Origin: an uncultured bacterium
Lineage (GTDB): Bacteria; Patescibacteriota; Minisyncoccia; Phycocordibacterales; DATDWN01
Assembly: GCA_903870365.1 (NCBI GenBank)
Contig: CAIQCQ010000038.1
Coordinates: 7,478-71,477, forward strand
Length of the DNA stretch: 64,000 nucleotides
Direction: 5' to 3'
This document shows positions 1-64,000 of this stretch, one piece after another. The position numbers were made by a program, and so were the translations under genes. The notes beneath the pieces are model-generated. The model was not told where the DNA came from, made no database searches, and was given only the letters and a program-made list of their open reading frames with translations. Within the stretch, counting starts at the first letter, position 1; every line of letters begins with the position of its first letter.

Positions 1-235
1 AAAGAGGGTAGGTGGTCAATAATACCACATCAAGAGCGTCACCATCTTCCCAGAGAGTCTGTGGGACAAAACCATAATCAAATGGAGTGGTCTGAGTGGT
101 AAAATGCACTCGATCAAGAGCGATAAGACCGGTCTTTTTGTCTATTTCGTATTTATTGTGTGAACCTTTGTTAATTTCAACAATAACGTTCATCTCTTCG
201 GCTGTTCCCGGGGCAATGTCTGTAAGTAAGTTCAT
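1..235 (-). CDS. ppa: Inorganic pyrophosphatase, N-terminal part (gene continues beyond window start)
   Basis: Reverse translation from CAT at 233-235 gives MNLLTDIAPGTAEEMNVIVEINKGSHNKYEIDKKTGLIALDRVHFTTQTTPFDYGFVPQTLWEDGDALDVVLL, which matches family I PPase motifs (EIPKGS.NKYE, DYGFIP.T, DGDPLDVLV). Confidence 0.6.
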   Translation of the reverse strand, partial: MNLLTDIAPGTAEEMNVIVEINKGSHNKYEIDKKTGLIALDRVHFTTQTTPFDYGFVPQTLWEDGDALDVVLLTTYPL

Positions 236-357
236 ATATTAGGCAATCGTCATGAGTAATACAGGCAATGGTACAAGAAAATATAAAAATTAACAATGTT
301 TGTATATAAAAAAACTTCCCAGACAGTGTCTAGGAAGTTTTTTATCAAGAAAGTGGA

Positions 358-1611
358 TTACTCAGCTTTTGTTTCTACTACTGGCTGACCAATGTCATCT
401 GTTATTGTCGATTCAATTTTAGTTTCTTTCAAAGTTTTATATCCTTCTTCTGAATCAACCACTGCTTTTACTTCAGGAGTTGGAGCAACGACAACGTCGG
501 GCATACCTTCAGACTGAATATCTATCTTCCACCCAGTCAACTTTGCTGCCAAACGCACGTTTTGACCACCCTTACCAATAGCCAGTGACTGCTGGTCTGG
601 AGATACCTTGACTTTGGCCATCATACCCTGCTGATCTATTTCAATTGAAAGAATGTTTGCAGGAGAGAGAGCTTCTTCAATAAATTTCTTTGGATCTTCT
701 GACCACTCGATAATATCGATCTTTTCACCACCAAGCTCTGACATGACTGTCGCCACACGCACACCACGCTGACCAACCATGGAACCAACAGGGTCAATAT
801 GTGAGTCTGTAGAGGCTACCGCGATCTTTGTACGAGATCCTGGTTCACGAGCAATAGATTTAACAATGACGGCACCTGAGGCAAGCTCAGGGGCTTCAGA
901 CAAGAAAAGTTTTTCCAAGAATTTTGGATGAGATCGAGATAATCGCAAGAATACACCTCGACCAGAGTCTTCAACACGGAAGAGGTATGCGCGAACACGT
1001 TCACCTTGAGCATATCGCTCGCCAGGGATCTGTTCTTCGTATGGGAGAATACCAGTAGCACGACCCATTTCTATATAGATATTGCCACGTTCAATACGCT
1101 GGACAGTACCTGTGACGATCTCGCCATCACGCTTGCCATATTCTGCCATAACAGAATCCTTTTCTGCTTCACGAATTTTCTGCATAATGACCTGCTTTGC
1201 AGTCTGTGCACTGATACGTCCATAGTCGCCCTTGTCTTCAAGAGGGAAGATCATTTCTTCACCCACCTTGGCGCCTTTTTTAATAAATTGTGCGTCTTCT
1301 ACCAAGATATGATGTTCTGGGTTGTAGATTTCTTTTGCTTCGCCATTGTCCTGTAGGGGCATGTCCTCACCATCCTCTGGTAATTCCATGACAATAATTG
1401 AATCATCAGCGACGACTTTTACCTGATACATTTCCACCTTTCCTGAATTAATATCAAATTTAGCACGGATGATTTGTCCGCGTTTACCGTATTCTTTTTT
1501 GTAGGCAGTCGCCAAAGCAAGCTCGATCGCTTCGAGCACTTTTTCCTTGGCAATACCACGCTCTTCTTCGAGCTGGGTTAGAACACTATTGATTACTTTT
1601 AGATCAAACAT
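358..1611 (-). CDS. nusA: Transcription termination/antitermination factor NusA
   Basis: 417 aa with N-terminal domain, S1 and two KH domains (GAVIVKSIAREPGSRTKIAVAS...DPVGSMVGQRGVRV). Confidence 0.9.
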   Translation of the reverse strand: MFDLKVINSVLTQLEEERGIAKEKVLEAIELALATAYKKEYGKRGQIIRAKFDINSGKVEMYQVKVVADDSIIVMELPEDGEDMPLQDNGEAKEIYNPEHHILVEDAQFIKKGAKVGEEMIFPLEDKGDYGRISAQTAKQVIMQKIREAEKDSVMAEYGKRDGEIVTGTVQRIERGNIYIEMGRATGILPYEEQIPGERYAQGERVRAYLFRVEDSGRGVFLRLSRSHPKFLEKLFLSEAPELASGAVIVKSIAREPGSRTKIAVASTDSHIDPVGSMVGQRGVRVATVMSELGGEKIDIIEWSEDPKKFIEEALSPANILSIEIDQQGMMAKVKVSPDQQSLAIGKGGQNVRLAAKLTGWKIDIQSEGMPDVVVAPTPEVKAVVDSEEGYKTLKETKIESTITDDIGQPVVETKAE

Positions 1612-1684
1612 ATTGTTTATTTTATATTTTTAATTTCAAATCTGGATGAGATGTTAGGCGAAAGTGTAAAAAGACGAGGAGCCG

Positions 1685-1720
1685 TACACTGGTACGGTGA
1701 CGAGAATTTTTATGCTTTCA
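1685..1720. repeat. REP-like palindrome, minus orientation CTCGTCACCGTAC-cagt-GTACGGCTCCTCGT
   Basis: Near-identical arms recur at 53786-53822; partial copies sit at about 6470-6500 and 8160-8200. Confidence 0.5.
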
Positions 1721-1903
1721 ACAACACAGATCGCCAGATTTGAAATTAAATTTGGTAAAAAAATGGCCCGCCTGTGAAGGCGAACATAACCCTCATATAT
1801 TACAGCACTATACTTTTTTTGTCAAATCAAAATGTGTCGCACCTTATCCACAGGTGGATATACGAACACATGAATAAGAGTATAGAAATGCTATACTAAA
1901 GGT

Positions 1904-2566
1904 ATGGCAAACTTCAAAGGAAAACATGATGCAATCGTTCTTCGTAAAAAGGGCTATAGTTACAGCCAGATAAAGACAGCTCTTGGAATAAGTAAGGGGA
2001 CTCTGAGTGAGTGGTTACGTCCGTATCCACTTTCCCCAGAAAGAATAAAAGAATTACGGGACAATAGTCCTCAGAGAATAGAACGCTACAGGAATACCAT
2101 GGCTCAAAAACGCCAGGCAAAACTTGACTCCGCCTTTAATAAAGCAAAGGGGGATATTAAAAAACTCTCAAAAAGAGAATTGTTTATCTTTGGTTTTGCG
2201 TTATATTGGGCAGAAGGTGGAAAAACAAGAGCAAGCTCGTTATCACTCGGAAATACAGATCCTGCAATGTTGAAAGTTTTTATACAATGGCTTACATTAC
2301 TTGGAGTTCCCAAAAATAAACTACGTATTAAGCTTCATATGTATAAAGATATGGATCAAAAAAAGACAATTGCTTTTTGGAAACAAATATTGGGAGTAGG
2401 GGATGATCAATTTATCAAACCGTATATTAAAGATTCTCGTCTTACTGACCTGACATACAAAAATGGCTTTGGGCACGGCACATGTAATATCGTGTATGAT
2501 AATACAGAAATGACACGTTACGTCTTGATGGGAATGAAATATATAGTAGAGTATCTAACGACATAA
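1904..2566 (+). CDS. HTH domain protein with single LAGLIDADG-like motif (putative free-standing homing-endonuclease-like protein)
   Basis: N-terminal HTH (YSYSQIKTALGISKGTLSEWL); FGFALYWAEGGKT resembles the LAGLIDADG motif with a conserved acidic residue; lies directly 5' of tRNA-Ile. Confidence 0.4.
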   Translation: MANFKGKHDAIVLRKKGYSYSQIKTALGISKGTLSEWLRPYPLSPERIKELRDNSPQRIERYRNTMAQKRQAKLDSAFNKAKGDIKKLSKRELFIFGFALYWAEGGKTRASSLSLGNTDPAMLKVFIQWLTLLGVPKNKLRIKLHMYKDMDQKKTIAFWKQILGVGDDQFIKPYIKDSRLTDLTYKNGFGHGTCNIVYDNTEMTRYVLMGMKYIVEYLTT

Positions 2567-2570
2567 AAAT

Positions 2571-2643
2571 GCACGCATAGCTCAGTTGGTAGAGCAGATG
2601 TCTTATACACATCAGGTCCTAGGTTCGAACCCTAGTGCGTGCA
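2571..2643 (+). tRNA. tRNA-Ile, anticodon UAU
   Basis: Cloverleaf: acceptor GCACGCA/TGCGTGC, D-arm GCTCAGTTGGTAGAGC, anticodon stem GATGT/ACATC with loop CTTATAC, T-arm CTAGGTTCGAACCCTAG; no CCA encoded. Confidence 0.75.
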
Positions 2644-2644
2644 C

Positions 2645-3244
2645 ATGGCGAAATTTTCTCAAAAACTGGAACGATTGATTGATTTTGTGCAATTTACGCA
2701 CGAATTTCAACAGGTGGTTCGCGTAGCGCGTATCCCATATGGCAATCGCATGGAAAATGATGCGGAACACAGCTACCAGCTAGCTATGGTAGCTTGGTTT
2801 TTAATTGACCAAGATAAACTCAAATTAAACAAAGAACTTTGTTTCATGTACGCACTTGCACATGATTTGGTGGAGGTGTATGCAGGGGATACTTTTGCAT
2901 ACGATAAAAAAGCAGTTTTATCAAAACATACGCGAGAAAAAGAATCACTAAAGAAGATAAAGGAACAGTTCTCTCATTTTAAAAGTCTTATACAGACAAT
3001 AGAAAAATACGAAGAAAAATCTGATGCTGAGAGTACATTCATCTATGCGCTCGATAAAATATTACCTCCACTCCAATGCTACCTTGAAGACGGTGCTATT
3101 TGGAAAGAATACGGAATGTCACTACAAGATGTGATTGAAATGAAAAATAATAAAATCGCCACATCAAAAGATGTTAATACATACTGGGTTGAGCTCCTGG
3201 CAGAAATAACAAAACAAGAAAAGAAACTTTTTAAGAAACGGTAA
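2645..3244 (+). CDS. HD-domain phosphohydrolase (YfbR-like 5'-deoxynucleotidase family)
   Basis: ENDAEHSYQLAMVAW...ALAHDLVEVYAGD HD motif; ORF-track start 2639 is GTG, first ATG at 2645. Confidence 0.75.
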   Translation: MAKFSQKLERLIDFVQFTHEFQQVVRVARIPYGNRMENDAEHSYQLAMVAWFLIDQDKLKLNKELCFMYALAHDLVEVYAGDTFAYDKKAVLSKHTREKESLKKIKEQFSHFKSLIQTIEKYEEKSDAESTFIYALDKILPPLQCYLEDGAIWKEYGMSLQDVIEMKNNKIATSKDVNTYWVELLAEITKQEKKLFKKR

Positions 3245-3268
3245 CTCCCTATTCACAGATCAGTGTGT

Positions 3269-4114
3269 TTACCTCGGAAATTCGTTTACCAACTCGTTTG
3301 AATCATAAAAACTTTTTGCGAGTGATCCAAAACTCCAGACTACTGTACCGAGGGGGATAGCTGCACCGCCAGACTGTGCGCCCATATGTGGGTGAGAATT
3401 AGCAAAGCCAATATTATACAGTGTGGCCACTACATCTGGTTTCTGTGAAATATCAAAGCCAGAAGTGAGCCACTGATGCTCAACTTGGTGAATATACAAA
3501 CCAGCATAGAGATAACTGTAATAGTGATCATCTTGATTGGTCATGCGTGTAAAACGCTCTTGATTGATACTGGTAGATTGGAAATCCAATAAATGTTGGT
3601 ATTGATTACCAAGATAAAATGGTGAGGTGGTGGCTGTGATATTTTTTTCAATATTGACTGCTGTCGCCTCCTTGATACCCATGACACCCCAAGAAAACTG
3701 GGTTTCACTACCCAGGATTTTGAGGGGAGCAAAAAACTTTTCATACGATGCGCGGTCATCGTAATAAAACCGAAGTTGTTCAGCAATCAGATTTTCTACA
3801 ATTAACCGTGCCGGTACACCAGAGGTAGTTGCGGCACGGTTAATCACCACCTGATCTTTGAGGATAGCAGCCTTGAGAGTAAACCACTCGGGAGTATTAT
3901 CCCATGAGTTCTGACTAGAGCTGTCTATAACACTGGCCATCTGACCTGCCACATTGTTTCCTCCATCCAAAAAAGCCTGGCGTTGATTGTCGATCATACC
4001 AGGGGTATTGGTCCAGCCGAGTCGTATGGCAATATAACCAGCAGTCAACACAAAACCAATAAGTGCAAAGAGCAACACGATCGCAATACCAATTATTTTC
4101 AAAATTTTTTTCAT
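3269..4114 (-). CDS. Hypothetical membrane-anchored protein
   Basis: N-terminal TM helix (ILKIIGIAIVLLFALIGFVLTAGYIAI) followed by a soluble domain; no recognised motifs. Confidence 0.45.
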   Translation of the reverse strand: MKKILKIIGIAIVLLFALIGFVLTAGYIAIRLGWTNTPGMIDNQRQAFLDGGNNVAGQMASVIDSSSQNSWDNTPEWFTLKAAILKDQVVINRAATTSGVPARLIVENLIAEQLRFYYDDRASYEKFFAPLKILGSETQFSWGVMGIKEATAVNIEKNITATTSPFYLGNQYQHLLDFQSTSINQERFTRMTNQDDHYYSYLYAGLYIHQVEHQWLTSGFDISQKPDVVATLYNIGFANSHPHMGAQSGGAAIPLGTVVWSFGSLAKSFYDSNELVNEFPR

Positions 4115-4198
4115 GAAATGGTTATACTCAAAGAGTTAGAGAAAAGTATATATACCACATTCTCCGCAATCACCCCTCTTTACGTGACCACAAATATA

Positions 4199-6358
4199 TC
4201 ATTCAAAGTGAATACTGCCTGCAGTTTTTTCAAGTTCAGATTTTAAAAGAGGATATTTTTTCAATTGAAAATCCTCTGCAATAATTTGTTTAGCTTCTTC
4301 GCGAGCAGCCTCAACCATCTTGAGATTTTGCAACGCGTCCATGGCTAAATCAGAAATGCCCCATTGTTTACCGCCGTACAGTTCACCTGCACCACGTTGT
4401 GACAGGTCAAACTCTGCCAACTCAAAACCATTTTTTGCTACACTCAAAGCCTTCAATCGAGCCACTGTTTTTGCCCCAGTACTCTCGGTAAAGACGTAAC
4501 AATATGCTTGGTGGTTACTCCGAATCACTCGTCCTCGAAGTTGATGGAGTTGAGACAAACCAAATCGTTCAGCACCTTCGATAAGGATCATTGTTGCATT
4601 TGGTACATTAACCCCGACCTCCACTACTGATGTAGCCACCAAAATATCTGTCTTGTGATTCGTAAAGTCCAGCATATTTTTTTCTTTCTCTGAAGTAGTC
4701 ATCTTGCTATGGAGGATGCCCACTTTCCAACGTGGAAAAACTTCGGTCTGTAGACGTTTGGCTTCTTCGGTCACTGATTTAGCGATGACAGCCATTTCTT
4801 TGGTTGGGTCGGCTTCATTGATACGTGGACAAATAATATAGAGCTGTCGACCCTCTTGTAACCCTTTTTCAATTTCTGTATATGTTGCCACACGGTCTTT
4901 TGGTAAGACAATTTTAGTAATGATTGGCTTTCGTCCGACTGGCATTTGATCAAGAATAGAAAGATCGAGGTCACCATAGAGTGTCAGTGACAATGTGCGG
5001 GGAATAGGGGTGGCGGTCATCGATAACAAGTGTGGCATATGGACCTGATTTTTCTGTGTCAGTTTTTGTCGTTGTGCTGTTCCAAAGCGATGTTGTTCAT
5101 CAATAATAACAAAGGCTAAATGCTTGAAAATGACTGATTTGGAAATAAGCGCATGAGTACCTACCACAATAGGGATCTCACCATTTGCTACCCATTTAGA
5201 CAGTTGAGCTTTAGAAACACTGGTCCATCCATTTTTATCTGATTTAGATGGGAATTTTTTACAGCCCGACCCAGTGATCAAACCGACTGCGATACCAGTA
5301 CCACGAAAAAACTCTATAAAATTTTCAAATTGTTGTTTGGCCAAGATTTCTGTCGGGGCCATGTAGGCCACCTGGAGGTTACCAAAGTTTTGACCTGTCG
5401 GTCGTGATGTCACCACGGCAAACGTGGTGGCCGCAGCTACCGCTGTCTTGCCAGAACCAACGTCTCCTTCGAGTAAGCGTGACATGGGGTGACCCGAGCG
5501 AAAGTTAATCAGGATAGTTTCAATACTTTTTTGCTGGGCGTCGGTGGCTTTAAATGGAAAGTTTTTAATGAAACCATCAACAGATTTTTTGTCTGCAGTA
5601 ATATCAAAACTTTTTTCCGCTTTCCATTGTGATTTTTCTTGTTGTTTACGTAGCTGAATAAAAAATATTTCCTGAAAGGCAAATCGTTTGCGGGCAGCCA
5701 GGGCATCACTTTCACGTTTTGGCGCGTGAATATATATCAGAGCATCAGACATACCTGGCAAATGATATTTGTCCAAAATCTCTTGGGGGATAGGATCGAC
5801 CAATGTTTCCAACATGCCGCTTTTAAAAATACGTTCGATGTTGTGATAGATCCAATTTGATGTCAGACCACGACTTTCTGGATAGACTGGATACAACGCA
5901 TGCTCTTCACCCTGGTCTCCAAATAGATTTTTACCCACAGCTAGTGGCACCTTGCCAGCAATTTCTATTTTTGGATTAGAAAAATAAATATCTCCTTTGC
6001 GATCAGAGACTTTTCCTTCAATACGCACGGTGGCACCCTCACGGATCATTTTTGCTAAATATGGTTGATTAAACCAGACGATTTTGACTCGACCAGTTTC
6101 ATCAGTGACTGTTGCCTCGGCCATGGGAATTTTTTTCACAAAAGCTTTGCTCATCTTCAAACCAGTAATAGTGCCATACACCACGGCATCTTCGCCAACA
6201 GCAAGAGTGCCAATATTTTTTACTTCACTGGTATTACCGTAGCGCACAGGGAAGTGATACAGCAAATCTTCAACAGTTTTTATGCCAAGTTTATGTAAGG
6301 CTTTTTTCTGTGGCTCAATGGTACGAAAAGCTTGTTCAATAGGAGTGTTGGGATTCAT
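4199..6358 (-). CDS. recG: ATP-dependent DNA helicase RecG
   Basis: 719 aa; wedge domain, Walker A GDVGSGKTAVA, DEQHRFG, helicase C-terminal motifs (QLHQLRGRVIRS). Confidence 0.9.
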   Translation of the reverse strand: MNPNTPIEQAFRTIEPQKKALHKLGIKTVEDLLYHFPVRYGNTSEVKNIGTLAVGEDAVVYGTITGLKMSKAFVKKIPMAEATVTDETGRVKIVWFNQPYLAKMIREGATVRIEGKVSDRKGDIYFSNPKIEIAGKVPLAVGKNLFGDQGEEHALYPVYPESRGLTSNWIYHNIERIFKSGMLETLVDPIPQEILDKYHLPGMSDALIYIHAPKRESDALAARKRFAFQEIFFIQLRKQQEKSQWKAEKSFDITADKKSVDGFIKNFPFKATDAQQKSIETILINFRSGHPMSRLLEGDVGSGKTAVAAATTFAVVTSRPTGQNFGNLQVAYMAPTEILAKQQFENFIEFFRGTGIAVGLITGSGCKKFPSKSDKNGWTSVSKAQLSKWVANGEIPIVVGTHALISKSVIFKHLAFVIIDEQHRFGTAQRQKLTQKNQVHMPHLLSMTATPIPRTLSLTLYGDLDLSILDQMPVGRKPIITKIVLPKDRVATYTEIEKGLQEGRQLYIICPRINEADPTKEMAVIAKSVTEEAKRLQTEVFPRWKVGILHSKMTTSEKEKNMLDFTNHKTDILVATSVVEVGVNVPNATMILIEGAERFGLSQLHQLRGRVIRSNHQAYCYVFTESTGAKTVARLKALSVAKNGFELAEFDLSQRGAGELYGGKQWGISDLAMDALQNLKMVEAAREEAKQIIAEDFQLKKYPLLKSELEKTAGSIHFE

Positions 6359-6597
6359 GTAAATATTGTATGTTTTTAGATTTGAAATATATACTTGACA
6401 AAAAATTATACGAGTATATAATACACCCAGACTAGTTGCCAGGAGAGGCTTACGGAGAGGAATAGAAACTCACGTAAAAATCTTAGTGGCTGTCGTACGA
6501 CATGTGGTCAGCTTCCCCCATTTTTAAAAAGAACACAAAAAACAAAACCAAAAAAAATAATCCCTTTAGGGGTGGGCCGCACTGCAGTGTGGCCCTT

Positions 6598-7452
6598 TTA
6601 ATTTACACAAAATCTATTTTTTACTTTTGAAACCATCCCTTCTATTTCTAAACCATTCAAAATCTCTACAACCAAAGATTGTTCATACTTTGTCAGTTTT
6701 ACAATTTTTTTCTCAGTCTGGGGTTTTTCCAAAATCAATCGCAATATTTCTGCACGTTTCTGACGATTGGAACCTACAAACTTTGACTGTTTTGTATGGT
6801 GCTTACTTTTATGATTTGGGTTTTTGATCTTAGTACTTTTTAAATAAGCTCCATAGTCAAACAATGCCCAATACCATTCTCGTGGGCCTGTCCCGTTAGA
6901 AGTAGGCTTTTTTTGAAAGCCGTTAGTTCTAATGGGATTTTTTGGTAAAGTTTTTTTAATCAGTGGCAAAATTTCTTTATCAGAGACCTTCACTTGATCA
7001 GTAAAATAAAAATGAATAAACACCGCACGAATATTTGTTTCAATCACCACAATAGGAATGTTCCATGCAAAAGCCAAGATATCTCCAGCAGTAGCCGGAC
7101 CAATGCCGGGGAGGGAAATAAGTGCTTTCATATCACGTGGAAATTTTCCATCAAAATCAGCTACAATTTTCTCTGCACATTGTTTCAAATACATCCCTCG
7201 TCGGTTGTAGCCAAGTCCTTGCCATTCCAAGAGCACATCGCGTAAGGATGCTTGGGCCAAAGCCTGCGCGGTCGGAAATTTTTCTAAAAAACTTTTGTAT
7301 TTTACCAACACTCGTGACACTTGCGTCTGCTGCAACATCACTTCTGAGACCAAAATCTTGTACGGGTCACGTGTTTTTCGCCAAGGTAGATCATGTCGAC
7401 CAGATTCTCGGTAATAGCCCCAGATTATTTTTTTAAATTTCTTTTGATTCAC
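6598..7452 (-). CDS. HhH-GPD DNA glycosylase, MutY-like N-terminus, no Fe-S cysteine cluster
   Basis: LPWRKTRDPYKILVSEVMLQQTQVSRV...LPGIGPATAGDILAFAW matches the MutY/EndoIII fold; lysine-rich C-terminus lacks the 4Cys loop; position corresponding to catalytic Asp reads IETNI. Confidence 0.65.
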   Translation of the reverse strand: MNQKKFKKIIWGYYRESGRHDLPWRKTRDPYKILVSEVMLQQTQVSRVLVKYKSFLEKFPTAQALAQASLRDVLLEWQGLGYNRRGMYLKQCAEKIVADFDGKFPRDMKALISLPGIGPATAGDILAFAWNIPIVVIETNIRAVFIHFYFTDQVKVSDKEILPLIKKTLPKNPIRTNGFQKKPTSNGTGPREWYWALFDYGAYLKSTKIKNPNHKSKHHTKQSKFVGSNRQKRAEILRLILEKPQTEKKIVKLTKYEQSLVVEILNGLEIEGMVSKVKNRFCVN

Positions 7453-7521
7453 TCCGCAAGCATAACAAAAACCACCACAGCAACAAAGACGTGGTGGTTT
7501 TTAAAAACTCTATAATTAATA

Positions 7522-8040
7522 TTAACGTGTCAGTGCAATAGTCTGACTCAACTCTGACGCAGTGTTTGCCTCTGGTGCAGAGACGGTGATACGGCCAGTG
7601 GTGGCATCTTTGACCACCTTGTACCCAGTATCATACGTTGATCCATTCAGCGCCCTACCAACAGTTGGATCAATTGGTAACTCTGACATATATGTCGGCA
7701 CCAAACAGCCACGGAGATCAACACCACCACTTGAAGCAATATCCTGAGCAGTAGTAGTAATATCATTAGCAGATGTACAACCAGCAGTGGTAGTAGCTGT
7801 ACCAATAAACAAACCTTGATTGTCGGCCATACGCTGACCAATGGCATTTAAAATAGCTTCGACATTACTCTGACGCTGAGTATTGCGCGCTTGAGCAAAC
7901 TGCCGACTCGGGTTAATAGCCACAATCACAATGGCTGCCAAAATAGCGATAATACCAATAACCACTAAAATCTCGATCAATGTAAAACCTTTTGATCTTT
8001 CCACCTGCTTCTCATTTCTACCAAAGAACAATTTTTTCAT
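7522..8040 (-). CDS. Type IV pilin / pseudopilin with prepilin leader
   Basis: MKKLFFGRNEKQVERSKGFTLIEILVVIGIIAILAAIV, the classic G/FTLIE class III signal; ORF-track N-terminal extension to 8127 is probably spurious. Confidence 0.8.
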   Translation of the reverse strand: MKKLFFGRNEKQVERSKGFTLIEILVVIGIIAILAAIVIVAINPSRQFAQARNTQRQSNVEAILNAIGQRMADNQGLFIGTATTTAGCTSANDITTTAQDIASSGGVDLRGCLVPTYMSELPIDPTVGRALNGSTYDTGYKVVKDATTGRITVSAPEANTASELSQTIALTR

Positions 8041-8259
8041 ATAAATGATAAACATGAATAATACTTTAATCTTACAAAAAAATATTTTTACAGAAAAATT
8101 AAACTGTGGATTACAAGACCTACGCATTCGTTCAATTTCAAACTATTTTTGAAGCAGGATTCGCAAACGTACTGTCGTACGGTGGAGAATCATGCGTAAA
8201 AAATAGAAAGAAATTATACGAACCTGTGGCGAATTGCATATGAGTGCGCAGGTCTTGTA

Positions 8260-8721
8260 TTAATTACTAGATGTCGCAACTGTCCAGGATTGAATAGTAA
8301 TATTTTTTACTCCTGGCATCAGAGCAAACACTGGATTTTTAATAGTTGCAGTGACGACCATATTACTCCACACATCATGTGTATGAGCACTGGCTGTCAC
8401 ATATGCATTTTTTTGGTGATTGACCGTATCCTCGGCACTGTAGACAACCGAAACAATCGTGCACTGATCATCACCAACACTGACCACATCACCACCAGAA
8501 GCAGGTGCATACGTATAATTTTGAGCAATTCTCAACAGAGCCACGTTCCCACACGACTGAGCGAGCAGAGTACTTTGCGCCTGTAACTCATGATCCATCA
8601 AACCAAAGCGCGCCACAAATTGACTGCTACTGGCTGCAATAGACAATCCAATCAAGACAAGAGAAATGACAATAGCTGAAACGAGAGCAATGAATCCTTT
8701 ATTATAATATATTCTATTCAT
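8260..8721 (-). CDS. Pilin-like protein (minor pilin candidate)
   Basis: MNRIYYNKGFIALVSAIVISLVLIGLSIAA has a prepilin-like hydrophobic N-terminus; adjacent to the pilin gene. Confidence 0.45.
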   Translation of the reverse strand: MNRIYYNKGFIALVSAIVISLVLIGLSIAASSSQFVARFGLMDHELQAQSTLLAQSCGNVALLRIAQNYTYAPASGGDVVSVGDDQCTIVSVVYSAEDTVNHQKNAYVTASAHTHDVWSNMVVTATIKNPVFALMPGVKNITIQSWTVATSSN

Positions 8722-8729
8722 ACAAATCA

Positions 8730-8762
8730 TTCCTATTCTATTCGTAATTCTTAATTCTTTCT
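8730..8762. repeat. Heptamer-type repeat, family 3 (ttctattcgtaattcttaattc)
   Basis: Shares the ACGAATTAAGAAT / ATTCTTAATTCGT motif with copies at 14317-14453, 45387-45433, 57221-57293 and 58030-58116. Confidence 0.5.
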
Positions 8763-8802
8763 ATATTATTATTTCTTCAATTCTCTATGTTAGAATAACA
8801 CC

Positions 8803-9618
8803 ATGCCTCATTCAAAAGTTATTGCTACAGGTATCATGTGCTTGGCCGTGCTCGGCAGTATCATGATCTATACTAACAGAAACTATCTTTTCAATGGAAG
8901 AAAAGCTATCATCGGTGCGCCACAAGTCACAGTCGATACCACCGCAGGAACATCCATCAGTAACGACGACTGGAAAAAACTCCTCAACATCTCTGTGGCA
9001 AGTAGTGGCCCTATAGAAATTATTGGTCAACCAGCAACAACCGATGATACAAACAATATCACCGCCCAACTGTCTAAAAACTTTTTTACTCTCTACCTCC
9101 AAGACCAGAAAAATGGCGTGGCCATTGATCAAAACGAAGCAGACAAGATTGCTCAAGAGGCGATAAGTGGGATTAGTGTTCTACCAAATACCAAAACATA
9201 CGGCACAAATGACATACGGATTACCGCTGACACGAGTACTGCCTCAAAAATACAATACGAGACGGCTATGGCCCACACACTGACAAACAGTACACTTCAA
9301 AACAAACAAAATGAAATTGCCATCCTATCTACGGCAACAAAAAGTCAAAACCAAACAGATTTAGATAAACTTGATCCAATCATTGCAGGATACCAAAAAT
9401 TAATCCACGAGACACTACTCGTAACAGTACCTGCAGATAATGTTGGAACACATTTGGTCTATCTTAATGCACTTAGTGCAATACTTTCTGATATTAACGG
9501 TCTCAAACAACTACTCAATGATCCTGTCGCGGGATATGTCGCATTTACTTTGTATCAAAAAGACGTCACCAAACTTGGATTAGTGAGTAAAACAATGAAT
9601 ACATACTTTGGTCGCTAA
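8803..9618 (+). CDS. Hypothetical membrane-anchored extracellular protein
   Basis: N-terminal TM segment then a 240-aa soluble region; no motifs recognised. Confidence 0.4.
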   Translation: MPHSKVIATGIMCLAVLGSIMIYTNRNYLFNGRKAIIGAPQVTVDTTAGTSISNDDWKKLLNISVASSGPIEIIGQPATTDDTNNITAQLSKNFFTLYLQDQKNGVAIDQNEADKIAQEAISGISVLPNTKTYGTNDIRITADTSTASKIQYETAMAHTLTNSTLQNKQNEIAILSTATKSQNQTDLDKLDPIIAGYQKLIHETLLVTVPADNVGTHLVYLNALSAILSDINGLKQLLNDPVAGYVAFTLYQKDVTKLGLVSKTMNTYFGR

Positions 9619-9697
9619 CATATACAAATAGATACACACTGTTTTCAACAGACATACGGGTAGATATTGCCTTTTTGTTATATACTTTAGTCAAAGT

Positions 9698-11482
9698 ATG
9701 TCTTTTAGAAAAAATATCTTTCATAGAAAAAATTTTTCAAAAATCTTGTCAAGTTTTTTGATTATTGTACTACTCGTGCCGACAGTTTTTTTGGCTATTC
9801 CTGCAAAACAAGCTGATGCGATTTCTGGTATTGGTGATATCACGTTCGACCCTTCAAATTTTTTCCAAAACACCATCACTGCAATAGCAACCCCAGTCAG
9901 TGCAGGTGCCAACACAACCAGTGCAGTCCAACAAACATCTTTTAATCTGAAGGTCTTTCTCCTTGATGGTATCGCCACTGCTCTCGCTCGAGGTATCGTC
10001 CAGCAGATCACTGCTCAAGCCGTCAATTGGATCAATACAGGTTTTAATGGTAACCCAGCATTTATCACCGACCCAGGACAATTTTTCGAAAATATTGGCG
10101 ACAAAACTGTGGTCAATGCCCTTGGTAGTAGTGCGGGATCAGCTGGTGGTACACTCCTCCGACAGATCTGTAGTCCATTTCAACCTCAAATCCGGTTGGC
10201 CCTGGTCACTCAGTACCTTCAGGACAGTAACAATCAGATCGGCCAGTGCTCTATTCAACAAAGTATTAAAAATTATGATGCATTTACTCAAAACTTTGAA
10301 AATGGTGGTTGGGAAGGTTGGTTTTCTGTCACCCAAAACATGCAGAACAACCCATATGGGGCATATATTGAAGCACAAAACAGCCTAACACTCAGTATTC
10401 AAAACCAAAATCAGAAATACCAGGACCAATTGACCCAGGGTAAAGGATTTTTGTCATATGAAAAATGTACCAATACCACTGCAGCAGGAAACAACAACCA
10501 AGATTTTGCTGACTGTATAAATAGCGGTGAAGACGAGGCTTACTGTACTGAAACATATCCCACAACACCAGATACCAATAGTTGTAAAACCGTCACTCCT
10601 GGCAGTGTCATCAGTGACCAACTTGGTAAAGTCCTTGGTTCAACAGTCGACGAACTCAATCTCACTAACTCTATCAATCAAGTGGTCAGTGCCCTCATGA
10701 CACAAGGGATCAAGAGTATATTTGGTGGTATACAAGACGGTCTCCGTGGCCTCAGTGAATCTGGTCAAAACAACAATGCATCACTCGTTTCCCAACTCAT
10801 GGCAGGATCATCAGCCTCAAACACACAAAATAGTTCTACATTAGCAGGTATACAGAGTAATGTACCAACTTCACTCAGTGGTTTGACCAGTGGCAGTGCA
10901 GACACTAGTGGCTTTCTCCCAAGTATTGATGAAGCAGCTATTCAAAATGAAATTAAACAACAAGCGGCCGCTCTCCAGGCTCAGGCCACAGCCAGTGCAA
11001 ATGCAACAAGTACTGGTGTGGGTACAGTCAGTTCAAACACCGGCACCTGTACATATGTCACTGCAAAAAATGCACAAACCACCAGTACCACTATGTCACC
11101 TCCAGATTGTGCAAACGTTAATGGTACTTGGACACCAAACACCAGCACAACAAACAGTACAGGTGGCACTACATCGACCAGTGCATCCGTCTGTACTAAC
11201 ACCACCAACACTACACCGATCAATATCACCGGCATCCAGGGCTACAGTGCAGATACCAAAACATATACATCTACTATATATGCCAACAGTTACATGATTG
11301 TGTACGGTACTGGCTTTAACCCAGCCTGTGACACAGTGGCTGTGGGAAACACTGCATACACACCAACATATGTCAGTAGTACCCAACTCAATGTCCTGCT
11401 CGGGACAGCCACAGGTACAGTTGGTGTCCAAGTCTCATCTGCTTCGGCCAAATCAAATGCACTGCCGGTGACGATCCAGTAA
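9698..11482 (+). CDS. Large secreted or surface protein, Ser/Thr/Asn-rich, C-terminal IPT/TIG-like domain
   Basis: N-terminal TM/signal (ILSSFLIIVLLVPTVFLAIPA); C-terminus PINITGIQGYSADTK...YGTGFNPACDTVAVGNTAY...VQV resembles an IPT/TIG fold; first gene of the T4SS-like cluster. Confidence 0.45.
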   Translation: MSFRKNIFHRKNFSKILSSFLIIVLLVPTVFLAIPAKQADAISGIGDITFDPSNFFQNTITAIATPVSAGANTTSAVQQTSFNLKVFLLDGIATALARGIVQQITAQAVNWINTGFNGNPAFITDPGQFFENIGDKTVVNALGSSAGSAGGTLLRQICSPFQPQIRLALVTQYLQDSNNQIGQCSIQQSIKNYDAFTQNFENGGWEGWFSVTQNMQNNPYGAYIEAQNSLTLSIQNQNQKYQDQLTQGKGFLSYEKCTNTTAAGNNNQDFADCINSGEDEAYCTETYPTTPDTNSCKTVTPGSVISDQLGKVLGSTVDELNLTNSINQVVSALMTQGIKSIFGGIQDGLRGLSESGQNNNASLVSQLMAGSSASNTQNSSTLAGIQSNVPTSLSGLTSGSADTSGFLPSIDEAAIQNEIKQQAAALQAQATASANATSTGVGTVSSNTGTCTYVTAKNAQTTSTTMSPPDCANVNGTWTPNTSTTNSTGGTTSTSASVCTNTTNTTPINITGIQGYSADTKTYTSTIYANSYMIVYGTGFNPACDTVAVGNTAYTPTYVSSTQLNVLLGTATGTVGVQVSSASAKSNALPVTIQ

Positions 11483-11509
11483 ACGAACACCTCACCCACT
11501 CACAATATT

Positions 11510-13732
11510 ATGAAAAAGTTTATCACTAACATCACAAAAAAGTTTTCCTCCCCGCGCTTTTTGTCTGGGGTGTTGATGGTAGGGATGATGGTTGTTGTGT
11601 GTATGCCGATAGGTGTATATGCGGATCCATTGGGAACTTGTACTCTTGCGAGTGGCAACAATATGCCCAACCTCGTAACACTAACTGATTGTAATACTTT
11701 TCGTGCAGACGATATTAAAAATGGAAAAACTGGAGGTGGTTGGGTAGCAGATACAGGAGGAGCACAAGGTAATTCAGTCACCCCAGGAAATGCACCAAAA
11801 CCGTCATCATCAATAATACAGGATGTTGCAGAAGGTGCCATAAACACAATCATAGGTAACTTACTTATAGTGGTGATGGCTCTTATATCAGGACTTCTTG
11901 GTCTTGCAGGTCTTGTTTTGGACTATGTTATAAAACTAAGTGTTACAGATCTTGCAAGTAATATTAATAGTATTGCCGGTATCAATGTAGCATGGAGACT
12001 CATTCGTGATCTATGTAACATGTCTTTTATATTTATTCTCCTCTACTACGCCATCATGATGGTATTTGGACAAAAAGATGCGCGTAAAATCATTGTGCCC
12101 ATCATTATTGCCGCACTCCTCATTAATTTTAGTCTGTTTTTTACTAAAATAATTATTGATGCATCAAATATTATTACAGTGTCTTTTTATAATTCTATTT
12201 CTCAAGCAACAGGACCATCAATAGTTCTTGGAGTAAACAACACCAACACCTTTTCCGGGGCTTTTATGAAATCACTCAATCTAAGCAGTATATACTCTTC
12301 TAGTATAAAAGTTCCAGCAGGAAACTCTGGTGTATATATTACTCAAATTATCGGTAGTGCATTATTTATGCTAATTGCTTGTTTTATTTTTCTTGCAATG
12401 GCGGTTCTTTTTATCATTCGTTACCTCACATTTATTTTACTCCTTATCATGTCACCGTTCGGATATGTTGCTTCTGCTATTCCAGGATTAAACGGTCTTT
12501 CAAAAAAATATTGGGAGACACTCACAGGTCAAGCACTTTTTGCTCCGATATTTATGATTATGATTTGGATTACACTGACTTTGGCTAGTAGTTTTACAAT
12601 GGCAACGGGAACAAGTGCAGCAAGTCTTGGTGCTGCTTTTTCCAACCCATCATCAACCACAATCGGAACAATGGTAAATTTCATTTTACTTGCAGGACTA
12701 CTCATATATTCACTTATTATTTCAAAAAGCTATGCAACTCAGGGGGGAATTGTTAGTGGAAAAATAGTCGGGGCGGGAATGGGTATGGCTGGAGGGGCGT
12801 TGTTTGGAGGCGCTTCATACCTAGGCACACGTAGTTTTGGAAAACTTGGAACAATGGCGGCTAACAATGATAGCCTGCGAGAAGCTGCGAGTAAAAAAGG
12901 TGTTGCCGGATCCATGGCAAGACTTAGCCTTAAAACTGCTCAAACTGCACAATCATCGTCCTTTGATGCTCGAAATATATCCGGTTTTGGAAAAGCAACT
13001 GATTTTATAGGGGCTGGTAGTTTTGGTAAAAAGGGTAATGCTCCAAAAGGGTATAAGGGTGTGTTGGATGACAAACAAAAAGCTTACAACGAAGCGGATA
13101 AAAAACGTGCAGAGGGGCTAAAGGTGACTGACACAGTGGCTGATGAAGCAAAGAAAAAACTTGATAAAGAAAAAACACTTAAAGAAGAAAACGCCAAAAA
13201 CTTAGACAATGAAATTGATCTTAAGAAGAAACAAAATAATGATTTAACTCAAGAAATCACAAATCTAGAAAAAGATTTGAAAAAGGCCGTTACCCCAAGA
13301 AAAAGAGCCCGAAACAAAGGAGAAATTTATAGACTACAGACAGTTTTAGAAGACAAAAGATCTACAATTTCAGAATCAAGAGAAAAATTAGCTCAAATAG
13401 AGAAAAATAAAACAAACTTGGATACCGATTTCAATGCTCGTGAAGATATTAAAAAACTTATAAAAGATTCTGGTGGAGATAAAGATAAAAAAATATCAAG
13501 TACAAGTGACGATAGAATAAATTCATATGCTAATACTGTTGGTGATCAAAAAACACGAAATTTTGTCATATTTAATCCTGAATTTAATAAAGAAAGAGCA
13601 CGAAAGATACGTAAACTTGCAAAAACAAAATCAACAAAAGAAACACTTGAAGAGCTTCTCAAAGAAAATGGTGATATAAAAAAAGATGATAAAAAAGAAG
13701 AGACACCTGTAGCAGAACCAAAAACAACATAG
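11510..13732 (+). CDS. Polytopic membrane protein, VirB6/TrbL-like candidate, with long K/E-rich coiled-coil tail
   Basis: Signal peptide, at least 6 predicted TM segments between residues 110 and 420, C-terminal 300 aa of charged heptad-like repeats; call is from genomic context with VirB4, PrgI and pilin genes. Confidence 0.45.
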   Translation: MKKFITNITKKFSSPRFLSGVLMVGMMVVVCMPIGVYADPLGTCTLASGNNMPNLVTLTDCNTFRADDIKNGKTGGGWVADTGGAQGNSVTPGNAPKPSSSIIQDVAEGAINTIIGNLLIVVMALISGLLGLAGLVLDYVIKLSVTDLASNINSIAGINVAWRLIRDLCNMSFIFILLYYAIMMVFGQKDARKIIVPIIIAALLINFSLFFTKIIIDASNIITVSFYNSISQATGPSIVLGVNNTNTFSGAFMKSLNLSSIYSSSIKVPAGNSGVYITQIIGSALFMLIACFIFLAMAVLFIIRYLTFILLLIMSPFGYVASAIPGLNGLSKKYWETLTGQALFAPIFMIMIWITLTLASSFTMATGTSAASLGAAFSNPSSTTIGTMVNFILLAGLLIYSLIISKSYATQGGIVSGKIVGAGMGMAGGALFGGASYLGTRSFGKLGTMAANNDSLREAASKKGVAGSMARLSLKTAQTAQSSSFDARNISGFGKATDFIGAGSFGKKGNAPKGYKGVLDDKQKAYNEADKKRAEGLKVTDTVADEAKKKLDKEKTLKEENAKNLDNEIDLKKKQNNDLTQEITNLEKDLKKAVTPRKRARNKGEIYRLQTVLEDKRSTISESREKLAQIEKNKTNLDTDFNAREDIKKLIKDSGGDKDKKISSTSDDRINSYANTVGDQKTRNFVIFNPEFNKERARKIRKLAKTKSTKETLEELLKENGDIKKDDKKEETPVAEPKTT

Positions 13733-13734
13733 AC

Positions 13735-14592
13735 ATGGATGAATCAACACAAGAGATAAAAGAATATATCGATAAACTCCCAAAACCACTCCAACAAGCG
13801 GTGCTTGGACAGGACTGGCACAAACGATTAGCTGAGATTAGTCAGAAATATTCACTACACCTGGACCAGATTTCATCACTGGAATACGAAGTGTTGTTTG
13901 TCATGATTGGTATGGAACCAGAAACAGATTTGGTGTCCAACATTCAAACAGAATTGGCAGTATCAAAAATCCTCGCTGAACAACTGGCAGGGGATATTAA
14001 TGTGCGAATTTTTCAATTTATTATGAAGTCGTTGGAAGAAAAAACGCCAGAGAAAGTAGAAAGGTTTGTGGAGTCGAGTAACGAGATAAGAGATACAAAT
14101 AAGGAGAAAGAAAATATACAAATACCCGAACAAGAAGATTTACCATCATTTCCACCTGTGGTGAGTGTACCAGCATCAGTGACTATACCGAGTCCACAAG
14201 TCATTGCGGTACCACAACAAACTATTCAAAAGGAAATTATTCCTATGGCTATGGAGACTCCACATCAAAAAATTACTGAACCACCAGTGAATTTGCCGGG
14301 GGAGGAAATAGTAGATGGAATAAAGAATGACGAATTAAGAATTACGAATAATGGGGAGGAGAACAGAATCTCGAATCTAGAAGCTGGAATTAAGAATGAT
14401 GTTATTGAAAATACTGTTCCATTCGTAATTCGTAATTCTGACATCGTAATTCCACAAAAATCATCCCTCGCTGACACCAAACTCAACTCCATTGTTACCT
14501 CTACGAGTGAGACTGTGGTTAAAGAAACACCTGCTCCTACACCAATTGTAAAAAGTTATGCGAGTGATCCATATAGGGAAGCGATAGAATAA
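13735..14592 (+). CDS. Hypothetical protein carrying an in-frame heptamer-repeat segment
   Basis: No TM; residues NDELRITNNGEENRISNLEAGIKNDVIENTVPFVIRNSDIVIP are encoded by repeat family 3 (14317-14453). Confidence 0.4.
   Translation: MDESTQEIKEYIDKLPKPLQQAVLGQDWHKRLAEISQKYSLHLDQISSLEYEVLFVMIGMEPETDLVSNIQTELAVSKILAEQLAGDINVRIFQFIMKSLEEKTPEKVERFVESSNEIRDTNKEKENIQIPEQEDLPSFPPVVSVPASVTIPSPQVIAVPQQTIQKEIIPMAMETPHQKITEPPVNLPGEEIVDGIKNDELRITNNGEENRISNLEAGIKNDVIENTVPFVIRNSDIVIPQKSSLADTKLNSIVTSTSETVVKETPAPTPIVKSYASDPYREAIE
14317..14453. repeat. Heptamer-type palindromic repeat, family 3, in frame within CDS 13735..14592
   Basis: Left arm ggaataaagaatgacgaattaagaattacgaataatgg, right arm ccattcgtaattcgtaattctgacatcgtaattcc. 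Confidence 0.55.
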
Positions 14593-14716
14593 GGGAGTGA
14601 AGCTAGAATCTAGAAGATTGAAATACCTAGAATAGAGTAGGATGGATTCCGGATCCCTAGGTAGTAGAGTAAAACTCACTACGAGAAAAGCGAGTCTAGA
14701 ATGATGAAAAGATGCA

Positions 14717-15241
14717 ATGAAAAAAGAAATTCTGCCGATTCAAATTATTGAAAACAAAATATATATTATTCGTGGTCTAAAAGTTATGCTGGATAGTGAT
14801 TTGGCACATCTCTATATGGTCAAACCTATTGCATTACGACAACAAGTTAAAAGAAACAAAGAAAGGTTTCCTGGTGACTTTGTATTCCAACTGACAAAAG
14901 AAGAGGCTCACATCCTGGTATCACAAAATGTGATACCTAATAGTCGCTACTTTGGGGGATCATTACCCTATGCATTCACTGAACATGGAGTTGCCATGCT
15001 CTCTTCTGTACTTAAAAGTAAGCGGGCAATAGAAATCAACATTTTGATCATCCGTGCTTTTGTAAAAATTCGTGAAATGTTGTCTGTCCACAAAGATATT
15101 GTTTCAGCCATTGAAAAACTGCAGCGAGAACAGGCTGATCAAAAAGGGCATATAATAGCCATCGTACAAGCAATCAATAAACTACTTGCACCACCAAAAG
15201 AAAAGAGGAAGAATACAATTGGTTTTCGGACGAGAGAGTAG
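14717..15241 (+). CDS. ORF6N-domain (KilA-N/Rha-like) DNA-binding protein
   Basis: IENKIYIIRGLKVMLDSDLAHLYMVKPIALRQQVKRNKERFPGDFVFQLTKEE matches the ORF6N consensus. Confidence 0.6.
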   Translation: MKKEILPIQIIENKIYIIRGLKVMLDSDLAHLYMVKPIALRQQVKRNKERFPGDFVFQLTKEEAHILVSQNVIPNSRYFGGSLPYAFTEHGVAMLSSVLKSKRAIEINILIIRAFVKIREMLSVHKDIVSAIEKLQREQADQKGHIIAIVQAINKLLAPPKEKRKNTIGFRTRE

Positions 15242-15253
15242 TAACATATACCT

Positions 15254-15688
15254 ATGCGTTTTCAAGTTCCACAATTTATTGAAATAGAGGACAAAGTTAT
15301 TGGCCCACTAACCATCAAACAATTTGTTTACCTTGCTGGTGGTGCGGGCATGGCTTTTGTGGCATATACATTTCTCCCTGGATTTATCGCTCTGTTTGTT
15401 ATTGCGGGCATCATTGGTTTGGCTCTTGCTTTAGCTTTTTATAAAGTAAACAACAAACCATTCATTGATATGCTCGAGTCTGCGTTTGGTTTTTACACTG
15501 GAGAAAAACTATACATCTGGAAAAAAGTAGATAAAAAAATAATTCCAAAAGAACAAGCGACCGGACAAGAAGAACTTCGTGAGGTATACGTACCTCGTTT
15601 GTCAGATAGTAAATTAAAAGAATTGAGTTGGAGTTTAGATGTAAATGAAAATTTAGGAGGAGGGAAAGAGACAAGAGATAAGAGATAA
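15254..15688 (+). CDS. PrgI-family (VirB3-like) small membrane protein
   Basis: IEIEDKVIGPLTIKQFVYLAGGAGMAFVAY followed by a second TM helix; the last residues ETRDKR are encoded by repeat family 1. Confidence 0.5.
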   Translation: MRFQVPQFIEIEDKVIGPLTIKQFVYLAGGAGMAFVAYTFLPGFIALFVIAGIIGLALALAFYKVNNKPFIDMLESAFGFYTGEKLYIWKKVDKKIIPKEQATGQEELREVYVPRLSDSKLKELSWSLDVNENLGGGKETRDKR

Positions 15689-15760
15689 GAGATACGAACA
15701 AAAAATATCCTACTCATTTTTCTTATTTCATATCTCTTATCTCAAATCTCATATCTCTAT
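15665..15760. repeat. Heptamer-type palindromic repeat, family 1, no cargo
   Basis: Left arm gagacaagagataagagataagagatacg, right arm tcatatctcttatctcaaatctcatatctctat, about 30-nt loop. Confidence 0.6.
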
Positions 15761-15777
15761 GTTATAATTTACCCACC

Positions 15778-16425
15778 ATGGCCACTAGTGCTCCACAATC
15801 AAAAGCAACACAAGACTTTGTTCCCATCCAAGAAGTACGTGATGGCATCATCACCCTCAAAGACGGGTCTCTTCGTGCAATTCTCCTCGCTTCATCACTC
15901 AACTTTTCTCTCAAATCAGAAGACGAACGCAACGCGATCCTGTTTCAATTTCAAGATTTTCTCAACTCACTCGATTTTCCTGTCCAAATAGCTATCCAGT
16001 CACGTCGATTGGATATTCGACCATATATTGCACTACTCGAAGACCGCTACAAGGAGCAGGTCAATGACCTCATGAAGATACAAACTCAAGAGTACATTGA
16101 GTTCATCAAGAATTTTACTGAAAACACCAACATTATGACCAAAAGTTTTTTTGTTGTCGTACCATACACACCAGCTATTCTCAAAGGGGAGTCACTTACT
16201 AAATTTAATTTTCTTGGTAAACAAACCCAAAGCGAAAAAGCTTCACAAAAAACAGAAAGTTTCGAAGAAAACCGTACACAAATCGAGCAACGTCTCGGGG
16301 TTGTAGAACAAGGTCTCGTCAGCTCTGGTGTTCGTGTCGTCCGTCTTGGTACCGAAGAGGTGATCGAATTATTTTACAAGATTTTCAATCCTGGTGACAC
16401 CGAAAAACCTATCAAATTGAGCTAG
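15778..16425 (+). CDS. VirB4/TraE-family ATPase, N-terminal fragment (CagE_TrbE_VirB-like domain)
   Basis: PIQEVRDGIITLKDGSLRAILLASSLNFSLKSEDERNAILFQFQDFLNSLDFPVQIAIQSRRLDI matches the N-terminus of Gram-positive-type VirB4 proteins; the ORF stops at a 10-bp hairpin and continues as 16890..18695. Confidence 0.55.
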   Translation: MATSAPQSKATQDFVPIQEVRDGIITLKDGSLRAILLASSLNFSLKSEDERNAILFQFQDFLNSLDFPVQIAIQSRRLDIRPYIALLEDRYKEQVNDLMKIQTQEYIEFIKNFTENTNIMTKSFFVVVPYTPAILKGESLTKFNFLGKQTQSEKASQKTESFEENRTQIEQRLGVVEQGLVSSGVRVVRLGTEEVIELFYKIFNPGDTEKPIKLS

Positions 16426-16444
16426 TAAGTTCAATTTGATAGGT

Positions 16445-16868
16445 TATAGAGATAAGAGATTTGAGAAATGAGATATGAAAAATCCATCTGATGAAAAAGA
16501 AACAATTAAAAAATTTTCTGATTTATCTGCATGGCAAGAGGGCCACCGTCTTGTAATTCAGGTATACACCATAACAAAATTTTTTCCTAAAGAAGAATTA
16601 TTCGGAATTACAAACCAAATCAGAAGAGCTGTTGTTTCTATTACTTCAAATATTGCGGAGGGTTTTGGTAGAGGAACAAGTCAGGATAGAGTTCATTTTT
16701 ATATTATAGCAATCGGATCACTTAATGAGGTGCAGAATCAGTTGCTTATATCAAAAGATATCGGTTATTTAAATCACACAGAATGGAATGAATTAGAAAA
16801 ACAAGGTATCATTGTACACAAGATACTCAGTGGTTTGATTAGAAAATCCAAATCAAATCTCTTATCTC
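16445..16868 (+). mobile_element. Inverted-repeat-flanked cassette with a four-helix-bundle gene inserted in virB4
   Basis: GAGATAAGAGATTTGA at 16449-16464 and its perfect reverse complement TCAAATCTCTTATCTC at 16853-16868 bracket CDS 16475..16879. Confidence 0.5.
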
Positions 16869-16879
16869 AAATCTCATAA
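16475..16879 (+). CDS. Four-helix-bundle protein (23S rRNA intervening-sequence protein family)
   Basis: WQEGHRLVIQVYTITKFFPKEELFGITNQIRRAVVSITSNIAEGFGR...SLNEVQNQLLISKDIGYL is the family signature. Confidence 0.75.
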   Translation: MKNPSDEKETIKKFSDLSAWQEGHRLVIQVYTITKFFPKEELFGITNQIRRAVVSITSNIAEGFGRGTSQDRVHFYIIAIGSLNEVQNQLLISKDIGYLNHTEWNELEKQGIIVHKILSGLIRKSKSNLLSQIS

Positions 16880-16889
16880 CTCTATTCAC

Positions 16890-18695
16890 ATGTCCCTACT
16901 CGATTTTTTAAAAAAGAAAGAACCTCTCCAGATCACCTCTATCCTGCCACAGGAAATATACGAGGCGGGCGCTTTGGAGTTGGCTGATGTTATCGCTCCA
17001 TCAGCACTCAAAATCAGTCCAAAAGAACTCAACTTGGGTGAAAAAATCGTCCGATCGTTTTTTGTTATCTCATATCCACGATATCTCAATGAAAGTTGGT
17101 TTGCGCCGATCATTAATTTGGACAAAGTTTTTGATATTTCCATCTATATAGAGCCGATTGAAACAGCCGCTGCACTCAAATCCTTTCAGAAAAAAGTGGC
17201 CGAGGTGCAAAGTCAAATCATGACTCGAGAAGAAAAGGGTTTGGTCCGAAACCCCATGCTCGATACTGCATATCAAGACCTCGAGCAACTTCGTGACAAT
17301 CTCCAGCAAGCCCAGGAGAAGCTTTTTAATGTTGGAGTGTATATCACTATGTATGGCGACAAGACAGAGGAGCTCGACAAAATCGAATCTGAAATCAAAT
17401 CTATCCTCGAAGCCAAGCTCGTGTATGTCAAACCCGCTCTCTTTCAACAAGAGCAAGCCTTTAAAACTGTGATGCCTGTTGCGACCGATCTTCTTGGTGT
17501 CTATAGTAAACTTAATTCTTCACCCCTCTCATCACTCTTTCCTTTTATTTCTTTTGACCTGACTTCTGACAAAGGTATTTTGTACGGCGTCAACCGCCAC
17601 AACTCATCCCTCGTCCTCTTTGATCGTTTTTCTTTGGAAAACTATAACTCTATTACCTTTGCAAAGTCTGGTTCCGGAAAATCATACGCTACCAAGCTGG
17701 AAATCTTGCGAACCCTCATGTTTGATACCTCGGTCATGGTTCTCGACCCAGAAAATGAATATGAGTACATGGCTGAAGCTGTTGGTGGACGACATTTCAA
17801 TATCTCACTCAACTCTGAACACCACATCAACCCCTTTGACCTGCCAATACCGACAGAAGGTGAGTCCTTTGCCAATGTCTTACGATCAAACATCGTCAAC
17901 CTTGTTGGACTCTTTCGTATTATGATGGGAGGTCTCACGCCAGAAGAAGATGCGATCATTGACCGAGCTATCACTGAAACATATGCACTAAAAGACATAA
18001 CTGCTGATTCTGATTTTACCAACACCGAGCCACCACTCCTCTCTGATTTTGAATTGGTGCTCTCTGGTATGGAAGGGGGGGATTCACTGGCTCAACGATT
18101 GACAAAATACACCAAGGGTACTTGGGCTGGTTTTATCAACCGTCCCACAAACATCGACATCAACAAAAAGTTTGTAATTTTTTCTATCCGTGACATGGAA
18201 GACGAGCTCAAGCCGATCGCTATGTATATCATCATGCATTATATCTGGGCAGCTATCCGACGTGACTTGAAAAAACGTCTCCTCGTCATTGATGAAGCCT
18301 GGTGGATGATGAAATCAGAGGACACCGCATCATTCCTCTTGTCACTCGCAAAACGGGGCCGAAAATACTACCTTGGTGTAGCTACTATTACCCAAGACGT
18401 GGATGACTTTTTGAAGTCACCGTACGGTCTACCGATCATCACCAACTCATCTATCCAAGTCTTACTCAAACAATCACCATCATCTGTCGACAAACTACAG
18501 CAAACATTTAACCTGACAGACGAAGAAAAATATTTACTCCTCGAATCAGCTGTGGGGGAGGGTATATTCTTTGCTGGTCTCAAACATGTGGCAATCAAGA
18601 TTATTGCCAGCTACACCGAAGATCAGATCATCACCTCTGATCCAAGCCAGATTTTGGCAATCAAGAAAGCGAAGATGGGATTGGCTAAGAGTTAA
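16890..18695 (+). CDS. VirB4/TraE-family T4SS ATPase, C-terminal part with ATPase domain
   Basis: Walker A FAKSGSGKSYATK, Walker B RLLVIDEAWWMM, ITQDVDDF; its N-terminal 200 aa (IAPSALKISPKELNLGEKIVRSFFVISYPRYL) match the second half of the VirB4 N-domain. Confidence 0.85.
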   Translation: MSLLDFLKKKEPLQITSILPQEIYEAGALELADVIAPSALKISPKELNLGEKIVRSFFVISYPRYLNESWFAPIINLDKVFDISIYIEPIETAAALKSFQKKVAEVQSQIMTREEKGLVRNPMLDTAYQDLEQLRDNLQQAQEKLFNVGVYITMYGDKTEELDKIESEIKSILEAKLVYVKPALFQQEQAFKTVMPVATDLLGVYSKLNSSPLSSLFPFISFDLTSDKGILYGVNRHNSSLVLFDRFSLENYNSITFAKSGSGKSYATKLEILRTLMFDTSVMVLDPENEYEYMAEAVGGRHFNISLNSEHHINPFDLPIPTEGESFANVLRSNIVNLVGLFRIMMGGLTPEEDAIIDRAITETYALKDITADSDFTNTEPPLLSDFELVLSGMEGGDSLAQRLTKYTKGTWAGFINRPTNIDINKKFVIFSIRDMEDELKPIAMYIIMHYIWAAIRRDLKKRLLVIDEAWWMMKSEDTASFLLSLAKRGRKYYLGVATITQDVDDFLKSPYGLPIITNSSIQVLLKQSPSSVDKLQQTFNLTDEEKYLLLESAVGEGIFFAGLKHVAIKIIASYTEDQIITSDPSQILAIKKAKMGLAKS

Positions 18696-18765
18696 GAGAT
18701 GTGAGACCTGAGAAACGATAGACATCATATATTTTTCTCTTTTCTCTTTTCTCATATCTCTATTC
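18690..18765. repeat. Heptamer-type repeat, family 1, degenerate copy
   Basis: gttaagagatgtgagacctgagaaacgatag ... ttctcttttctcttttctcatatctctattc. Confidence 0.45.
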
Positions 18766-18768
18766 AAC

Positions 18769-19188
18769 ATGGCAGAACAACAATATCAAAAAAGGCCGTT
18801 ACCCCAAGAAAAAGAGCCCGAAACAAAGGAGTTGAGTATTGGCAATTGGATGTTAAAAGGTTCTGTCGCTCTGTTTTTTGATACAACAGGAGCTTTGATA
18901 AATCTCCTACCTGTGGCAGGCCAAATTCTTGAAGAATTTAACGATCTATTTGCTGACGGAGTTTTTTTATTGTGGTTTACCCTTGATGGTGTCAAATACT
19001 CAAAAAACACTATGTTTGGTAGTTTTGTACTGAAATTTATACCTATATTAAATATGCTACCAGAATACACACTTATGATTATCATTATGTATATGAAATC
19101 AAAAAAAGACGCTGCGGTGAGAAAAACTGTCGGTGGTGGCAGTATTGCCCGTACCATTGCAAACCAAAACAAAAGTCCCAACGCATAG
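18769..19188 (+). CDS. Small membrane protein
   Basis: Two or three hydrophobic segments; N-terminal 43 nt are identical to 13280-13322. Confidence 0.4.
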   Translation: MAEQQYQKRPLPQEKEPETKELSIGNWMLKGSVALFFDTTGALINLLPVAGQILEEFNDLFADGVFLLWFTLDGVKYSKNTMFGSFVLKFIPILNMLPEYTLMIIIMYMKSKKDAAVRKTVGGGSIARTIANQNKSPNA

Positions 19189-19237
19189 TGTGAACAAAAG
19201 ACAAACACAACACTTTTCTTATGCTAAAATATAATTA

Positions 19238-20266
19238 ATGAAATTTTTTTCTAAAACTTTTATTTTTTTTCTTATTCTAGCTTCAAGCTTGTTGCTTCCA
19301 GCTTCTATTCCTGCCCACGCCCAGCTCAATGTTGGTCTCAGTCCTGCTGATATTTCAACTGATGTCGAGCCAACAAATCCTGGACCATTTCAACAAATCA
19401 GTGTCACCATAGACAGTTATGCCACCGACCTCAATGGGGTCAGTATTTCCTGGGTAGTTAATGGAAAAAAGGTTGTCTCTGGTATTGGTAAAAAGGGTAT
19501 CAGTCTGACCACCGGAGCCATTGGTAAACAAACCTCTATTAATATCACCATCGACTCTATTACCGGCACCATTACCAAAAACATCACCATTATCCCAGCC
19601 ACAGTGGATATGATATGGGAAGCCAACACATATACTCCACCATTTTTTAAAGGTAAAGCCATCTTTAGTCCAGAAAGTGTGGTGACATTTGTAGCAATAC
19701 CGCACCTCATACGAAACGGGGTAGAGGTCTCACCAAAAAATCTCATATACACATGGTCAAACAACGGCACTGTCCTCGGTAGTCAAAGTGGCTATGGTAA
19801 AAGTACCCTCAGTATCGCGGGCAGTATCATCCCACGACCCTTTGATATCACGGTAGAGGCTAGTGATCCGAACACAGGCTCTGTGGCCGACGGAGAGACT
19901 GTTTTGGCATCACAGACTCCTTTTGTACTCTTTTATAAAAATGATCCACTCTACGGAGTACAGTACGAACATGCACTGACTGGTGTTATTCCACTCACCA
20001 CACAGGAAATGGAGATCACTGCAGTCCCATATTACTTTAGTGCTCGATCTATGTTTGATAATCTCCTTTCCTACAATTGGGAAATCAATGGTACACCGAT
20101 CGGTGACGGTATAAACAGTCCGGACAAAGTCTTTCGCCGTACAGGCACAGCTGTTGGACAATCAAATGTTTCAGTGTCAACGACACAGAGTGCTACAATG
20201 TTTCAGACAGCCAACCAGGCAGTAACAATTGATTTTCAGAATAGTAGTACGCAAGTAGGGTTGTAG
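19238..20266 (+). CDS. Secreted protein with cleavable signal peptide
   Basis: MKFFSKTFIFFLILASSLLLPASIPAHAQ then a beta-rich Thr/Ser/Gly-rich region. Confidence 0.4.
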   Translation: MKFFSKTFIFFLILASSLLLPASIPAHAQLNVGLSPADISTDVEPTNPGPFQQISVTIDSYATDLNGVSISWVVNGKKVVSGIGKKGISLTTGAIGKQTSINITIDSITGTITKNITIIPATVDMIWEANTYTPPFFKGKAIFSPESVVTFVAIPHLIRNGVEVSPKNLIYTWSNNGTVLGSQSGYGKSTLSIAGSIIPRPFDITVEASDPNTGSVADGETVLASQTPFVLFYKNDPLYGVQYEHALTGVIPLTTQEMEITAVPYYFSARSMFDNLLSYNWEINGTPIGDGINSPDKVFRRTGTAVGQSNVSVSTTQSATMFQTANQAVTIDFQNSSTQVGL

Positions 20267-20342
20267 GAGAATAGAAATATGAATGAAGAATTATGATGCA
20301 CAATAATAGAGACCTAGGGAAAATTAGGAATAAGAAAATATT

Positions 20343-21347
20343 ATGAGAAAAAATACACAAAAAACTATTTTGAATATACTGCGGGTGACCATGATCAGTG
20401 CTTTTTTGTTTGCGAGTGCGACCTCGATCGCTATGGCGCAAGCACAAACGCCACAACCTTATACGGTATTAGCACCACTTCCGGGAACAACAATTGATGC
20501 AAATTGCACAGGTACAGCATGCACAAGTGATCTCTCTCATTATCTTCCCGGTATTTTTAATCTCATGATCGGTGTGGCGGCAGTGGCAGCCTTTGTCGCC
20601 ATTACTATTGGTGGTTTTGAATATATGTTTACTGATGTTCCAGGGGTTAAAGCGAGTGCAAAAGGTATGGTGTCCAATGCCTTTTGGGGTCTTGGTTTTA
20701 TTATTTTTGCTTATGCCATCCTCAATACCATCAACCCAGTGCTCCTCAAGGGAAGTTTGAATATTACTCCGCCAACAGTGGCAAGTGGTGGTGGACTAAC
20801 CACAGGAACTGGTGGTGCCACAACAAATGTCGGTGGAAATATCGCTGGAGTTGCAATGACAACAGATCAACAGACAGCATCAGATGCTGTGAGAGCAGCT
20901 TTAAAATCCCAAAGTGGTGGAGTTGTTACGGCTTATGCAGATCCTTGTACAAGGGGTCAAACAACTGGTTGTGTTGATTTAAATGGATTAACACCATCAA
21001 CCCAAAATGGTTTAGAATTATTGGGGAAAAATTGTGGTAGTGGATGTAAGGTTGTTATAAGTGGTGGTACCGAGGCGGGACACAGTACTGGATCAGATCA
21101 CAATAAAGGTAACGGTGTTGATATTGAACCAAACGCACAACTTACAAACGCTGTAACAAATAATTTATCTAATGATCCTTCTATTTGTAAAGCGGGGGCA
21201 GGAGGAACTTGTAATGGCCTTGCAGCATGTAATAAATATACAACATCAGTTGGTGGACAGACTGCAACTTATCTTTGGGAACCCACAGGTTCAACGTGTG
21301 GAGGAAATGTTCCTTCATCAGCTCCTCATTGGCATGCAAGCTTTTAA
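20343..21347 (+). CDS. T4SS pilin-like (VirB2/TrbC-like) N-terminus fused to a LAS/M15-type metallopeptidase-like C-terminal domain
   Basis: Signal peptide; LPGIFNLMIGVAAVAAFVAITIGGFEYMFTD...AFWGLGFIIFAYAILNTINP is a two-helix pilin pattern; C-terminus has GHSTGSDHNKGNGVDI (SxHxxGxAxD-like) and APHWHASF (EPWH-like) zinc-ligand motifs. Confidence 0.45.
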   Translation: MRKNTQKTILNILRVTMISAFLFASATSIAMAQAQTPQPYTVLAPLPGTTIDANCTGTACTSDLSHYLPGIFNLMIGVAAVAAFVAITIGGFEYMFTDVPGVKASAKGMVSNAFWGLGFIIFAYAILNTINPVLLKGSLNITPPTVASGGGLTTGTGGATTNVGGNIAGVAMTTDQQTASDAVRAALKSQSGGVVTAYADPCTRGQTTGCVDLNGLTPSTQNGLELLGKNCGSGCKVVISGGTEAGHSTGSDHNKGNGVDIEPNAQLTNAVTNNLSNDPSICKAGAGGTCNGLAACNKYTTSVGGQTATYLWEPTGSTCGGNVPSSAPHWHASF

Positions 21348-21352
21348 CTCAT

Positions 21353-22612
21353 ATGAAAAATATTCTTAAAATTTCAACTATTGTCCTCGGTATTATTGCA
21401 GTAGGGTTACTGTACTATTATTTCTTTTTCTTTAAAGCTAGTACACCGACAATCAACACATCGACAAAACCCAGTTCAACCAACTTCTTTCCTTTTGGTC
21501 AGGGTGGTACGACAGGTAACACAACTAAACCAAACACCAATACAAACCCCACCACTCAACAACTTCAGCAAGCGAGTAATTATCTCCAAAAACTTCGCCT
21601 CATTTCCAACGAACCCGTTGCTGGCGCCACATTCATCGAAAACAAAAATACAGTTATTATCCGTTACATAGAAAAAGCTACGGGACATATTTATGATGTC
21701 TCTACTAATTCTGCGACCATTAACCAAATTTCCAACACCACTTTACCAAAAATTCATGAGGCTTTCTTTACCGACCTTGGTCTTGGACTGATTGCTCGCT
21801 CTGTCGGAGATGATGGAGAAAGTATCCAGACTATTTATTCAAAACTACCAGCCAGTGTGGCCACAACTACGCAAAAAATAGCCTCAAGCAGTATACTCAC
21901 ACTAAACCCACTTGTTCTACAAACAAATATTCCTTTTTTGACCGTCTCTCCATCAACCAAAAATATCTTTTATACTCAAAAGAGTTTTGCTGGTAGTACT
22001 GGCATCATCGCCCTCTCAAACGGCACAAGTAAAAAACAAATCTGGAGTTCTCCGGTACGCAGTGTCTACCCACAATTTTCAGGGGAAAACACTGTCCTGG
22101 TCACGACCGCACCCAATGCATCCGTCTATGGCTATGCTTACTTGGTCAACACCAAAACGGGTGGAGTCAAAAACATTCTCGGTAATATCTATGACCTTTC
22201 CGTCTTTGCTAATACCACTGGTACTGATTTTGTATACTATACCAGTGCAAGTGGGGGACAATTCTTTCATTATGTTCTTGCAAATAGCTCCACCACCCCA
22301 CTGACACCAACAACCTTCCCTGAGAAATGTGTCTTTGATACCTCAAGTAAAACATCACTCTATTGTGCAGTGCCAAATGATTCGCTCTCACAAAATTCGC
22401 TTGATAACTGGTATCTTGGACTGAACTCGTACTCTGACAGTATCTGGAAATATGACCTCAAAGCAGGAACCTCTCAAATGATCGAGGATCTTTCATCCAA
22501 TGCTGGGCGAAATATTGACGTCATCAATATGCATATCAACACCGTTGGTTCACTCCTCCTGTTTCAAAGTAAGACAGATGGAAGTTTATGGAGTTTGAAT
22601 GTGGGAGCGTAG
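21353..22612 (+). CDS. Membrane-anchored protein with large extracytoplasmic beta-rich domain
   Basis: MKNILKISTIVLGIIAVGLLYYYFFFF TM anchor then a Thr/Asn-rich linker; the ORF-track start at 21275 overlaps the upstream gene, so the ATG at 21353 is preferred. Confidence 0.4.
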   Translation: MKNILKISTIVLGIIAVGLLYYYFFFFKASTPTINTSTKPSSTNFFPFGQGGTTGNTTKPNTNTNPTTQQLQQASNYLQKLRLISNEPVAGATFIENKNTVIIRYIEKATGHIYDVSTNSATINQISNTTLPKIHEAFFTDLGLGLIARSVGDDGESIQTIYSKLPASVATTTQKIASSSILTLNPLVLQTNIPFLTVSPSTKNIFYTQKSFAGSTGIIALSNGTSKKQIWSSPVRSVYPQFSGENTVLVTTAPNASVYGYAYLVNTKTGGVKNILGNIYDLSVFANTTGTDFVYYTSASGGQFFHYVLANSSTTPLTPTTFPEKCVFDTSSKTSLYCAVPNDSLSQNSLDNWYLGLNSYSDSIWKYDLKAGTSQMIEDLSSNAGRNIDVINMHINTVGSLLLFQSKTDGSLWSLNVGA

Positions 22613-22651
22613 AGAGGGTCTGCAGACAGAAGTTTGAAACTAGAAGTTAGA

Positions 22652-22689
22652 AAATTAAATTCCCTAGGTGACGCCTAGGGAATTTAATT
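22652..22689. terminator. Bidirectional rho-independent terminator
   Basis: Perfect 17-bp inverted repeat AAATTAAATTCCCTAGG-tgacg-CCTAGGGAATTTAATT flanked by A/T runs, between convergent genes. Confidence 0.6.
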
Positions 22690-22744
22690 ATAAAAATGGG
22701 TGGATTGAGGGCTCAAGCCCGCAATGACGAAAAGGAATATTTTC

Positions 22745-23476
22745 TTATTTCGTCCCTCCGCGTACTCTCTTTCGAAAGTATAACTCCTGAAGAACAGTAA
22801 ACACATTACTCGTCACCCAATACAGTGAAATTGCTGCTGAAATACTCCATGAAATAAAGAATACGAGCACAGGAAAAAAATATTTCATTTGTGTCTGGAA
22901 GGATTTCATCATTTCTGCAGTACTGTTTTTATCAGCACCTTTTCCCTCGAGATCTGCGGGTGTGGCATACTTTATCTGGAAAAATGTACTAATACCAGCA
23001 AGGAGAGCTAAAAAGACACTCTTTTGTGCAATATCAGAGATAAACAAAAAATTCATTGCAATATGCGCTGGAGCAGAAACAAAATGATACAGCTGTGTCA
23101 TATCAACTTGGGGAAGTCCTGATTTCAAAAACACTCGGTAGAGGGCAATGATGATGGGGAGTTGAATGATAAGGACAAAAAAACCAGCAAATGGATTAAT
23201 ATTCTTTTCTTTATAGAGTTCAACTGTTTTTAATGTTTGTTGCTCTTTGTCTTCTTTGTATTTTTCTTTAATTACTCTTAGATCTTTCTCTATTTCCTTC
23301 ATTTCCATCTGAGCGTAGGTAGCTCTCATGGCCAAAGGGAAGAGGACTAGTTTGACGATGATAGTAAATAAAATAACAACCAATCCAGCTCCAGCCCAAG
23401 GGAGAAGGTCAAAAAGGAAAATGAGACCATTATAGAGTGGTTGATAAAAAACAATAGTAAAAAATTGGGTAATCAT
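22745..23476 (-). CDS. yidC: Membrane protein insertase YidC (short form)
   Basis: NPFAGFFVLIIQLPIIIALYRVF and 5 TM segments; sits in the rpmH-rnpA-yidC operon. Confidence 0.85.
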   Translation of the reverse strand: MITQFFTIVFYQPLYNGLIFLFDLLPWAGAGLVVILFTIIVKLVLFPLAMRATYAQMEMKEIEKDLRVIKEKYKEDKEQQTLKTVELYKEKNINPFAGFFVLIIQLPIIIALYRVFLKSGLPQVDMTQLYHFVSAPAHIAMNFLFISDIAQKSVFLALLAGISTFFQIKYATPADLEGKGADKNSTAEMMKSFQTQMKYFFPVLVFFISWSISAAISLYWVTSNVFTVLQELYFRKRVRGGTK

Positions 23477-23594
23477 GGTTACGAATTATATTGGTAAATA
23501 TAATTCCCTTACTCGGACGATGTGAATAAGATTACTTATTCACCCGCTCCTCGATGGGAATTATACGAATAAGATAGAATACAAGAATAGGGGA

Positions 23595-23930
23595 CTACAT
23601 AATACCTGATTGTGTCAGTAATTGTAGCACCGTTCCATTAATTTCACTAAACGTACTTTTTTCAGCACCTTTTTTAAAACTATATACACCATAAAAACCA
23701 GGTTGTATTTTTATAAGGACTTTTGTGAGGGTATTGTACCCACGTCGACGGAGTCGATTACGATCAACAGCACTTTTTGCAACCTTTTTAGAGCACAAAA
23801 AAGAAAACTGACTTGGTGTTTGGTCTGTTTTCTTGTAGATATATAGGGAAAGAACAGGGGAATGATAGCTATACCCCCGACCAAGGGTCTTAAACTCGGT
23901 TTTACTGATTCTGAGGGTGCTTGGAAGCAT
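23595..23930 (-). CDS. rnpA: RNase P protein component
   Basis: KKVAKSAVDRNRLRRRGYN, the RnpA RNR motif. Confidence 0.8.
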   Translation of the reverse strand: MLPSTLRISKTEFKTLGRGYSYHSPVLSLYIYKKTDQTPSQFSFLCSKKVAKSAVDRNRLRRRGYNTLTKVLIKIQPGFYGVYSFKKGAEKSTFSEINGTVLQLLTQSGIM

Positions 23931-24026
23931 AGATTTATACAGTCTATAAAGTCCTTAAAGTCAAAAGTTTGTAAAGTTAGGGAATTTATCTCTACTTTAT
24001 AGACTTTATGGACTTGAGACTTTTAA

Positions 24027-24173
24027 CTACTTTTCCGATGATACAGACAATGATTTTCGGCCTTTTCGGCGTCTCTGAAGAAGGGTTCGTCGGCCCCCAG
24101 CAGTCTTTGTACGAGCAAGAAAGCCGTGTGTAGTAGCTCGTTTTCGTTTTTTTGGATTATATGTGAATGACAT
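24027..24173 (-). CDS. rpmH: 50S ribosomal protein L34
   Basis: Hand-translated [48 protein letters not shown]; below the 60-aa ORF-track cutoff. Confidence 0.8.
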
Positions 24174-24412
24174 AGTTTTTTTGGAAATGGCTAAATTTAG
24201 ATGTAGTCCTAGGCGGGCAAGGAATTTGATTCCGAGCTGTACTACTCTCGTACAGTGAGGATCAAATTATCGTGGCCCAACAACGGAATACGCTAAATGT
24301 AGCCGTTTCCGCTTGTACACATATTATTAACACGAAATAAACTTTTTTACAACTTCCTTGTTTCGTCGACACCTATATAATATGTGATTGATAAAAAGAA
24401 ATTTTAATTCAC

Positions 24413-25762
24413 ATGGAAGAAACAACTATCGATACAAAACAAATTTGGGATAAGGTACTCACTGAAATTGAGTTATCTATATCAAAACCAAATTTTAATA
24501 CATGGTTTAAAGACACATATATCGCAAAATTTGATGATGGTAGTATTCTTTTATCAGTACCAAACAACTTTGTTGAAGAATGGCTTTCAAGTAAATTTCA
24601 TACACTCATTCTTAAATCACTCCGTAATATTTCAACCACTATTCACTCACTTGAATATGTTATTACAAAAGAAGATACTCGAAAAAATTCATTAAAAGAA
24701 AAAACCATTCTCATTAACAAAGAACTTCCTCTTGAGGACTACTACATCAACAGGGAAGACAACCTCAATCCACGATATACATTTGATAATTTTATTGTTG
24801 GACCGTTTAATGAACTGGCACATGCTGCTGCACAAGGTGTTATTAAAAAACCAGGACTGACATACAACCCACTCTTTATTTATGGTAATACTGGCCATGG
24901 TAAGACTCATTTACTCCAGGCAATTGGAAACCATATAAAAAATAGTGGTAAAAAAGTCTTTTATATTACTTCGGAAAAATTTAGTCAGGAGTTGGTTAAT
25001 GCCCTCCAGATGAATAAACCAAACTTTTTCAAAGAAAAGTATCGTAAATATGATGTGTTGATTATGGATGATATTCAGTTTATGTCTGGTAAAATAAAAA
25101 CTCAAGAAGAACTCTTTCATCTCTTTAATCATCTATACGACAATAATAAACAGATTATTTTTTCTTCAGATAAACACCCAAGTTATATTCAAGATCTTGA
25201 GGAACGTCTCCGAAGTCGTTTTTCTGCGGGTATGGTAGTGGATATTCCTGCACCAGAAGCAGAATCTCGAGTAGCTATCATTAAATCAAAAATAGCTCAG
25301 GGTGGCACAAAGCTTTCTGAAGAAGTTATTAATTTTCTTGCATACTCTGTCACGGGAAACATTCGTGAACTTGAGGGTATTATCAACTCTATTGTCTGTC
25401 AGACTCAGTTAAAGGATCGTGAATTAAGTTTACATGAGATAAAAAACTTCATTAAAAGTAGTGCAAAACCAAAAAAGAATGTTTCTACAAAGGAAGTGGT
25501 TAAAACAGTAGCTGACTTCTACCATATAGAGGAAAATTTAATTTATGAAAAAACTCGAAAAAAAGAGATCATTAAACCTCGTCAGATTATTATGTATATC
25601 CTCCGTGAAGAATTTGCTATATCCTACCCAGCCATAGGGGAGAGATTAGGAGGTCGTGATCACACCACCGTCATGCATTCATGTGAGAAAATCAAGAATG
25701 ATATTTTAAAAGATCAAAACTTATCTGCAGAAATCAACCAATTGCGCGCAATTCTTGTTTAG
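24413..25762 (+). CDS. dnaA: Chromosomal replication initiator DnaA
   Basis: AAA+ Walker A GNTGHGKTHLL, box VII, C-terminal DNA-binding domain (DHTTVMHSCEKI). Confidence 0.95.
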   Translation: MEETTIDTKQIWDKVLTEIELSISKPNFNTWFKDTYIAKFDDGSILLSVPNNFVEEWLSSKFHTLILKSLRNISTTIHSLEYVITKEDTRKNSLKEKTILINKELPLEDYYINREDNLNPRYTFDNFIVGPFNELAHAAAQGVIKKPGLTYNPLFIYGNTGHGKTHLLQAIGNHIKNSGKKVFYITSEKFSQELVNALQMNKPNFFKEKYRKYDVLIMDDIQFMSGKIKTQEELFHLFNHLYDNNKQIIFSSDKHPSYIQDLEERLRSRFSAGMVVDIPAPEAESRVAIIKSKIAQGGTKLSEEVINFLAYSVTGNIRELEGIINSIVCQTQLKDRELSLHEIKNFIKSSAKPKKNVSTKEVVKTVADFYHIEENLIYEKTRKKEIIKPRQIIMYILREEFAISYPAIGERLGGRDHTTVMHSCEKIKNDILKDQNLSAEINQLRAILV

Positions 25763-26022
25763 AGTACTCTATGGTTGTTTGTGGATATGTCTGGGGATAA
25801 GGTGTTGGGTAAAATGGGGATTGTATGGGTATAACCACAGGTATATAGTGGGGAGAATAATGGGATAGAAAAGAGAGGGTAAAAGAAGTTGGTCTTCTAT
25901 TAACAACAGAACAAACTACTTTCTACAAAATACCTATATATTACATACTGTAAAACTTTATCCACATATCCACAGTCCTAATAGTAATAAATCTTTTAAA
26001 AAAATAAATTAATACAAATATT
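25763..26022. promoter_or_regulatory. Candidate oriC: DnaA-box cluster plus AT-rich unwinding element
   Basis: Perfect TTATCCACA at 25958-25966 overlapping ATATCCACA at 25966-25974; TGTGGATAT at 25780-25788 and TGGGGATAA at 25792-25800 on the other strand; AT-rich 25990-26022. Confidence 0.6.
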
Positions 26023-27123
26023 ATGAAGATTGAATGTGTTAAAGAAAAATTGGTAAAAGTATTAGTTAAGGCAGAAAAGATTTCTGGTAAAAATACTACA
26101 CTCCCCATCCTTTCATGTTTTCTTTTAAAAGCTGAGAAAGACTTTTTGGTTATTTCAGCAACCAACCTTGATCTCGGTATTGAAATATCACTTCCAGTAA
26201 AAGTAATTGAGCCTGGTCAGGTAGCTATACCTGCTCAAATATTTTCTCAATTTATTTCAAATATTTATAATGATAAAAATATTACTATTGAAACAGAAGG
26301 GAATAATGTAAAAATATCAACTGACCATACACATACCACTATCAAAACATTTTCAATTGATGATTTTCCAATACTCCCAAAAGTTGGAAAAGGGAATATG
26401 TTTACTCTTGCATCTCAGGATTTTTTGAAAGGTTTAAAGAGTGTGTACTATGCGGCATCAACATCAACCATCAAACCCACCCTCTCGAGCGTCTATATCT
26501 ATCCAGATGAAGAGTTTTTAGTTTTTGCTGCCACAGACTCATTTCGGCTCGCAGAAAAGCGAATAAAGCTTAAAAAACAGACTGATTTTGGTCAAATTCT
26601 CCTTCCATTAAAGAATATTCCAGAAATTATCCGGGTCTTTGAGGATATACATGATGATATAGCGGTATCTATCGATACAAATCAAATTTCTTTTGAATAT
26701 AATGGTATTTATCTCACTTCACGAGTAATTGATGGTGTGTTTCCTGATTATAAACAAATTATTCCAAAAGAATACAAAACTGAAGCAACAGTATTAAAAT
26801 ACGATTTAGTGAGTATTCTAAAAATGTCTAATATCTTTGCTGATAAATTTAGTCAGGTCTATATGTCTGTATCAGAAAAACCAAAATTATTTGAAATAAA
26901 AACAAAAAACGCTGATGTGGGAGAAAATGTCAGTCAACTTGATGCGGTAATTAAAGGGGAGAGTTTATCTATGAGTTTTAATTATAAATATATTATTGAT
27001 TGTTTCCAATCAATTGATTCTGATTCAATTATCGTACAGTTTACTGATGCGAGTCGACCAATGGTGATACGAGGGGTGAGTGATAAGTCATATTTATACC
27101 TCGTCATGCCAATGAATAAATAG
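26023..27123 (+). CDS. dnaN: DNA polymerase III beta sliding clamp
   Basis: 366 aa, three-domain clamp pattern, directly downstream of dnaA. Confidence 0.9.
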   Translation: MKIECVKEKLVKVLVKAEKISGKNTTLPILSCFLLKAEKDFLVISATNLDLGIEISLPVKVIEPGQVAIPAQIFSQFISNIYNDKNITIETEGNNVKISTDHTHTTIKTFSIDDFPILPKVGKGNMFTLASQDFLKGLKSVYYAASTSTIKPTLSSVYIYPDEEFLVFAATDSFRLAEKRIKLKKQTDFGQILLPLKNIPEIIRVFEDIHDDIAVSIDTNQISFEYNGIYLTSRVIDGVFPDYKQIIPKEYKTEATVLKYDLVSILKMSNIFADKFSQVYMSVSEKPKLFEIKTKNADVGENVSQLDAVIKGESLSMSFNYKYIIDCFQSIDSDSIIVQFTDASRPMVIRGVSDKSYLYLVMPMNK

Positions 27124-27124
27124 C

Positions 27125-27326
27125 GCTCGTTAGAGGGTTTTGAACAGCACTGATATTTTTCTGGTGAAAAATTCCTCTGCTCACTGGTCAAGAAAATGTA
27201 AGATTCGAAAGATCGACTTCTCGGCAAACTCGTCGTGACTACACTCCTCAGACAATGCCTCCAGTCTGCTTTCTCATCAACATTTTCTAACCAGCTCCGC
27301 AAGGCTTTCAAAACCCTCTAACTCGC
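27125..27326. other. Element of about 200 bp flanked by 20-bp inverted repeats (candidate structured ncRNA or MITE)
   Basis: GCTCGTTAGAGGGTTTTGAA at 27125-27144 versus TTCAAAACCCTCTAACTCGC at 27307-27326; no ORF; GC higher than surroundings. Confidence 0.3.
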
Positions 27327-27377
27327 TTTTGTGAAGGGGACTACTTATCAAAATTCGGGGTAGAATAAAGCATTCCT

Positions 27378-27414
27378 CTTTTTCTTATCTCGTAACTCAT
27401 ATCTCTAAACTCTA
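27378..27414. repeat. Heptamer-type repeat, family 1, solo right arm upstream of start codon 27420
   Basis: ttcttatctcgtaactcatatctctaaactctatccag then ATG. Confidence 0.45.
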
Positions 27415-27419
27415 TCCAG

Positions 27420-27665
27420 ATGTTTAACATCGCCGATTATCTCAAAAGAACAGTTGGTATTATCGACAAGAATATTTTATATAAAAAGGAAATTGCCGAT
27501 GTTATTACTAAACACACAGGTATTTCGAAAGACACCAATTTTTTTGAAATAAAAGATGGTGTCATGCGAACAACACTATCACCAATGGAAAAGGGGATAT
27601 TGTTTATCAAAAAAGAAGCCATCCTTGCGGATTTAGCTTCTTTTGGAGTGAAAGAAATTAGATAA
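27420..27665 (+). CDS. Small protein downstream of dnaN (possible DUF721/DciA-like)
   Basis: 81 aa; assignment rests on position after dnaN and size only. Confidence 0.3.
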   Translation: MFNIADYLKRTVGIIDKNILYKKEIADVITKHTGISKDTNFFEIKDGVMRTTLSPMEKGILFIKKEAILADLASFGVKEIR

Positions 27666-27744
27666 AATACCTTTATTTAATAGGTATTTTTAAATTTTAG
27701 AAGATGAAATCGGATAAAAAGACCAAAGCTTTTGTTGTTCAAGC

Positions 27745-29907
27745 TTAGTTATAGCCATGGGCAGTAGCCCAGGCTCTAACCCCATACTCCCAGTATTTAA
27801 ACTGTGGATCCTGATTTGGATCAGCCGGCTGTGGTCCACGAGGATCGTCCTTGTTTACCCAATAGAGAATAGAGTGCACTCCACCTGTTAACGTCTCCTG
27901 AATCGAATTGTAGGGCATATTAGGGTCTGCTGTCTGTGACTGTGTAATATTTGAAATACCTCCTTGCCATTTACCACGCAAAACAGGTTTGAGATCATAA
28001 GAATTAGTGTCTTGAGGTTTGGTAAAGGTGTCAGTCGTTGGATACTTACTGACTATTTGATCCATAAAAGCTCGCCACATAGGCACAACAATCAAACCAG
28101 ACACTTTATGTGCCATCGGAGTGTTGTCGTTGTTTCCAGCCCAGGTGCCAACCACTAGGTCTGGTGTATAGCCAATAACCCACGCATCTCGGTAGTCGTT
28201 GGTCGTACCAGTCTTGGCAGCGACATCACGACCAGGGAAGTAGAGTCCAGAGTTGGCACCATAGAGTGGTGTACGAGCGACATTATCAGAGAGGACGTCT
28301 GTAATTTCTCTGGAAACTTGTGGATCAAGCACTTGGTCACTCTTTGGCGCGTACTGTTCGAGGATATTTCCTTGTGCATCATCAATCTCGAGAATACTGG
28401 TGTATGGATTGCGCACACCATCGTCAGCAAAAACACCATATGCCGAAGTCATATCAAGCAGAGAGACTTCACCACCTCCCAGTACCAAGGTGAGGCCGTA
28501 TTGGTTTGGATTACCAAGCGAGGTAATACCCATACTTTCAGCCAAGTCGATAGAATCTTGAACACCAGCGAGATACATCAGTTTGACTGAGGGCACGTTG
28601 ATTGACTGAGCGAGGGCGTCTCGAGTGGTCATGGGACCACGAAAATTGTCGTCGTAGTTGACCGGTGCATAACAACCATTTTCACTGGTAAAATTATCAA
28701 CCGCACATGTGGTTTGAAACTGAGTGGGAACGTCGAAGAGGACTGTGTCGGGTGTGTAGCCTTTAATATAGGCTTCAGCGTACACAAATGGTTTAAAGGC
28801 GGATCCTGGCTGACGGTGTGAGGTGGCCACATTAAACTGCCCATCTATTTCTGTATCAAAAAAATTTCGTGAACCAACCATGGTGAGGATTTGTCCAGTT
28901 TTTGGGTCAATAGCCACAAATGCATCATTGGAACCATTAAAGTTTTTCTCGTTTGAAGTGGCGTATTGTAATGCTACCGCTTCAGCTTTTTGTTCCATAT
29001 CATAATCAAGAGTAGTGATCACTTTGAGACCACCATTTTGTAATACATCGTCACCATATTTTTGTTGGAGATAATTCATCACATACGTCACAAAATGGGG
29101 GGCTTTGATACCAGCGTCTGTTTTTGGAAGGAAGGACACGGTTTCTTTTTGGGCCTGTGTGTATTGATCCTGTGTAATATAGCCATTATTGAGCATTTCC
29201 TTTAAGACAACATTTTTACGAGCATCAAGATCTGCTTTGTGTGTGCCATATGGGGAATAGTACGATGGAGCTTGGGGCATAGAAGCAAGATATGCAGCTT
29301 GGGCAATATCCACATCAGACGCACTAATACCAAAATACGCTTCACTAGCTTCTTCGACACCATAGTTACTCCCACCATAGGGAATAGCATTGAGATATGT
29401 GTTAAAAATTTGATCTTTTGTCTCAGCTTTTTCTAATTTGAAAGAGAGGATAAGCTCTTTTAATTTACGAACAGGACTTTTGTCATTTGTGAGAAGAGTG
29501 TTTTTAACTACTTGTTGAGTAATAGTTGAACCACCCTGACTAAAAGAAAGGGAGGTGATGTTTACAAGGAGAGATCGAAGAATAGAAGTAAAAACAACGG
29601 CTCCATGAGTATAGAAATTTCTGTCTTCGATAGAGAGAGTGGCTTGTTTAATATACGGAGAAATATTTTCAAAAGGGATAACCGTCCTTTTTTTGTCTTG
29701 AAAGATATCGTACAAGACAATTTTCCCCGTACGATCGTATATTTTGGTAGATTGAGTAACTTGGGCTTGTTGAATACTGTCTATACTAGGGATTTTAATA
29801 TTGGCAAGCCAAATAAGAATGATACCAATAAGGATGGCAAAAATACCACAAAGAAAAAGAAAAATATTTTTCCATCCTGTTAGAGTTTTTGGTAATGAAC
29901 GTTTCAT
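27745..29907 (-). CDS. Class A penicillin-binding protein (bifunctional glycosyltransferase/transpeptidase, PBP1A-like)
   Basis: GT51 motifs EDRNFYTHGAV and GGSTITQQ; transpeptidase SxxK/SxN/KTG region; N-terminal TM. Confidence 0.9.
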   Translation of the reverse strand: MKRSLPKTLTGWKNIFLFLCGIFAILIGIILIWLANIKIPSIDSIQQAQVTQSTKIYDRTGKIVLYDIFQDKKRTVIPFENISPYIKQATLSIEDRNFYTHGAVVFTSILRSLLVNITSLSFSQGGSTITQQVVKNTLLTNDKSPVRKLKELILSFKLEKAETKDQIFNTYLNAIPYGGSNYGVEEASEAYFGISASDVDIAQAAYLASMPQAPSYYSPYGTHKADLDARKNVVLKEMLNNGYITQDQYTQAQKETVSFLPKTDAGIKAPHFVTYVMNYLQQKYGDDVLQNGGLKVITTLDYDMEQKAEAVALQYATSNEKNFNGSNDAFVAIDPKTGQILTMVGSRNFFDTEIDGQFNVATSHRQPGSAFKPFVYAEAYIKGYTPDTVLFDVPTQFQTTCAVDNFTSENGCYAPVNYDDNFRGPMTTRDALAQSINVPSVKLMYLAGVQDSIDLAESMGITSLGNPNQYGLTLVLGGGEVSLLDMTSAYGVFADDGVRNPYTSILEIDDAQGNILEQYAPKSDQVLDPQVSREITDVLSDNVARTPLYGANSGLYFPGRDVAAKTGTTNDYRDAWVIGYTPDLVVGTWAGNNDNTPMAHKVSGLIVVPMWRAFMDQIVSKYPTTDTFTKPQDTNSYDLKPVLRGKWQGGISNITQSQTADPNMPYNSIQETLTGGVHSILYWVNKDDPRGPQPADPNQDPQFKYWEYGVRAWATAHGYN

Positions 29908-30067
29908 ATATATAAAATTAAGAATGTGTGATTTTTTGGTGGCACAAAACTAAATATGCAAAACTCTAACAAGACCGACCCCACTTTTTGTATAACTTTT
30001 ACCTTGAGAAATGTGCGTATGCATTAGAGTGGATTATACAGGTAAATGTGTTAGTATTCTAGTTACT

Positions 30068-31303
30068 ATGGTTTTTTTCGGTGCAAAAAAAGTAAGTAAG
30101 GTGGATACTGATCCTCAAAAAATTGAGGAATTGTTAACTCGCGGAGTAGAAAATATTTTTCCAAATAAAGATTTTTTGAAAAAAAAGTTGTCTGAGGGTA
30201 TACAAATGACTTTTTATTATGGTATTGATCCAACAGGACCAACTATTCATGTGGGACACCTCATTTCTATTCGGAAGCTTGCTCAACTACAAAAACTTGG
30301 ACACAAAATAATTTTTTTAATTGGTGACTTTACTGCCATGATCGGTGATCCGACAGATAAAGTGGCAACTCGTAAAAAACTGTCTCGCAAGGAAGTGTTG
30401 TTAAATTGTAAAAATTATCAGAAACAGATTGCACACATTATTTCTTTTTCAGGTTCAAATAAAGCTCTTGTAAAATATAACTCTGAATGGTTGTCCAAAA
30501 TGTCTTTCCAAGATGTTGTTGAACTTGCATCACATTTTACTGTACAGCAAATTCTTGAACGTGATATGTTTGAAAAACGTATTGAAGAAGGTAAGCCTGT
30601 ATACATGCATGAGTTTTTATATCCGTTGATGCAGGGATATGATTCTGTTGCTATGGGTGTTGACGGTGAACTTGGTGGTAATGATCAAACATTTAACATG
30701 TTGGCGGGGCGCGACCTCATGAAAACTTTGCAAGGAAAAGAGAAGTTTGTGCTCGTTTCAAAACTATTGGTGGACCCAACTGGTAAGAAGATGGGGAAGA
30801 GCGAAGGAAATATGGTTGCACTCGATCAAACTCCAGAAGATATGTTTGGTAAGGTGATGAGTTGGTCTGATGGAATGATCGTACCCGCATATGAAATTGT
30901 GACAGATATTCCAATGAGTGAGATTGAAACAATTAAAAAAAATATCGAAGCTGGGGCAAATCCTCGAGATGCCAAGGTTGGATTGGCTCAGGAAATTGTC
31001 GCTATGTGTTTTGATGTGGACGCGGCAGAAAAAGCAAAAAATAATTTTGAAAAAACTTTTTCAAAAGGTGAAATACCAGAAAACATTCAACAAGTTGTCG
31101 TGGCTCATGGGGAAGTGCTTGGAGATGTGTTGGTGACCAATAAAATAATTGATTCAAAAACAGAATTTAAACGACTTGTGGATGAGGGGGCCATTATGAA
31201 TATGGAAACTTCTAAAAAGGTGACTGAGTGGTCTGCTCTGGTGGAAAAGGGGACATATAAGATAGGGAAGAAGAGATTCGTGAGGGTAGTCACTAGTCAC
31301 TAG
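30068..31303 (+). CDS. tyrS: Tyrosyl-tRNA synthetase
   Basis: HIGH (HVGHL), KMSKS (KMGKS), C-terminal S4-like domain; ATG at 30068 preferred over the ORF-track start at 30011. Confidence 0.9.
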   Translation: MVFFGAKKVSKVDTDPQKIEELLTRGVENIFPNKDFLKKKLSEGIQMTFYYGIDPTGPTIHVGHLISIRKLAQLQKLGHKIIFLIGDFTAMIGDPTDKVATRKKLSRKEVLLNCKNYQKQIAHIISFSGSNKALVKYNSEWLSKMSFQDVVELASHFTVQQILERDMFEKRIEEGKPVYMHEFLYPLMQGYDSVAMGVDGELGGNDQTFNMLAGRDLMKTLQGKEKFVLVSKLLVDPTGKKMGKSEGNMVALDQTPEDMFGKVMSWSDGMIVPAYEIVTDIPMSEIETIKKNIEAGANPRDAKVGLAQEIVAMCFDVDAAEKAKNNFEKTFSKGEIPENIQQVVVAHGEVLGDVLVTNKIIDSKTEFKRLVDEGAIMNMETSKKVTEWSALVEKGTYKIGKKRFVRVVTSH

Positions 31304-31315
31304 TCACTAGTCACA
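31287..31315. repeat. Tandem heptamer TAGTCAC x4 across the tyrS stop codon
   Basis: gtcactagtcactagtcactagtcac. Confidence 0.5.
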
Positions 31316-31448
31316 AGGCATTAGTAAAAAATCGTCCAAACGGACGATTTTTGTTTCCTCTATTGACTATTGCCTTGTGCCTATAAAATTCTCTTCGCCT
31401 CAGGAATACCTGATGCATAAGTGTTCGTTGTGGAGTACCACAACTCCC

Positions 31449-31742
31449 TTACCACTCCGGTCCATCACTAAATTCTTCATCTTCCATCTCTACTTCCTCA
31501 TCTTCATCAGGTAATTCAACATCTGGAAGTAATGGATCTTTTTCTAACAAAGATTCTTCAGGACTAACTTCGGCCACTTCTACCTCGACATCATCAACCT
31601 CACCTTCAATATGGAGACCTTTCTTCTTGAGATTTTTTGGGTCGATATCATCACCCTCTTCGTCACTATCATCATCAGCTTCATCCATCGCTTCTAATGG
31701 ATCTTCTTTTTCTTCATCAGCTATGTTATTTTTTTTCGCCAT
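31449..31742 (-). CDS. Highly acidic small protein (D/E-rich)
   Basis: MAKKNNIADEEKEDPLEAMDEADDDSDEEGDD...; the ORF-track N-terminal extension to 31874 overlaps ruvC and is rejected. Confidence 0.35.
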   Translation of the reverse strand: MAKKNNIADEEKEDPLEAMDEADDDSDEEGDDIDPKNLKKKGLHIEGEVDDVEVEVAEVSPEESLLEKDPLLPDVELPDEDEEVEMEDEEFSDGPEW

Positions 31743-31845
31743 ACATGTATTAAAGTTTTTTATAAAATATAGAATATTATATTTGTAACAAATATCAGAT
31801 TTTTTGCAATCATTTTTTAAATAACTTTTCCACAGTTGTGAAAAA

Positions 31846-32331
31846 TTAACTTCGGTTTTTAAAATCTGATGCAAAAAATGTTAATCCAATAGCAATTGCG
31901 TCAAACTCATCATCTGAACTTATTTTTTTATCTACCACAATCAAACGAGGAACCATGAGGGCAATTTGTTTCTTTTCACTTCGCCCATATCCGGTGACCG
32001 CTATTTTGATTTGAAGCGGAGTATACTCATAAATAGAAAGATCTGCAACTGTCGCTTCATAGAGGATGACACCACGGGCTTCGGCCACAGCCAGAGCTGT
32101 TTTTTGGTTGGTATTAAAGAAAAGTTTTTCGATACTTAAGCACGTCGGTTTCCATTCTTCGATAATATTATGTACTTTTTGACCAATAAGGAAAAGTCTT
32201 TCAGGGTGGGGGAGTTTGGCTGAGGTTTTAAAGCATTCGGAATAGAGGAGTGTTTCTTTGCCACGAGGGATTTTCTCCAAAATTGCAATTCCAACTCTTT
32301 CATAACCTGGGTCGATTGATAGGATAATCAT
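31846..32331 (-). CDS. ruvC: Holliday junction resolvase RuvC
   Basis: MIILSIDPGYERVGIAIL...; RNase H-like fold with catalytic D/E pattern. Confidence 0.85.
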   Translation of the reverse strand: MIILSIDPGYERVGIAILEKIPRGKETLLYSECFKTSAKLPHPERLFLIGQKVHNIIEEWKPTCLSIEKLFFNTNQKTALAVAEARGVILYEATVADLSIYEYTPLQIKIAVTGYGRSEKKQIALMVPRLIVVDKKISSDDEFDAIAIGLTFFASDFKNRS

Positions 32332-32335
32332 AATT

Positions 32336-32513
32336 TTAAATTTCGAATTTCCAATTTCGACATTGTTTTCTTACGAGCAAGACGAGTTAGAAATACAAGA
32401 AGTACTCTTGTGGTGGAAACAATTTCGAATTTTTGAATGATTAAATTTAAAATTAATTCATTAAAACATTGTTTCGAAATTCAAAATTCAAAATTCGAAA
32501 TTCGAAATTTATC
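32336..32513. repeat. Heptamer-type palindromic repeat array, family 2 (GAAATTC/AATTTCG)
   Basis: aatttcgaatttccaatttcgacattgttttc ... ggaaacaatttcgaatttttgaatgatt ... acattgtttcgaaattcaaaattcaaaattcgaaattcgaaattt; three mutually complementary blocks. Confidence 0.6.
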
Positions 32514-33044
32514 TCACTCAGCATTCGTATATACATCTTGCACCTCATCACAATCATCAAGGGCATCAACAAGCTCACCCAGTTTTTCCCCGTCCTCTTC
32601 TGAGATAGGAACCATGGTAGTAGCCTTCCACTCCATATCTGGTGTTCGTTCAAAAGCCCAACTAGCAGAGCCCATACCTGCTAATTCAAAACCATGCAAA
32701 GACAACGCATGTTTAATATCCTGAGCGGCTTTGTTGCGGTTGTCAGTGAGTGCCTCAATAATCATAGCGCATCCTCCGGGTCCGTATGCTTCATAGGTGA
32801 TGCTTTCCATGGCCGCACCTGCTTCAGTCGACTTTTTGATAGCTCGCTCTATGTTGTCGTTGGGTACGTTTTCAGCCTTGGCTTTTTCAATAGCAGTCTT
32901 CAGACCAGGGGAATTGCGGTTACCACCAGCTTTTTTAGCTTCGACAGTAATCATTTTGACGATTTTACTAAAAATCTTGGATTTTTGAGCATCCGTCTTT
33001 TCCTTTTGCCTTTTAATTTTTGACCATTTATTGTGTCCTGACAT
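32514..33044 (-). CDS. yebC: YebC/PmpR-family transcriptional regulator
   Basis: MSGHNKWSKIKRQKEKTDAQKSKIFSKIVKMITVEAKKAGGN matches the family N-terminus. Confidence 0.85.
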   Translation of the reverse strand: MSGHNKWSKIKRQKEKTDAQKSKIFSKIVKMITVEAKKAGGNRNSPGLKTAIEKAKAENVPNDNIERAIKKSTEAGAAMESITYEAYGPGGCAMIIEALTDNRNKAAQDIKHALSLHGFELAGMGSASWAFERTPDMEWKATTMVPISEEDGEKLGELVDALDDCDEVQDVYTNAE

Positions 33045-33253
33045 ATATGGATAGAATATAGAAATTAGAAATAAGAATCAAGTAAAAAGGGAAACTCACA
33101 GTTTTCCGCGAGTTTATAGGTATTTACAAAAAACTTTCATAATCTGGACAGGGTCGCGTATAAATATCAAAAAATATTCGTAGACGTATTAGACATACGG
33201 CGGAGAATATTTTTTGATATTTAGACGATGAGATTGCGCCAGATTTGGAAGTT

Positions 33254-34264
33254 TTACAGTAATGTCGGTGGTGTGAGACCGAGATGCTTGTACCCCAATG
33301 CCGTCACAATGCGTCCGCGGGGTGTGCGGTCAATAAAACCAATCTGCATAAGGTATGGTTCATTAAACTCTTCAATTGTCGCTTCTTCTTCGGATAGTGA
33401 CGATGCAATGGTATTGAGGCCGACTGGACCACCATTGAATTTATGGATGATGGTATTGAGGATTTCACGGTCTGCAGAGGTCAGACCAACTTGGTCCACC
33501 CCAAGGAGAGCGAGGGCTTGTTTGACCACATCTCTGTCCAAATCTTTTTTTTGCATCTGGCCGTAGTCACGAACCCGTTTCAAAAAGTAGTTAGCGGTAC
33601 GAGGTGTGTAGCGGCTGCGACTAGAAATTTCTTCGGTGGCATCTGGGTGGATAGTGACGCCAAGAATTTTAGCTGAACGATTGACGATAGCACCGATCTC
33701 TTCGGGTGTATAAAATTCTAATTTAAAGATACCACCAGAAAAACGGGAACGAAGGGGAGAGGAGATCATGGCAATACGAGTGGTGGCAGCAATGAGGGTA
33801 AAGGGTGGTAGTTCGAGCTGTATGGTACGAGCACTCGGTCCTTTGCCAATAATGATATCAAGCGAGCCAGATTCCATGGCAGGATAGAGAATTTCTTCAA
33901 TAGTTTTGTTCAAGCGATGGATTTCGTCGATAAATAAAATGTCTCCTGGTGAGAGGTTGGTTAGGATAGACGCCAGGTCACCGACACGTTCGATAGCTGG
34001 TCCAGAGGTTGATTTCATCTGCGCACCAAGCTCTTTGGCGATGAGATGGGCGAGAGTGGTCTTACCAAGTCCCGGAGGTCCATAAAAGAGGATGTGTTCT
34101 GGTGGGTGATTGCGTTCTTTTGCTGCACCAAGGAGGATTTTGAGATTGTTTTTGATATTTGCTTGACCAATGTAGTCGTCCCAGAGTGTCGGACGGAGTG
34201 TGGTATCGAGAAATGTACCATCACCACCAATCTCACGAGTTTTTTTGTCAGTAGTTTCAGTCAT
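33254..34264 (-). CDS. ruvB: Holliday junction branch-migration helicase RuvB
   Basis: ILFYGPPGLGKTTLAHLIA, DEIHRL, sensor motifs; ORF-track start at 34393 is TTG with a low-complexity F/L-rich extension; internal MTETTDKK start near 34264 preferred, exact base uncertain. Confidence 0.85.
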   Translation of the reverse strand: MTETTDKKTREIGGDGTFLDTTLRPTLWDDYIGQANIKNNLKILLGAAKERNHPPEHILFYGPPGLGKTTLAHLIAKELGAQMKSTSGPAIERVGDLASILTNLSPGDILFIDEIHRLNKTIEEILYPAMESGSLDIIIGKGPSARTIQLELPPFTLIAATTRIAMISSPLRSRFSGGIFKLEFYTPEEIGAIVNRSAKILGVTIHPDATEEISSRSRYTPRTANYFLKRVRDYGQMQKKDLDRDVVKQALALLGVDQVGLTSADREILNTIIHKFNGGPVGLNTIASSLSEEEATIEEFNEPYLMQIGFIDRTPRGRIVTALGYKHLGLTPPTLL

Positions 34265-34494
34265 GACGGTATTATATAGCAAGAAATATCTTTGTCGAAA
34301 CAGGAAAGAAGAAAAAAGAAATAGAAAAATAATAAACAAGAGGGAATCGTAGTAAAACTGTGTTTCTTCTTCCGTATCTCGTCTTTCTTTCAAGAGGGTT
34401 GACAGAAAATGTATAATATGCTAGACTCTCCCTGGAGCTGTCGGTTTGCATATTTGCGAACTGACACGCTTTTTTCTTTGTCTATTTTTCAGGA

Positions 34495-34642
34495 AATAAA
34501 TGTCCGAGCGACTGGGCCTTTGGTTTACGAGTGTATTTCACGAGGACGCTCTGGTGTTTGCTTTACGGCCACCTCTGGAGCTATCCTTTGTCAATCATTT
34601 AACTTTCTTTAATTTTATTGAAAGTGTCGCTCGGACATTTAT
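34495..34642. other. Inverted-repeat-flanked GC-rich element (candidate ncRNA or MITE)
   Basis: AATAAATGTCCGAGCGAC at 34495-34512 versus GTCGCTCGGACATTTAT at 34626-34642; a 113-nt GC-rich interior; lies between the pilB 3' end and the ruvB 5' end. Confidence 0.3.
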
Positions 34643-34830
34643 GTTCTGAAAACCTCGAGATATTTCAAAAAAGATTCACGGATAAATTTTTGCTAAAATT
34701 TTCCTCGTGCTCGGCTCAGTCATCCTCGCAAGGAACTTTTTTCGAAACATCTCTCGGAAGTGCTACGATATCTGTGTATCATTATTCATAAATAGCGTCG
34801 GTAGTGCAAGTCATTTTTACACTACACCTC

Positions 34831-34870
34831 ATAAAAATATCCCCGTCACAGTTGACGGGGATATTTTTAT
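34831..34870. terminator. Bidirectional rho-independent terminator downstream of pilB
   Basis: ataaaaatat-CCCCGTCA-cagt-TGACGGGG-atatttttat. Confidence 0.65.
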
Positions 34871-34883
34871 GTCTCAGGTATTT

Positions 34884-36560
34884 TTATTCCATCTCCACGT
34901 CTACAATTCTCTGTAATTCGTCAAGTGAAGTCACTCCTTGGAGGACTTTTAAAATACCATCTTGTTCAAGTGTCAGAATGTTTTGTGGTGCAGCAGCTTT
35001 TTTGATTTCTCGTTCACTTGGATTTTCGCGCAAGACTTTTTCAATCGCTTCATCCATAAGGATGGCTTCATAGATACCGACACGGCCTTTGTATCCAGTG
35101 TTGTGACAAACAATACAACCGACTCCGCGATAGACATGATCGGTGCTCACCTCATCGAGATATGTTTTGTCGGTAATGCCAGCCAAAACATTGTCGATAA
35201 TTTTTTTTTCATCAGCTGTTGGTACGTCAGTTTTTTTACACTCAGTGCAAAGTTTTCGCACGAGACGCTGTGCCATCGCCACATTGATGGCAGATGAAAG
35301 TATTTTTGGATTAACTTTCAGATCAATCAAACGGGGGAAGGTACCAGCGGCATTGTTGGTGTGGAGTGTTGAAAAGACGAGGTGGCCAGTCAAAGCGGAG
35401 TTTACCGCAATCTCAGCCGTCTCTTCGTCACGAATTTCACCAACCATAATGATATCTGGGTCTTGGCGAAGTGCGCTGCGGAGACCTTCAACAAAGGTGT
35501 AGTTTTTCTTTTCGTTTGTTTGGGTTTGAGTAATGCCGGGCAGGTGGTATTCAATCGGGTTTTCAATGGTAATGATTTTCACACCAGGGACGTGGACTGT
35601 TTTCAGGAGAGCGTAGAGCATGGTGGTTTTACCACTACCAGTCGGACCGGTGTTGAGGAGCATACCGTTTGGTTTAGAAATTTCGTGCAAAATAATTTTC
35701 AATAATCGTGGGTGAACACCGAGAGATTCGATCGGTACAGCAATAGACTGAGGATTCAAAATACGCATAACCACAGAGGCATCATACGCTCCAGGTAGTA
35801 GTGATGTTCGCACCTCGATCTCAGAGCTGTTTAGTTTGATAGAGAAACGACCATCCTGGGCATCAGAGATGTTCAGTTTGAGGTTGGAGATAAGTTTGAT
35901 ACGAGACAGAAGGAGTTTGAATGTCTCATTGTCAAAATCAAGCATGTCTGTCAACACACCATCGAGGCGGTATCGAAGGCGAACGTAGTTTTCTTCTGGT
36001 TCGAGGTGGACATCAGATGCTCCAGTAGCAATAGCTCCGGCAATGATGATTTCTAAAATACGAGAAATACGAAAGCCTTTTTTCATGGCCAATGTTTCGG
36101 TGATGAGGGTGGTGACATCGGCGAGGGAGTGCACTTCGGCTAAAAAGTCGGTAATTTGTTCATTGGAAATATCGAGGGCGCCACTTTTTGTTTCGAAAGA
36201 AAACGACAAGTCTTTGTAGCGATCCCATACTTTGTTTAAACTTTGGTGCGAGACCATGTGGAGCGTGGGTAGAAAACCTTTTTTCTTGAGTTTGTCGACG
36301 GCAGTTTGGGTCAGCTCGTTGTTTGGAGAAAGGACACCGACATCAATACGTTTGTCCACGATATTAAAGACGGCCAATTGGGCTTCACGAGCTTCTAGTT
36401 CAGAAATACAACGAAGGGCATCAATATTGATGGGTGCAATACTGAGATCTAAATAGGGAAGTCCATATTTTTGAGCCATAGCTTGACTCAAATCCTCTTC
36501 TTCACGTTTGCGAAGATCATCAACACGTCTGTTTTGTTTGTCTTCGTTAAAGTCGATCAT
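34884..36560 (-). CDS. pilB: Type IV pilus assembly ATPase PilB (GspE family)
   Basis: Walker A GPTGSGKTT, MVGEIRD, tetracysteine zinc motif C..C...CIVCHNTGYKGR. Confidence 0.9.
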   Translation of the reverse strand: MIDFNEDKQNRRVDDLRKREEEDLSQAMAQKYGLPYLDLSIAPINIDALRCISELEAREAQLAVFNIVDKRIDVGVLSPNNELTQTAVDKLKKKGFLPTLHMVSHQSLNKVWDRYKDLSFSFETKSGALDISNEQITDFLAEVHSLADVTTLITETLAMKKGFRISRILEIIIAGAIATGASDVHLEPEENYVRLRYRLDGVLTDMLDFDNETFKLLLSRIKLISNLKLNISDAQDGRFSIKLNSSEIEVRTSLLPGAYDASVVMRILNPQSIAVPIESLGVHPRLLKIILHEISKPNGMLLNTGPTGSGKTTMLYALLKTVHVPGVKIITIENPIEYHLPGITQTQTNEKKNYTFVEGLRSALRQDPDIIMVGEIRDEETAEIAVNSALTGHLVFSTLHTNNAAGTFPRLIDLKVNPKILSSAINVAMAQRLVRKLCTECKKTDVPTADEKKIIDNVLAGITDKTYLDEVSTDHVYRGVGCIVCHNTGYKGRVGIYEAILMDEAIEKVLRENPSEREIKKAAAPQNILTLEQDGILKVLQGVTSLDELQRIVDVEME

Positions 36561-36654
36561 GTGTTAAGTGTAACAAAAAAAAGTTTATAAATATATAAAT
36601 CTACGAATGATGTGGAACTATGAATATTTACGAATAAAGACGGATTTTATTTAG

Positions 36655-36696
36655 TTGACAAAATTTATAAAAGGTGATACAATTAAATTAGGAGGG
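36655..36696 (+). promoter_or_regulatory. Sigma70-like promoter plus Shine-Dalgarno for CDS 36708
   Basis: TTGACA (36655-36660), 17-bp spacer, TACAAT (36678-36683); AGGAGGG at 36690-36696. Confidence 0.5.
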
Positions 36697-36707
36697 TCGG
36701 AAGACCT

Positions 36708-37469
36708 ATGTTCAATTCAAAAGGTACTATCGCAGTTCTCGTAATTCTTTTTTCGCTTTCGGCCTTCGGGCAGGAGGTGAAAGGATGGGAGACGGCTTCT
36801 CAGGAAGTCGTCGCACCAGCAACTCCAACTACCACAGCAACCCAACAGGCTGTCACGACACCCGTGACACCTCTGCCGGCTCAAACCAAGGAACAACCAG
36901 TCAAAAAAGCTGGGAGTTTCTCTGACATCTGTACTAACCCGCAGACTGTCGAAGACAAAGCAATTTGTCGTCGCGCAGCACAAATCGAGGCAGAGAAATC
37001 TGCTAAGGTCGCTCGGGCGGAGAAGGAGAAGAAGGCGACGCCTGCCGAAAAACAAGCCATGAAGGAAATGGCCAAGGTGAAGAAAAGACAGAACGAAGCT
37101 CTCAAAGAGATGAGAGATGCCTTCCTTCAGGCCAATGTCCAAGGATGTAAACCTGGAAGTGTGATAGTGACACCGTTCGTCACACATTTCTACAATGGTA
37201 ATGGGCCTTGGTTGGAGGTCACTGTTTACAATAAGAGTTTGAACACTGTCGATATATCTTCTGGAAAATGGACATGGATCAGAAATCTCTGTCCCGGCGG
37301 TTCAGCTACTTTTGTCCGACCATTTGTTTCCGGAGAGGTGCCGGATCAGACTTTTGTTCTGGTTGCTCGCAATACAAAGGGGCAGACGGCTCATAGTCAA
37401 GAGTATCTTTTGTCGGTGAATAATTATTATCACCGGCAGGAACGGTGGGACATCGACCTACTTAATTAG
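36708..37469 (+). CDS. Secreted hypothetical protein
   Basis: Signal peptide MFNSKGTIAVLVILFSLSAFG, A/K/E-rich middle, Cys-containing C-terminal domain; local GC clearly above window average. Confidence 0.45.
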   Translation: MFNSKGTIAVLVILFSLSAFGQEVKGWETASQEVVAPATPTTTATQQAVTTPVTPLPAQTKEQPVKKAGSFSDICTNPQTVEDKAICRRAAQIEAEKSAKVARAEKEKKATPAEKQAMKEMAKVKKRQNEALKEMRDAFLQANVQGCKPGSVIVTPFVTHFYNGNGPWLEVTVYNKSLNTVDISSGKWTWIRNLCPGGSATFVRPFVSGEVPDQTFVLVARNTKGQTAHSQEYLLSVNNYYHRQERWDIDLLN

Positions 37470-37486
37470 TTCTTGTTTCTAAATCA

Positions 37487-37520
37487 GCGCCTTTGGGTCA
37501 ATCCCCCGAGGCGCTTTTTC
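37487..37520 (+). terminator. Rho-independent terminator
   Basis: GCGCCTTTGGG-tcaat-CCCCCGAGGCGC followed by TTTTT. Confidence 0.65.
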
Positions 37521-37572
37521 GTATCAAAAATATGTTTGACCAAAATATTATCGAGAGTATAGTGTATCTGGA

Positions 37573-38259
37573 GTGAATATAGATATACAAAAAAATAAAA
37601 ACAAAAGATTACTCATTTTTGCCTCGGGGTCAAAAGACGGTGGGGGATCTGGTTTTGCAAAACTGGTAGAAGCCCGTGATGCTGGAGTATTACAGGCAGA
37701 CATTGTTGGGGTGGTCTCTAATCATGAACATGGTGGGGTGTATGAAAAAGCAGTCAAATTAAACATTCAATTTTACTATTTTCCCTTACCTCGAGAAGCA
37801 GAGGACTATCAAAAACTGGTGACTCAAACTGGTGCAGATTACGTGGCTTTGTCTGGCTGGCTCAAACTAGTCCGTGGGTTGGATCCTCAGACGACTTTTA
37901 ACATCCACCCTGGGCCACTGAGACGGTTTGGTGGAGCAGGTATGTATGGTCACCACGTTCATGAAGCGGTGATCGAGGCGTATAAAGCTGGCACTGTCAC
38001 ACATGCCGGTGTCTCGATGCACTTTGTGACTGAAAAGTTTGATGAAGGTCCGTTATTTTTTGAAGTGGCTGTGGCTATACATCCAGATGACGACGCTTTG
38101 AAACTGGGGGCACGAGTCAATCGAGCGGAACATGTCTACCAACCAATGGTTACTGATGCGGTGGTCAATGGTCGGATACACTGGGATGGCAAGAACAAAG
38201 CATCACTCGTGGTGCCAGACGAATTTACGAATTTACCGGTGTTTGATGATAGTGAGTAA
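37573..38259 (+). CDS. Formyltransferase-family protein (PurN-like N-terminal domain)
   Basis: NIHPGPLRRFGGAGMYGHHVHEAV and HFVTEKFDEGP resemble the PurN NIHPSLLP and H..D catalytic motifs; GC above average. Confidence 0.55.
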   Translation: MNIDIQKNKNKRLLIFASGSKDGGGSGFAKLVEARDAGVLQADIVGVVSNHEHGGVYEKAVKLNIQFYYFPLPREAEDYQKLVTQTGADYVALSGWLKLVRGLDPQTTFNIHPGPLRRFGGAGMYGHHVHEAVIEAYKAGTVTHAGVSMHFVTEKFDEGPLFFEVAVAIHPDDDALKLGARVNRAEHVYQPMVTDAVVNGRIHWDGKNKASLVVPDEFTNLPVFDDSE

Positions 38260-38377
38260 TAAACAAAGGACTCTGAGTAATCAGAGTTCTTTTTGTATGG
38301 TATGTGAATTGTTCGTCATTCCCGTCTGCATGGGAATGACAGAGGGGAACAAACTGATATTGTGCTAAAATACCGGG

Positions 38378-38869
38378 ATGAAAGAATCCATTACCAGTGC
38401 AGAGGCAATGAAAGGTTTCGCTGATAAATTTTTGTCACGTATACAACCGCGGGGTAAGACGGCTACTGTGGTGGGTCTGTATGGTGACCTTGGTGCAGGT
38501 AAGACGACATTTACTCAAGCTGTAGCTGAGGCACTAGGCATTACAGAGTCTGTAGTTAGTCCGACGTTTGTTATAATGAAAAGGTATGAGATAAGAGATA
38601 TGAGACACGAGATACGAGAGGAAAAATCAAACGTAAATCAAATCTCAAATCTCATTTCTCATTTCTCAACATTATTTCACATTGATGCGTACCGTTTGGA
38701 GAAAAGTTCTGAACTTCTCAATCTTGGTTGGTCTGATATTATTTCTCATCCCGAGAATTTGATTTTGATCGAGTGGCCAGAGCGGGTGGCGGATGTGATG
38801 CCAGAGCATATTAAAATTAATTTTACTCATGTGTCAGAGAATGAGCGGGAAGTGGAAATAATAGATTAA
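38378..38869 (+). CDS. tsaE: tRNA t6A37 biosynthesis protein TsaE, with in-frame repeat insertion
   Basis: P-loop GLYGDLGAGKTTF, SPTFVIMKRY, IDAYRL, LIEWPE; about 25 extra residues EIRDMRHEIREEKSNVNQISNLISHFS come from repeat family 1. Confidence 0.8.
   Translation: MKESITSAEAMKGFADKFLSRIQPRGKTATVVGLYGDLGAGKTTFTQAVAEALGITESVVSPTFVIMKRYEIRDMRHEIREEKSNVNQISNLISHFSTLFHIDAYRLEKSSELLNLGWSDIISHPENLILIEWPERVADVMPEHIKINFTHVSENEREVEIID
38586..38668. repeat. Heptamer-type palindromic repeat, family 1, in frame within tsaE
   Basis: atgagataagagatatgagacacgagatacgagagg ... aaatcaaatctcaaatctcatttctcatttctc. Confidence 0.65.
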
Positions 38870-38893
38870 TTTCGAAATTCAAAATTTATAACC
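38868..38893. repeat. Heptamer-type repeat, family 2, short copy between tsaE and polA
   Basis: taatttcgaaattcaaaatttataacc. Confidence 0.4.
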
Positions 38894-41278
38894 ATGTCTG
38901 AAAAAAAAATTAAAAAAGAAAAAGGAGGTGGTAAGCCAAAAACATTGGTACTGCTCGATGCTCACGCTATTCTCCATCGAGCCTATCACGCTCTACCGGA
39001 CTTCCGTTCGACTACTGGTGAGCCGACGGGGGCACTGTACGGCTTTTGTACGTTTCTTATGAAGATGATCAAGGATCTCAAACCTGACTATGTAGCAGGT
39101 TGTTATGACTTGCCAGAGCCGACCCTACGTCACGAGGTCTATGCTGACTACAAAGGTACGCGTAAAGAAACCGACCAGGATCTCAAGGTTCAGTTAGAGC
39201 GTTCAAAAGATATTTGTCGAGCCTTTAATATACCGATATATTCATCGCCAGGCTTTGAAGCAGACGATATGTTGGGGACTATTGTGGAACAGACAAAGAA
39301 TGACAAACATCTACATATCATTATCGCGTCTGGTGATATGGATACCATGCAGTTGGTCCGAGGTGATGAAGTCCAAGTATATACTTTAAAAAAGGGTATT
39401 AAAGAAACTATTGTCTATGATGAGTTGGCTGTGCTCGAACGTTTTGGTTTTGGTCCAAAACTCTTGCCAGATTATAAAGGTCTCCGGGGTGATGCATCGG
39501 ATAACATTATCGGTATTTCTGGTATTGGTGAAAAGACCGCAGAAATTTTAATTAAAACATTTGGCACGATTGAGGAGATGTATAAGAAACTTGAAGCTGG
39601 AAGCTGGAATCTTGATGAAGCAAAAAAGATAGGAATAACAAAGGGAATATTAGAAAAGTTGAAGAATGGAAAAGAGGAAGCATTATTTTCTAAAATGCTC
39701 GCTACTATTCGTCGGGATGCCCCTGTACATTTTGTGATTCCAGAACAAGAGTGGATTGAATCTGTCGATCAAGAAAAAGTTTTGAAGTTTTTGTCTGATT
39801 TGGATTTTCGATCACTCAAAGCCAAGGTCTCAGAAGTTTTTAATTTTACCAATACAGAAGAGACAGTGGATATCTCACCAGCTGACTTAAAAGAGGTCCA
39901 AATAATGTTCTGGGTTATTGATTCAAATAAAACCGATCCGTCACTCGATGATATCTTGGCCTTTACTAAAACATCGGATGTGATCAGTGCCAAAGAGAAA
40001 CTGTTGCATATGATACACGATCAGGGAATTGATGATATTTGGCAGACCATTGAAAAACCACTCATGCCGATTATTGAAGACATGCAAACAGTGGGTGTGA
40101 AGGTGGATAGGGGGGTGCTGGCACAGTTGTCAGAAATTGATCATAAAAAGTTGGCTACATTGGAAAAAGAAATCTGGGCTATGGCTGGGACGGAGTTTAA
40201 TATTGCTTCACCAAAACAGCTTGGAGTGGTCTTGTTTGAAACACTTGGACTTGGTGGTAAAAACCAAAAGAAAACATCGACTGGCGGCTTTTCAACAAAA
40301 GAGTCTGAACTAGAAAAACTGAAAGACGTCCACCCGATCGCTGGTAAGATATTAGAGTACCGTGAATTAGCTAAACTTCTCGGTACATACATCGATGCTA
40401 TTCCAAAACTACTCGATGACCAGTCGCGGGTGCACAGTACCTTTTATCAAAATGGTTCAGCGACCGGACGTATGTCCAGTGAAAACCCAAACTTGCAGAA
40501 CATACCGATCAAGAGTGAGCTCGGTCGTGAGATCCGTACGGCGTTCATTGCGGATAAGGGTAATGTCTTGTTGTCATTTGATTATTCACAAATTGAACTT
40601 CGCATTGCTGCTTTTTTATCTGGTGATAAAAAATTGATTGAAATCTTCAAACAAGGCAAAGATATTCACACTGCTGTGGCGAGCCAGATGTTTGGTATTG
40701 AGGAGGAGGACGTAACCAAAGAAATGCGTCGCCGAGCCAAGACTATCAACTTTGGAGTGATGTACGGTATGGGCGTGTTGGCACTCAAAGCCAACCTTGG
40801 CGTGTCACGCGAAGAGGCTCAGGAATTTTTGGACGGTTACTTTAATACCTATGCAGGGTTGGCTGAATACTTGGAAGACGTCAAACATGAAGCGCGACAA
40901 AAAGGCTATACTGAAACTTTTTTCGGTCGTCGCCGATATTTTCCAGATCTACATTCAAAACTACCATTTATAAAAGCCGCAGCCGAGCGTATGGCTATCA
41001 ATGCACCAATACAGGGGACAGAGGCAGATATTGTGAAGTTGGCCATGGTACAGATTCACGAATATTTGAAAAAAGAAAAGTTGGATAAAGATGTCCGACT
41101 GACAATGCAAGTGCATGATGAATTAGTCTATGAAGTAAAATCAACACTAGCAGAAAAAATTGTACCAAAAATTCGTGAGATTATGGAGAGTGTTATTGAT
41201 CCAAAAGATACGTCGGGTGTTGTTTGTGTGGCGGAAGCGTCTATCGGTGATAATTGGAACAGTATGAGAGAACTATAA
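38894..41278 (+). CDS. polA: DNA polymerase I
   Basis: 5'-3' exonuclease N-domain, polymerase motifs RRRAKTINFGVMYGMG and QVHDELVYEV; middle domain looks degenerate for 3'-5' exonuclease. Confidence 0.95.
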   Translation: MSEKKIKKEKGGGKPKTLVLLDAHAILHRAYHALPDFRSTTGEPTGALYGFCTFLMKMIKDLKPDYVAGCYDLPEPTLRHEVYADYKGTRKETDQDLKVQLERSKDICRAFNIPIYSSPGFEADDMLGTIVEQTKNDKHLHIIIASGDMDTMQLVRGDEVQVYTLKKGIKETIVYDELAVLERFGFGPKLLPDYKGLRGDASDNIIGISGIGEKTAEILIKTFGTIEEMYKKLEAGSWNLDEAKKIGITKGILEKLKNGKEEALFSKMLATIRRDAPVHFVIPEQEWIESVDQEKVLKFLSDLDFRSLKAKVSEVFNFTNTEETVDISPADLKEVQIMFWVIDSNKTDPSLDDILAFTKTSDVISAKEKLLHMIHDQGIDDIWQTIEKPLMPIIEDMQTVGVKVDRGVLAQLSEIDHKKLATLEKEIWAMAGTEFNIASPKQLGVVLFETLGLGGKNQKKTSTGGFSTKESELEKLKDVHPIAGKILEYRELAKLLGTYIDAIPKLLDDQSRVHSTFYQNGSATGRMSSENPNLQNIPIKSELGREIRTAFIADKGNVLLSFDYSQIELRIAAFLSGDKKLIEIFKQGKDIHTAVASQMFGIEEEDVTKEMRRRAKTINFGVMYGMGVLALKANLGVSREEAQEFLDGYFNTYAGLAEYLEDVKHEARQKGYTETFFGRRRYFPDLHSKLPFIKAAAERMAINAPIQGTEADIVKLAMVQIHEYLKKEKLDKDVRLTMQVHDELVYEVKSTLAEKIVPKIREIMESVIDPKDTSGVVCVAEASIGDNWNSMREL

Positions 41279-41329
41279 AAAATGACCCAAACCTTTTAAG
41301 GTCTGGATCATTGTTTGTTTGAATTGGTT

Positions 41330-41674
41330 TTAGATTTCTCTAAAACCTGCTGGAATAGCTGCTCGTGCCACTATTTCTGGTTGAGCACTTTGATATGAAA
41401 ATCTGAATTCTACCTTTGCAACTTCAACAAAAAAACTGTCTGGAATACGAGATTGTAAACTTAGTAACTCATCCAAAATTTCTTTTGTTTTTTCTCGTGC
41501 TTCTGATTCTGTCTCAGCCATGAATGTTTCGTTGATGACTGTTTCTCTCAAACTCGTGTGATCTGGCTCACCCCTTTCCGAGTCTTTTTCAAGAAAGCCG
41601 ATTGAACCAATGATATAGAATTTAGTCACGTTTCCTCCCAAGTCATTTTTAGCAAATGGTTGTATAATAGTCAA
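41330..41674 (-). CDS. Hypothetical protein
   Basis: 114 aa, no motif recognised. Confidence 0.3.
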   Translation of the reverse strand: MTIIQPFAKNDLGGNVTKFYIIGSIGFLEKDSERGEPDHTSLRETVINETFMAETESEAREKTKEILDELLSLQSRIPDSFFVEVAKVEFRFSYQSAQPEIVARAAIPAGFREI

Positions 41675-42394
41675 ACTTTAATGTATTACTTTCTCCACGG
41701 AAAAAATAATAAGGAGGCACGAAAGAAACTCAAGTCGTTGACAGAGATTTTGCATAGCAAACGACCAGATTCAGAAATTTTTCGTATACATGATGAAAAC
41801 TGGAGCGATGCCCAGTTTGATGAGCTGCTCGTGGCCCAAGGACTATTTGATCAAAAGTATATTATCGTTCTTGACTCATTATTTGATGATGCAGCTGTCA
41901 AAGAACGAATATTGGATCGAGCCAAAGATATGAAAGAATCAGAAAATGTCTTTCTTGTTTTGGAAGGTGATACGGATAAAAAGACTCTCGACAAGATTTC
42001 TAAACATGCCGACAAAGTTCAAGAATTTGATGGTGATGTGGTAAAAGTTGAGCGGTTTAATACCTTTGGACTGGCAGATGCATTTGGTCGAAGAGATAAA
42101 AAAAGTTTGTGGGTTGGGTACCTTCAGGCGATCGACCTCGGTATTTCGCCGGAAGAGATTTGTGGTGTACTCTTTTGGCAGATTAAAAGTATTATCTTGG
42201 CCATGAAGACAAACTCAAGTAAAGAATCAAAACTCTCGCCGTATGTCGACAGTAAGGCACGAGGCTTTGCTAAAAATTTTACTATAGGAGAAATATCAAA
42301 TTATGCACATGCACTGGTCGAAGCTACACAGGCTGTGCGTCAGGGTGAGGGGGAGATGGAAGTGCTATTGGAAAGGATTGTCTTGAATGTATGA
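41660..42394 (+). CDS. DNA polymerase III delta subunit-like (HolA-like)
   Basis: Overall size and C-terminal pattern ADAFGRRDKKSLWVGYLQAIDLGISPEEICGVLFWQIKSII resemble HolA domain III. Confidence 0.45.
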   Translation: MYNSQTLMYYFLHGKNNKEARKKLKSLTEILHSKRPDSEIFRIHDENWSDAQFDELLVAQGLFDQKYIIVLDSLFDDAAVKERILDRAKDMKESENVFLVLEGDTDKKTLDKISKHADKVQEFDGDVVKVERFNTFGLADAFGRRDKKSLWVGYLQAIDLGISPEEICGVLFWQIKSIILAMKTNSSKESKLSPYVDSKARGFAKNFTIGEISNYAHALVEATQAVRQGEGEMEVLLERIVLNV

Positions 42395-42455
42395 TATATA
42401 TACATTGTGTATTTCAAAAAAAACAACTTTTTTACAAGTTGTTTTTTTTGAAATG

Positions 42456-42761
42456 TTATGCGCGTCGGTGTTCTTGCTCGTATGACTCACTGGAGCCACC
42501 CCAGAGTCCAAGGATAAGAGTGAGTGCTCCTATGCCACCAAATGTCCACACGAGAGTTGTATCAATAGAACTAGCAACAGCAATAGAAATAATTATCAAG
42601 CAAAGTCCAAGAAGTGCGTTTACGTAATTTTGCCACATATATGTTGGGTTAGTTTTTTTGATAAACAAATCATTAATGACTAAAATATACAAGAAATATA
42701 TAAGAACAGAATCTTTTCTATTACAAAATCGTGCTAAAAAAGTTGAGACTAGGGCGACCAA
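42456..42761 (-). CDS. Small membrane protein
   Basis: Two TM helices; competes with an overlapping plus-strand ORF 42391..42627. Confidence 0.3.
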   Translation of the reverse strand: MVALVSTFLARFCNRKDSVLIYFLYILVINDLFIKKTNPTYMWQNYVNALLGLCLIIISIAVASSIDTTLVWTFGGIGALTLILGLWGGSSESYEQEHRRA

Positions 42762-43011
42762 CTCCCCAGTCGGAACCCGTATTATGGATACTAATATATA
42801 ATTTTAGAACGTAAAAAATCAATTATCTTGGTGGATATTCTGTGCATAAGATGTGTATTTCGTGGGGGCGTGTGGGGAGAGTGAGGTACCAATATTTTTG
42901 AAGTGGATTCTGTGGATGTTTATTCGTTTTGTTGTGGTCATGCATAGTTTTCTGTTGAAAACTTGCACGACCCTGACTCGCGCCGTCGCGCTCCGTCTCG
43001 CACACGTAAAC

Positions 43012-43037
43012 AAAAACAGCATACCAATGCTGTTTTT
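43012..43037. terminator. Bidirectional rho-independent terminator
   Basis: AAAAACAGCAT-acca-ATGCTGTTTTT. Confidence 0.6.
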
Positions 43038-43040
43038 AAA

Positions 43041-43212
43041 TCGTGTGCGCCCAGCAAGGTGATCTCCCTCGAATTTTCAAAATCGTCATTTTGAAAATTC
43101 TGGGCACCAGATTGGCGACAAACTCTACTGATTTCGTATACCGCCAATCTGTTCGATCCCTAACACAAAGCTTTGCTTTGTTCTGGTGCCACAAAATTCC
43201 TTTGAAATTTTG
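43041..43212 (-). mobile_element. Miniature tRNA-3'-end-associated structured element (copy L), bounded by a direct repeat of the tRNA-Lys 3' end
   Basis: Begins right after tRNA-Lys and ends with CCTTGCTGGGCGCACA (43044-43061, versus tRNA 3' end CCTGCTGGGCGCACA); 88-nt core shared with 52521-52701; four perfectly paired hairpins. Confidence 0.55.
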
Positions 43213-43285
43213 TGCGCCCAGCAGGGATCGAACCTGCGACCTTGTCCTTAAAAGGGACCTGCTCTACCGACTGAGCTATAGGCGC
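43213..43285 (-). tRNA. tRNA-Lys, anticodon UUU
   Basis: Reverse complement GCGCCTATAGCTCAGTCGGTAGAGCAGGTCCCTTTTAAGGACAAGGTCGCAGGTTCGATCCCTGCTGGGCGCA folds as a cloverleaf. Confidence 0.85.
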
Positions 43286-43368
43286 GTATAAGACAAAATA
43301 TATCAGAAAAACAGAAAAAGTCCAACAAAATATAGATGGTTTTCGATATTGGTAAAAAAATCGAACCC

Positions 43369-43719
43369 CTACAGAGGATAGTCCAAAGCAAAAGAACCAG
43401 GACCGAGGAAGAGGAGGGCGAGGGCGACGACACATGCAAGAGCGAGGATTATTTTTTCAGATTGATTTTCCACCTTTTTATCCATGATATATTCAAAACC
43501 AAGGAGGGCGATCACAGCAAGGAGTGCTCCTTGGGTGTAGAGACCCAGGAGAATCATGAAGCCTACTACAAACTCAAGGCCAGCAAATTGAATATGTTTT
43601 TTCTGCCATTGTACACGTCCGGCACGTAATACAACCCACACAACAAGTAGTCGGAGTACGAGGTAGGCGAGAAGGGGGTATGAGAGAAGATTGGGAAATA
43701 ATGCGAGTGGGTGTAACAT
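43369..43719 (-). CDS. Small polytopic membrane protein (DoxX-like)
   Basis: Four hydrophobic helices, GC-rich; family assignment tentative. Confidence 0.35.
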   Translation of the reverse strand: MLHPLALFPNLLSYPLLAYLVLRLLVVWVVLRAGRVQWQKKHIQFAGLEFVVGFMILLGLYTQGALLAVIALLGFEYIMDKKVENQSEKIILALACVVALALLFLGPGSFALDYPL

Positions 43720-43769
43720 CTCTCTATACTACTATTGATTTTGTTTGATGACAATGCGACTATGGGCAC

Positions 43770-44243
43770 ATGATACAAGATACTCGAGTTATTCTCCATA
43801 ATATCCGCAGCACGCACAATGTGGGGTCGATATTCCGGACGGCAGATGCGGCGGGTGTATCACATATATACATCTCTGGATATACCCCGACACCAATTGA
43901 CAAATTTGGACGAAAACAAAAAGATATTGCCAAGACGGCACTTGGGGCAGAGGATAGTGTGCATTGGGAATATATTGAAAATCTCACTAAATATATTGCT
44001 CATTTGAAAAAAGACGGTTATACAATTGTGGCTGTTGAACAAAGTAAAAAGTCAGTTGATTATAAGACGGTTGTTTTGAGAGATAAGTCCGTAGTCATTG
44101 TGGGGAATGAAGTGTTGGGTATGTCACCAACTCTCCTCAAGCAGTGTGACGTGGTAGCAGAGATACCAATGCGAGGCAAGAAAGAGTCTCTCAATGTGTC
44201 AGTGGCTTTTGGTATTGCTTTGTTTCGGATGCTCGGGATATGA
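43770..44243 (+). CDS. SpoU-class (TrmH/TrmL-like) RNA 2'-O-methyltransferase
   Basis: NVGSIFRTADAAG, VVGNE, LNVSVAFGIALF SPOUT motifs. Confidence 0.8.
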   Translation: MIQDTRVILHNIRSTHNVGSIFRTADAAGVSHIYISGYTPTPIDKFGRKQKDIAKTALGAEDSVHWEYIENLTKYIAHLKKDGYTIVAVEQSKKSVDYKTVVLRDKSVVIVGNEVLGMSPTLLKQCDVVAEIPMRGKKESLNVSVAFGIALFRMLGI

Positions 44244-44531
44244 TGAGGATAGAGGTGTTCTTGTGTTATCGTCGAATGCTGTAGATAGATCGTTGGGCTT
44301 GAGAACAAGTGTTGGCCGGTATGGGCCAAAGACTGAAGAGTCTTTGCAGGCACCGCCGGTGATAGAGTCAGCACCAAAGAGGTGGCGGAAACTGGCTTCA
44401 GTGAAGCTAGGAGTAAAAGTTCCTGAAGTTAATAAAACTCGGGAAATAATAAAAAAATCAGGAAGAGCAGATCGAGGAAAAATGGAAAGGAGAATTGATG
44501 TATAAGCGAGACAGAAATGTCTCGCTTTTTC

Positions 44532-45353
44532 CTAGCGTGCAATCGTTTGTACAGACTTGCCGGTGTTGTCGATGAGGGTGACGGACTCTCGTTCTACATT
44601 CCATAATGTACTATCACGATTGAGATAGACATACCATTTTTTTGGTGAATAGAAATCACTATCTTTTTTATGAAGATCAACGCAACCTTGGTAGGTGAGT
44701 GTGGTAGAGAAAAACTGCTGGCATTGGCTGGTATAGGTATTATCGAGTGCTTGTGAATGTATGCTACATGCAGCTGTTTGGTCTATGAGATCGAGACAGT
44801 TATTGTTGATGGGTGATTTGGTTATACCTACACTTTCTTGTTGGGGTGTGGGGCATTGGGTGTATAAACCTGGAGTAAACGTATTGGTCTGTGATAAATA
44901 TCCAGAACAAATATTTGCGCGTATGCCATAGCCTATGGGTGATCTGCCAGTGATAATGTAGGCTTGTTCACCAGGATAGAGCAGTACGTCATCTTGGTCA
45001 TTTGTAAATTGGGCTGAGTAGAGGTTTGTACTATGAGTGATGGTCACGTCTTGATGTGTATCATTGTTGTGGATTTTCCATCCAGTGATGTCTATCGGGT
45101 TTTGTCCATTGTTGATGACCTCGACGTATTCTTGATTTGGGTTGTTAGAAAAAGAACCCCAGCTAAAATACGTAGTATTTGTATATGATGAAGCTGGTGG
45201 TGGTGTGTTTGTTGTTGTGGCAACAGTGGATTGAGGAGGAGCTAAAAGAGCAAAATTTTGGAGACCAAAAATATTGGCGTTTTTAGCACCACCAAAGAGA
45301 GCGATTGCGATGATGCCACCGAGTACTACTATTGGAAATAAAAAATCATCCAT
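44532..45353 (-). CDS. Membrane-anchored protein with lamin-tail-domain-like segment
   Basis: N-terminal TM; EYVEVINNGQNPIDITGWKI resembles the LTD motif; Cys-rich C-terminal half. Confidence 0.45.
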   Translation of the reverse strand: MDDFLFPIVVLGGIIAIALFGGAKNANIFGLQNFALLAPPQSTVATTTNTPPPASSYTNTTYFSWGSFSNNPNQEYVEVINNGQNPIDITGWKIHNNDTHQDVTITHSTNLYSAQFTNDQDDVLLYPGEQAYIITGRSPIGYGIRANICSGYLSQTNTFTPGLYTQCPTPQQESVGITKSPINNNCLDLIDQTAACSIHSQALDNTYTSQCQQFFSTTLTYQGCVDLHKKDSDFYSPKKWYVYLNRDSTLWNVERESVTLIDNTGKSVQTIAR

Positions 45354-45386
45354 AATATAGAATGTTCATATTTGGCGCCCCGCGTT

Positions 45387-45433
45387 GTTGCTCGCCGATA
45401 AGAATTCTCCATCGTAGCTATAGTACGCCTACG
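45387..45433. repeat. Palindromic repeat (family 3-like), GATAAGAATTC ... GAATTCTTATC
   Basis: Perfect 11-bp inverted repeat with 25-nt spacer between the LTD gene and fpg. Confidence 0.5.
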
Positions 45434-45500
45434 AATTCTTATCTAGCTCGCGCCTAGCAGGGCATCCAAATCTGAGCATTCTATTAATGATATATTATTC

Positions 45501-46466
45501 TTACTGTTGATGCACGGAACAAAAGTGTGTGGATCGTCCACCGATGATTTTGCGAAGAATAACGCCAGAGCATCCACGCTTTTGACATGTCTTGCCGGTC
45601 TGGCGGTATGCTCGGTGCGAGTTTTGATAACCACCACGCTCACCATGAATGTTGCGGTAATCTGACATTGAGTCGCCACCGACGGTAATGGAGTGGGAGA
45701 GGATGCGACGGGCGTGCCAGAGGATATTGCGCACGTCTTTGTCAGATAGTTTTTTGACTTGTCGTTCGGGGTGGATGCCAGAGGCCCAGAGGATTTCGTC
45801 AGAGTAAATGTTGCCAATACCGGCGATGATTGTTTGGTCCATCAAGACTGTTTTGATTTTACCAGCAGGTTTTTTGGACAAGCGATCTTTGAGGATGTTC
45901 CACGTGATACTGAGGTCATTGGCTTCTGGACCTAGAGTGGTGATGTCGGCGTGGTCACGAAGGATACCAGTTTCTACCAGAGTGACTTTGGCAAATTTGC
46001 GCATGTCGGAGAAAGCGAGGGATTTGCCGTTGTCGAATTGGATGAGAAAGTGGATGAATTGATTAAAGGGATCAGATAAGTGCTTATCCGAGCTTATCCA
46101 CTCATAATTACGCTCTGATGTTTTTGTTTTCTTAGCATCCTCCTTAATTTCTAATTTCGAATTTCTAATTTCTAATCTTTCATATTTTCCATAGAGTAAA
46201 TGGCCAGTCATTTTCATATGTATCAACACTGTTTTATTGCCAGACAGGTGTATTAGCACATTTTTTCCTCGCCGCTCGGCCGAGACAAATTTTTTCCCGG
46301 TAATTTCTTTTTGAAAACGTTCAAAAAATGTTTTGTTTTTAATAGTGTCCGTCCGTTTGTTTTTGGTGTTCACAAAATAGTCCGTCCAGACTAGAGCGAC
46401 GGTGTGATTTTTCAGAACTTTGTTCAGACCATTGACGGTCGTTTGGACTTCGGGTAACTCTGGCAT
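45501..46466 (-). CDS. fpg: Formamidopyrimidine-DNA glycosylase (Fpg/MutM), with in-frame repeat insertion
   Basis: N-terminal MPELPEV, H2TH, C-terminal zinc finger CQKRGCSGVILRKIIGGRSTHFCSVHQ; about 40 aa longer than typical because of KLEIRNSKLEIKEDAKK from repeat family 2. Confidence 0.85.
   Translation of the reverse strand: MPELPEVQTTVNGLNKVLKNHTVALVWTDYFVNTKNKRTDTIKNKTFFERFQKEITGKKFVSAERRGKNVLIHLSGNKTVLIHMKMTGHLLYGKYERLEIRNSKLEIKEDAKKTKTSERNYEWISSDKHLSDPFNQFIHFLIQFDNGKSLAFSDMRKFAKVTLVETGILRDHADITTLGPEANDLSITWNILKDRLSKKPAGKIKTVLMDQTIIAGIGNIYSDEILWASGIHPERQVKKLSDKDVRNILWHARRILSHSITVGGDSMSDYRNIHGERGGYQNSHRAYRQTGKTCQKRGCSGVILRKIIGGRSTHFCSVHQQ
46142..46177. repeat. Heptamer-type repeat, family 2, in frame within fpg
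   Basis: ccttaatttctaatttcgaatttctaatttctaatc. Confidence 0.6.
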
Positions 46467-47024
46467 TTATTTATTTAAATTCTTCAACGTAGCACGAACT
46501 TTTTCTTCTGTTGTAGTGCCAGAGACCTTTTTCAAAGCTTCACGAGATTCTTTTTCAGAGTAGCCGAGGGCTTTGAGTGCCTCGAGCGCATCACTGTCGT
46601 GTGACTCGAGTTTACCGTCAAAGACATAATCACCAATTTTATCTTTCAGTTCGAGGACGATTTTTTCTGCATTTTTCTTACCGATGCCGGAGACTTTGGT
46701 CAGGTGAGAGCTGTCTTCGGTAGAGATGGCCGTTTTCAGTGTTGATATAGAGGCGACAGAGAGTATCGCCATAGCAGACTTGGGGCCGATACCAGAGACA
46801 GTCAGGAGGAGTTCAAAAAATTCGAGCTCTTGCCTCGTCACAAAACCATAGAGGTCGAGAGCGTTTTCCCGAACAGCGAGGTGTGTGAAAAACTCCTTTT
46901 CTTGATTCGTTTTTGTATCAAGCGAACCACCATTGGTAAAGACTTTGTATCCAACACCGTTTACATCGAGCAAAATACTCTTGATGTCATTGTGAATGAT
47001 TTTTCCGCGGAGGTAGCCGATCAT
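46467..47024 (-). CDS. ruvA: Holliday junction DNA helicase RuvA
   Basis: MIGYLRGKIIHNDIKSILLDVNGVGYKVF OB domain, HhH pairs (SGIGPKSAMAIL, VSGIGKKNAEKIVLEL), C-terminal domain III. Confidence 0.85.
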   Translation of the reverse strand: MIGYLRGKIIHNDIKSILLDVNGVGYKVFTNGGSLDTKTNQEKEFFTHLAVRENALDLYGFVTRQELEFFELLLTVSGIGPKSAMAILSVASISTLKTAISTEDSSHLTKVSGIGKKNAEKIVLELKDKIGDYVFDGKLESHDSDALEALKALGYSEKESREALKKVSGTTTEEKVRATLKNLNK

Positions 47025-47220
47025 GCCTGTATCATACGCTAATTTTTGGAAACGAAAAAGCCGCAACATAAATTATATGTACGGACTGTTTTTTCGCATT
47101 TTTATATGCATTTGAGATACTTCTAATGGTATAGAATTTTCTCATTTTTGTACTATAGATTAGCAATCTTTGTGACAAGACTGTTTCTCTGTATTGCAAC
47201 TACTCCAACAACTATTTGTA

Positions 47221-47886
47221 TCAGCGATACTTCTGGATAAAATCCAAGAGGTCACCGAGAGGGATTTTGGTATCCCAGATCGACTTCTGAGCAGGAACTG
47301 GGGCGAGTACAGGCTGAGGAATAAACCATGGGCGCAGGTCTTGTTGTATCGTTGGTTCAGGCAATTTCACCAGTGTAGCATAATACTTTGCGACAGATAA
47401 ATCCTTGCTTGTGACAGCTAGAAATATCCTTTGACTAGTTCCACTACCAAGAAAAGTTAGTGTGATGATGGTACCACCACCCAGCCAATTATGCCATGTT
47501 AAGGCATAGCGAAGTGCCAGGTCTCTTTTACAGAGAATTTGTTTCGGTAGGGGCCCATCAGGATTTGAGGCTTGGTGTAAATTGAGAGCGTTATTCCAAC
47601 TTTTGTCTAACATTCCTTGAATGTTATGAAATTGTCGAAAAAACTTTTTGCACAAAGGACCCTTTTTTTGTAACCAACCTTCGACCACAACCTTGAGTTT
47701 GTTTGGGTGGAAGGCATTGCCAAGGGGATTAACTACCTGGCAAAAAAGCAACAATGCTTCAGCAGCTGTGGTATCCAACTGTTTAAACGTACCGTAACTA
47801 TACCGCATAGACGTAGAACTCCTTTTTGTTGGGGTTGCCAACGAACTGTCCGGTGATACGTTACCATGATATAAAATATAAGTCAA
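47221..47886 (-). CDS. Hypothetical protein
   Basis: 221 aa, no motif recognised. Confidence 0.35.
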   Translation of the reverse strand: MTYILYHGNVSPDSSLATPTKRSSTSMRYSYGTFKQLDTTAAEALLLFCQVVNPLGNAFHPNKLKVVVEGWLQKKGPLCKKFFRQFHNIQGMLDKSWNNALNLHQASNPDGPLPKQILCKRDLALRYALTWHNWLGGGTIITLTFLGSGTSQRIFLAVTSKDLSVAKYYATLVKLPEPTIQQDLRPWFIPQPVLAPVPAQKSIWDTKIPLGDLLDFIQKYR

Positions 47887-47990
47887 GAAGTGTGCCTGTT
47901 GTCAAACAGAGTTTTTTCTGCTATTGTCTCTTTGTTTCAAATTACATATTATTCTAGATTCTTACTTCAAGACTCTAGCGTCTATCCAAC

Positions 47991-48254
47991 ATGCCAATAA
48001 CAACATCAGCTAAAAAAGCTCTCCGCGGATCAAAACGCAAGCGAGTATTTAATATAAAGAAAAAGGACCAAGTGTCTAAGGTGGTAAAACAGTTCAAGAA
48101 ACTTGTTGCTGACAAAGATATCAAAGGTGCAGAAAAGATGTTTCCTCAGCTCCAGAAAGCTCTTGATAAGGCAACAAAAACAGGATTATTGAAGAAAAAC
48201 ACTAGTTCACGAAAGAAAGAACGATTCTCTGCTATGGTAAAGAAAGGGAAGTAA
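47991..48254 (+). CDS. rpsT: 30S ribosomal protein S20
   Basis: MPITTSAKKALRGSKRKRVFNIKKK...KTGLLKKNTSSRKKERFSAMVKK. Confidence 0.85.
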   Translation: MPITTSAKKALRGSKRKRVFNIKKKDQVSKVVKQFKKLVADKDIKGAEKMFPQLQKALDKATKTGLLKKNTSSRKKERFSAMVKKGK

Positions 48255-48292
48255 GACAGAGAAGCGAGAAGCTCGAGACTTGAAGTTTCTAC

Positions 48293-48321
48293 AAAAAATC
48301 CGGCGGGAGCCGGATTTTTTG
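48293..48321. terminator. Bidirectional rho-independent terminator
   Basis: aaaaaa-TCCGGC-ggga-GCCGGA-tttttt. Confidence 0.65.
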
Positions 48322-48357
48322 TTTTATTATGAAAACCTAACGGTAAATAAAGCTGTA

Positions 48358-50139
48358 TTAGCTGTCTCTTTTTCCGTGCATGAGCATGTCTACTGCATGC
48401 TGTAGTGACCCCGCACGAATTACCTCCCCAGAATTTACAAAAAATATCTCATCAGCATTTTCAATCGTGTTGAGACGATGAGCAATAATAACTTTAGTTG
48501 TGTGTGGTGGAAGTTTTTTTAAGATAGTATCCAGGATCTCTTCTGTCACGGTATCAATATTGGCAGTTGCTTCATCGAGAATGAGGATGTCCGGACGGCG
48601 GAGGACTGCACGCATAAACGCAATAATTTGTCTCTCACCGAGACTGATCGCTTCGCCACCACTCTGCATTGGTGTGTCGAGACTTTTTTCAAAACGAGAA
48701 ATAAGAGAATCAAGATCAGCTTCATGTAATACAGCGAGTAATTCTTCGTTGGAATATTTTGAATATGCGTCATTACCATACAATATGTTGTCTCGTAGTG
48801 TCCCGCTAAAGAGGAACGGTTCTTGGAGAATAAAACCAATCTTTTGTGTTCGTTCGTATGGTTCATATGTTCGAATATCTTGCCCAGAAAGAAAAATAGT
48901 ACCTTTTGTTGGATCATATAATCGTGCCATGAGTGATGCTGTTGTTGTTTTACCACCTCCTGTCGGTCCGACGAGTGCATATGTTTTACCTTGTTCTAAT
49001 GTAAAACTGACATTGTGTAGTATTTCCTCGCCGTCTGGATATCCAAAGTAGACGTCTTTGAATTCGAGTAGAGATTTCTGTGTATCTGTATTGTCATCGT
49101 GTGGAACAACAGTAAGATTTGTTTTCAGAGCAAGGATTTCAGAAATACGATCAAGCGCAGCCAGTGCTGTCTGGAACTGAGTCCATAATGAGGCGATCTC
49201 ACGGAGGGGATTATAAAACTTACTCATATACGAGATAAAACTGACAAGCAGGCCAAGAGTAAAAGCACCTATGGAAATAAGATAAATTCCGTAAGCAAGA
49301 ACAATAAGCTGAGCAACATTTGCAATAAAACCATATAGTGGAGTGAGAAAAACAGTATTAACGATACCTGCTTGTATGGAGGCGTAATAGTTTTTTTGGT
49401 TTGCTTCTTGGAATTTTTCTCGGAAATAGTCACGACGATTAAATGCCACAATAACTTTGAAGTTGTTGATGGACTCTGAAATTTCACCACTCATACCACC
49501 AGTACTCTGTAAACTTGCAAGGTTCACTTTTTTGACGTAGGACGATATTGCTAATGTGAGGATCAGTAAACTAATAGCAGGAACAAGACCAGCCATTCCG
49601 AGCCTCAGATTAATAGAAAGGATAAAAATACCAGCACCAATGATGAGAAATGTATTACCGATAAATTGGACCAGTGCTTGTGAGAGGAATTGATTGAGCT
49701 TATCTGTATCATTGTTGATACGAGAAATAAGGTCGCCTGCTTTGTTTTGATTGAAAAATGCAACAGGAAGTTCTTGGAGTTTATTAAAAACAGAGTTACG
49801 TAGGTTGAACAACACACGCTGACCGACACCACCCATGACTTTTGTTTGGATATAACTGGCAACCAGAGCAAGAAGGTATATACCAAGTAATATAAGGGAA
49901 AATACCGCAACTCCATGATAGTTTTTGGTCAGGACATAATGATCTATGGTGTATCCAATAATGATTGGTGCAATCAGGTTCAGCAGTGAATTCATGAAAA
50001 TAGCACTGAATGCAACAGTCAAGTTTTTTTGTTCACCTTGTAAGAGGGGAAAGAGTTTTGCAACTGAACTCCATATATTTTGTTTTTTCGGAGCATTCAG
50101 GGGTATGTTGTTTGAGCCTGTGTTTAATGTGTAGTTCAT
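48358..50139 (-). CDS. ABC exporter, fused permease-ATPase (MsbA/heterodimeric type), subunit 2
   Basis: 6-TM domain then Walker A GPTGGGKTT, signature LSGGEAISLGERQ, Walker B ILILDEATANID. Confidence 0.85.
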   Translation of the reverse strand: MNYTLNTGSNNIPLNAPKKQNIWSSVAKLFPLLQGEQKNLTVAFSAIFMNSLLNLIAPIIIGYTIDHYVLTKNYHGVAVFSLILLGIYLLALVASYIQTKVMGGVGQRVLFNLRNSVFNKLQELPVAFFNQNKAGDLISRINNDTDKLNQFLSQALVQFIGNTFLIIGAGIFILSINLRLGMAGLVPAISLLILTLAISSYVKKVNLASLQSTGGMSGEISESINNFKVIVAFNRRDYFREKFQEANQKNYYASIQAGIVNTVFLTPLYGFIANVAQLIVLAYGIYLISIGAFTLGLLVSFISYMSKFYNPLREIASLWTQFQTALAALDRISEILALKTNLTVVPHDDNTDTQKSLLEFKDVYFGYPDGEEILHNVSFTLEQGKTYALVGPTGGGKTTTASLMARLYDPTKGTIFLSGQDIRTYEPYERTQKIGFILQEPFLFSGTLRDNILYGNDAYSKYSNEELLAVLHEADLDSLISRFEKSLDTPMQSGGEAISLGERQIIAFMRAVLRRPDILILDEATANIDTVTEEILDTILKKLPPHTTKVIIAHRLNTIENADEIFFVNSGEVIRAGSLQHAVDMLMHGKRDS

Positions 50140-50150
50140 TTTTTTGATGA

Positions 50151-51896
50151 TTACTTTTCATGAGGAGACTCATATGTATGTGTACTTTGTTGTGAATTGT
50201 AAATCTGGACGTATTCCGGAGATGTTTTCATGAGATTTTCATGAGTACCTGTTGCAAGTATTTCTCCTTCCATAAGTAAGACAATTTGATCATAGTGTTC
50301 AACCGCAGTGATCTTTTGTGTGACTGATATGAGGGTGATATCTGGATAATATGCTGCAATATTAGCAAGTATTTTTTCTTCGGTATTTCTATCTACTCGA
50401 GCAGTAAAATCATCAAGTAATAATATATGTGGATTGAGAGCAAGAGCACGAGCAAGCATAATACGTTGCTTTTGTCCTCCAGAAAGTGTTGTACCTCGCT
50501 CGGAAACGACAGATTCTAGTCCATGTGGCAGTGTGGTGATAAATTCACTAAGTTCTGATGTTTTGATCGCTCGATCTAAATTTTCATCACTTATATTTTG
50601 ACCAAAGGCAATATTTTCACGGATACTGAGATTAAACATAACACTGTCCTGAAAAACAAAACCAATATCTGCGTGTAAGTTTTCTTTGTTGTATTCATCT
50701 ACATTTTTCCCGTCAAAGGTGATGATGCCAGAATTTGGTTCAATTAAACCAATCAGCAGGTATAATAGTTGGCTTTTACCACCAGCTGTCGGACCGATGA
50801 TTGCAGTTTTTGTGTGTGGCTGTATGGACAATGATATATTTTTTAGTGCGATTTTGTCACCGTATGCAACAGTGACATCTTTGATGGTAATATTTCCCTT
50901 GAGTCTTTCTGTGATTGTACCAAATTCTTTTTTCTCTTCATGTTCAAGAATGTTGCGTACTCGAGCATATGAGGAACTTGCTTGGGCGATGACATTACTC
51001 ATAAAACCAAGGATGATAATAGGAAATATGAGAATACTAATGTAGCTGTTGAATGCAGCAAAATTTCCCAAGGTCATACTGCCAGCAATAACAAAATGTC
51101 CACCAAGTGTCAGGACTGAAAATATAGCAAGATTTGATATAAAGGTGATGAGGGGGATCATTGTGGCAAAAAGAGATAGTATGCTCATACCAATGTCTTT
51201 TGCTTGGGTATTGGCAGCTTCAAATTTTGTACGTTCGATATTGTTTGAATTGAGTACACGGATAAGTGCAGAGCCAAGAATGCTTTCGTTGATAACTTTA
51301 TTCAGCCAGTCAATCACTTCTCGACTTTTAGTAAAGAGTGTTTTGACTTTACCAAAGACAAAGAAAAATGTGCCGCCGATAAGCGGAATAATAGTCAAAA
51401 CAACAAGAGCAAGTCTCCAGTTTGTTACAAAAAGGAGTGTACTGGCTCCGATGATAAGTACAATAGATGAAATGATGGTAACAATAGCAAGTGAAATATA
51501 ACTTTTGACGGAATCAATGTCTCCGGTCAGGTTAGTCAACAGTTTTGCGGGGGAGATTGTTTGTATGTATCCGTAACTTTGGTGAGATATTTTTGCCGAT
51601 AGTTCTGTACGCATATCTCGAGCGACGCGTTCTGATGCATATGTTTGGATGGTACTTTGAAGTATTGTAAAAATAAGGATAGTGATAGTAGCAAGAGAAA
51701 ACTGCCATATTGTTGTACTGAGCATAAATATTCCAAGTGTATAACTGTCTATGGCATGACCAACTATTTGGGGGATAAGGAGGCTGACAATATTTGGAAT
51801 AATAGTGACACACGTTAATAGAGCGATAATACCTTTGTATGGACCAAGGAGATTGAGGAGACCTTTTTGCTTTTGTTGAGGAAGTGGTGTGGACAT
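50151..51896 (-). CDS. ABC exporter, fused permease-ATPase, subunit 1
   Basis: [36 protein letters not shown]. Confidence 0.85.
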   Translation of the reverse strand: MSTPLPQQKQKGLLNLLGPYKGIIALLTCVTIIPNIVSLLIPQIVGHAIDSYTLGIFMLSTTIWQFSLATITILIFTILQSTIQTYASERVARDMRTELSAKISHQSYGYIQTISPAKLLTNLTGDIDSVKSYISLAIVTIISSIVLIIGASTLLFVTNWRLALVVLTIIPLIGGTFFFVFGKVKTLFTKSREVIDWLNKVINESILGSALIRVLNSNNIERTKFEAANTQAKDIGMSILSLFATMIPLITFISNLAIFSVLTLGGHFVIAGSMTLGNFAAFNSYISILIFPIIILGFMSNVIAQASSSYARVRNILEHEEKKEFGTITERLKGNITIKDVTVAYGDKIALKNISLSIQPHTKTAIIGPTAGGKSQLLYLLIGLIEPNSGIITFDGKNVDEYNKENLHADIGFVFQDSVMFNLSIRENIAFGQNISDENLDRAIKTSELSEFITTLPHGLESVVSERGTTLSGGQKQRIMLARALALNPHILLLDDFTARVDRNTEEKILANIAAYYPDITLISVTQKITAVEHYDQIVLLMEGEILATGTHENLMKTSPEYVQIYNSQQSTHTYESPHEK

Positions 51897-51921
51897 AAGA
51901 TATGCATCATAGCAAATTTTT

Positions 51922-52410
51922 ATGATGGTTTATAGGATCGGTGATGAGAAAATACCTAGCTTTATGGAGATGAACCGTAGTAAACTTAGTTCGTATATGA
52001 AAAAAACCACAAACAATATGTTTGGTACCTCTGTCTGGCGTCATGTCGTTAACTTTTGGACGTTTGCATTATACGTTGCGATTATTATTGATTTTTGTTT
52101 TAGTCACAAGATTGATCTTGTTTTGGGACCAATATCTGCCATCTATATTGGTGCGCTTGCTTTATATAGTGCCGAAAAAGAGTTTGAGCGTTGGCATGAC
52201 TATCATGCTGGTCGTCATCCAGGAGAGATATACGTCATCATCTGGACATTTTTGGTCGTGACATTACTTGGGTTGGAAGTGGTGTATCACTCAAGCTATC
52301 GCATACCAGACGTGGTGTTCTCTACATATGTAGTCGTGATTGGTATCTTGGCCATTACAAAACGCTCAAAGCAAAAATATGACGAGGATCGGGGAGGGAA
52401 GAAAAAGTGA
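51922..52410 (+). CDS. Hypothetical membrane protein
   Basis: Three or four TM helices. Confidence 0.35.
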   Translation: MMVYRIGDEKIPSFMEMNRSKLSSYMKKTTNNMFGTSVWRHVVNFWTFALYVAIIIDFCFSHKIDLVLGPISAIYIGALALYSAEKEFERWHDYHAGRHPGEIYVIIWTFLVVTLLGLEVVYHSSYRIPDVVFSTYVVVIGILAITKRSKQKYDEDRGGKKK

Positions 52411-52448
52411 TTTTTAAAGTGTTTTGTGGTAGTTTTGGTGAGTTAGTA

Positions 52449-52520
52449 TGCAGCCGTCGTTCAATGGATAGGACACTCCCCTGCGAAGGGAGAAATGCAG
52501 GTTCGATTCCTGCTGGTTGC
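52449..52520 (+). tRNA. tRNA-Arg, apparent anticodon GCG
   Basis: GCAGCCG/TGGTTGC acceptor with two G-U pairs, anticodon stem CTCCC/GGGAG, loop CTGCGAA, T-arm GCAGGTTCGATTCCTGC. Confidence 0.65.
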
Positions 52521-52701
52521 ACAAAAAAACAGAAATCGCCACGGGCGGTTTTTGTGCAACCAGAACAAACCAAAGGTTTGTGTCAGGAATCGAACAGATT
52601 AGCGGTGCACGAGCTCAGTAGAGCTTGTCGCTAATCTGGTGCCCAGGATTTTGTTAACGGTTGTATTACAAAATCTGAGGGAGATATTCCTCCTATTGCA
52701 C
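52521..52701 (+). mobile_element. Miniature tRNA-3'-end-associated structured element (copy R), bounded by a degenerate direct repeat of the tRNA-Arg 3' end
   Basis: Immediately 3' of tRNA-Arg; 15-bp hairpin CTGGTTGCACAAAAA/TTTTTGTGCAACCAG; core 88 nt about 86% identical to copy L with compensatory stem changes; ends GAGGGAGATATTCCTCCTATTGCACA versus tRNA GATTCCTGCTGGTTGCACA. Confidence 0.55.
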
Positions 52702-52710
52702 AAAACAAGC

Positions 52711-53214
52711 TTAAAATCCAAACAAAATGAGGAGTTTTTCAAGGAAGGGTTCTGAATGCTTGATCTCGTGGAGATAGACAGAGAGTGCTGTGCGAATGTC
52801 TTCGGCAGGCACATCACCAAGAAGTATAACAATATATGGCATCAGTTTTTTTTCTGATTTGAGGAGGATACGTGGATGAAGTTCGTATTCTTCGATCCAG
52901 AATGATTCAAGACTATTATATGGATAGAGTATTTTATCTACCTGCACACCTTTGTCACTAATTTTTATCTCGTGCATTTCTGGCGGACGACTAGCATACA
53001 GTGATAGTGTAAATGTACCAACGAGGATGAGGATACCGAACAGCACATTACCGAGGACAATAGAAATGATAGAGAGAGTGACTGAAATAATACCAACGAT
53101 CCAATACCAGTCGGTGGTTTTTTCAGTGTGCATGTATTGTGGTGCTGTCCAGGTGATATTCATAAAGTTTTTTGGTATTTTTAGATTTTTACTCACTATG
53201 AATTTTTTGAGCAC
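52711..53214 (-). CDS. Hypothetical membrane protein
   Basis: Two TM helices near the N-terminus. Confidence 0.35.
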   Translation of the reverse strand: MLKKFIVSKNLKIPKNFMNITWTAPQYMHTEKTTDWYWIVGIISVTLSIISIVLGNVLFGILILVGTFTLSLYASRPPEMHEIKISDKGVQVDKILYPYNSLESFWIEEYELHPRILLKSEKKLMPYIVILLGDVPAEDIRTALSVYLHEIKHSEPFLEKLLILFGF

Positions 53215-53437
53215 GAATATTTTTTCGGTGAAAAATTTCTCAGTCTCGCACCGTCGTACTCCGAAGTCTCAAAAAATTTACAGCTTCGACAAATATAAAA
53301 AATATATTATAAACTTTATAATATCACATGAACAGCTTGTGGGGGTGTAAGAGGGAAGGGGTGTGTATATAATGTATGTTGTATGGCAAGGAATATTTGG
53401 AGTATACTAAAACCTAATTATTAAGTAACATATATTT

Positions 53438-53719
53438 ATGATGAATTATTATGACAATGGATATGGTATGCACCACGCATACACATATGGGTACGGACCA
53501 ATGACAAGTTCTTTCTTTTGGCCATTTGCTATTGGTGCAGCTATTGTTGGGGCTGTACTGTTTCTTGCATGGCTTGTATTGCTCGTGTGGGCATTGATTG
53601 ATTTGTTTAAAAACAAACCAGCACACATGACTGCATGGGCTTTTGTGATTATTTTGGGACATGTGATGGGACCGGTGGGGTACTACTTCATTGTCATGCG
53701 CGACCGAATAAAAAAGTAA
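53438..53719 (+). CDS. PLDc_N-like small membrane protein
   Basis: FAIGAAIVGAVLFLAWLVLLVWALIDLF...WAFVIILGHVMGPVGYYFI resembles the cardiolipin-synthase N-terminal domain family. Confidence 0.45.
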   Translation: MMNYYDNGYGMHHAYTYGYGPMTSSFFWPFAIGAAIVGAVLFLAWLVLLVWALIDLFKNKPAHMTAWAFVIILGHVMGPVGYYFIVMRDRIKK

Positions 53720-53779
53720 TTAGATCAACAGTAGCTCGGGTCTTTTTAAACAATCTCATCTGCTACATTTTGAAAATGC

Positions 53780-53840
53780 TCGTCACCGTACTATATGTAC
53801 GGCTCCTCGTATTTTCAAAATGTATCAGCGACCTTGTTTA
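53780..53840. repeat. REP-like long palindrome (second copy of the CTCGTCACCGTAC...GTACGGCTCCTCGT element), probable bidirectional terminator
   Basis: ACATTTTGAAAATG-CTCGTCACCGTAC-tatat-GTACGGCTCCTCGT-ATTTTCAAAATGT between convergent genes. Confidence 0.55.
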
Positions 53841-53961
53841 AAAATCCACCGAGATTCGTAGTCTGGTTTGTGCTTAGTGGTACATCCAGATTATGAAAGC
53901 TTGCTGTATTCAGAATACGAAAACAAAAATCGACTGATGTCGGTTTTTTGTATTGAAAAAA

Positions 53962-54672
53962 TTATGCAAAAAAGACACGGCGGATTTTTTCCACTTCTGA
54001 AAGGACAGAAGCACCTCGTTCGTGGCGTGGGTAAGGGATATCGATAGGAAATGTTTCTGTCAGTGATCCTTTTTTCATCAATACTACATCTTGGGCCAAC
54101 GTCACCGCTTCTTCAATCAAATGCGACACCATAACGATGGTGATTTTCGTCTCGTGCCAAATTTTGAGAATATCGAGATGGAGTTCGTGTGTCATTTTTG
54201 GGTCAAGTGCAGAGAATGGTTCGTCCAGGAGTAGGACTGATGGTTTGACCGCTAATGCACGAGCGATACCCACACGTTGACGCTGACCGCCGGACAATTC
54301 ACGAGGGAATTTATCGGTATATGCACCAAGACCGAGCATGTCGATATATTCACCAGATTTTTTTCGAGCTTCTTTTTTGGTCATACCTTGAGCTTGCAGT
54401 ACGGTCGACACGTTATCAGAGACCGATAACCAAGGAAAAAGAGCACCATTTTGAAAAACCATTGAAATATTTTCTGGTCGCGTGATGGTGCCAGCTGATG
54501 GGGTCTCTAGCCCAGCGATGATTTTTAATACAGTAGATTTACCACAGCCAGATGGACCAATAAGACAAACAAATTGACCTTTTTGAATTGCAACAGAAAA
54601 ATCATGAAGAGCTATTTCTTCGTGTGCAAGATACGTTTTTGTGACATTGTGTAATGAAATAATTGGTTCCAT
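53962..54672 (-). CDS. ABC transporter ATP-binding protein (NitT/TauT-like importer family)
   Basis: GPSGCGKST, LSGGQRQRVGIARAL, LLLDEPFSALD. Confidence 0.85.
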   Translation of the reverse strand: MEPIISLHNVTKTYLAHEEIALHDFSVAIQKGQFVCLIGPSGCGKSTVLKIIAGLETPSAGTITRPENISMVFQNGALFPWLSVSDNVSTVLQAQGMTKKEARKKSGEYIDMLGLGAYTDKFPRELSGGQRQRVGIARALAVKPSVLLLDEPFSALDPKMTHELHLDILKIWHETKITIVMVSHLIEEAVTLAQDVVLMKKGSLTETFPIDIPYPRHERGASVLSEVEKIRRVFFA

Positions 54673-54683
54673 ATATGTAACAT

Positions 54684-55514
54684 TTACTCAAATCGGAATT
54701 GTTCTGCATAGTGTAGTAATTTTTGCCAGACCAAAAAATTCATTATTGCAATAACTATAACCATACCAAGGAGGGCATACATAAAAGAAATAGTTTGACC
54801 TGTTGATATTGATTGAACAAGTAAGCTACCAATACCAAACAAATCTTGTGCGTGTGTACCCCCGGGGATATATGTGTGAAGTACTTCAGCCACAATGACA
54901 ATATTCCACCCTTGAGCCCATGCGAGTAAAGAACCAGTAACTAAATATGGAAAAACAGATGGCAATGCAATTTGGCGAAAGTATTGAAAACCTTTGATGT
55001 GAAAAACATGAGCGGTGGCATTGATATCACTCGGTATGACTTTGAGACCACCAACGAGACTAAAGACCATGTTCCAGACCATGGATAGGAAAATGATAAT
55101 AATGGCTGCACCATCAAGGAAATTAAATTGAATAAAAAATAATACGAGTATGGGGAAAAAAGCTAGGACAGGGACGGATTGAACGATATCAAATAGAGGT
55201 AACAAAACTCGCTCCATTAATGCACTTTTGTGCGCAAGAAATGAAAGAGGAATACTAACTATGAGGGCAAGTAGATATGCTGCGGACAAACGAATGAACG
55301 TATAAATAATAGCCCACGTAATAGTAGAAACAGATGTGCCACCAAGATATGGCATACTAGTATCACCAAGTACCCAGAGAATAAGAAAAATAGATGCCAC
55401 AATAATGAGTGGTACGAGCACAGTAGAATACACACGAGAACTCAGTTTGACCGGATAACTGATACTGAAATGGTGTTTAGTAGAATACGCATGACGATGA
55501 TCTTCTTTGAGCAT
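54684..55514 (-). CDS. ABC transporter permease (binding-protein-dependent type)
   Basis: 6 TM segments; adjacent to and co-oriented with the ATPase. Confidence 0.75.
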   Translation of the reverse strand: MLKEDHRHAYSTKHHFSISYPVKLSSRVYSTVLVPLIIVASIFLILWVLGDTSMPYLGGTSVSTITWAIIYTFIRLSAAYLLALIVSIPLSFLAHKSALMERVLLPLFDIVQSVPVLAFFPILVLFFIQFNFLDGAAIIIIFLSMVWNMVFSLVGGLKVIPSDINATAHVFHIKGFQYFRQIALPSVFPYLVTGSLLAWAQGWNIVIVAEVLHTYIPGGTHAQDLFGIGSLLVQSISTGQTISFMYALLGMVIVIAIMNFLVWQKLLHYAEQFRFE

Positions 55515-55611
55515 AGAAAAATTGTATCACCGCTGTGTTTTTTATGAAAGGTTGTGATGCGGAATAATTAAAAATTTTGTAAGAAAAAAGTCTCATACAC
55601 GTCTTTCTTCT

Positions 55612-57213
55612 ATGCAGGATGAGTGGTACAATCAGAATTATATGATTCAATTAAAATCTTTTTTTGTAAAAATATGGAATTTTTTGAAAACAAAATGGGG
55701 CATACTCATCATCATCCTTCTTTGTGTACTTGGGTATGTTATTTTTCACAAAAAAACTGTTCCGCACACACTCATTACGGTAACTAAAGGGTCTGTTACA
55801 GAAACAGTTTCAGTCACCGGTAATACCACACCAACACAAAGCGTTGCTCTTGGTTTTCAGAACGGTGGAACTGTCTCTTCTGTATCTACTCGTGTTGGAG
55901 ATACTGTAGTTGCTGGTCAATTACTCGCGTCACTCAATACCAATGATCTGGCAGCACAATTACAGCAAGCACAGGCTAATGTCGATGGACAACAAGCCAA
56001 GCTAGACAGTTTGAAAGCTGGCTCACAACCAGAAGATATTGCTAGTAGTCAGGCTGCTCTTGCAAAAGCAAGTCAAGATTTGGCTAATATGTACAGTAGT
56101 ATTAGTGATATTTCCAATGATGGGTATGCCAAAGCCAACGATGCTGTTCGTACACAAATCAGCAGTCTGTTTTCCAATGCAGAAAATAATAGTATTCAAT
56201 TTACTTTTGCCAGTAGTAATTCGCAGCTCGCATCGAATGCAAAAACAGAACGCCTGACAGCTGCGACATCATTGAATACGTGGCAAACTGAATTACTTGG
56301 AGTGAGTTCAGTATCAACACATACTGATTTGGATACAGCGGTCAATGACGGTCTTGGATATCTTGCTCAGATTCGACAAATGCTTCTGGATGTTTCAGGT
56401 ACACTCAACAGCGCAACAAATATAGATACAGTCACGTTGGCGACAGATAAAAATGCAGTAACCAGTGCGCTGACTGAAATAAACACTGCAACAAAAAATT
56501 TGAATACTGTTGCACAGAGTATCGCTTCACAAAAACTAATTGTGGCACAGGCTCAAGCTCAGTTAGATCTCAAACAAGCAGGTTCAACACAAAACGATAT
56601 TGATGCACAACAAGCACAAGTAGAACAGGCCAAGGCTGGTGTAGCCAGTATTCAGGCAAAAATATCAAACTCTTTGATTTACTCACCGATCTCAGGTGTG
56701 GTGACACAGTGTGATGCAAAAGTTGGTCAAATTGCTAACCCAGGAGTGACTGTTATTTCTGTCATTTCCAACAGTCAGTTTGAAGTGGATGCTCTTATTC
56801 CGGAAACAGATGTGGGTAAAGTCGCAGTGGGGGACCCCGTGACCATGACTTTTGATGCATTTACAGAGAAGACATTTACCGGCAAGTTGTTTTACATTGA
56901 TCCTGCTCAAACGGTGACTCAGGGTGTTGTTGATTACAAAATAAAAGTATCGTTTGATACTGCCGATCCACAAATGAAAAGTGGTTTGACTGCAAATTTG
57001 ACTATTCAAACACAGACACATACTGGAGTACTTGTCTTACCACAATATGCCATTTTGCAAAATGATACAGGAAATTTTGTAGATATTCTTGTGGGTGGAG
57101 TATCTACTTCAACACCAGTGACGCTCGGTATTTCTGATCAAAATGGAAATATAGAGGTGACCTCTGGGGTGACCGAGGGAGAACAGGTGTTGAATATTGG
57201 ATTGAAACAATGA
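55612..57213 (+). CDS. Efflux periplasmic adaptor / membrane fusion protein (HlyD/MacA-like)
   Basis: N-terminal TM, long coiled coil (QLQQAQANVDGQQAKLDSLKAG...), beta-barrel and lipoyl-like segments. Confidence 0.7.
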   Translation: MQDEWYNQNYMIQLKSFFVKIWNFLKTKWGILIIILLCVLGYVIFHKKTVPHTLITVTKGSVTETVSVTGNTTPTQSVALGFQNGGTVSSVSTRVGDTVVAGQLLASLNTNDLAAQLQQAQANVDGQQAKLDSLKAGSQPEDIASSQAALAKASQDLANMYSSISDISNDGYAKANDAVRTQISSLFSNAENNSIQFTFASSNSQLASNAKTERLTAATSLNTWQTELLGVSSVSTHTDLDTAVNDGLGYLAQIRQMLLDVSGTLNSATNIDTVTLATDKNAVTSALTEINTATKNLNTVAQSIASQKLIVAQAQAQLDLKQAGSTQNDIDAQQAQVEQAKAGVASIQAKISNSLIYSPISGVVTQCDAKVGQIANPGVTVISVISNSQFEVDALIPETDVGKVAVGDPVTMTFDAFTEKTFTGKLFYIDPAQTVTQGVVDYKIKVSFDTADPQMKSGLTANLTIQTQTHTGVLVLPQYAILQNDTGNFVDILVGGVSTSTPVTLGISDQNGNIEVTSGVTEGEQVLNIGLKQ

Positions 57214-57220
57214 GATAGAA

Positions 57221-57293
57221 GTACGAATTAAGAATAATGATGTACGAATGAGAGGAGATATTATTTTTCTTGTTCGTTATTCTTAATTCGTAC
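57221..57293. repeat. Heptamer-type palindromic repeat, family 3
   Basis: Perfect 17-bp inverted repeat GTACGAATTAAGAATAA / TTATTCTTAATTCGTAC. Confidence 0.65.
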
Positions 57294-57308
57294 ATCGTAA
57301 TTCTACCT

Positions 57309-58019
57309 ATGATTGAAGTTACAAATCTTACAAAAGAATATTTAGAAGGAGAGACTCCAACAACTGCTCTGAAAAACATAACCTTTTCTATTGCGAAGGG
57401 GGAGTTTGTCTCTATCATGGGTCCATCGGGATCAGGTAAATCAACTTTGCTCCATGTATTGTCTTTTCTTGATCGGCCGACAGGTGGGACGTATACTTTT
57501 TTGGGAAAAAGTATGAATGACATGGATGATGCTGAGCTTGCTCATGTCAGAAATGCTGATATGGGGTTTGTGTTTCAGTCCTTTAATTTGTTGTCACGGT
57601 TGACCGTCTATGACAATGTGGAAATTCCTTTGTTGTATTCCACTGTACCCGAAGAGAAACGAAAAGATTTGATTGAAGATGCGGTTAAGGCAGTTGGTTT
57701 AGAAGAAAAAATGCACAGTGAAGCCGGACGCTTGTCTGGAGGGCAAAAACAGCGTGTGGCTATTGCTCGAGCATTGGTGACCAACCCCGATGTTATCTTT
57801 GCTGATGAACCGACGGGTAACCTTGATTCTGTGTCTGGAGCACAGGTTATGGATATTTTGGAAAAGTTGCACGACAAAGGCCGAACGATTGTTTTGGTCA
57901 CCCACGAAACATATACGGCAGAATTTGCTAATAGAATTATTCGTGTTAAGGATGGTCAGATTGAGAGTGATGTGCCGGTATTAAAGTCACGACATACGAG
58001 ACAGGAGTTTATTAAATAG
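57309..58019 (+). CDS. ABC transporter ATP-binding protein (MacB/LolD/FtsE family)
   Basis: [37 protein letters not shown]; ATG at 57309 preferred over the ORF-track start at 57270. Confidence 0.85.
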
Positions 58020-58029
58020 GTAATAATAG

Positions 58030-58116
58030 AATTACGATGTACGAATTAAGAATGACGAATAAGAAAAACAAGATCTTCTCTTATTCGTACATCGTACGTC
58101 TTCATTCTTAATTCGA
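58030..58116. repeat. Heptamer-type palindromic repeat, family 3
   Basis: acgatgtacgaattaagaatgacgaataaga ... tcttattcgtacatcgtacgtcttcattcttaattcg, centred on AAGATCTT. Confidence 0.6.
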
Positions 58117-58121
58117 CCAAC

Positions 58122-59369
58122 ATGTTAATAAAAGACGCTTTTAAAACAGCAACGCGGGCACTGACACATGGCAAGATGCGGTCTGTTTTGACTATGCTCG
58201 GTATCGTCATTGGTATAGCCTCGGTCATTATTCTCATGTCAATCGGCGCATCTGCCCAAGCTCTTATTCTCAACCAGGTCCAGGGTATTGGCTCAAACCT
58301 CGTATTTGTCATTCCTGGTGGCTCGACTTCGAGTAAATTTTCATCACCAGCTGCTGCTCAGGGTATTGTTATTAAAACACTGAAGCAAACTGATATTGAT
58401 AATCTCTCTCGCGAACCATCGATCGACGCAGTAACCGCCGAAGCCCGTGGGCAAGGTAAGGTTGTCTATGGAGAAAATGATGTGAATGTCACCTTTGATG
58501 GAGTACCAGCCAATTTCTTTACCGTCAGAAATTATGCCACCACTGATGGGTATCCCTTTAGTCAAAGTGATGTTGATTCATTTAATCACGTAGCAGTTAT
58601 TGGTTCGTCACTTGCAAAAACATTATTTAACAATCTCGAACCAGTTGGCAAAATGATTCGTTTGAACAATATTTCTCTACGCGTGGTCGGAGTGTTGGAA
58701 AGTAAGGGGACAGGGCCAGGTGGTGTAGATCAAGATAATATTGTTATGGTGCCAAATACGGTGGCCCAAAGCCAGCTACTCGGTACCGATTATTTTACTG
58801 ATATCGTGGTCTCGGCCAATGATGCCTATACTATTGATTTTGTTAAACAGCGTATTACTTCGGTCTTGCGCCAAGATCACACACTACAAACCACTGATCA
58901 AGACGATTTTACAATTGAGACACAGGCAGATATTTTGTCTATTTTGGGGACTATCACTTCAACACTGACACTTTTTTTGGCGGCTATTGCCTCAATCTCT
59001 CTTATCGTCGGTGGTATCGGTATTATGAATATTATGTTGGTCTCAGTGACCGAGCGAACTAAAGAGATTGGTTTGCGAAAAGCAGTGGGGGCGACGGACA
59101 GAGATATTTTAGAGCAATTTTTAATTGAATCAATTATCCTGACGTTAGTCGGCGGCCTTATTGGTATCGCTATCGGGGCATTTGTGGTGACCGCTTTGTA
59201 TTTAATTATAGCCACTTTTTTCTCGTCACTTGGATGGGTTTTTGAATTTCCCATTTCGGCAGTTGTTCTTGGTCTCCTTGTATCGGCTATCGCCGGGGTT
59301 GGCTTTGGTGTGTATCCCGCCCGCCAGGCTGGTAAGAAAAACCCTATAGATGCATTGCGCTACGAATAG
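58122..59369 (+). CDS. ABC transporter permease, FtsX/MacB-like with periplasmic core domain
   Basis: N-terminal TM, large periplasmic domain, three C-terminal TM segments. Confidence 0.85.
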   Translation: MLIKDAFKTATRALTHGKMRSVLTMLGIVIGIASVIILMSIGASAQALILNQVQGIGSNLVFVIPGGSTSSKFSSPAAAQGIVIKTLKQTDIDNLSREPSIDAVTAEARGQGKVVYGENDVNVTFDGVPANFFTVRNYATTDGYPFSQSDVDSFNHVAVIGSSLAKTLFNNLEPVGKMIRLNNISLRVVGVLESKGTGPGGVDQDNIVMVPNTVAQSQLLGTDYFTDIVVSANDAYTIDFVKQRITSVLRQDHTLQTTDQDDFTIETQADILSILGTITSTLTLFLAAIASISLIVGGIGIMNIMLVSVTERTKEIGLRKAVGATDRDILEQFLIESIILTLVGGLIGIAIGAFVVTALYLIIATFFSSLGWVFEFPISAVVLGLLVSAIAGVGFGVYPARQAGKKNPIDALRYE

Positions 59370-59496
59370 AACTGCTAAATTTCACCGGTCTCATCGTCTA
59401 TATGTTGAAAAAGATTCTCGTCGTAGTGCTAACTACGCCACAACTATGTGTGCGAGTGGTATAATGACATTGTTAGTAATTAAACTATAAAATTTT

Positions 59497-59763
59497 ATGG
59501 AAGGAACGCCTGAAAATAATTATCAAAAAAAGCAAGAGAATCCGGAAATAAATTTTCGTTTTGGTTCATACAAAAAAGGGGATATTGTTACCATTACATT
59601 TTCTGGTGGGGTAGAAGAGAAAGACTGGATATTATTTGGACGCCGAACAGATACCGGAGACGTCATCGTGACAAGACCACCTGGAGATACTCGCCAAATA
59701 ATGGAAAGAGAAATTCCATATGATGAGTTTATTAAAGCACAAAAAGAAAGTGCAAGTGAGTAA
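59497..59763 (+). CDS. Small hypothetical protein
   Basis: 88 aa, no TM, no motif. Confidence 0.3.
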   Translation: MEGTPENNYQKKQENPEINFRFGSYKKGDIVTITFSGGVEEKDWILFGRRTDTGDVIVTRPPGDTRQIMEREIPYDEFIKAQKESASE

Positions 59764-59786
59764 ACAATCCTAATACAGAAATTAAT

Positions 59787-60887
59787 TTAGAAATGTATTG
59801 TGAGTGGGCTACCGAGGCCAGTGACGTAATCATAGTGCGCGCGGGCGGTACATACGTATCCGCAATCACCATTAGTGCCACCGGTAATATCACGAAAATA
59901 TTTTGTTGCATTGGTGCCGGATTTGTCAGTATAAAAATTTGTATTGCTCGCGCCTGTGCCGAGTGTAGCAAGTGCTGCCCATTGCGGGGCACCAGCAGAA
60001 GTACCACCGACGGTATGCCAGACACCAAGGCGGATGATAGGGAAGCCGGATGCTGGGTCGGCGTTGTAGGACACATCAGGGATGGCACGCATGCCACCAC
60101 TTTTTGATATAGCGTACCCATGTTGAAAGTCTGGAGCTTTTTCGTAGACGCTAATTCCACCACCAGAGCCACTCCATGCAGTTTCTTTTTTGACACTTCC
60201 ATTTGTATTGAGTGATAGTGTAGTGCCACCAACTCCAATAACATATGGTGAGCTGGCTGGCCAGGACGCTCCAGTGCCATTGTCGCCGGATGAAGCAAAG
60301 AAGGTAATACCTGGTTTGTTGAAGTGTGAGTCCAGCGATATTTCTTCGGGGAATTCCGTCCCACCCCAACTCATGGAGACTACCACCACATCTTTTCGTG
60401 TGGCTGCGTAGTCAATAGCTTGTAAAAAGTTTGCTCCACTGGGCGTGGTAGCTTCGACGAGTAATATTTTTGCTGTCGGAGCAATGGCATGAGCCCACTC
60501 GGCATCGAGGGTGGTTTCCATATCCCACCCACTGTCATCTTTTTCTCCGCTGGTCATGGTGTGTTGTTCGAAACACCCATTTTTGGTGGTGCATGGAGGT
60601 AAGTTGAATTGTGTATCAAAATCTACCAAATCTTTTTCAATATGCGTATCATTGTATGCACCAATAATAGCGATGGTTCCATGACCACCAGTGGAGGGGA
60701 GGTTATATATATTTTTTATCTGACTTGGGGTGATACCAACAGGTGTTTTACTGGTATGATCGTAGGTGTGGATCGGTGGATTGCCACGGAAATCAGAAAA
60801 ATGATATGAGGCAAAAGTAAGAATTGGAAACAAGAAAAAAGAAAGAGAAGATATGAAATAGAGGCTGAAAAAAATGACTTTTTTCAT
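59787..60887 (-). CDS. Secreted S8/S53 (sedolisin-like) serine peptidase
   Basis: Signal peptide; GGTSAGAPQWAA catalytic-Ser motif (GTSxAxP); GC above average. Confidence 0.6.
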   Translation of the reverse strand: MKKVIFFSLYFISSLSFFLFPILTFASYHFSDFRGNPPIHTYDHTSKTPVGITPSQIKNIYNLPSTGGHGTIAIIGAYNDTHIEKDLVDFDTQFNLPPCTTKNGCFEQHTMTSGEKDDSGWDMETTLDAEWAHAIAPTAKILLVEATTPSGANFLQAIDYAATRKDVVVVSMSWGGTEFPEEISLDSHFNKPGITFFASSGDNGTGASWPASSPYVIGVGGTTLSLNTNGSVKKETAWSGSGGGISVYEKAPDFQHGYAISKSGGMRAIPDVSYNADPASGFPIIRLGVWHTVGGTSAGAPQWAALATLGTGASNTNFYTDKSGTNATKYFRDITGGTNGDCGYVCTARAHYDYVTGLGSPLTIHF

Positions 60888-61288
60888 ACATTTACTATAC
60901 CACTTTTTTTTGCTAGGATGCTATGGTGATCCTATTAGAGTTGTATCGCACTCTTTTATAGGACACACAATATTTTCGGCGGCCTAAGATTATCAGGAGT
61001 TAAAATAGGTTAATTAAAACTCTAACGGGATGATGGCTAATTTTTTTGATTTCAATAATATGGGTTTTGTCAGTCTATTGGTTGTGTGGTCACTACCGTG
61101 GAAAGGTGTGGCTTTGTGGAAAGCAGCATGACTCGGTCAAAAGAAATGGTTTGTTGCATTGTTGATTGTAAATACATTGGGAATTTTGGAAGCATTGTAT
61201 ATTTTCCGTGTGGCGAGTAAATATGAAGTAGTGGAGATGAATAGTCATGAGTCAGTAGGATAGAAAATAAAATACTTGATAAATATAT

Positions 61289-61375
61289 GGATGAGTGGCC
61301 GAGTGGTTTAAGGCAACAGTCTTGAAAACTGTCGTGCTCGAAAGGGTACCGTGAGTTCGAATCTCACCTCATCCG
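61289..61375 (+). tRNA. tRNA-Ser, anticodon UGA
   Basis: GGATGAG/CTCATCC acceptor, anticodon loop CTTGAAA, long variable arm, T-arm GTGAGTTCGAATCTCAC. Confidence 0.85.
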
Positions 61376-61675
61376 CATCTCAGATAAAGTAAGGTTTTTA
61401 GGTGATAAAGCGATAGGCATATAGATGTTTTTGAATTGCCATTGAGCCACATTTTGCTTTTCGATACTTGCGTTCGAAAGTAACTTTTTAAGCATAGTAC
61501 GTTTTTCTACATCATTAACAAGCAAATACTTTTCTGTGGCTCTACTAGACTCTAGAAAGACATCTTTGATCTGTTCGAGAGTAACTTGAGATACACCGCC
61601 TTTTGCCTGTATTTCAGCGATTTGGCTATTTAGTACAACTCTCTGATTCTCAATCTCGATAATTCTGGAAACACT

Positions 61676-61951
61676 ATGCAGTTTGATTCTAGGACTGTCA
61701 CTAATGGAATTATAAGTGCTTATGATAACTCAATTAAATTTCAAAACTGGGGATTTACGACCACAGGTTCACTTCCGTATGGAAATTATTTTGTAACAAA
61801 TACAATAGATCATGGAAATTCCGGAGGTATAGCGATTTCAAAATATAATGGTAATTTGTGTGTACTTGGCATACCTACATGGCTAAACGCAGGAGTTAGT
61901 AATAATCAGGGTATAGTTCAAAATATTCAAAATGTTATGTACGTAAAATAA
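61676..61951 (+). pseudogene. Trypsin-like serine protease C-terminal fragment
   Basis: 91 aa; GNSGGIA resembles the GDSGG active-site box; no N-terminal His/Asp region upstream in frame. Confidence 0.35.
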
Positions 61952-61958
61952 TCGAATA

Positions 61959-62687
61959 ATGAAAAATGATTTGGATGCGACAAAAGAAAAACTCATAGAA
62001 ATACTTAGTCAAGAAAAGGGATATTTTGGACGTGTGCGCACGTGGGGACAAAGACCAACAGAATATGAATACATAGGTTATGAGTTGACAGAAGATTTTT
62101 TACCCACTTTACAAAAAATATCTGACGAACAACGAAAGAATCTTGTGATGATAATGTATTATTTTGAGATGCACGTACATCCCCTTAGGGATTTATTGGA
62201 AACGAAACAAAAAAATCAACTTGATAAACTTTATTCTGAAATAGCGTGGTCTCATTTTATGACAGTTGTTATGTTTGGGATGTTAGAAATTGCAGTGAAA
62301 GGTGAAAGAGGTGTCTGGTTGGGTGAAAAAGGGAAGAAAATAAAGAAGTTTTTACAAGATAATTTATCAGATAAAATTAAAGAAGATATAGCTGAAAGAT
62401 ATAAGGTTGATAAAATTTTTGATTATAAAAAAGAAGTCAAGAGTTTTTCCGATGTCATTGATCATATGTGGTCTCAAATTAGGTCTGGATTTATTCATGA
62501 TGCAGGAATCGAATCAAAAGGCCTTGAGTGGAATACGTTTGAGGGAATTGGTACAAAAGAAAACCCGATAACCATTAGATCAGATGTGCCTATTCAAGAA
62601 TGGTTACAGATTACATGGCAAGCTATTTTAAATTCATATGGTTACAAAGGTTTATTAAAACTTCCGAAATACAAAAGAAATACCTAG
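61959..62687 (+). CDS. Hypothetical protein with HEPN-like Rx4H motif (islet cargo)
   Basis: 242 aa, mostly helical; WSQIRSGFIHDAG contains R-x4-H. Confidence 0.35.
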   Translation: MKNDLDATKEKLIEILSQEKGYFGRVRTWGQRPTEYEYIGYELTEDFLPTLQKISDEQRKNLVMIMYYFEMHVHPLRDLLETKQKNQLDKLYSEIAWSHFMTVVMFGMLEIAVKGERGVWLGEKGKKIKKFLQDNLSDKIKEDIAERYKVDKIFDYKKEVKSFSDVIDHMWSQIRSGFIHDAGIESKGLEWNTFEGIGTKENPITIRSDVPIQEWLQITWQAILNSYGYKGLLKLPKYKRNT

Positions 62688-63027
62688 TTACTACTATTAA
62701 GTGGAAAAAACCTATTTGATATGGTTTAATGACTGCATTACTAAAGCTATTCGGACATCGTCCCACACTCCCCGCATTTTTGAACGCAGGGAAAAACTTT
62801 GGATGAAACAAAATTGAAGATTTTGTGTGTGAGATTAGAACGACGGAGCGATTCTTGGCTTAGTAAAGCCAAGACGCGAGTCGGTGCCCAGACCAAAAAT
62901 TTCTGACGAGAAATTTTTGAGTTGCGGGAGAAAAGCGTACTCGCGGTCTCACCTCATCCGCATTGTAGTAAAAAATTGAGAAGGAACTTTCGTCTAATCT
63001 CCACCGAAACTTAGTATACTTGTATAT

Positions 63028-63267
63028 ATGAAATCGCATAAAGACTTTACATGCATGGATTGCAAAAAAGATACATGGAATGAATACTACATGCTCTATA
63101 GTCGAGTATGGAAAAAAGCAAACCCGAAAATGAAAGGCAAACTTTGTATAAGTTGTGTAGAAGCTAGACTGGGCAGAAAATTAACAAAAAAAGATTTTAC
63201 CATATTGCTTGTTAATACAGAAAAAATCACAAGAAGCGCCCGGCTAAAAGACAGACTCGCAAATTAA
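63028..63267 (+). CDS. Small Cys-rich (zinc-ribbon-like) protein
   Basis: CMDC...18 aa...CISC. Confidence 0.3.
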   Translation: MKSHKDFTCMDCKKDTWNEYYMLYSRVWKKANPKMKGKLCISCVEARLGRKLTKKDFTILLVNTEKITRSARLKDRLAN

Positions 63268-63349
63268 ATAGGTTCCAATTTCCATCCACAACCCCCCCCG
63301 CAAACAAAAACCCGAAAGGGTTTTTCTGTTATGTGGTATATTGGTAGTC

Positions 63350-63730
63350 ATGAAGAGAACTCTCGGTATTGATTATGGATCAAAACGTATTGGTGTTGCC
63401 CTGACAAACGAAGTGGGGGATTTTGCATTACCATACTCTGTAGTTCAGAATTCCAAAAATGTGATTGACGATATTTTGAAAATCTGTACAGAAAATAATA
63501 TTTCGAAAGTTGTCGTGGGGGAATCAAAGGACTTTGCAGGACGGGATAATGTCATCATGAAAAATATCAATACATTTGTTGGACAGTTACGAGAGCGAGA
63601 TATTGAAGTGGTCTTGCACCCTGAGTTTTTGACGTCTGCTCAAGCCGAACATATACAAGGGAAAAATGGTATGTTGGATGCGAGTGCTGCAGCCATTATC
63701 CTGCAGAGCTATATTGATACACATAAATAA
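63350..63730 (+). CDS. ruvX: Putative pre-16S rRNA nuclease / Holliday junction resolvase-like YqgF
   Basis: MKRTLGIDYGSKRIGVALT, RNase H-like YqgF signature. Confidence 0.8.
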   Translation: MKRTLGIDYGSKRIGVALTNEVGDFALPYSVVQNSKNVIDDILKICTENNISKVVVGESKDFAGRDNVIMKNINTFVGQLRERDIEVVLHPEFLTSAQAEHIQGKNGMLDASAAAIILQSYIDTHK

Positions 63731-63747
63731 TATATATTAGAAATACT

Positions 63748-64000
63748 ATGGAAAAAATAACCATTGACGATTTAAAGAAGATTGAAATAAAGATTGGTAA
63801 GATTATATCCGCCGAACCCATCGAAGGATCAGAGAAACTTTTGAAATTGATGGTAGATATGGGCGAGGAAACACCACGACAAATTTTGTCTGGTATTGCT
63901 AAACAATATTCTGATCTTACTAAACTCGTCGGTATTATGTGTGCTTTTGCCTCTAATCTGGAACCACGTGCCATGATGGGGTTGGAAAGTAATGGTATGC
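63748..64000 (+). CDS. tRNA-binding (EMAP/CsaA/Trbp111-like) domain protein, 5' part (runs off window)
   Basis: LKKIEIKIGKIISAEPIEGSEKLLKLMVDMGEE...ILSGIAKQY matches the OB-fold tRNA-binding domain of MetRS-C/CsaA. Confidence 0.55.
   Translation, partial: MEKITIDDLKKIEIKIGKIISAEPIEGSEKLLKLMVDMGEETPRQILSGIAKQYSDLTKLVGIMCAFASNLEPRAMMGLESNGM

Follow-up and report, generated by a model that had tools for sequence, protein, structure and literature searches.

Introduction

Intervening sequences (IVS) of rRNA genes are treated in the literature as selfish elements whose spreading mechanism is obscure, and versions with an S23p open reading frame occur in Coxiella and Leptospira. Tandem heptanucleotide repeats have been reported in Calothrix and are over-represented in many bacteria. 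The Coxiella IVS has a 28-bp terminal stem, is excised by RNase III and carries tandem GACAGAT repeats, variable in number between strains, 5′ of the S23p ATG (PMC4990558). IVS-type inserts are also found in the rRNA genes of CPR bacteria (PMC11270868). Among the heptanucleotide repeats, GGGAATC of Xanthomonas forms 70-75 convergent (inverted) pairs per genome that are conserved in position and variable in length and sequence (PMC4692102), and the TAACTGA repeats of Beggiatoaceae, cyanobacteria and Bacteroidetes come in sets of 2-6 copies, for which no mechanism was given (PMC4679880). Neither of the two latter reports mentions S23p or its family, PF05635.

Here we analyze a 64,000-nt stretch of a patescibacterial contig (the window), in which an earlier note had pointed out palindromic repeats with 7-nt units, both between genes and in frame within tsaE, fpg and ORF 13735..14592. 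No description of heptamer-hairpin repeats in CPR was found in the literature that we searched. The tsaE segment is best read as one copy of a genome-wide, hairpin-forming repeat family.

Results and discussion

Heptamer arrays and their location in the window

Period-7 arrays exceeded chance about 100-fold in the window, while other periods were not enriched. Seven strong period-7 runs were observed, compared with 0.05 expected from dinucleotide shuffles and none for periods 4-6 and 8-12; at a looser threshold there were 14 runs of period 7 and 0-6 of any other period. TRF agreed with this excess of head-to-tail 7-nt units over other periods. The same preference was seen in 1.9 Mb of related loci (83 arrays of period 7; 13, 7 and 14 of periods 6, 8 and 9). 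A typical arm consisted of two to just under five tandem units, and the length distribution showed a cliff at five units (198 of 206 arrays were shorter) rather than a geometric tail. The arrays and hairpins are thus real and specific to period 7.

All three unit families named in the earlier note (GAGATAA, GAAATTC and GAATTAC types) were recovered, and a fourth, TAGTCAC, was found at 31287-31383. Extra arrays were located at 14076-14096, 16448-16483, 16853-16882, 19275-19307, 33054-33081 and 39586-39609 (polA). Hairpins outperformed shuffled sequences at seven loci, namely tsaE, 14316-14454, 15666-15760, 18689-18767, 32328-32516, 57216-57298 and 58026-58118, and the TAGTCAC hairpin had the lowest z of all (Table 1). 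The palindromic character claimed for the repeats held for tsaE, 14316-14454 and others, but the copies at 46142-46177 in fpg (z +0.3), 27378-27416 and 8730-8762 proved to be single arms. The segment 45387-45433, previously listed with the heptamer elements, belongs to a plain hairpin that is related in sequence to GAATTAA units and lacks heptamer periodicity; it is absent in the related locus L081, where the spacer measures 15 nt. An Rfam scan of the window returned only four tRNAs above thresholds, and the repeats correspond to no known RNA family. There is no rRNA gene in the window; every copy lies in an mRNA spacer or an ORF.

Table 1 Coordinates of the host genes, hairpins and arrays in the window (fold energies in kcal/mol; z relative to shuffles)
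Position	Strand	Feature	Details
8730..8762	-	Single arm, GAATTAC/GAATTAA family, immediately 5′ of the start of gene 8260..8730	No hairpin
14076-14096		GAGATAA-type array, also in ORF 13735..14592	
14316..14454	+	GAATTAC-family hairpin inside ORF 13735..14592, in frame	Arms 14316-14349, 14421-14454; z -3.5
15666..15760	+	GAGATAA-family hairpin over prgI stop (15686-15688), up to spacer before gene at 15778	Arms 15667-15705, 15720-15758; -29.8 kcal/mol, z -6.9
16448..16483	+	Left arm GAGATAA GAGATTT GAGAAAT GAGATAT	Holds PF05635 start codon 16475
16475..16879	+	PF05635 / TIGR02436 gene, '23S rRNA intervening-sequence protein', four-helix-bundle	Pfam E = 1.1e-35; NCBIfam TIGR02436
16853..16882	+	Right arm AAATCTC TTATCTC AAATCTC ATAACTC	Encodes tail ..KSNLLSQIS and PF05635 stop codon
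18689..18767	+	GAGATAA-family hairpin, traG-like stop (18693-18695) to next start (18769)	-25.2 kcal/mol, z -4.6
27378..27416	+	Single pyrimidine-type arm, GAGATAA family; ends 4 nt 5′ of ATG of 81-codon ORF	No hairpin partner
31287..31383	+	TAGTCAC-family hairpin over tyrS stop codon	-35.6 kcal/mol, z -8.0; TRF 5.6 copies
32332..32513	-	GAAATTC-family hairpin, 110-nt loop, fills exactly the yebC stop/ruvC start spacer	32328-32516: -41.4 kcal/mol, z -3.4
33054..33081	-	Single arm immediately 5′ of yebC start	Position conserved in L083 (1369-1399)
38378..38869	+	tsaE, host gene, 163 aa	Pfam PF02367, E = 2e-31
38586..38669	+	In-frame heptamer hairpin in tsaE, GAGATAA family	Arms 38588-38619, 38638-38669; -22.5 kcal/mol, z -4.0
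39586..39609	+	Short in-frame array in polA, GAAGCTG	2.4 copies
45392..45448	+	Plain hairpin in spacer 3′ of fpg, 11-bp stem GATAAGAATTC	z -3.5
46142..46177	-	One-armed array in fpg, GAAATTA GAAATTC GAAATTA GAAATTA, encodes LEIRNSKLEIKE	TRF 4.6 copies, 92% matches
57216..57298	+	GAATTAC-family hairpin, hlyD-like/ABC ATPase spacer (stop 57213, start 57309)	-32.6 kcal/mol, z -7.5
58026..58118	+	GAATTAC-family hairpin, ABC ATPase/macB-like spacer (stop 58019, start 58122)	z -3.7

Outside reading frames, the repeats take up the spacers between cistrons, from the stop codon of one gene to the start codon of the next. Several intergenic copies run into the stop codon (15688, 18695, 16879 and 31303) or the start codon (16475) of a flanking gene. 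The loop of the hairpin at the end of tyrS contains a terminator-like stem-loop and a T-run. The spacer between yebC and ruvC also holds an element in the related locus L083, and is empty (29 nt) in L171.

The insert in tsaE and its recurrence across Patescibacteria

On the + strand, 38586-38669 consists of GAGATAA GAGATAT GAGACAC GAGATAC GAGAGGA, a loop and the inverted units TCAAATC TCAAATC TCATTTC TCATTTC TCA. This segment encodes EIRDMRHEIREEKSNVNQISNLISHFS, approximately residues 72-97 of TsaE. The PF02367 match of the protein falls in two stretches that are split at the insert, and a model of the window TsaE aligned with the TsaE structure 1HTW at a TM of 0.77. The insert occupies the position of a 4-aa turn in B. 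subtilis TsaE. In the AlphaFold model it forms a low-confidence loop (pLDDT 48-70) between strands 67-71 and 98-103. No evidence was obtained for the protein diversification by repeats that the earlier note considered. The peptide would be a tolerated passenger loop rather than an adaptation. A coiled-coil or heptad role (7 nt x 3 = 7 codons) was rejected, as an array accounts for no more than ~10 residues and the modelled loop is of low confidence. The peptide EIRDMRHEIREEK is a possible metaproteomic target. Since the tsaE stem is broken every 4-6 bp, it is a doubtful substrate of RNase III.

A set of 157 patescibacterial tsaE orthologs revealed that the insert is indeed extra sequence: 97 had a basal loop of 33 nt, and 60 a longer loop at the same site. 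All 60 longer loops were in frame and free of stop codons. Furthermore, in four related tsaE copies the only altered unit was the third, whose TAA would be in frame; it is replaced by CAC in the window, CAG in L084, AAC in L081 and ATA in L083. Both observations support the assumption of the earlier note that the inserts are kept translatable by selection. The longer loops comprised 28 heptamer-periodic inserts, 12 other GC-rich hairpins and 20 others. Many different units were represented among the 28, and 20 of them, from other lineages, were one-armed arrays without a hairpin, which slippage alone could produce.

Within 1.84 Mb of sequence, 28 of 76 strong arrays lay in tsaE, which accounts for 3.6% of that sequence, and all of them mapped to residues 73-93; six further strong arrays were found at residue ~140 of polA. 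Across Patescibacteria, the tsaE loop is therefore a hot spot of insertion. Two ideas about this site were discarded. The basal loop does not behave as a palindrome attracting hairpins (33-nt sites had a mean z of -0.06, controls 0.02), and phase variation was not reflected in out-of-frame alleles (0 of 157 orthologs).

Other copies translated within genes

In tsaE, fpg, ORF 13735 and polA the repeats are read through in frame. Compared with solved Fpg structures, the protein has an insertion of ~35 aa, in which the fpg array lies, and the surroundings of the array are likewise extra sequence: 12 aa are missing in L081 (71% identical) and the whole segment of 34 aa in the more distant L171. 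The hairpin at 14316..14454 encodes residues 194-240 of its ORF and coincides with a hypervariable linker when compared with the orthologs in L167, L168 and L169. The array site in polA also bears arrays in L003, L022 and L171. Equivalent native loops are thus not universal among orthologs, and heptamer periodicity was found far beyond this genome; neither point tells against the earlier note.

Covariation of arms and concerted evolution

Close relatives were obtained by exact-protein look-ups; contig scans gave at most 53% identity among the matches listed. When the tsaE arms of the window were compared with those of L081, L083, L084 and L001, 90% of cells were paired, as against 29-63% in slid controls, and five pairs showed double changes from GAGA/TCTC to GAAA/TTTC. 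Complementarity of the arms is thus maintained through compensatory change.

The sequence of the units depended on the genome. L170 and L171 have GA[GA]nnAC at every locus and the window has GAGATAA/AT/TT, and TsaE orthologs that are nearest neighbours, with 75-84% identity in the core, have units that are unrelated. Within the window, elements 57216 and 58026 have the order of their variant units in common. Such genome-specific units, common to many dispersed loci, indicate concerted evolution in the three or four genomes concerned. Among unrelated genomes, certain units recurred (AATTACG in six, ACGCTAT in three).

Position was conserved while length and unit varied at the tsaE site, the ruvC|yebC spacer, the yebC leader, the fpg site and the PF05635 flanks; spacers that hold an element in the window are empty in some syntenic relatives (29, 0 and 15 nt). 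The only two near-identical contigs, L165 and L166, were 100% identical to the window and hence offered no length variants. Copies within the window had diverged, and no recently transposed identical copies were seen among them.

A PF05635 gene bracketed by heptamer arms

The arms on either side of the PF05635 gene form a duplex of -39.5 kcal/mol, compared with -18.7 +/- 7.0 for controls. Orthologs in L167, L168 and L170 share the operon position and are bracketed as well. In a bracketing test, six CPR PF05635 genes differed from 122 control ORFs (Mann-Whitney p = 9e-5), and with two more beyond those tested, 8/8 CPR genes were bracketed by arrays. We also inspected 14 plasmid-borne homologs from cyanobacteria, Bacteroidota and Gemmatimonadota: 11 were bracketed on both sides and three on one side only, against a background of rare arrays (4-6 per 50 kb). 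The Azospirillum homolog among these 14 lies in a classical 23S rRNA IVS whose inverted termini are heptamer-periodic. Some homologs have tails that translate heptamer arms, e.g., MSYELRVTSYE... and ...SRSYFVTRTS.

The bracketing arms belong to the same family as the dispersed repeats. In the window, GAGATAA arms accompany four other GAGATAA loci; in L170/L171, GAGTTAC arms accompany at least eight loci; the family of L167 is AGAAGTT; and in L180 and L181 copies of the arm family occur 4-7 kb away. PF05635 genes were found in none of 165 tsaE-centred loci (~12 kb each; tblastn and a custom HMM). PF05635 cassettes might merely land in heptamer hairpins that are already present. A defence function was dismissed, as PADLOC returned nothing for the PF05635 gene.

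Origin of the repeats

We favour, with a probability of roughly 0.6, the explanation that IVS-type heptamer hairpin repeats occupy mRNA spacers and permissive protein loops as selfish or near-neutral elements, which are resized by 7-nt slippage and homogenized between copies. The arms would lengthen and shorten by replication slippage in steps of 7 nt, and templated copying or conversion, between arms as well as between loci, would keep the copies alike. Such elements would survive only where they are harmless, i.e., between cistrons and in permissive surface loops, and in the latter case once their length is a multiple of three and stop codons have been purged. As RNA, the better stems are probably substrates of RNase III, by analogy with rRNA IVS. 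Excision of an in-frame copy by this enzyme would destroy the message.

An unlikely alternative is that the arrays are ordinary simple sequence repeats (SSRs), each arising from local 7-nt slippage of the polymerase, with inverted partners produced by chance or local template switching; loci would not be copied from one another, and PF05635 and IVS would have nothing to do with them. Heptamers are the over-represented class of long SSR in many bacteria, for which slippage related to the polymerase footprint has been put forward (PMC4692102), and many of our arrays are one-armed. Local growth is also suggested by the arrays at the tsaE site, where native Tyr-Glu codons (TAYGAR) form part of the first unit, and by the fpg array, which looks as though it had grown out of a shorter stretch coding for EIRN, as found in L081. 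However, local slippage does not account for unit families that are common to loci within a genome yet differ between genomes at orthologous loci, for the shared order of variant units and the covariation of arms, or for the cliff at five units. Identical units in unrelated genomes and a bracketing of PF05635 far above background point in the same direction.

It also appears improbable that the stems are host-beneficial RNA elements, selected as RNase III sites or 3′-protecting structures for the processing or stability of polycistronic mRNA, or for translational coupling, in which a downstream start codon lacking a Shine-Dalgarno sequence would be held in the stem until the terminating ribosome unfolds it. 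At six operon junctions a stem reaches from the stop to the start, and its right arm ends 4-20 nt 5′ of the ATG; relatives have elements at the same positions (ruvC|yebC, yebC leader, PF05635 flanks); and compensatory change preserves complementarity. Moreover, the TAACTGA repeats of Beggiatoaceae, for which a function in translation has been suggested, lie over the site where the ribosome is expected to bind (PMC4679880). Yet the stems must be dispensable, since the corresponding spacers are empty in other relatives; copies within ORFs cannot serve such a purpose, and unit sequences turn over fast. A benefit to the host is compatible with a selfish origin.

A classical MITE that is moved by a transposase encoded elsewhere, or a counterpart of the Rickettsia palindromic elements (RPEs) moved in this way, is very improbable. 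The inverted arms, the several copies per genome and the in-frame occurrence in unrelated genes, as known from RPEs (PMC10969869), would fit, but neither internal sequence nor length is conserved: the loops share no sequence and vary in size from 14 nt to a gene of 400 nt, and similarity between copies is confined to the periodic arms. Copies with a single arm are frequent, and none of ~20 window ORFs scanned encodes a transposase. By eye, no target-site duplication was seen at any hairpin, a weak negative given the fuzzy boundaries of the elements. Of the two kinds of element that the earlier note had considered, the MITE is thus abandoned, and a REP-like dispersed palindromic repeat stands. 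Adaptive variation of TsaE, as a selected fast-evolving surface loop or a contingency locus switched by 7-nt slippage, can hardly be upheld either: inserts recur at the same loop across the phylum and several orthologs have 4-5 perfect units, which should be prone to slippage and frame-shifting, but the frame is intact in each of the 157 consensus sequences, the model predicts little order for the insert, like inserts occur in intergenic DNA, polA and fpg, and the peptide is a mere translation of the unit family of the genome.

We tentatively raise the possibility, in our estimation a minority one, that in bacteria at large PF05635 acts in trans on tandem heptamer repeats as their partner: the protein would bind the arrays, in the form of RNA or of single-stranded DNA, and maintain or spread them. 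The arrays have ~4-5 units, and solved relatives of the protein are homopentamers. PF05635 (S23p, 'four helix bundle protein') is related to Avd, the accessory protein of DGRs. If such a partnership exists, rRNA IVS, cyanobacterial STRR and CPR hairpins would be one system, possibly together with the heptamers of Xanthomonas and Beggiatoa; this system would be an analogue of REPIN-RAYT with a non-transposase protein, and the recurrent inserts in tsaE and polA would be the traces left by an active mechanism that copies repeats and prefers certain sites.

The phylum-wide hot spot in tsaE, concerted evolution and the link to PF05635 and IVS go beyond the earlier note. Three orphans, namely tandem heptanucleotide repeats, rRNA IVS and the widespread PF05635 protein, may be one phenomenon. 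The same architecture is seen here in a minimal CPR genome, where it reaches essential genes without disabling them. For practical purposes, the inserts alter length and alignment of tsaE, polA and fpg in Patescibacteria, mark permissive loops for protein engineering and could serve as fast strain-level markers.

Comparison with known systems

In REP sequences and the REPIN-RAYT system, too, short genome-specific palindromes are scattered over spacers, and members of the family also flank a single small gene (PMC3116915). A gene flanked by the dispersed repeat family is present in the window as well; however, it belongs to PF05635/TIGR02436 and is not a RAYT, i.e., it encodes a four-helix bundle with no known catalytic activity instead of an IS200/IS605-type transposase, and the repeats are tandem heptamers instead of a fixed palindrome of 20-30 nt. 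RPEs resemble our elements in being palindromes of a reduced genome that are inserted in frame, in a fold-compatible manner, into unrelated housekeeping genes (PMC10969869). In-frame insertion is shared by the window copies, but RPEs have a full-length consensus of ~100-150 bp and encode a conserved peptide. The window copies have nothing but the 7-nt periodic arms in common; their loops are unrelated, and the units are specific to each genome.

The known heptanucleotide repeats (STRR, GGGAATC, TAACTGA) share with ours the few copies per array, the mostly intergenic location and the frequent proximity to start codons. Earlier reports described them as G-quadruplex or translational elements. 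The units of the window are A+T-rich, and in-frame copies in conserved essential genes or a hot spot spanning a phylum are absent from those reports (PMC4692102, PMC4679880).

In their architecture, rRNA IVS are the same kind of element: their termini are inverted and heptamer-periodic and pair into a long stem, and the loop may or may not contain a PF05635 (S23p) ORF. They differ in that the window copies are located in mRNA spacers and in frame in protein genes rather than in helices 25/45 of the 23S rRNA, and in that many are one-armed. The window contains the long terminal stem, the optional PF05635 ORF (16475..16879) and, as in the 23S IVS of Azospirillum and the IVS of Coxiella (PMC4990558), heptamers in the stem beside the S23p start codon. 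The other elements of the window are devoid of an ORF, just as short versions of IVS exist.

Heptamer arrays and hairpins in the window

The earlier note had described 7-nt palindromic repeats in spacers and, in frame, within tsaE, fpg and ORF 13735..14592. The periodicity is real: in the window (G+C ~40%; its protein homologs and syntenic contigs point to a CPR bacterium of Parcubacteria/Paceibacteria type), seven strong period-7 runs were counted versus 0.05 in dinucleotide shuffles, and the same scan returned none at periods 4-6 and 8-12. A looser threshold yielded 14 runs at period 7 and 0-6 at other periods, and TRF recovered the arrays independently. At seven window loci the hairpins (z -3.4 to -8.0) folded better than 200 shuffled versions, with no or almost no exceptions. 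Sequence and ORF agree that the heptamer inverted repeat at 38586-38669 lies within the 163-aa TsaE frame, where units GAGATAA GAGATAT GAGACAC GAGATAC GAGAGGA are followed by a short loop and the inverted units TCAAATC TCAAATC TCATTTC TCATTTC TCA. Other copies stood only in part. The fpg copy is an array with one arm and no palindrome (z +0.3), the repeats at 27378 and 8730 are each a single arm, and several copies called intergenic include stop or start codons of neighbouring genes. The copy at 45387-45433 had to be withdrawn as a heptamer repeat, being a plain hairpin with an 11-bp stem.

Features of the window, including repeats overlooked in the earlier note
Feature	Position	Remark
TAGTCAC element	31287-31383	terminator-like loop; overlooked
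Arms	16448-16483 and 16853-16882	overlooked
In-frame array in polA	39586-39609	overlooked
In-frame array in ORF 19238		overlooked
yebC leader arm		overlooked
PF05635/TIGR02436 ORF	16475..16879	'23S rRNA intervening-sequence protein'
ABC ATPase gene	57309-58019	between right arm of 57216-57298 and left arm of 58026-58118
TraG-like ortholog	16890..18695	601 aa, without intein
TATAAAGTC 9-mers	23936-24015	cluster 5' of dnaA, direct and inverted
dnaA	24413..25762	by synteny with L170 (Pfam DnaA there)
TATCCACA boxes	25959-25974	two in tandem, dnaA-dnaN interval, DnaA-box-like
dnaN	26023..27123	by synteny with L170 (Pfam beta clamp there)
Palindrome CGTCATTCCCGTCTGCATGGGAATGACAG	38313-38341	directly 5' of tsaE, different from the heptamer element
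Strong non-heptamer inverted repeats	33157-33227, 53760-53828, 34830-34871, 42411-42454	arms 19-33 nt, 78-100% complementary; probably terminators or another repeat class
tRNA-Ile	2571-2644	anticodon TAT (UAU)

The two arms flanking the ABC ATPase gene are mutually complementary (duplex -34.3 kcal/mol, one of the strongest few among 128 scored ORFs), so other, long-range pairings could span entire genes. Unrelated loci of Patescibacteria contain hairpins (GTCATTCC...GGAATGAC) very like the palindrome 5' of tsaE (near 5930 in L004; within a polA insert in L074), suggesting a second dispersed palindromic family. The replication origin probably lies within 22000-28000; the cumulative GC skew bottoms out at ~20-22 kb, and the per-window value stays positive from 28 kb on. 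A tRNA with a UAU anticodon is an uncommon bacterial way to read AUA, the usual reader being a lysidine-modified CAU tRNA. In the relative L167, the TraG-like ATPase (6395-10189, 1264 aa) contains an intein that bears a LAGLIDADG endonuclease.

The tsaE hot spot and its reading frame

Pfam and solved TsaE structures align to the window TsaE as two blocks, and ~26 of its residues replace 4 of B. subtilis TsaE. At least 157 patescibacterial tsaE loci were recovered, and in each we took the nucleotide distance separating SPTFVIMKxY from H-x-D-x-YR. Among the 157 matches listed, 97 had ≤36 nt, mostly exactly 33 nt, whereas 60 were longer, all by multiples of 3 and without stops. The segment is therefore extra and the site a recurrent target; the proposed insertion is thus borne out by the 97 listed orthologs that lack it. 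Heptamer periodicity marks 28 of the long loci, 8 as hairpins and 20 with tandem units alone; a further 12 hold perfect GC-rich hairpins that lack the 7-nt period, and 20 hold other sequence. Palindromic DNA of two or more kinds thus gathers here. Nearly perfect GC-rich hairpins in this loop (L018, L063, L029, L013, L027, L076, L043 and L012, other Patescibacteria; -17 to -59 kcal/mol, no 7-nt periodicity) are likewise translated in frame. In the 1.84 Mb of loci listed, this single site held 28 of 76 strong heptamer arrays, while the whole tsaE gene made up 3.6% of the sequence scanned; six more fell at one polA loop. An AlphaFold model (pLDDT 88) retained the TsaE core (TM 0.77 to 1HTW) and predicted the insert as a low-confidence excursion joining two adjacent strands.

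Selection acts on the frame of the tsaE insert. TAA occurs in all frames of a perfect (GAGATAA)3, and in the window and its relatives L084, L081 and L083 the sole altered unit is the one whose TAA would be in frame; in-frame translation of the inserts is under purifying selection. The copies in fpg and ORF 13735 also lie within variable, lineage-specific segments. For fpg, comparison with orthologs upheld the insertion, 12 aa being absent from the 71% relative and 34 aa from the 45% one, and the segment is a surplus of ~35 aa over solved Fpg. Across the phylum, two loops of DNA polymerase I recurrently hold in-frame arrays, at about residue 140 of the window PolA (L043 11212, L044 10724, L074 13250-13306, L090 7118, L092 6682, L093 8240) and about residue 243 (L022 11186, L003 12447, L171 11177, window 39586).

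Turnover and unit families

Among the syntenic relatives L081, L083/L168, L084 and L170/L171, occupancy differed spacer by spacer: ruvC-yebC spanned 182 nt in the window, 159 nt in L083 and 29 nt in L171; tsaE-polA 24 nt, 156 nt in L081 and 0 nt in L083 and L171; LTD-fpg 147 nt and 15 nt in L081. The spacer copies could plausibly serve the host, by coupling translation or processing mRNA, and this would be compatible with our main reading, although the corresponding spacers are empty in relatives.

The arms of the tsaE hairpin changed in a compensatory manner, from GAGA/TCTC (window, L084) to GAAA/TTTC (L081, L083). Pairing involved 90% of cells versus 29-63% with the 3' partner slid, with two-sided changes in five pairs; as only five sequences were compared, these values are indicative. 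The sequence of the units follows the genome rather than the locus: nearly all units at every L170/L171 locus, tsaE included, read GA[GA]nnAC, the window uses GAGATAA/AT/TT, and units are unrelated between nearest-neighbour TsaE orthologs (75-84% core identity). Certain units are shared by distant genomes (AATTACG in six, ACGCTAT in three). Array length falls off a cliff, with 198 of 206 arrays below five units. Over all CPR loci, a plateau from 2 to <5 units (70, 62 and 66 arrays) gives way to 4 arrays at five units, unlike the geometric tail expected from free slippage; a stability limit, stem length or binding stoichiometry are possible causes of this ceiling. Taken together, variable occupancy, arm co-change, genome-specific units and the cliff point to repeated rewriting or homogenisation of what the arrays contain rather than to slow, independent drift.

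Heptamer brackets around PF05635 genes

In the window, the PF05635 gene has its start codon in the terminal unit of a GAGATAA array, and an inverted array holds its final nine codons and stop. Orthologs and paralogs in other CPR contigs (L167, two genes; L168, L169, L170, L188, L189) were bracketed alike with differing units, making 8 of 8 genes. Bracket pairing energy of the first six differed from that of 122 control ORFs (Mann-Whitney p = 9e-5). The arm family is the dispersed-hairpin family of the same genome, and many of 120 homologs have N- and C-terminal tails resembling translated arms (MSYELRVTSYE...; ...SRSYFVTRTS). Bracketed genes also sit within tight operons, between cas6/cas4 (L174), cas10/cmr3 (L183), beside cas4 (L184), between two ribonucleotide reductase subunit genes (L176) and between atpA/atpG (L188), as an inserted cassette would look.

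A tblastn search of plasmids gave 32 records, 27 of them from cyanobacteria, a group with reported tandem heptanucleotides (PMC4692102). Short-period arrays stood on both sides of 11 of 14 inspected genes and on one side of three; nine of the 11 two-sided brackets were inverted, ten were heptameric or nearly so and one octameric. Elsewhere on these plasmids arrays were rare (4-6 per 50 kb), the strongest adjoining the PF05635 gene. On the Anabaena sp. 90 plasmid pANA02, a 204-nt array 5' of the gene (L184 1-204) comprises ~29 ACAGGTG/ACAGGGA units, far above the ~5-unit ceiling of CPR loci. An Azospirillum match was a classical intervening sequence (IVS) in a 23S rRNA gene, with inverted, heptamer-periodic termini.

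Interpretation and known systems

The best-supported reading is that the elements are IVS-type heptamer-periodic hairpin repeats residing in the spacers of mRNAs and in protein loops that tolerate them. Their arms would lengthen or shorten through 7-nt slippage, as proposed for bacterial heptamers (PMC4692102), and both arms and loci would be homogenised with each other; the repeats may be selfish or near-neutral, and the better stems could be sensitive to RNase III. Slippage acting purely locally fails, since unit families are common to several loci and the PF05635 bracket is left unaccounted for. The MITE-like nature suggested earlier is unlikely, as the defining features of a classical MITE are lacking, with no target-site duplication visible by eye and no transposase among the roughly 20 window ORFs scanned. 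Nothing supports adaptive variation of TsaE or phase variation.

Our literature search found no heptamer repeats in CPR, no in-frame hot spots at tsaE and polA and no general heptamer bracketing of PF05635 genes; S23p is unmentioned in two heptamer-repeat reports (PMC4692102, PMC4679880). PF05635 is possibly the partner protein of these repeats. Single components are known already: tandem heptamers between genes, with inverted pairs among them, in Xanthomonas (PMC4692102), intergenic tandem TAACTGA repeats (PMC4679880), in-frame Rickettsia palindromic elements (PMC10969869) and the IVS class itself. The Coxiella IVS has a 28-bp terminal stem, is excised by RNase III and carries tandem GACAGAT of strain-variable copy number directly 5' of the S23p start (PMC4990558), and the inserts in CPR rRNA genes include some with a PF05635 ORF and short ones resembling IVS (PMC11270868).

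Follow-up and report, generated by a model that had tools for sequence, protein, structure and literature searches.

IMEX such as CTX-phi have no recombinase of their own and exploit the XerCD of their host. In their single-stranded form, two inverted att-like sites come together as a hairpin that mimics the duplex target. Integration regenerates a target, which leads to arrays, and it is effectively one-way. IS200/IS605 elements and PATEs have strand-specific hairpin ends, and their target or cleavage sites are read by pairing with a short internal sequence; in IS200/IS605, changing this internal sequence retargets the element. The bridge RNAs of IS110 and the seekRNAs of IS1111 consist of a folded scaffold with variable segments that covary with the insertion flanks, and both target strands are read. 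Patescibacteria (CPR), the group studied here, have tiny genomes and are thought to be poor in mobile elements. CIMEs and similar integrase-dependent mini-islands lack genes or lack enzymes, have at their borders a direct repeat that includes a tRNA 3' end, leave the tRNA intact and accrete in tandem (PMC5704250).

In this study we analyzed a 64-kb stretch of DNA (the window) from a bacterial chromosome, as indicated by the presence of PolA, RuvABC, DnaA and the RNase P protein; a phage or plasmid origin was rejected given these chromosomal genes. Two sequences in the window, one behind a tRNA-Lys (copy L) and one behind a tRNA-Arg (copy R), are members of a previously undescribed family of gene-less, tightly folded elements of about 150-170 nt. 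A full-text search of the literature returned no description of such a tRNA-tail element.

The family resembles CIMEs and integrase-dependent mini-islands in that the direct repeat includes the tRNA 3' end, the tRNA remains intact and arrays are formed. However, CIMEs are decayed ICEs or IMEs moved by the integrase of a larger parent, whereas we found neither parent nor integrase, and the family further differs in its one-strand structure, its inverted copy of the target and its occurrence at at least 15 tRNA species instead of one. With IMEX it shares the lack of an own recombinase and the arrays, and a target-like hairpin is predicted in silico, but its target is the tRNA 3' end rather than dif, all copies lie at tRNA 3' ends or remnants of them, and the element is 30-50 times smaller, non-coding, and interrupted in its hairpin arm by a small hairpin that we call hp1. 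The family resembles IS200/IS605 elements and PATEs in the traits given above, but IS200/IS605 elements pair over 4-5 nt and are not known to leave a direct repeat, whereas here the proposed pairing extends over about 24 nt and the repeat is long; unlike in PATEs, there is no fixed tetra- or pentanucleotide, the left junction is variable, and no TnpA or TnpB was found near the copies. Bridge RNAs and seekRNAs are comparable in their folded scaffold with variable segments, but they lie inside an element that encodes the recombinase, use internal-loop guides of 4-7 nt and are associated with duplication of a 2-nt core, whereas here we found no such gene and no Rfam match. Like MITEs, the elements are small, non-autonomous and multi-copy, with terminal inverted repeats and hairpin folding; unlike in MITEs, the inverted repeats are local tRNA sequence that differs from copy to copy, no parent IS was found, and a duplication of 16-28 nt with strict site and orientation specificity takes the place of a fixed one of 2-10 bp.

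Results

Copy L occupies a site that is empty in relatives

Copy L and its host are made up of the following features.

43213..43285, minus strand: tRNA-Lys(ttt), host of copy L (ARAGORN and Rfam tRNA, 69.3 bits)
43044..43210, minus strand: copy L, subfamily A, inserted element with a second tRNA 3' end
43183..43210, minus strand: spacer hairpin AAATT TCAAAGG AATTT and anti-acceptor arm a', read from the sequence
43183-43193, minus strand: arm a' TGTGGCACCAG, its reverse complement aligned to the tRNA 3' end
43165..43181, minus strand: hp1, ACAAAGC AAA GCTTTGT (stem 1 of the first-pass annotation)
43151..43164, minus strand: anti-T arm t' GTTAGGGATCGAAC, reverse complement of the T-loop and T-stem 3' strand of tRNA-Lys
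43108..43151, minus strand: P2 (formerly stem 2)
43066..43104, minus strand: P3 (formerly the third hairpin), base CCC..GGG, loop GACG
43060-43065, minus strand: tail AGATCA, after P3
43044..43059, minus strand: direct repeat of the tRNA-Lys 3' end, CCTTGCTGGGCGCACA
43011..43037, minus strand: original tRNA-Lys terminator hairpin, AAAAACAGCAT..ATGCTGTTTTT

The tRNA-Lys gene does not encode CCA; CA (43211-43212) comes next after the gene, and a promoter-like TGGACT-16-TATATT lies by it at 43297-43324. The covariance model matches copy L at 43059-43194 with 134.6 bits, and its folding is far below that of shuffled sequences (z = -9.0). Between the two halves of its antisense arm stands hp1, at a position identical in all copies, and P2 comprises 10 bp, a 5' bulge GTAT (4 nt), an upper stem of 7-8 bp and a loop AGTA. 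The repeat CCTTGCTGGGCGCACA agrees with the tRNA sequence CCCTGCTGGGCGCACA at 15 of 16 positions, with 13 nt exact.

Copy L is missing from the same site in loci L048 and L051, whose PolA is 77-79% identical to that of the window. In both loci, tRNA-Lys..ACA is followed by TGAaTCAAAAACAGCAT, while in the window tRNA-Lys..ACA is followed by the element, the repeat ending in ..ACA, and then CGATTTAAAAACAGCAT; the empty-site junction falls exactly after the ..ACA of the tRNA, as predicted. The terminator hairpin of tRNA-Lys is directly 3' of the tRNA in these relatives, and in the window copy L now intervenes. This hairpin was not called by our pattern scan because its stem is AT-rich.

Copies L and R share a core with compensatory differences

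Copy R lies on the opposite strand.

52450..52521, plus strand: tRNA-Arg(gcg), host of copy R (60.3 bits)
52524..52705, plus strand: copy R, subfamily A (covariance model match, 125.9 bits)
52524-52548, plus strand: spacer with a small terminator-like hairpin
52549-52563, plus strand: anti-trailer and a', TTTTTGTGCAACCAG
52565-52581, plus strand: hp1
52582-52595, plus strand: t', GTCAGGAATCGAAC
52595-52638, plus strand: P2
52642-52681, plus strand: P3, then tail AGATATT
52689-52705, plus strand: degenerate repeat, CCTCCTATTGCACAAAA

Its folding, too, is far below that of shuffles (z = -7.3). The reverse complement of its left arm matches tRNA-Arg without a mismatch over 12 + 15 nt, and the repeat CCTCCTATTGCACAAAA agrees exactly with tRNA-Arg only in its right part, TTGCACAAAA.

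The first-pass annotation, made from the letters of the window, had singled out both copies as lying directly 3' of a tRNA and ending in a repeat of the tRNA 3' end, and our analysis agrees. Their common core, from CCAGAAC to GGTGCCCAG, is identical at 76 of 87 positions (87%), and the differences are indeed compensatory: stem 1 reads ACAAAGC/GCTTTGT in copy L and ACAAACC/GGTTTGT in copy R, a G-C/C-G change in hp1, and in stem 2 a G-C pair of copy L corresponds to an A-T pair of copy R. Core motifs of 18 nt and 14 nt occur exactly twice each in the window, against chance expectations of 0.07 and 0.28. We also recovered the third hairpin in both copies and, in copy R, the described 15-bp hairpin that uses the acceptor 3' strand, but the latter forms just a portion of a larger left arm complementary to the tRNA. 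A further description needs correction: GGTGCCCAG and GAGGGAGAT are not single-stranded; CCC pairs with GGG to form the base of the third hairpin, and this base covaries to TTT/AAA and GTC/GAC in diverged members.

The hp1 sequences of the two copies have 15 of 17 positions in common, and the host tRNAs differ at 3 of 27 positions in their 3' part. Copy L has a repeat of the target type, yet its arm is no nearer to Lys than to Arg: read from the sequence, a' agrees with tRNA-Lys at 5 of 8 positions and with tRNA-Arg at 6 of 8. On these comparisons, copy L, now behind tRNA-Lys, seems to descend from a copy of the Arg type. Arm t' follows the Lys-specific T-loop base (GATC; AATC in copy R).

Other family members in the window

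Two more members of the family were found in the window.

61289..61376, plus strand: tRNA-Ser(tga), cognate tRNA of the third copy
62798..62963, plus strand: third, diverged copy, subfamily B (covariance model, 45.3 bits, E = 1e-9)
62798-62935, plus strand: body of the third copy
62947-62963, plus strand: 17-nt repeat of the third copy, TCTCACCTCATCCGCAT
42933..43004, minus strand: C-mini, an older minimal family member (subfamily C motifs)

The arms and the 17-nt repeat of the third copy match tRNA-Ser(tga), located 1.4 kb upstream on the far side of a 1.4-kb insert that spans 61377 to about 62770. Searches of the open reading frames (ORFs) between this tRNA and the third copy with Pfam, NCBIfam and PADLOC gave no mobilizing enzyme. 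The first-pass annotation had overlooked this copy, and also the most unusual feature of the element, its arm complementary to the tRNA. C-mini has the layout TGTGCGAG ACGGAGCG..CGCGAGTC AGGGTC hairpin GACC ACA and is 87-89% conserved in L048 and L051, with compensatory changes, while the flanking genes are 67-72% identical. This conservation and the compensatory changes suggest that resident copies are under selection. Among the other tRNAs of the window, tRNA-Ile has no element and tRNA-Ser has none adjacent.

A family of insertions behind many tRNAs of Patescibacteria

Searching with the covariance model and tabulating the flanking tRNAs, we found 36 copies, distributed over 25 loci of Patescibacteria and hosted by at least 15 tRNA species (tRNAs Lys, Arg, Ser, Leu, Ala, His, Asp, Met, Trp, Tyr, Thr, Pro and Glu). 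In every case the element has the orientation of the tRNA, and all 36 copies are contiguous and similar in size, with 136-186 nt between the two repeats. These numbers refer to 64 kb of genome plus loci of up to about 15 kb (mostly 8 kb or less), and the collection scans required exact core matches of 20-22 nt, so that well-conserved copies are over-represented. The pattern scan also gave 21 matches in genomes outside Patescibacteria, all of them chance matches. At 22 of 44 sampled tRNAs, a 12-nt repeat with 0-2 mismatches is present, almost always 120-175 nt downstream; the upstream control never gave fewer than three mismatches. Since just about half of the sampled tRNAs carry the element, a universal terminator following every tRNA, which the first-pass annotation had named as the alternative to a mobile element, is ruled out. 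In the same way, unlike a general tRNA terminator or processing module, the element does not stand behind most tRNAs and does not have one form.

At least five unrelated cores (subfamilies A-E) occur, and cores can be swapped at the same target: the core behind tRNA-Arg(gcg) is of type A in the window, C in L066 and E in L068, and L069 has none. The left junction lies after N73 and a further 2-3 nt of variable sequence. Tandem arrays are present in L025, L028, L030, L047 and L022, and in L030 the distal copy of the array retains an older allele of the tRNA tail. Truncated copies and copies detached from their tRNA were also found. Many copies have an intrinsic terminator between the tRNA and the core, no promoter belonging to the element was detected, and the neighbourhoods of the copies contain housekeeping genes.

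The element is thus an insertion that recurs at many tRNAs and stacks in arrays. Empty sites, swapped cores, arrays, and truncated and detached copies all support the earlier reading of a miniature non-autonomous integrative element. While the direct repeat of the tRNA 3' end and the insertion are borne out, the step from there to integration by a tyrosine integrase is unsupported; we found no integrase in the window or in the surroundings of any copy.

Two arms copy the tRNA in opposite directions

Starting from the tRNA, the element consists of an optional spacer (often with a small terminator hairpin), the left arm, P2, P3 and the right arm, and beyond these lie the trailer and terminator that the tRNA had originally. 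In the left arm, tRNA positions about 54-76 and the trailer recur as their reverse complement, covering the T-loop, the T-stem 3' strand, the acceptor 3' strand and the trailer, and hp1 interrupts it at a constant place, exactly at the boundary between T-stem and acceptor. The match of its reverse complement to the tRNA is perfect or nearly so, as in L050 (12 + 22 nt) and L025 (12 + 19 nt). P2 and P3 are long hairpins with conserved bulge and loop motifs. The right arm repeats, in direct orientation, tRNA positions about 56/60-76 together with at least 2 further nt; the intact direct repeat measures 16-28 nt and begins at tRNA position 56-60.

Covariation, which the first-pass annotation had read from two copies as a sign of a selected structure, is strong. 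On an alignment fitted to the model, which is the basis of these counts, the paired fraction of cells is 95.2% and double changes occur in 29 of the 31 pairs, a result reached by 0 of 500 shuffles; slid controls score at most 0.13, compared with 0.59. In helices 1-2, all 18 pairs vary, 16 of them with both sides changed. GU/UG combinations outnumber AC/CA combinations by 47 to 8, and therefore it is the strand in the sense of the tRNA that folds. The opposite strand as the site of a tRNA-like gene was rejected on these grounds, and ARAGORN reported nothing there.

The isolated element is predicted to fold into a closing helix, hp1, P2 and P3 (z = -9.8 as DNA and -8.9 as RNA). In this model the two arms can pair, so that the element is closed by a helix modelled on the tRNA's own acceptor and T stems, and in silico the arm together with the repeat (or with the tRNA tail) folds into a target-like hairpin within a single strand. 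The loops of hp1 are mostly GNA triloops closed by C-G, which are typical of DNA; the spacer hairpins resemble RNA terminators. The arms match the genomic trailer (ACA, AAA...) and not CCA, which led us to discard the idea that mature tRNA binds the antisense arm as a primer. Cores of subfamilies A-E and arms combine freely, a pattern that fits arms copied from the target at insertion better than inherited guides, although we can offer no mechanism for copying the target in inverted orientation around hp1.

Two other structural candidates were set aside. The pair GGCACC/GGTGCC, considered as a stem enclosing stems 1 and 2, looks good in copy L, but GGTGCC never varies, whereas the strand it should pair with changes from one tRNA to another. 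A hammerhead-like three-way junction was rejected by eye, the junction strands having no matching core.

No candidate enzyme is linked to the copies

Pfam searches of 130 ORFs around the copies and of the window ORFs gave no recombinase, transposase, reverse transcriptase or Cas1, and no enzyme gene was found in or beside any copy. A parent element with a tyrosine or serine integrase was found neither among these ORFs nor in the phage collections. We saw no TnpA (Y1 HUH) in the 64-kb window or the sampled loci, and no TnpB, IscB or IS110 gene adjoins a copy. The RYYYAAC..GTTRRRY boxes that characterize integron attC sites are absent by reading, unlike in integrons, and no integrase lies nearby.

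With Rfam 15 at the gathering threshold, four tRNAs match and nothing else does; at E up to 10, matches over copy L are at chance level, far below gathering scores. The families without a match include those for tRNA-like RNAs, tmRNA, Y RNA-like RNAs, ribozymes, group I/II introns and omega/HEARO RNAs. INPHARED (50,697 phage records) gave no copies, only tRNA matches, and the matches of three pattern sets in IMG/VR were chance matches that the covariance model rejected. No excised or free form of the element was seen, which counts against mobility.

Discussion

We show that a family of short, folded insertions follows tRNA genes of Patescibacteria, each carrying one direct and one inverted copy of the 3' end of the tRNA that it follows. 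Weighing the evidence, we lean, if only slightly, towards a non-autonomous mobile element specific for tRNA 3' ends, guided by its arm and moved in trans. In such a scheme, the active form would be a folded single strand, of DNA or RNA, whose left arm would pair with the sense strand at the 3' end of the tRNA gene and in this way find the target; in an equivalent view, the hairpin of arm and repeat would mimic the target duplex. A trans-acting enzyme would recognize the P2/P3 motifs and join the element just after position 76, so that the tRNA is preserved and its tail, taken from the target, is present twice. New tRNAs would then be reached by hops between tRNAs with similar 3' halves. Once inserted, the element would be co-transcribed with the tRNA, which we consider probable, and its structure may be kept by selection, possibly since a tRNA-like closing helix would let tRNA-processing enzymes excise it. 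With a repeat range of 16-28 nt, the data agree poorly both with a staggered cut of fixed width and with crossover at one point only, neither of which fits. Going further, it is tempting to hypothesize a new kind of mobile element, whose target is set by a re-settable arm of about 24 nt split around a hairpin and whose enzyme, of the host or unlinked, recognizes a tRNA-stem-like fold in both target and element; we regard this stronger proposal as tentative and rather doubtful.

Several explanations without such an element can account for part of the data. A co-transcribed tRNA-trailer RNA, the second of the two readings offered by the first-pass annotation, could serve the host by aiding 3' maturation, termination or stability of tRNAs without an encoded CCA, or as a mimic of tRNA stems, and could have spread by duplication or gene conversion. 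The constant orientation and position directly downstream of the tRNA, the lack of a detected promoter, the folding of the sense strand and the likeness of the closing helix with hp1 to the cognate tRNA's acceptor and T stems are all in line with this idea, as is the conservation of resident copies beyond that of neighbouring genes, with compensatory changes, which could reflect a host function instead of mobility. A host-serving RNA would not be expected, however, to be missing from about half of the sampled tRNAs and from the same tRNA in close relatives, to be replaced at one site by unrelated cores, to occur in tandem arrays, truncated or cut off from its tRNA, or to be separated from the tRNA by an intrinsic terminator in many copies. 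As a full explanation we consider it unlikely, although a role as a trailer RNA may hold alongside mobility. Quite improbable, in our judgement, is that the copies are scars comparable to CIMEs, left when a phage or island that targeted tRNAs with a tyrosine integrase lost its interior and kept its attL and attR arms. A repeat of the tRNA 3' end from the T-loop is a classic att core, tandem accretion is typical of such remnants (PMC5704250), and the 1.4-kb island between tRNA-Ser and the third copy would suit this origin. Yet the halves of the element never flank a gene-carrying interior (36 of 36 copies are contiguous), the 130 neighbouring ORFs and the window contain no integrase, the 50,697 phage records and IMG/VR hold no related sequence, and arm sites acting as double strands would not give strand-specific covariation.

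The layout also recalls an orphan guide-RNA gene, akin to a TnpB omega-RNA or an IS110 bridge RNA, with a scaffold, the repeat as a guide of 16-20 nt, and its protein encoded elsewhere. A scaffold of about 110 nt is in fact followed by a segment identical to the adjacent target, and there is a second, bipartite antisense segment. But TnpB, IscB and IS110 genes lie beside no copy, Rfam gave no match even with the families for such RNAs included, and a nuclease guided by the repeat would cut the intact tRNA gene of the host, which has the same sequence after the T-loop. Insertions of IS200/IS605 and IS110 are not known to leave a repeat of 16-28 nt, which also counts against a guide RNA. TnpB-like genes have been reported in Patescibacteria (PMC13011429), but on all these points we give the guide-RNA explanation even less credit than that of integrase scars. 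Least probable of all, and hard to credit, is a tRNA-like retroelement comparable to SINEs or retroplasmids, whose tRNA-shaped transcript would be processed by tRNA enzymes, reverse-transcribed and returned to tRNA genes: the tRNA-like closing helix, with a hairpin in place of the tRNA body, and the folding sense strand would agree with it, but it is the genomic trailer, not an added CCA, that both the antisense arm and the repeat match, no reverse transcriptase was found near the copies or in the window, and there is no A-tail.

Whichever agent moves or maintains them, about half of the tRNA genes in the sampled CPR loci carry at least one structured insert. The family is therefore a missing annotation in CPR genomes and explains conserved 'intergenic' blocks and pseudo-tRNA tails, and its old repeats are fossils that record past tRNA alleles. 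A target copy, a mirror copy and conserved hairpins without an enzyme point to targeting by base pairing or to target mimicry, and identification of the partner enzyme could uncover a new insertion system that is site-specific and possibly re-targetable. Should the elements be transcribed, a mimic of tRNA stems would be made with each tRNA, which would bear on tRNA processing where CCA is not encoded. And if the proposal of a new kind of mobile element is true, the family would parasitize tRNA genes throughout a bacterial superphylum with no genes of its own and a built-in guide, and its enzyme would be a candidate programmable inserter.

Mini-elements downstream of tRNA genes in the window

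The stretches that the first-pass annotation described 3' of tRNA-Lys and tRNA-Arg are present in the sequence as claimed. They lie among the following features, the tRNA genes being called by both ARAGORN and Rfam:

2571-2644, + strand, tRNA-Ile(tat)
43044-43210, - strand, copy L (subfamily A), after tRNA-Lys
43213-43285, - strand, tRNA-Lys(ttt)
52450-52521, + strand, tRNA-Arg(gcg)
52524-52705, + strand, copy R (subfamily A), after tRNA-Arg
61289-61376, + strand, tRNA-Ser(tga)
62798-62935, third, diverged copy (subfamily B; covariance model, 45 bits, E = 1e-9)

The cores of L and R are identical at 76 of 87 positions, and compensatory differences are seen in both of the stems for which they had been proposed, here called hp1 and P2. 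Copy L ends in a copy of the tRNA-Lys tail (15/16 match), and copy R in a degenerate version of the tRNA-Arg tail that is exact in its right part only, TTGCACAAAA. Within the window, the 18-nt and 14-nt core motifs occur at L and R only, against chance expectations of 0.07 and 0.28, and the two transcripts fold far better than shuffled sequences (z = -9.0 for L and -7.3 for R). One detail had to be revised: GGTGCCCAG and GAGGGAGAT, previously read as single-stranded, mostly form the base of the third hairpin (P3), where CCC pairs with GGG, a base that becomes TTT/AAA or GTC/GAC in diverged copies. The earlier observation is real and was understated.

The window is chromosome from a Parcubacteria-like member of the Patescibacteria. 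Its genes include PolA, RuvABC, Fpg, ABC transporters, DnaA/DnaN and the RNase P protein, and a phage origin was rejected on the basis of these chromosomal housekeeping genes; the closest named relatives of its PolA are from Zambryskibacteria, Minisyncoccota and Parcubacteria MAGs. The cumulative GC-skew minimum lies at ~20-22 kb, and Pfam DnaA and DnaN domains and the RNase P protein gene (23598-23930) lie in or near ~15250-23930, a region that probably represents the origin of replication. Immediately upstream of this putative origin are T4SS-like genes (PrgI, 15254-15685, and a TraG-like P-loop) and a 23S-rRNA-IVP/Avd-like protein (16475-16876). Two of the anticodons, Ile(tat) and Arg(gcg), are uncommon among bacteria, and most tRNA genes, in the window and at other loci (L004, L020 and others), do not encode CCA, N73 being followed by CA or A-rich sequence.

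Family size and host range

No Rfam family matches the element. Scanning 185,579 species genomes with an exact pattern gave 35 loci, of which the 14 with the 52-nt match length of L and R are all from Patescibacteria (Saccharibacteria, Parcubacteria and unclassified); the remaining 21 were rejected by the covariance model as chance matches. A second pattern added 9 metagenome contigs. The covariance model, trained on 17 copies and used with a cut-off of E < 1e-5, identified 35 copies in 24 loci, and a 36th was found in locus L066. Every copy lies just 3' of a tRNA or of a preceding copy, in the orientation of the tRNA, and the host tRNAs comprise Lys, Arg, Ser (several), Leu (tag, caa), Ala, His, Asp, Met, Trp, Tyr, Thr, Pro and Glu (ctc, ttc).

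The last 12 nt of the tRNA are repeated, with 0-2 mismatches, for 22 of the 44 tRNAs in these loci, in almost all cases 120-175 nt downstream, while the best match in the upstream control has 3 mismatches. The element is therefore not a trailer common to all tRNAs, the reading that would have made it a general terminator module. Neither the 50,697 phage records searched nor IMG/VR yielded a copy. Cores D (L022 5440-5640, - strand) and E (L068 4110-4277, - strand) are unrelated in sequence and share the same plan of antisense arm, hp1, two hairpins and repeat. Both escape the covariance model, indicating that the superfamily is wider than the 36 copies counted. A full-text literature search found no description of such an element, and a paper on CPR tRNA genes deals with group I introns only (PMC13011429). 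The family has no counterpart in the resources searched, spans the phylum and has an unusual structure.

Anatomy and fold

All subfamilies share a plan of ten parts, read in the tRNA direction:

Part 1, the tRNA
Part 2, spacer, missing in short forms; often a hairpin with a GC stem and GNRA loop, flanked by an A-run (5') and a T-run (3')
Part 3, arm a', reverse complement of the acceptor 3' strand, discriminator and trailer
Part 4, hp1
Part 5, arm t', reverse complement of the T-stem 3' strand and T-loop, ending GAAC
Parts 6-8, P2, a 2-3 nt linker, and P3
Part 9, short tail, AGAGATT or similar
Part 10, direct tRNA copy, from position 56-60 to at least 2 nt beyond the discriminator

The spacer hairpin with its flanking runs has the form of a two-way terminator. 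The left arm is a reverse complement of the tRNA over 12 + 22 nt in L050, 12 + 19 nt in L025 and 12 + 15 nt in copy R, and hp1 always sits exactly at the boundary between the T-stem and acceptor-strand complements. GNA triloops with a C-G closing pair (GCGAAGC, GCGTAGC, GCGGAGC), a classic, very stable DNA mini-hairpin, make up about half of the hp1 loops.

In the 35-copy alignment, which is fitted to the covariance model, standard pairs fill 95.2% of cells compared with 72.5% in shuffles, and 29 of 31 pairs (220 cells) show both-sided changes. None of 500 shuffles reached any of these pairing and covariation measures, and with the partners slid the covariation score falls from 0.59 to at most 0.13. 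G-U pairs outnumber A-C pairs by 47 to 8 (22 to 8 without one conserved G-U), so the folding strand is the tRNA-sense strand. The P2 bulge region (CGG-NN-TAC...GTCG) and the P3 tip (GAG-Y-GACG-R-CGAG, with two G-A pairs, two base pairs and a GACG loop) are conserved across subfamilies and may be protein-recognition features.

Cut out from a' to the repeat, the element has a predicted closed fold (z = -9.8 as DNA and -8.9 as RNA) that runs through a' with the acceptor strand of the repeat, hp1, t' with the T-stem strand of the repeat, P2 and P3. Where the tRNA has its D and anticodon arms, hp1 breaks the 5' strand of this closing helix. In this predicted fold the element thus imitates the acceptor/T helix of its host tRNA stem for stem, with P2 and P3 replacing the T-loop.

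Insertion, replacement and decay

Comparison with related loci supports the earlier reading of a miniature integrative element, through empty sites, core swaps and arrays. In L048 and L051, whose PolA is 77% and 79% identical to that of the window, the same tRNA-Lys cassette lacks the element. There the junction reads tRNA..GCGCACA/TGAaTCAAAAACAGCAT.., where TGAaTCAAAAACAGCAT is the terminator, and in the window it reads tRNA..GCGCACA/element..CCTTGCTGGGCGCACA/CGATTTAAAAACAGCAT.., so that the extra sequence corresponds precisely to the element and one additional tRNA tail, and the original terminator now lies 3' of the repeat. In L050, a third relative, the copy present has flawless arms. At tRNA-Arg(gcg) the core is A-type in the window, C-type in L066 and E in L068, and in L069 the tRNA adjoins the next gene with no element. 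L022 carries core D after tRNA-Arg(tct) and a lone left arm after tRNA-Val. Tandem arrays occur in L025, L028, L030, L047 and L022. The repeat of the outer copy in L030 matches another tRNA-Leu(tag) allele, still found in L006, which indicates that repeats keep the tRNA tail of the time of insertion. The L018 element has the arms and repeat of an old tRNA-Asp that has probably since been swapped for an allele with a long internal insertion.

The tRNA upstream of the L018 element (~5610-5900, - strand), compared with L025 5542-5616, has a ~250-nt internal insertion and a differing T-arm and acceptor; ARAGORN makes no call for it, and it probably represents an intron-containing allele that took the place of tRNA-Asp when the element was already present. 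In L043 (1835-1992, - strand), another short hairpin-bearing block with its own tRNA-tail copy lies between tRNA-Ser(gct) and the A-type copy; it may represent a tRNA-tail insert that is either decayed or unrelated. A 1.4-kb insert in the window (61377-62770) parts tRNA-Ser(tga) from its cognate mini-element; it contains a fragment of an HtrA-like protease (61676-61951) and an ORF of 242 aa (61959-62687) with no match in Pfam, NCBIfam or PADLOC, and ends near a degenerate tRNA-Ser tail, TCCCACACTCCCCGCA (~62768-62783). Although its flanking genes are the same, the whole tRNA-Lys cassette (promoter, tRNA and trailer elements) has one orientation in the window and L050 and the opposite one in L048 and L051. 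The tRNA-Arg cassette of the window is also inverted when compared with L066, L068 and L069. The 64-kb window thus holds two small tRNA-cassette inversions (42930-43330 and 52440-52710).

Proposed mode of movement and relation to known systems

We consider it very probable that this is a mobile, non-autonomous insertion family specific for tRNA tails. The insertion point is fixed, after position 73 plus 2-3 nt, and insertion is orientation-specific. No linked enzyme was found around the copies or among the window ORFs, and the element would have been moved in trans. Insertion by an unlinked enzyme, guided by the arms or by target mimicry, is a tentative proposal that we hold at somewhat less than even odds. 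The target could be chosen through complementarity of the left arm to the tRNA gene tail; alternatively, the hairpin of arm and repeat may reproduce the target duplex.

L and R are sister copies (hp1 15/17 identical, with the P2 tip CAGTAGAG common to both), and the tRNA-Lys and tRNA-Arg of the window differ at only three of their last 27 nt. The repeat of copy L is purely Lys-type, and its a' arm, GGCACCAG, matches Lys at 5/8 and Arg at 6/8 positions. These sequences fit an element that hopped to tRNA-Lys from a donor of Arg type, the two tRNAs being similar; the repeat would then come from the new target and the arm would be inherited. Imperfect-palindrome correction during replication, a known mutational process, could later perfect the arms, although this is speculation. 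At least five unrelated cores bear arms for overlapping tRNA sets, a pattern easier to explain if arms are copied from the target rather than purely inherited; however, we could devise no way of copying that would keep hp1 at its central position.

Among known systems, IMEX/CTX-phi comes closest to the proposed logic, with its own enzyme absent and a folded target mimic, but the present element resides at tRNA tails rather than at dif. The folded single strand of CTX-phi imitates dif for XerCD. IS200/IS605 elements are also close in logic, with strand-specific hairpins and a target read via internal pairing, as in IS608, which reads its target with an internal guide; the element here, in contrast, has a long repeat. 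Bridge RNAs similarly have a scaffold with variable parts that covary with the flanks, but the present element has no adjacent effector gene. Unlike in MITEs, its inverted repeats consist of copied target sequence and the duplication lacks a fixed, short length. CIMEs are closest in outcome, being enzyme-less, with att repeats at tRNA 3' ends and tandem accretion (PMC5704250), whereas neither a parent nor an integrase was found for the element here. Membership in each of these five classes was rejected on defining tests.

Probable selection on resident copies

A minimal subfamily C member at 42933-43004 (- strand), downstream of the tRNA-Lys terminator, is kept in all four related genomes. Across genera it is 87-89% identical at the DNA level, compared with 67-72% for the flanking genes, and is thus more conserved than neighbouring protein genes; its changes between genomes are compensatory. 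Its layout, TGTGCGAG ACGGAGCG..CGCGAGTC AGGGTC hairpin GACCACA, carries subfamily C motifs. Identity between the A-type copies of the window and L050 is only 74%, yet the hairpins are perfect in both. Together, this compensation and these intact hairpins indicate that structure is maintained after insertion. Such upkeep may reflect a host-level need, for example clean removal from the tRNA precursor, as for introns; it may equally come from repeated replacement by active copies, or from a function of the element RNA itself.

Follow-up and report, generated by a model that had tools for sequence, protein, structure and literature searches.

Islands integrated in tRNA genes have been described with a signature of a tRNA gene plus a fragment of it, an attP of ~250 bp, T-loop and junction sub-sites, and tandem arrays, and some lack an integrase (PMC4383910). 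In CPR genomes, group I introns are common in tRNA genes, where they lie at anticodon-loop position 35/36 and match RF00028 (PMC13011429). Here we analysed a short non-coding element behind tRNA genes in a 64-kb stretch of Patescibacteria (CPR) DNA, hereafter called the window. Patescibacteria genomes are about 1 Mb in size and hold little spare DNA.

Other systems also bear comparison with the element. The integron attC site and the attP(+) hairpin of the CTX phage are folded single-stranded DNA recombination sites on which a tyrosine recombinase acts, and CTX uses the host XerCD. The omega-RNAs of TnpB/IscB and the IS110 bridge RNA are the guide-RNA scaffolds of mobile elements, each encoded within an insertion sequence beside the gene for its nuclease or recombinase. 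Structured RNAs or tRNA-like signals 3' of tRNAs include the plant-mitochondrial t-elements, mascRNA, and the HDV-like 'theta' ribozymes behind phage tRNAs.

The element behind tRNA-Arg and its other copies in the window

The tRNA-Arg gene (anticodon GCG; 52450..52522, + strand, ending at 52521/22) was called by ARAGORN and scored 60.3 bits with the Rfam tRNA model. It is the target gene of the element, and its positions 53-75 are the part mirrored there. The original prediction had placed the element at 52521-52701, with a perfect 15-bp stem next to the tRNA. These coordinates cover the element; we refined its placement to 52523-52705 (+ strand, copy R), with the stem beginning inside the tRNA at 52513. 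The perfect stem was borne out: CTGGTTGCACAAAAA (52513-52527) pairs with TTTTTGTGCAACCAG (52549-52563) around a 21-nt loop and takes in the last 9-10 nt of the tRNA-Arg. From the sequence, the folds, and the family statistics, we delimited this hairpin, H0, to 52513..52563 (+). Its 5' arm (52513-52527) consists of tRNA positions 65-73 and the trailer CAAAAA, its loop (52528-52548) holds a small CGCC/GGCG hairpin, and its 3' arm (52549-52563) is antisense to the trailer and the acceptor 3' strand. The full H0 hairpin has a predicted folding energy of -26.5 kcal/mol, and the tRNA-Arg together with copy R folds with z = -7.4 against shuffles.

The remaining parts follow H0 on the + strand. The P2 hairpin ACAAACC-AAA-GGTTTGT (52565..52581) stands in the antisense arm at the junction between tRNA positions 65 and 66, and it shows a compensatory G-C to C-G change between copy R and the copy behind tRNA-Lys (copy L). 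The anti-T segment TCAGGAATCGAAC (52583..52595) is complementary to tRNA-Arg positions 53-64 in 12/13 bases; in each copy it fits the tRNA at hand, including T60 of tRNA-Arg in copy R and C60 of tRNA-Lys in copy L. P3 is a long hairpin of type 2 (AGATTAGCG...CGCTAATCT, 52595..52638) with an inner stem, an AGUA loop, and the closing pair C52595:G52638, and it carries compensatory changes against copy L and over 110 sequences. The CC of the conserved joint GGTGCCCAG (52638..52646) pairs with the GG of GAGGGA, and the joint pair 171:211 covaries in the 110-sequence family alignment (CG 85, UA 20, UG 4). The P4 hairpin (GATTTTGT...ACAAAATC, 52647..52676) keeps its structure with a sequence unlike that of copy L. 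The conserved 3' joint GAGGGA (52677..52682) is the last element-specific sequence; after it, the 3' part of tRNA-Arg from position 57 on is directly repeated in degenerate form, GATATTCCTCCTATTGCACAAAA (52683..52705), with only TTGCACAAAA intact. Copy R belongs to a phylum-wide element family and is somewhat decayed.

Copy R had been recorded as the second copy of an element in the window, and our comparison agrees: 52550-52652 is 86% complementary to 43094-43196. The two copies are in the same sense, each behind its own tRNA, with 103-nt cores that are 86% identical. Two core motifs of 14-18 nt have exactly two occurrences apiece in the window, against a chance expectation of 0.07-0.28. Copy L (43044..43211, - strand) lies behind tRNA-Lys (43213-43285, - strand) and has the architecture of copy R. 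It carries GAGGGAGAT at 43070-43062 (-) and a perfect 13-nt repeat, TGCTGGGCGCACA, at 43056-43044 (-), after which the native terminator hairpin comes. This second locus folds with z = -8.5 against shuffles.

Searching with a covariance model of 110 relatives, we found a third copy, copy S (62768..62959, + strand). The model gave 80.2 bits for copy R, 91.6 for copy L, and 86.4 for copy S (62792-62938). Copy S is matched to a tRNA-Ser (61289-61376) that lies 1.4 kb upstream, with ORFs standing between the two. Its parts are, in order, a degenerate tRNA-3' fragment, P2, the anti-T segment GTGAGATTAGAAC, P3, GGTGCCCAG, P4, GCGGGAGAA, a small hairpin, and the repeat TCTCACCTCATCCGCA. Of the four tRNA genes in the window, three are tied to an element copy.

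A phylum-wide family matched to its tRNA genes

Performing a pattern scan, we found at least 119 such stretches, nearly all in Patescibacteria (CPR) genomes. A first, strict pattern with the window-type P3 had given 0 genome matches; the window-type P3 is a minor subtype. Among the matches listed, 96 of 129 stand 20-90 nt behind a same-strand tRNA, covering at least 25 anticodon types, and some lie behind tmRNA genes (L040, L070) or behind tRNAs with group I introns (L017, L105). The covariance model and the alignment comprise 110 sequences, and the statistics on the arm, the repeat, and H0 were taken over 85 non-redundant copies among the matches listed. The family members are ~170-190 nt long, non-coding, and located at the 3' end of tRNA and tmRNA genes. 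Their parts keep a fixed order: the tRNA 3' end, H0, P2, the antisense to tRNA 53-65, P3, GGUGCCYAG, P4, GARGGA, and a tRNA copy from 57 to ~75. Among the matches listed, the repeat starts at T-loop position 57 directly after GARGGA in every case, whatever the T-loop sequence, and the near-universal T-loop GTTC immediately precedes this fixed boundary. The original prediction had missed the phylum-wide family, the third copy, and, within the element, both the T-arm antisense and the directly repeated tRNA 3' end.

At gathering thresholds, Rfam matched only tRNAs over the window. Over copies R and L, Rfam 15 at E up to 10 returned only the tRNA itself and chance matches, with no ribozyme, omega-RNA/HEARO, group I/II intron, tmRNA, or tRNA-like family. 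A phage genome collection gave a match to the tRNA part only; in viral contigs, the family pattern had 0 matches, and looser patterns had chance matches only, as checked with nhmmer and the covariance model. With no Rfam match and no description of the element found in the literature, it is a previously unlisted family.

The family alignment is strongly structured. Over the 110 sequences, 92.3% of the alignment cells are paired (63.9% when shuffled), and the covariation score is 0.711, compared to 0.216 for shuffles (0/500 reach 0.711) and 0.10-0.15 for slid partners. Double changes were seen in 961 cells, against 291 in the shuffled control. Helices 1-2, including P2, covary over the family, and the joints and the tetraloops AGYA, GACG, and CUGC are conserved. 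Compensatory changes beyond the controls are the mark of a conserved structured RNA or single-stranded DNA in general. A short, AT-rich, intergenic, and palindromic element could also be a chance find or an ordinary repeat, for instance a palindrome of the REP type or what a local duplication left behind. This reading is already refuted by the family itself, which has more than 120 related and strongly covarying copies spread over different CPR genomes, by the z-scores of the two loci (-7.4 and -8.5), and by motif matches far above chance.

The tRNA-sense strand is the strand that folds. The sense and antisense folding energies were ambiguous for P2 and P4, and column-wise pair counts were used instead. 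Tallying the pair types, we obtained a G·U to A·C ratio of 19:1 in the core pairs near the junction. In 33 of the 85 copies among the matches listed, the first base of H0 is exactly tRNA position 66, and 24-25 nt separate the end of H0 from the T-arm antisense; the H0 mismatches are G·T in 21 cases and A·C in 2, so selection on this pairing acts on the sense strand. In the predicted folds of minimum energy, the element is paired with the 3' half of the tRNA. A functional RNA read from the other strand was rejected on these counts (19:1 and 21:2), both of which favour the tRNA strand. Hammerhead, HDV-like, and group I readings were also rejected, with unfit junction strands, no pseudoknot, and no Rfam match.

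Each copy carries sequence that follows its own tRNA. Among the matches listed, the anti-T segment is complementary in 13/13 bases in 41 of the 85 copies and in at least 11/13 in 79. Over its six variable bases, the match to the own tRNA is 5.16, compared to 3.60 for shuffled pairings (maximum 3.89 in 1000 shuffles), and it follows every T-loop variant in this set (TTCAAGT, TTCGAAT, TTCAATT, TTCAAAT, and TCCGACT). At L054, it also fits positions 53-56, which lie outside the repeat. The repeat of positions 60-75 is identical in 16/16 bases in 28/85 of the listed copies and in at least 14/16 in 54/85, with a match of 13.4 to the own tRNA and 9.0 in shuffled pairings. The antisense to 53-65, joined by 66-75 in ~40% of the listed copies, is complementary both to the tRNA 3' part and to the distal repeat. 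Closely related cores at different tRNAs each carry the arm that fits their own tRNA (L021/L084; window copies L/R).

One possible origin of these matches was rejected. Because the non-CCA trailer is part of both the antisense arm and the repeat, they copy the gene, not the mature tRNA, which speaks against a primer-binding-site or mature-tRNA-templated origin. Where the two repeat copies differ, the better fit to the tRNA 5' strands is that of the proximal one in 21 cases, with 2 ties and none in favour of the distal one. Thus, we see no direct sign that an element-borne 3' half took the place of the native one.

H0 and transcription termination

The original prediction also proposed that the 15-bp hairpin could couple the tRNA 3' end to the element and act as an intrinsic terminator. 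The first half of this proposal is upheld by the start of H0 at position 66 in 33/85 listed copies and by its sense-strand pairing. The second half found no support in that form: the bases after the stem are AACAAACC, with no U-run, and a consensus scan made no terminator call. Only the inner CGCC-ACG-GGCG hairpin (4-5-bp GC), which is followed by TTTTTGTG, is weakly terminator-like (-13 kcal/mol). Among the matches listed, a terminator-like hairpin with a T-run lies inside H0 in 26/85 copies and after the distal repeat in 18/85, which makes termination an optional cargo of the loop and not the defining role of the stem. H0 is the tRNA-matched arm of the element, not a canonical terminator.

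It is very unlikely that the 15-bp hairpin is an intrinsic terminator setting the tRNA 3' end, with the remainder a repeat riding along. Such a role would suit the small GC hairpin in the H0 loop with its TTTTTGTG, the canonical A-run, GC-stem, T-run terminator at the H0 apex of 26/85 listed relatives, and the native tRNA terminators of relatives, which also draw the last bases of the tRNA into the stem (L006; distal hairpins). Against it stand the missing U-run and the negative scan, and copy L and most of the listed relatives have no terminator in H0. Moreover, the H0 arms are far longer than termination needs and end at tRNA position 66 in every case, and a terminator leaves the anti-T segment, P3, P4, and the direct repeat unexplained.

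A mobile element or a host RNA

Comparing related genomes, we find orthologous tRNA genes with and without the element, as is the case for Islander-type islands. The tRNA-Lys gene is empty in L006 and L008, holds a type 2 element in the window, and a type 1 element in L003. The tRNA-Arg(GCG) gene is empty in L134, holds a family B element in L133, a type-1 variant in L135, and type 2 in L008 and in the window. L006 serves as an empty-site homologue: the sequence after its bare tRNA is homologous to the flank beyond the copy L repeat. L124 contains two elements with three repeats, a second family adjoins at L118, L110, and L022, and orphan copies lie behind island-type cargo (SIR2+HerA, DUF4238, SocA). 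Among the matches listed, the cores within one genome are more alike than those between genomes (0.70 vs 0.62, p = 4e-6).

The Islander signature, known from genomic islands and prophages that tyrosine integrases insert into tRNA/tmRNA genes at a fixed sub-site in the anticodon loop, the T-loop, or the T/acceptor junction, is seen here in further respects. An intact tRNA gene and a displaced 3' fragment, in direct orientation, mark the two ends of the element; the fragment agrees in 13/13 bases with tRNA-Lys in copy L, in 16/16 with tRNA-Ser in copy S, and in 10/10 plus partial matches with tRNA-Arg in copy R. It runs from T-loop position 57 to the tRNA end, as expected of a T-loop sub-site. 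Like the islands, the element also uses tmRNA genes and forms tandem arrays at one tRNA, and its size is near that of a bare attP, ~250 bp (PMC4383910). Unlike them, it has ~180 bp without an integrase or any gene, an internal inverted copy of the attachment sequence, and a covarying core, folding as a single strand, that is kept phylum-wide, and one element family uses dozens of tRNA species.

We consider it somewhat better than an even chance that the family of copy R is an integrase-less miniature integrative (mobile) element that uses the T-loop sub-site of tRNA genes and is mobilised in trans. The insertion signature would be the regenerated tRNA gene and the displaced 3' fragment, with the crossover boundary in the T-loop at 56/57, and a recombinase encoded elsewhere would move the element. 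The inverted copy of the attachment sequence would let a single sense strand fold into a duplex image of the tRNA 3' end, of which the 15-bp hairpin would be the proximal half. This image would be flanked by the conserved P3/P4 core, and the fold may be what the machinery recognises. The folded strand could be single-stranded DNA in transfer or a read-through transcript.

Integron attC and the CTX attP(+) offer a model for such a fold. There, too, inverted site copies anneal in one strand and rebuild the duplex target, as the element is predicted to do. The structure is kept over the sequence, the fold is strand-specific, no recombinase is on board, and the integrated site consists of two direct copies and one inverted. 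The element differs in its target, which is a tRNA gene and not dif or attI, and in its extra conserved core of two hairpins. It is also small, non-coding, multi-copy, hairpin-rich, non-autonomous, and intergenic behind genes, like MITEs, REP/BIME, and the IS200/IS605-derived PATEs. A MITE, however, has terminal inverted repeats of its own and a short target duplication of fixed length made by a DDE transposase. Here, the inverted arms reproduce the target tRNA and vary from locus to locus, and the tRNA-anchored direct repeat of ~19 bp is far longer than transposase target duplications. The position and orientation of the element to tRNA genes are strict, and the family spans the whole phylum, in contrast to MITE/REP/PATE elements.

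Some observations weigh against mobility, among them the missing sign of a replaced native 3' half described above and the negative results on recombinase genes, excised circles, and recent identical copies given below. A double-stranded attP needs no covarying hairpins, so that the single-strand step is an added assumption. An integrase model alone leaves the matching antisense arms of related cores at different tRNAs unexplained, and presence or absence at orthologous sites could also come from loss via the direct repeats. With 0 matches to the family pattern in viral contigs, no phage vehicle is known.

We also checked the genes around the copies. No recombinase, transposase, or reverse transcriptase was found in or beside the elements (119 loci among the matches listed; window ORFs of at least 150 aa, Pfam). 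The tyrosine integrase PF00589 is absent from the window ORFs of at least 150 aa, and the element has no ORF. All-against-all clustering of 1323 ORFs around 119 loci among the matches listed showed no enriched protein family and only housekeeping synteny (LepA, MurE-like, RuvA, Fpg, and a PBP). TnpB, IscB, IS110-type, and Cas genes were found neither in the window nor near the loci among the matches listed. No excised circle or recent identical copy was seen. As a separate observation, a Xer-like gene lies 2.7 kb from one orphan copy, at L074 only among the matches listed.

Alternatively, the element could be a cis-acting RNA module of the host, a conserved 3' trailer co-transcribed with the tRNA that would control 3' maturation or punctuate transcripts, inherited vertically and frequently lost via the repeats. 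We regard this as unlikely, though a serious possibility. In read-through precursors, the antisense arms would then pair with the acceptor strand and the T-arm. With the distal repeat, the element could form a minihelix with an acceptor-like stem, P2 standing in for the anticodon and D arms, a T-like stem, and an expanded P3+P4 loop, a tRNA shape that would be processed by RNase P, RNase Z, or RNase III. The placement of the element speaks for such a role, as it lies on the tRNA strand and directly behind the tRNA in every case. So do the folding of the sense strand with G·U pairs tolerated in H0 and the core, the minimum-energy folds with the tRNA 3' half, the fit of the anti-T segment to positions 53-56 outside the repeat at L054, and the joints and tetraloops (AGYA, GACG, and CUGC), which resemble RNA motifs. 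Like the t-elements, mascRNA, and theta ribozymes, the element would be a structured RNA directly 3' of a tRNA, and its closed fold would have an acceptor-like and a T-like stem and end in the tRNA's own 3' sequence. Unlike these, it has no Rfam 15 ribozyme match, no apparent nested double pseudoknot, and a tRNA-specific antisense arm with a direct repeat. The pattern of gain and loss counts against a host module: the element is dispensable, with the orthologous tRNA-Lys and tRNA-Arg genes of close relatives lacking it, related genomes have other subtypes and a second family at the same tRNA, copies occur in tandem arrays and as orphans, and same-genome cores are more alike than orthologous ones. 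Terminator-like hairpins between the tRNA and the core in 26/85 of the listed copies would also limit co-transcription.

The variable arms raise a question of guided homing. In such a scheme, P2/P3/P4 would be a constant scaffold and the split antisense arm or the 3' repeat a guide that pairs with the tRNA gene and brings a nuclease, recombinase, or ribozyme activity in trans to insert or re-install the element at 56/57; in a variant, the 3' repeat would be transcribed from the flank, as in TnpB omega-RNAs. We hold this to be decidedly improbable. It would account for a constant structured scaffold with variable segments that exactly fit the target, for ~19 nt of target-identical sequence directly 3' of the scaffold, for related scaffolds at different tRNAs with the right arm each, and for a boundary fixed just past the near-universal T-loop GTTC. 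The element resembles omega-RNA and bridge RNA in its constant scaffold of ~100-150 nt with short target-matching segments, one of them from flanking DNA. However, no nuclease or recombinase gene adjoins it, TnpB, IscB, IS110-type, and Cas genes are near no copy among the matches listed, and at E up to 10 Rfam yields no match to HEARO, omega-RNA, or a ribozyme of any family. Being mutually complementary, guide and repeat would pair within one molecule. The loops of a bridge RNA also differ from the two antisense segments here, which pair with one and the same strand, and the mechanism is wholly conjectural.

A related and quite unlikely possibility is a protein-less, self-targeting element, in which split-guide pairing, and not protein-DNA recognition, would pick T-loop position 56/57, and host enzymes alone would re-template the arm for each target. 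Again with low probability, the single strand of the element, RNA or DNA, would carry a conserved scaffold together with the split guide, and the guide would pair with the T-arm and acceptor strand of the tRNA gene. The CPR group I introns (PMC13011429) are likewise selfish structured RNAs in tRNA genes with an internal exon-complementary sequence, and they co-occur with the element at L017 and L105. The element differs from them by lying behind or at the T-loop-to-3' end, by its smaller size, by having no P3/P7 pseudoknot, and by a tRNA that is complete without splicing.

In summary, the clean 110-sequence alignment with its strong covariation is fit for an Rfam-style family under either reading. 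If the element belongs to the host, it would be a new, abundant, and phylum-specific class of structured RNA tied to tRNA maturation. If it is mobile, as we are inclined to think, it would be, to our knowledge, the smallest tRNA-gene-integrating element. It would then offer a ready system for how a gene-less insert finds tRNA genes and rebuilds their 3' ends, and it would account for mis-called tRNA ends and island boundaries in CPR genomes.

The element behind tRNA-Arg and its relatives in the window

The window, part of an ENA metagenome scaffold, belongs to a Patescibacteria (CPR) chromosome. Its genes include those for Pol I, HolA, SpoU, Fpg, RuvABC, DnaA/DnaN and ABC transporters, and among named relatives, Candidatus Zambryskibacteria and Parcubacteria rank best. 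Directly 3′ of its tRNA-Arg(GCG) gene (52450-52522, + strand; Rfam tRNA, 60.3 bits), CTGGTTGCACAAAAA (52513-52527) and TTTTTGTGCAACCAG (52549-52563) form a perfect 15-bp pairing. The original prediction had placed the tRNA end within this stem, and the last 9-10 nt of tRNA-Arg indeed lie inside it. The prediction of a second element copy was also confirmed: complementarity between 52550-52652 and 43094-43196, which lies behind tRNA-Lys (43213-43285), is 86%. As tRNA-Lys lies on the − strand, the two are same-sense copies (copy R behind tRNA-Arg, copy L behind tRNA-Lys). Folding each tRNA together with its element, we obtained z-scores of −7.4 and −8.5 relative to shuffles for the two copies, R and L. 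The 3′ parts of the two tRNAs are identical at 27 of 30 nt (43208-43237 vs 52497-52526). They have the T-stem CCTGC in common; the two tRNAs of relatives differ there (CCAAC vs CCTGG). The acceptor stems of both window tRNAs contain G·U pairs. In this lineage (window 52450-52522; L008 and L133-L135, loci from related genomes), tRNA-Arg has the anticodon GCG, not the usual bacterial ACG, and the tRNA genes encode "CA" instead of CCA after the discriminator base.

Read in the tRNA direction, copies R and L have the same order of parts. First comes a hairpin, H0, which on its descending side carries the antisense of the trailer and of the acceptor 3′ strand. A short hairpin, P2, follows, in which a G-C pair of one copy is C-G in the other. 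Next comes anti-T, 12-13 nt complementary to the T-loop and the T-stem 3′ strand of its own tRNA (AGGGATCGAAC behind tRNA-Lys, with C60; AGGAATCGAAC behind tRNA-Arg, with T60). Two or three compensatory changes separate the copies in the long hairpin that follows, P3, after which come a conserved joint (GGTGCCCAG), the hairpin P4, whose structure is kept in a different sequence, and a second conserved joint (GAGGGA). The element ends by repeating the 3′ part of the tRNA in direct orientation; copy L does so at 13/13, and copy R has only TTGCACAAAA intact. The suggestion that the 15-bp hairpin of copy R acts as an intrinsic terminator holds only weakly: no U-run follows the stem, and a small inner hairpin followed by a T-run weakly favors it. 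Across the family, 26 of the 85 copies analysed have a terminator-like hairpin within H0, and 18 have one after the repeat.

A third copy, S (62768-62959, + strand; covariance-model match 62792-62938, 86 bits), carries an antisense arm and a perfect 16-nt repeat matching tRNA-Ser (61289-61376), 1.4 kb upstream. Between them lie a trypsin-like protease fragment ORF (61676-61951) and a 242-aa ORF (61959-62687) that had no Pfam match. The region looks like a small island, or like a later insertion that displaced copy S from its tRNA.

Many intergenic regions of the window hold inverted repeats of 7-nt periodic units, such as AAGAGAT ×4 facing ATCTCTT ×4, or GAATTAC/GAATGAC (15666-15760, 16446-16480, 16853-16899, 18687-18763, 27383-27415 and 38572-38670; also 14307-14455, 57201-57314 and 58026-58117; and 32331-32509 and 46141-46186). 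Some pairs enclose whole genes, as 57218-57305 and 58027-58114 do around the ORF at 57270-58019. The two copies of a perfect 43-nt direct repeat, AAAAAGGCCGTTACCCCAAGAAAAAGAGCCCGAAACAAAGGAG, are 5.5 kb apart (13280-13322 and 18789-18831), where two gene blocks end.

A family that matches its own tRNA

Searching species-representative genomes with the pattern ATCGAAC...GGTGNCYAG...GARGGAGWT, derived from four copies, we found at least 119 stretches, nearly all in CPR lineages. The matches listed include Paceibacterota, Nomura-, Kaiser-, Zambryski-, Moran-, Jorgensen-, Taylor- and Vogelbacteria, Microgenomatus, and MAGs labelled Saccharibacteria. In 96 of the 129 matches listed, a tRNA gene on the same strand lies 20-90 nt upstream; these tRNAs represent at least 25 anticodon types. 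A tmRNA gene precedes two of the 129 matches. Two copies follow tRNAs that ARAGORN missed because group I introns interrupt them (L017 4346-4591 and L105 412-676, both −). A survey of CPR tRNA introns reports group I introns at position 35/36 and leaves the element unmentioned (PMC13011429). A profile search added 23 copies missed by the pattern. The element had no Rfam match, even with E relaxed to 10; a phage genome collection matched the tRNA part alone, the family pattern gave no copy in viral contigs, and our literature search found no paper describing the element. LOOT RNA (RF03000) occurs in three loci, non-adjacent to the element (L045 4127-4249, −; L074 6959-7075, +; L110 1320-1444, −).

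We checked target matching in 85 non-redundant tRNA-adjacent copies among the matches listed. Complementarity between anti-T and tRNA positions 53-65 is complete (13/13) in 41 copies and ≥11/13 in 79. At its six variable positions, the score was 5.16 with the own tRNA vs 3.60 in shuffled pairings (maximum 3.89 in 1000 shuffles). In copies outside the pattern, anti-T tracks the T-loop variants TTCAAGT, TTCGAAT, TTCAATT, TTCAAAT and TCCGACT. The element's 3′ end in such copies is GARGGA followed by a tRNA copy from position 57 onward; the direct repeat therefore comprises tRNA positions 57 to ~75. Anti-T matches the tRNA even at positions 53-56, outside this repeat. Over positions 60-75, the repeat is 16/16 in 28 of the 85 copies and ≥14/16 in 54, scoring 13.4 with the own tRNA vs 9.0 in shuffled pairings. 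Where the two repeats differ, the distal one never fits the tRNA better than the proximal one; thus, no sign emerged of an element-borne 3′ half replacing the native one. The acceptor-strand antisense is an optional part (≥8/10 in 34 copies). In 33 copies, a hairpin with arms of 8-31 bp starts exactly at tRNA position 66 and stops 24-25 nt upstream of anti-T, a distance equal to the length of P2. An unlikely alternative, a homing element made of guide plus scaffold, would account for the matched arm in each copy; no protein associated with it was found around the loci.

Aligning 110 distinct cores, we predicted 30 pairs by RNAalifold, 27 of them with double changes. Paired cells made up 92.3% vs 63.9% when shuffled, and cells with double changes numbered 961 vs 291. 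The covariation score was 0.711 vs 0.216 when shuffled (0 of 500 reached it) and 0.10-0.15 with slid partners. The Y of GGTGCCYAG pairs with the R of GARGGA (CG 85, UA 20, UG 4), so that the two joints extend P4. Tallying pair-type counts, we find G·U vs A·C at 19:1 in well-aligned pairs around the junction, and at 21:2 in the H0 arms. The folding strand is the tRNA-sense strand, as RNA or single-stranded DNA.

Probable gain and loss, and arrays

The tRNA-Lys locus, between holA and spoU, is empty in L006 and L008, holds a type 2 element in the window and a type 1 in L003. In L006, the bare tRNA-Lys is followed by a terminator hairpin homologous to the sequence past copy L's distal repeat. Compared with the window, L006 and L008 have the tRNA-Lys block inverted, and L008 carries a decayed copy (4706-4852, −; 38 bits), lacking the T-arm antisense, on the opposite strand 5′ of tRNA-Lys. 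The tRNA-Arg(GCG) locus is empty in L134, and carries a type-1 variant in L135 and type 2 in L008 and the window. In L133, it is occupied by a second family, B (L133 4131-4277, −; L118 6270-6370; L110 5290-5400), which has the H0/P2/anti-T module of the main family and likewise terminates in ...AGAT plus the tRNA repeat. Its core is another, shorter one, in which ATCGAAAACC precedes a hairpin and ...GAAAGAT.

Elements also stand in series. L124 holds two elements with three perfect repeats, L118, L110 and L022 hold both families, and L054 has four elements within a tRNA cluster. In L034 (2571-2878), two head-to-head copies have one perfect H0 palindrome in common and no tRNA between them; the arrangement is a genuine fold-back dimer or else an artefact of chimeric assembly. 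Were the element instead a host RNA module in the tRNA 3′ trailer, its antisense arm and distal repeat would form a tRNA-shaped minihelix. Strand bias and constant orientation agree with this reading; empty orthologous sites, subtype swapping and tandem arrays agree with it poorly.

Some copies are orphans, lacking any tRNA for several kb around, and are found downstream of island-type cargo (L110 1936-4708, L077 6295-7539, L045 4302-6314 and L074 5289-6215), including SIR2_2 with a HerA-type ATPase, DUF4238, and AAA_25 with a SocA/Panacea antitoxin. At one such locus, a Xer-like tyrosine recombinase is 2.7 kb away. Cores are more similar within genomes than between them (0.70 vs 0.62, p = 4e-6), with several pairs at 0.87-0.89.

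Probable integration into tRNA genes

The geometry of an intact tRNA gene, an insert and a displaced 3′ fragment from a fixed T-loop point to the tRNA end is the textbook signature of tRNA-gene elements integrated by site-specific recombination. On this basis, we interpret the members of the family as integrase-less integrative elements of miniature size, among which copy R is ageing and has a distal repeat in decay. Islands in tRNA genes likewise use tmRNA genes, T-loop and junction sub-sites and tandem arrays; their attP is ~250 bp, and some borrow a recombinase (PMC4383910). Clustering the ORFs around the 119 loci and scanning window ORFs of ≥150 aa, we found no recombinase nearby.

Two features go beyond known tRNA-gene elements: the attachment sequence recurs inside the element in inverted orientation, and the conserved core takes up its fold as a single strand. 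In both features, the element resembles integron attC and CTX attP(+), recombination sites of folded single-stranded DNA. Its movement would include a single-strand step and an enzyme acting in trans. We take the element to be of a known kind, one that integrates into tRNA genes; that it is something categorically new is a minority reading.
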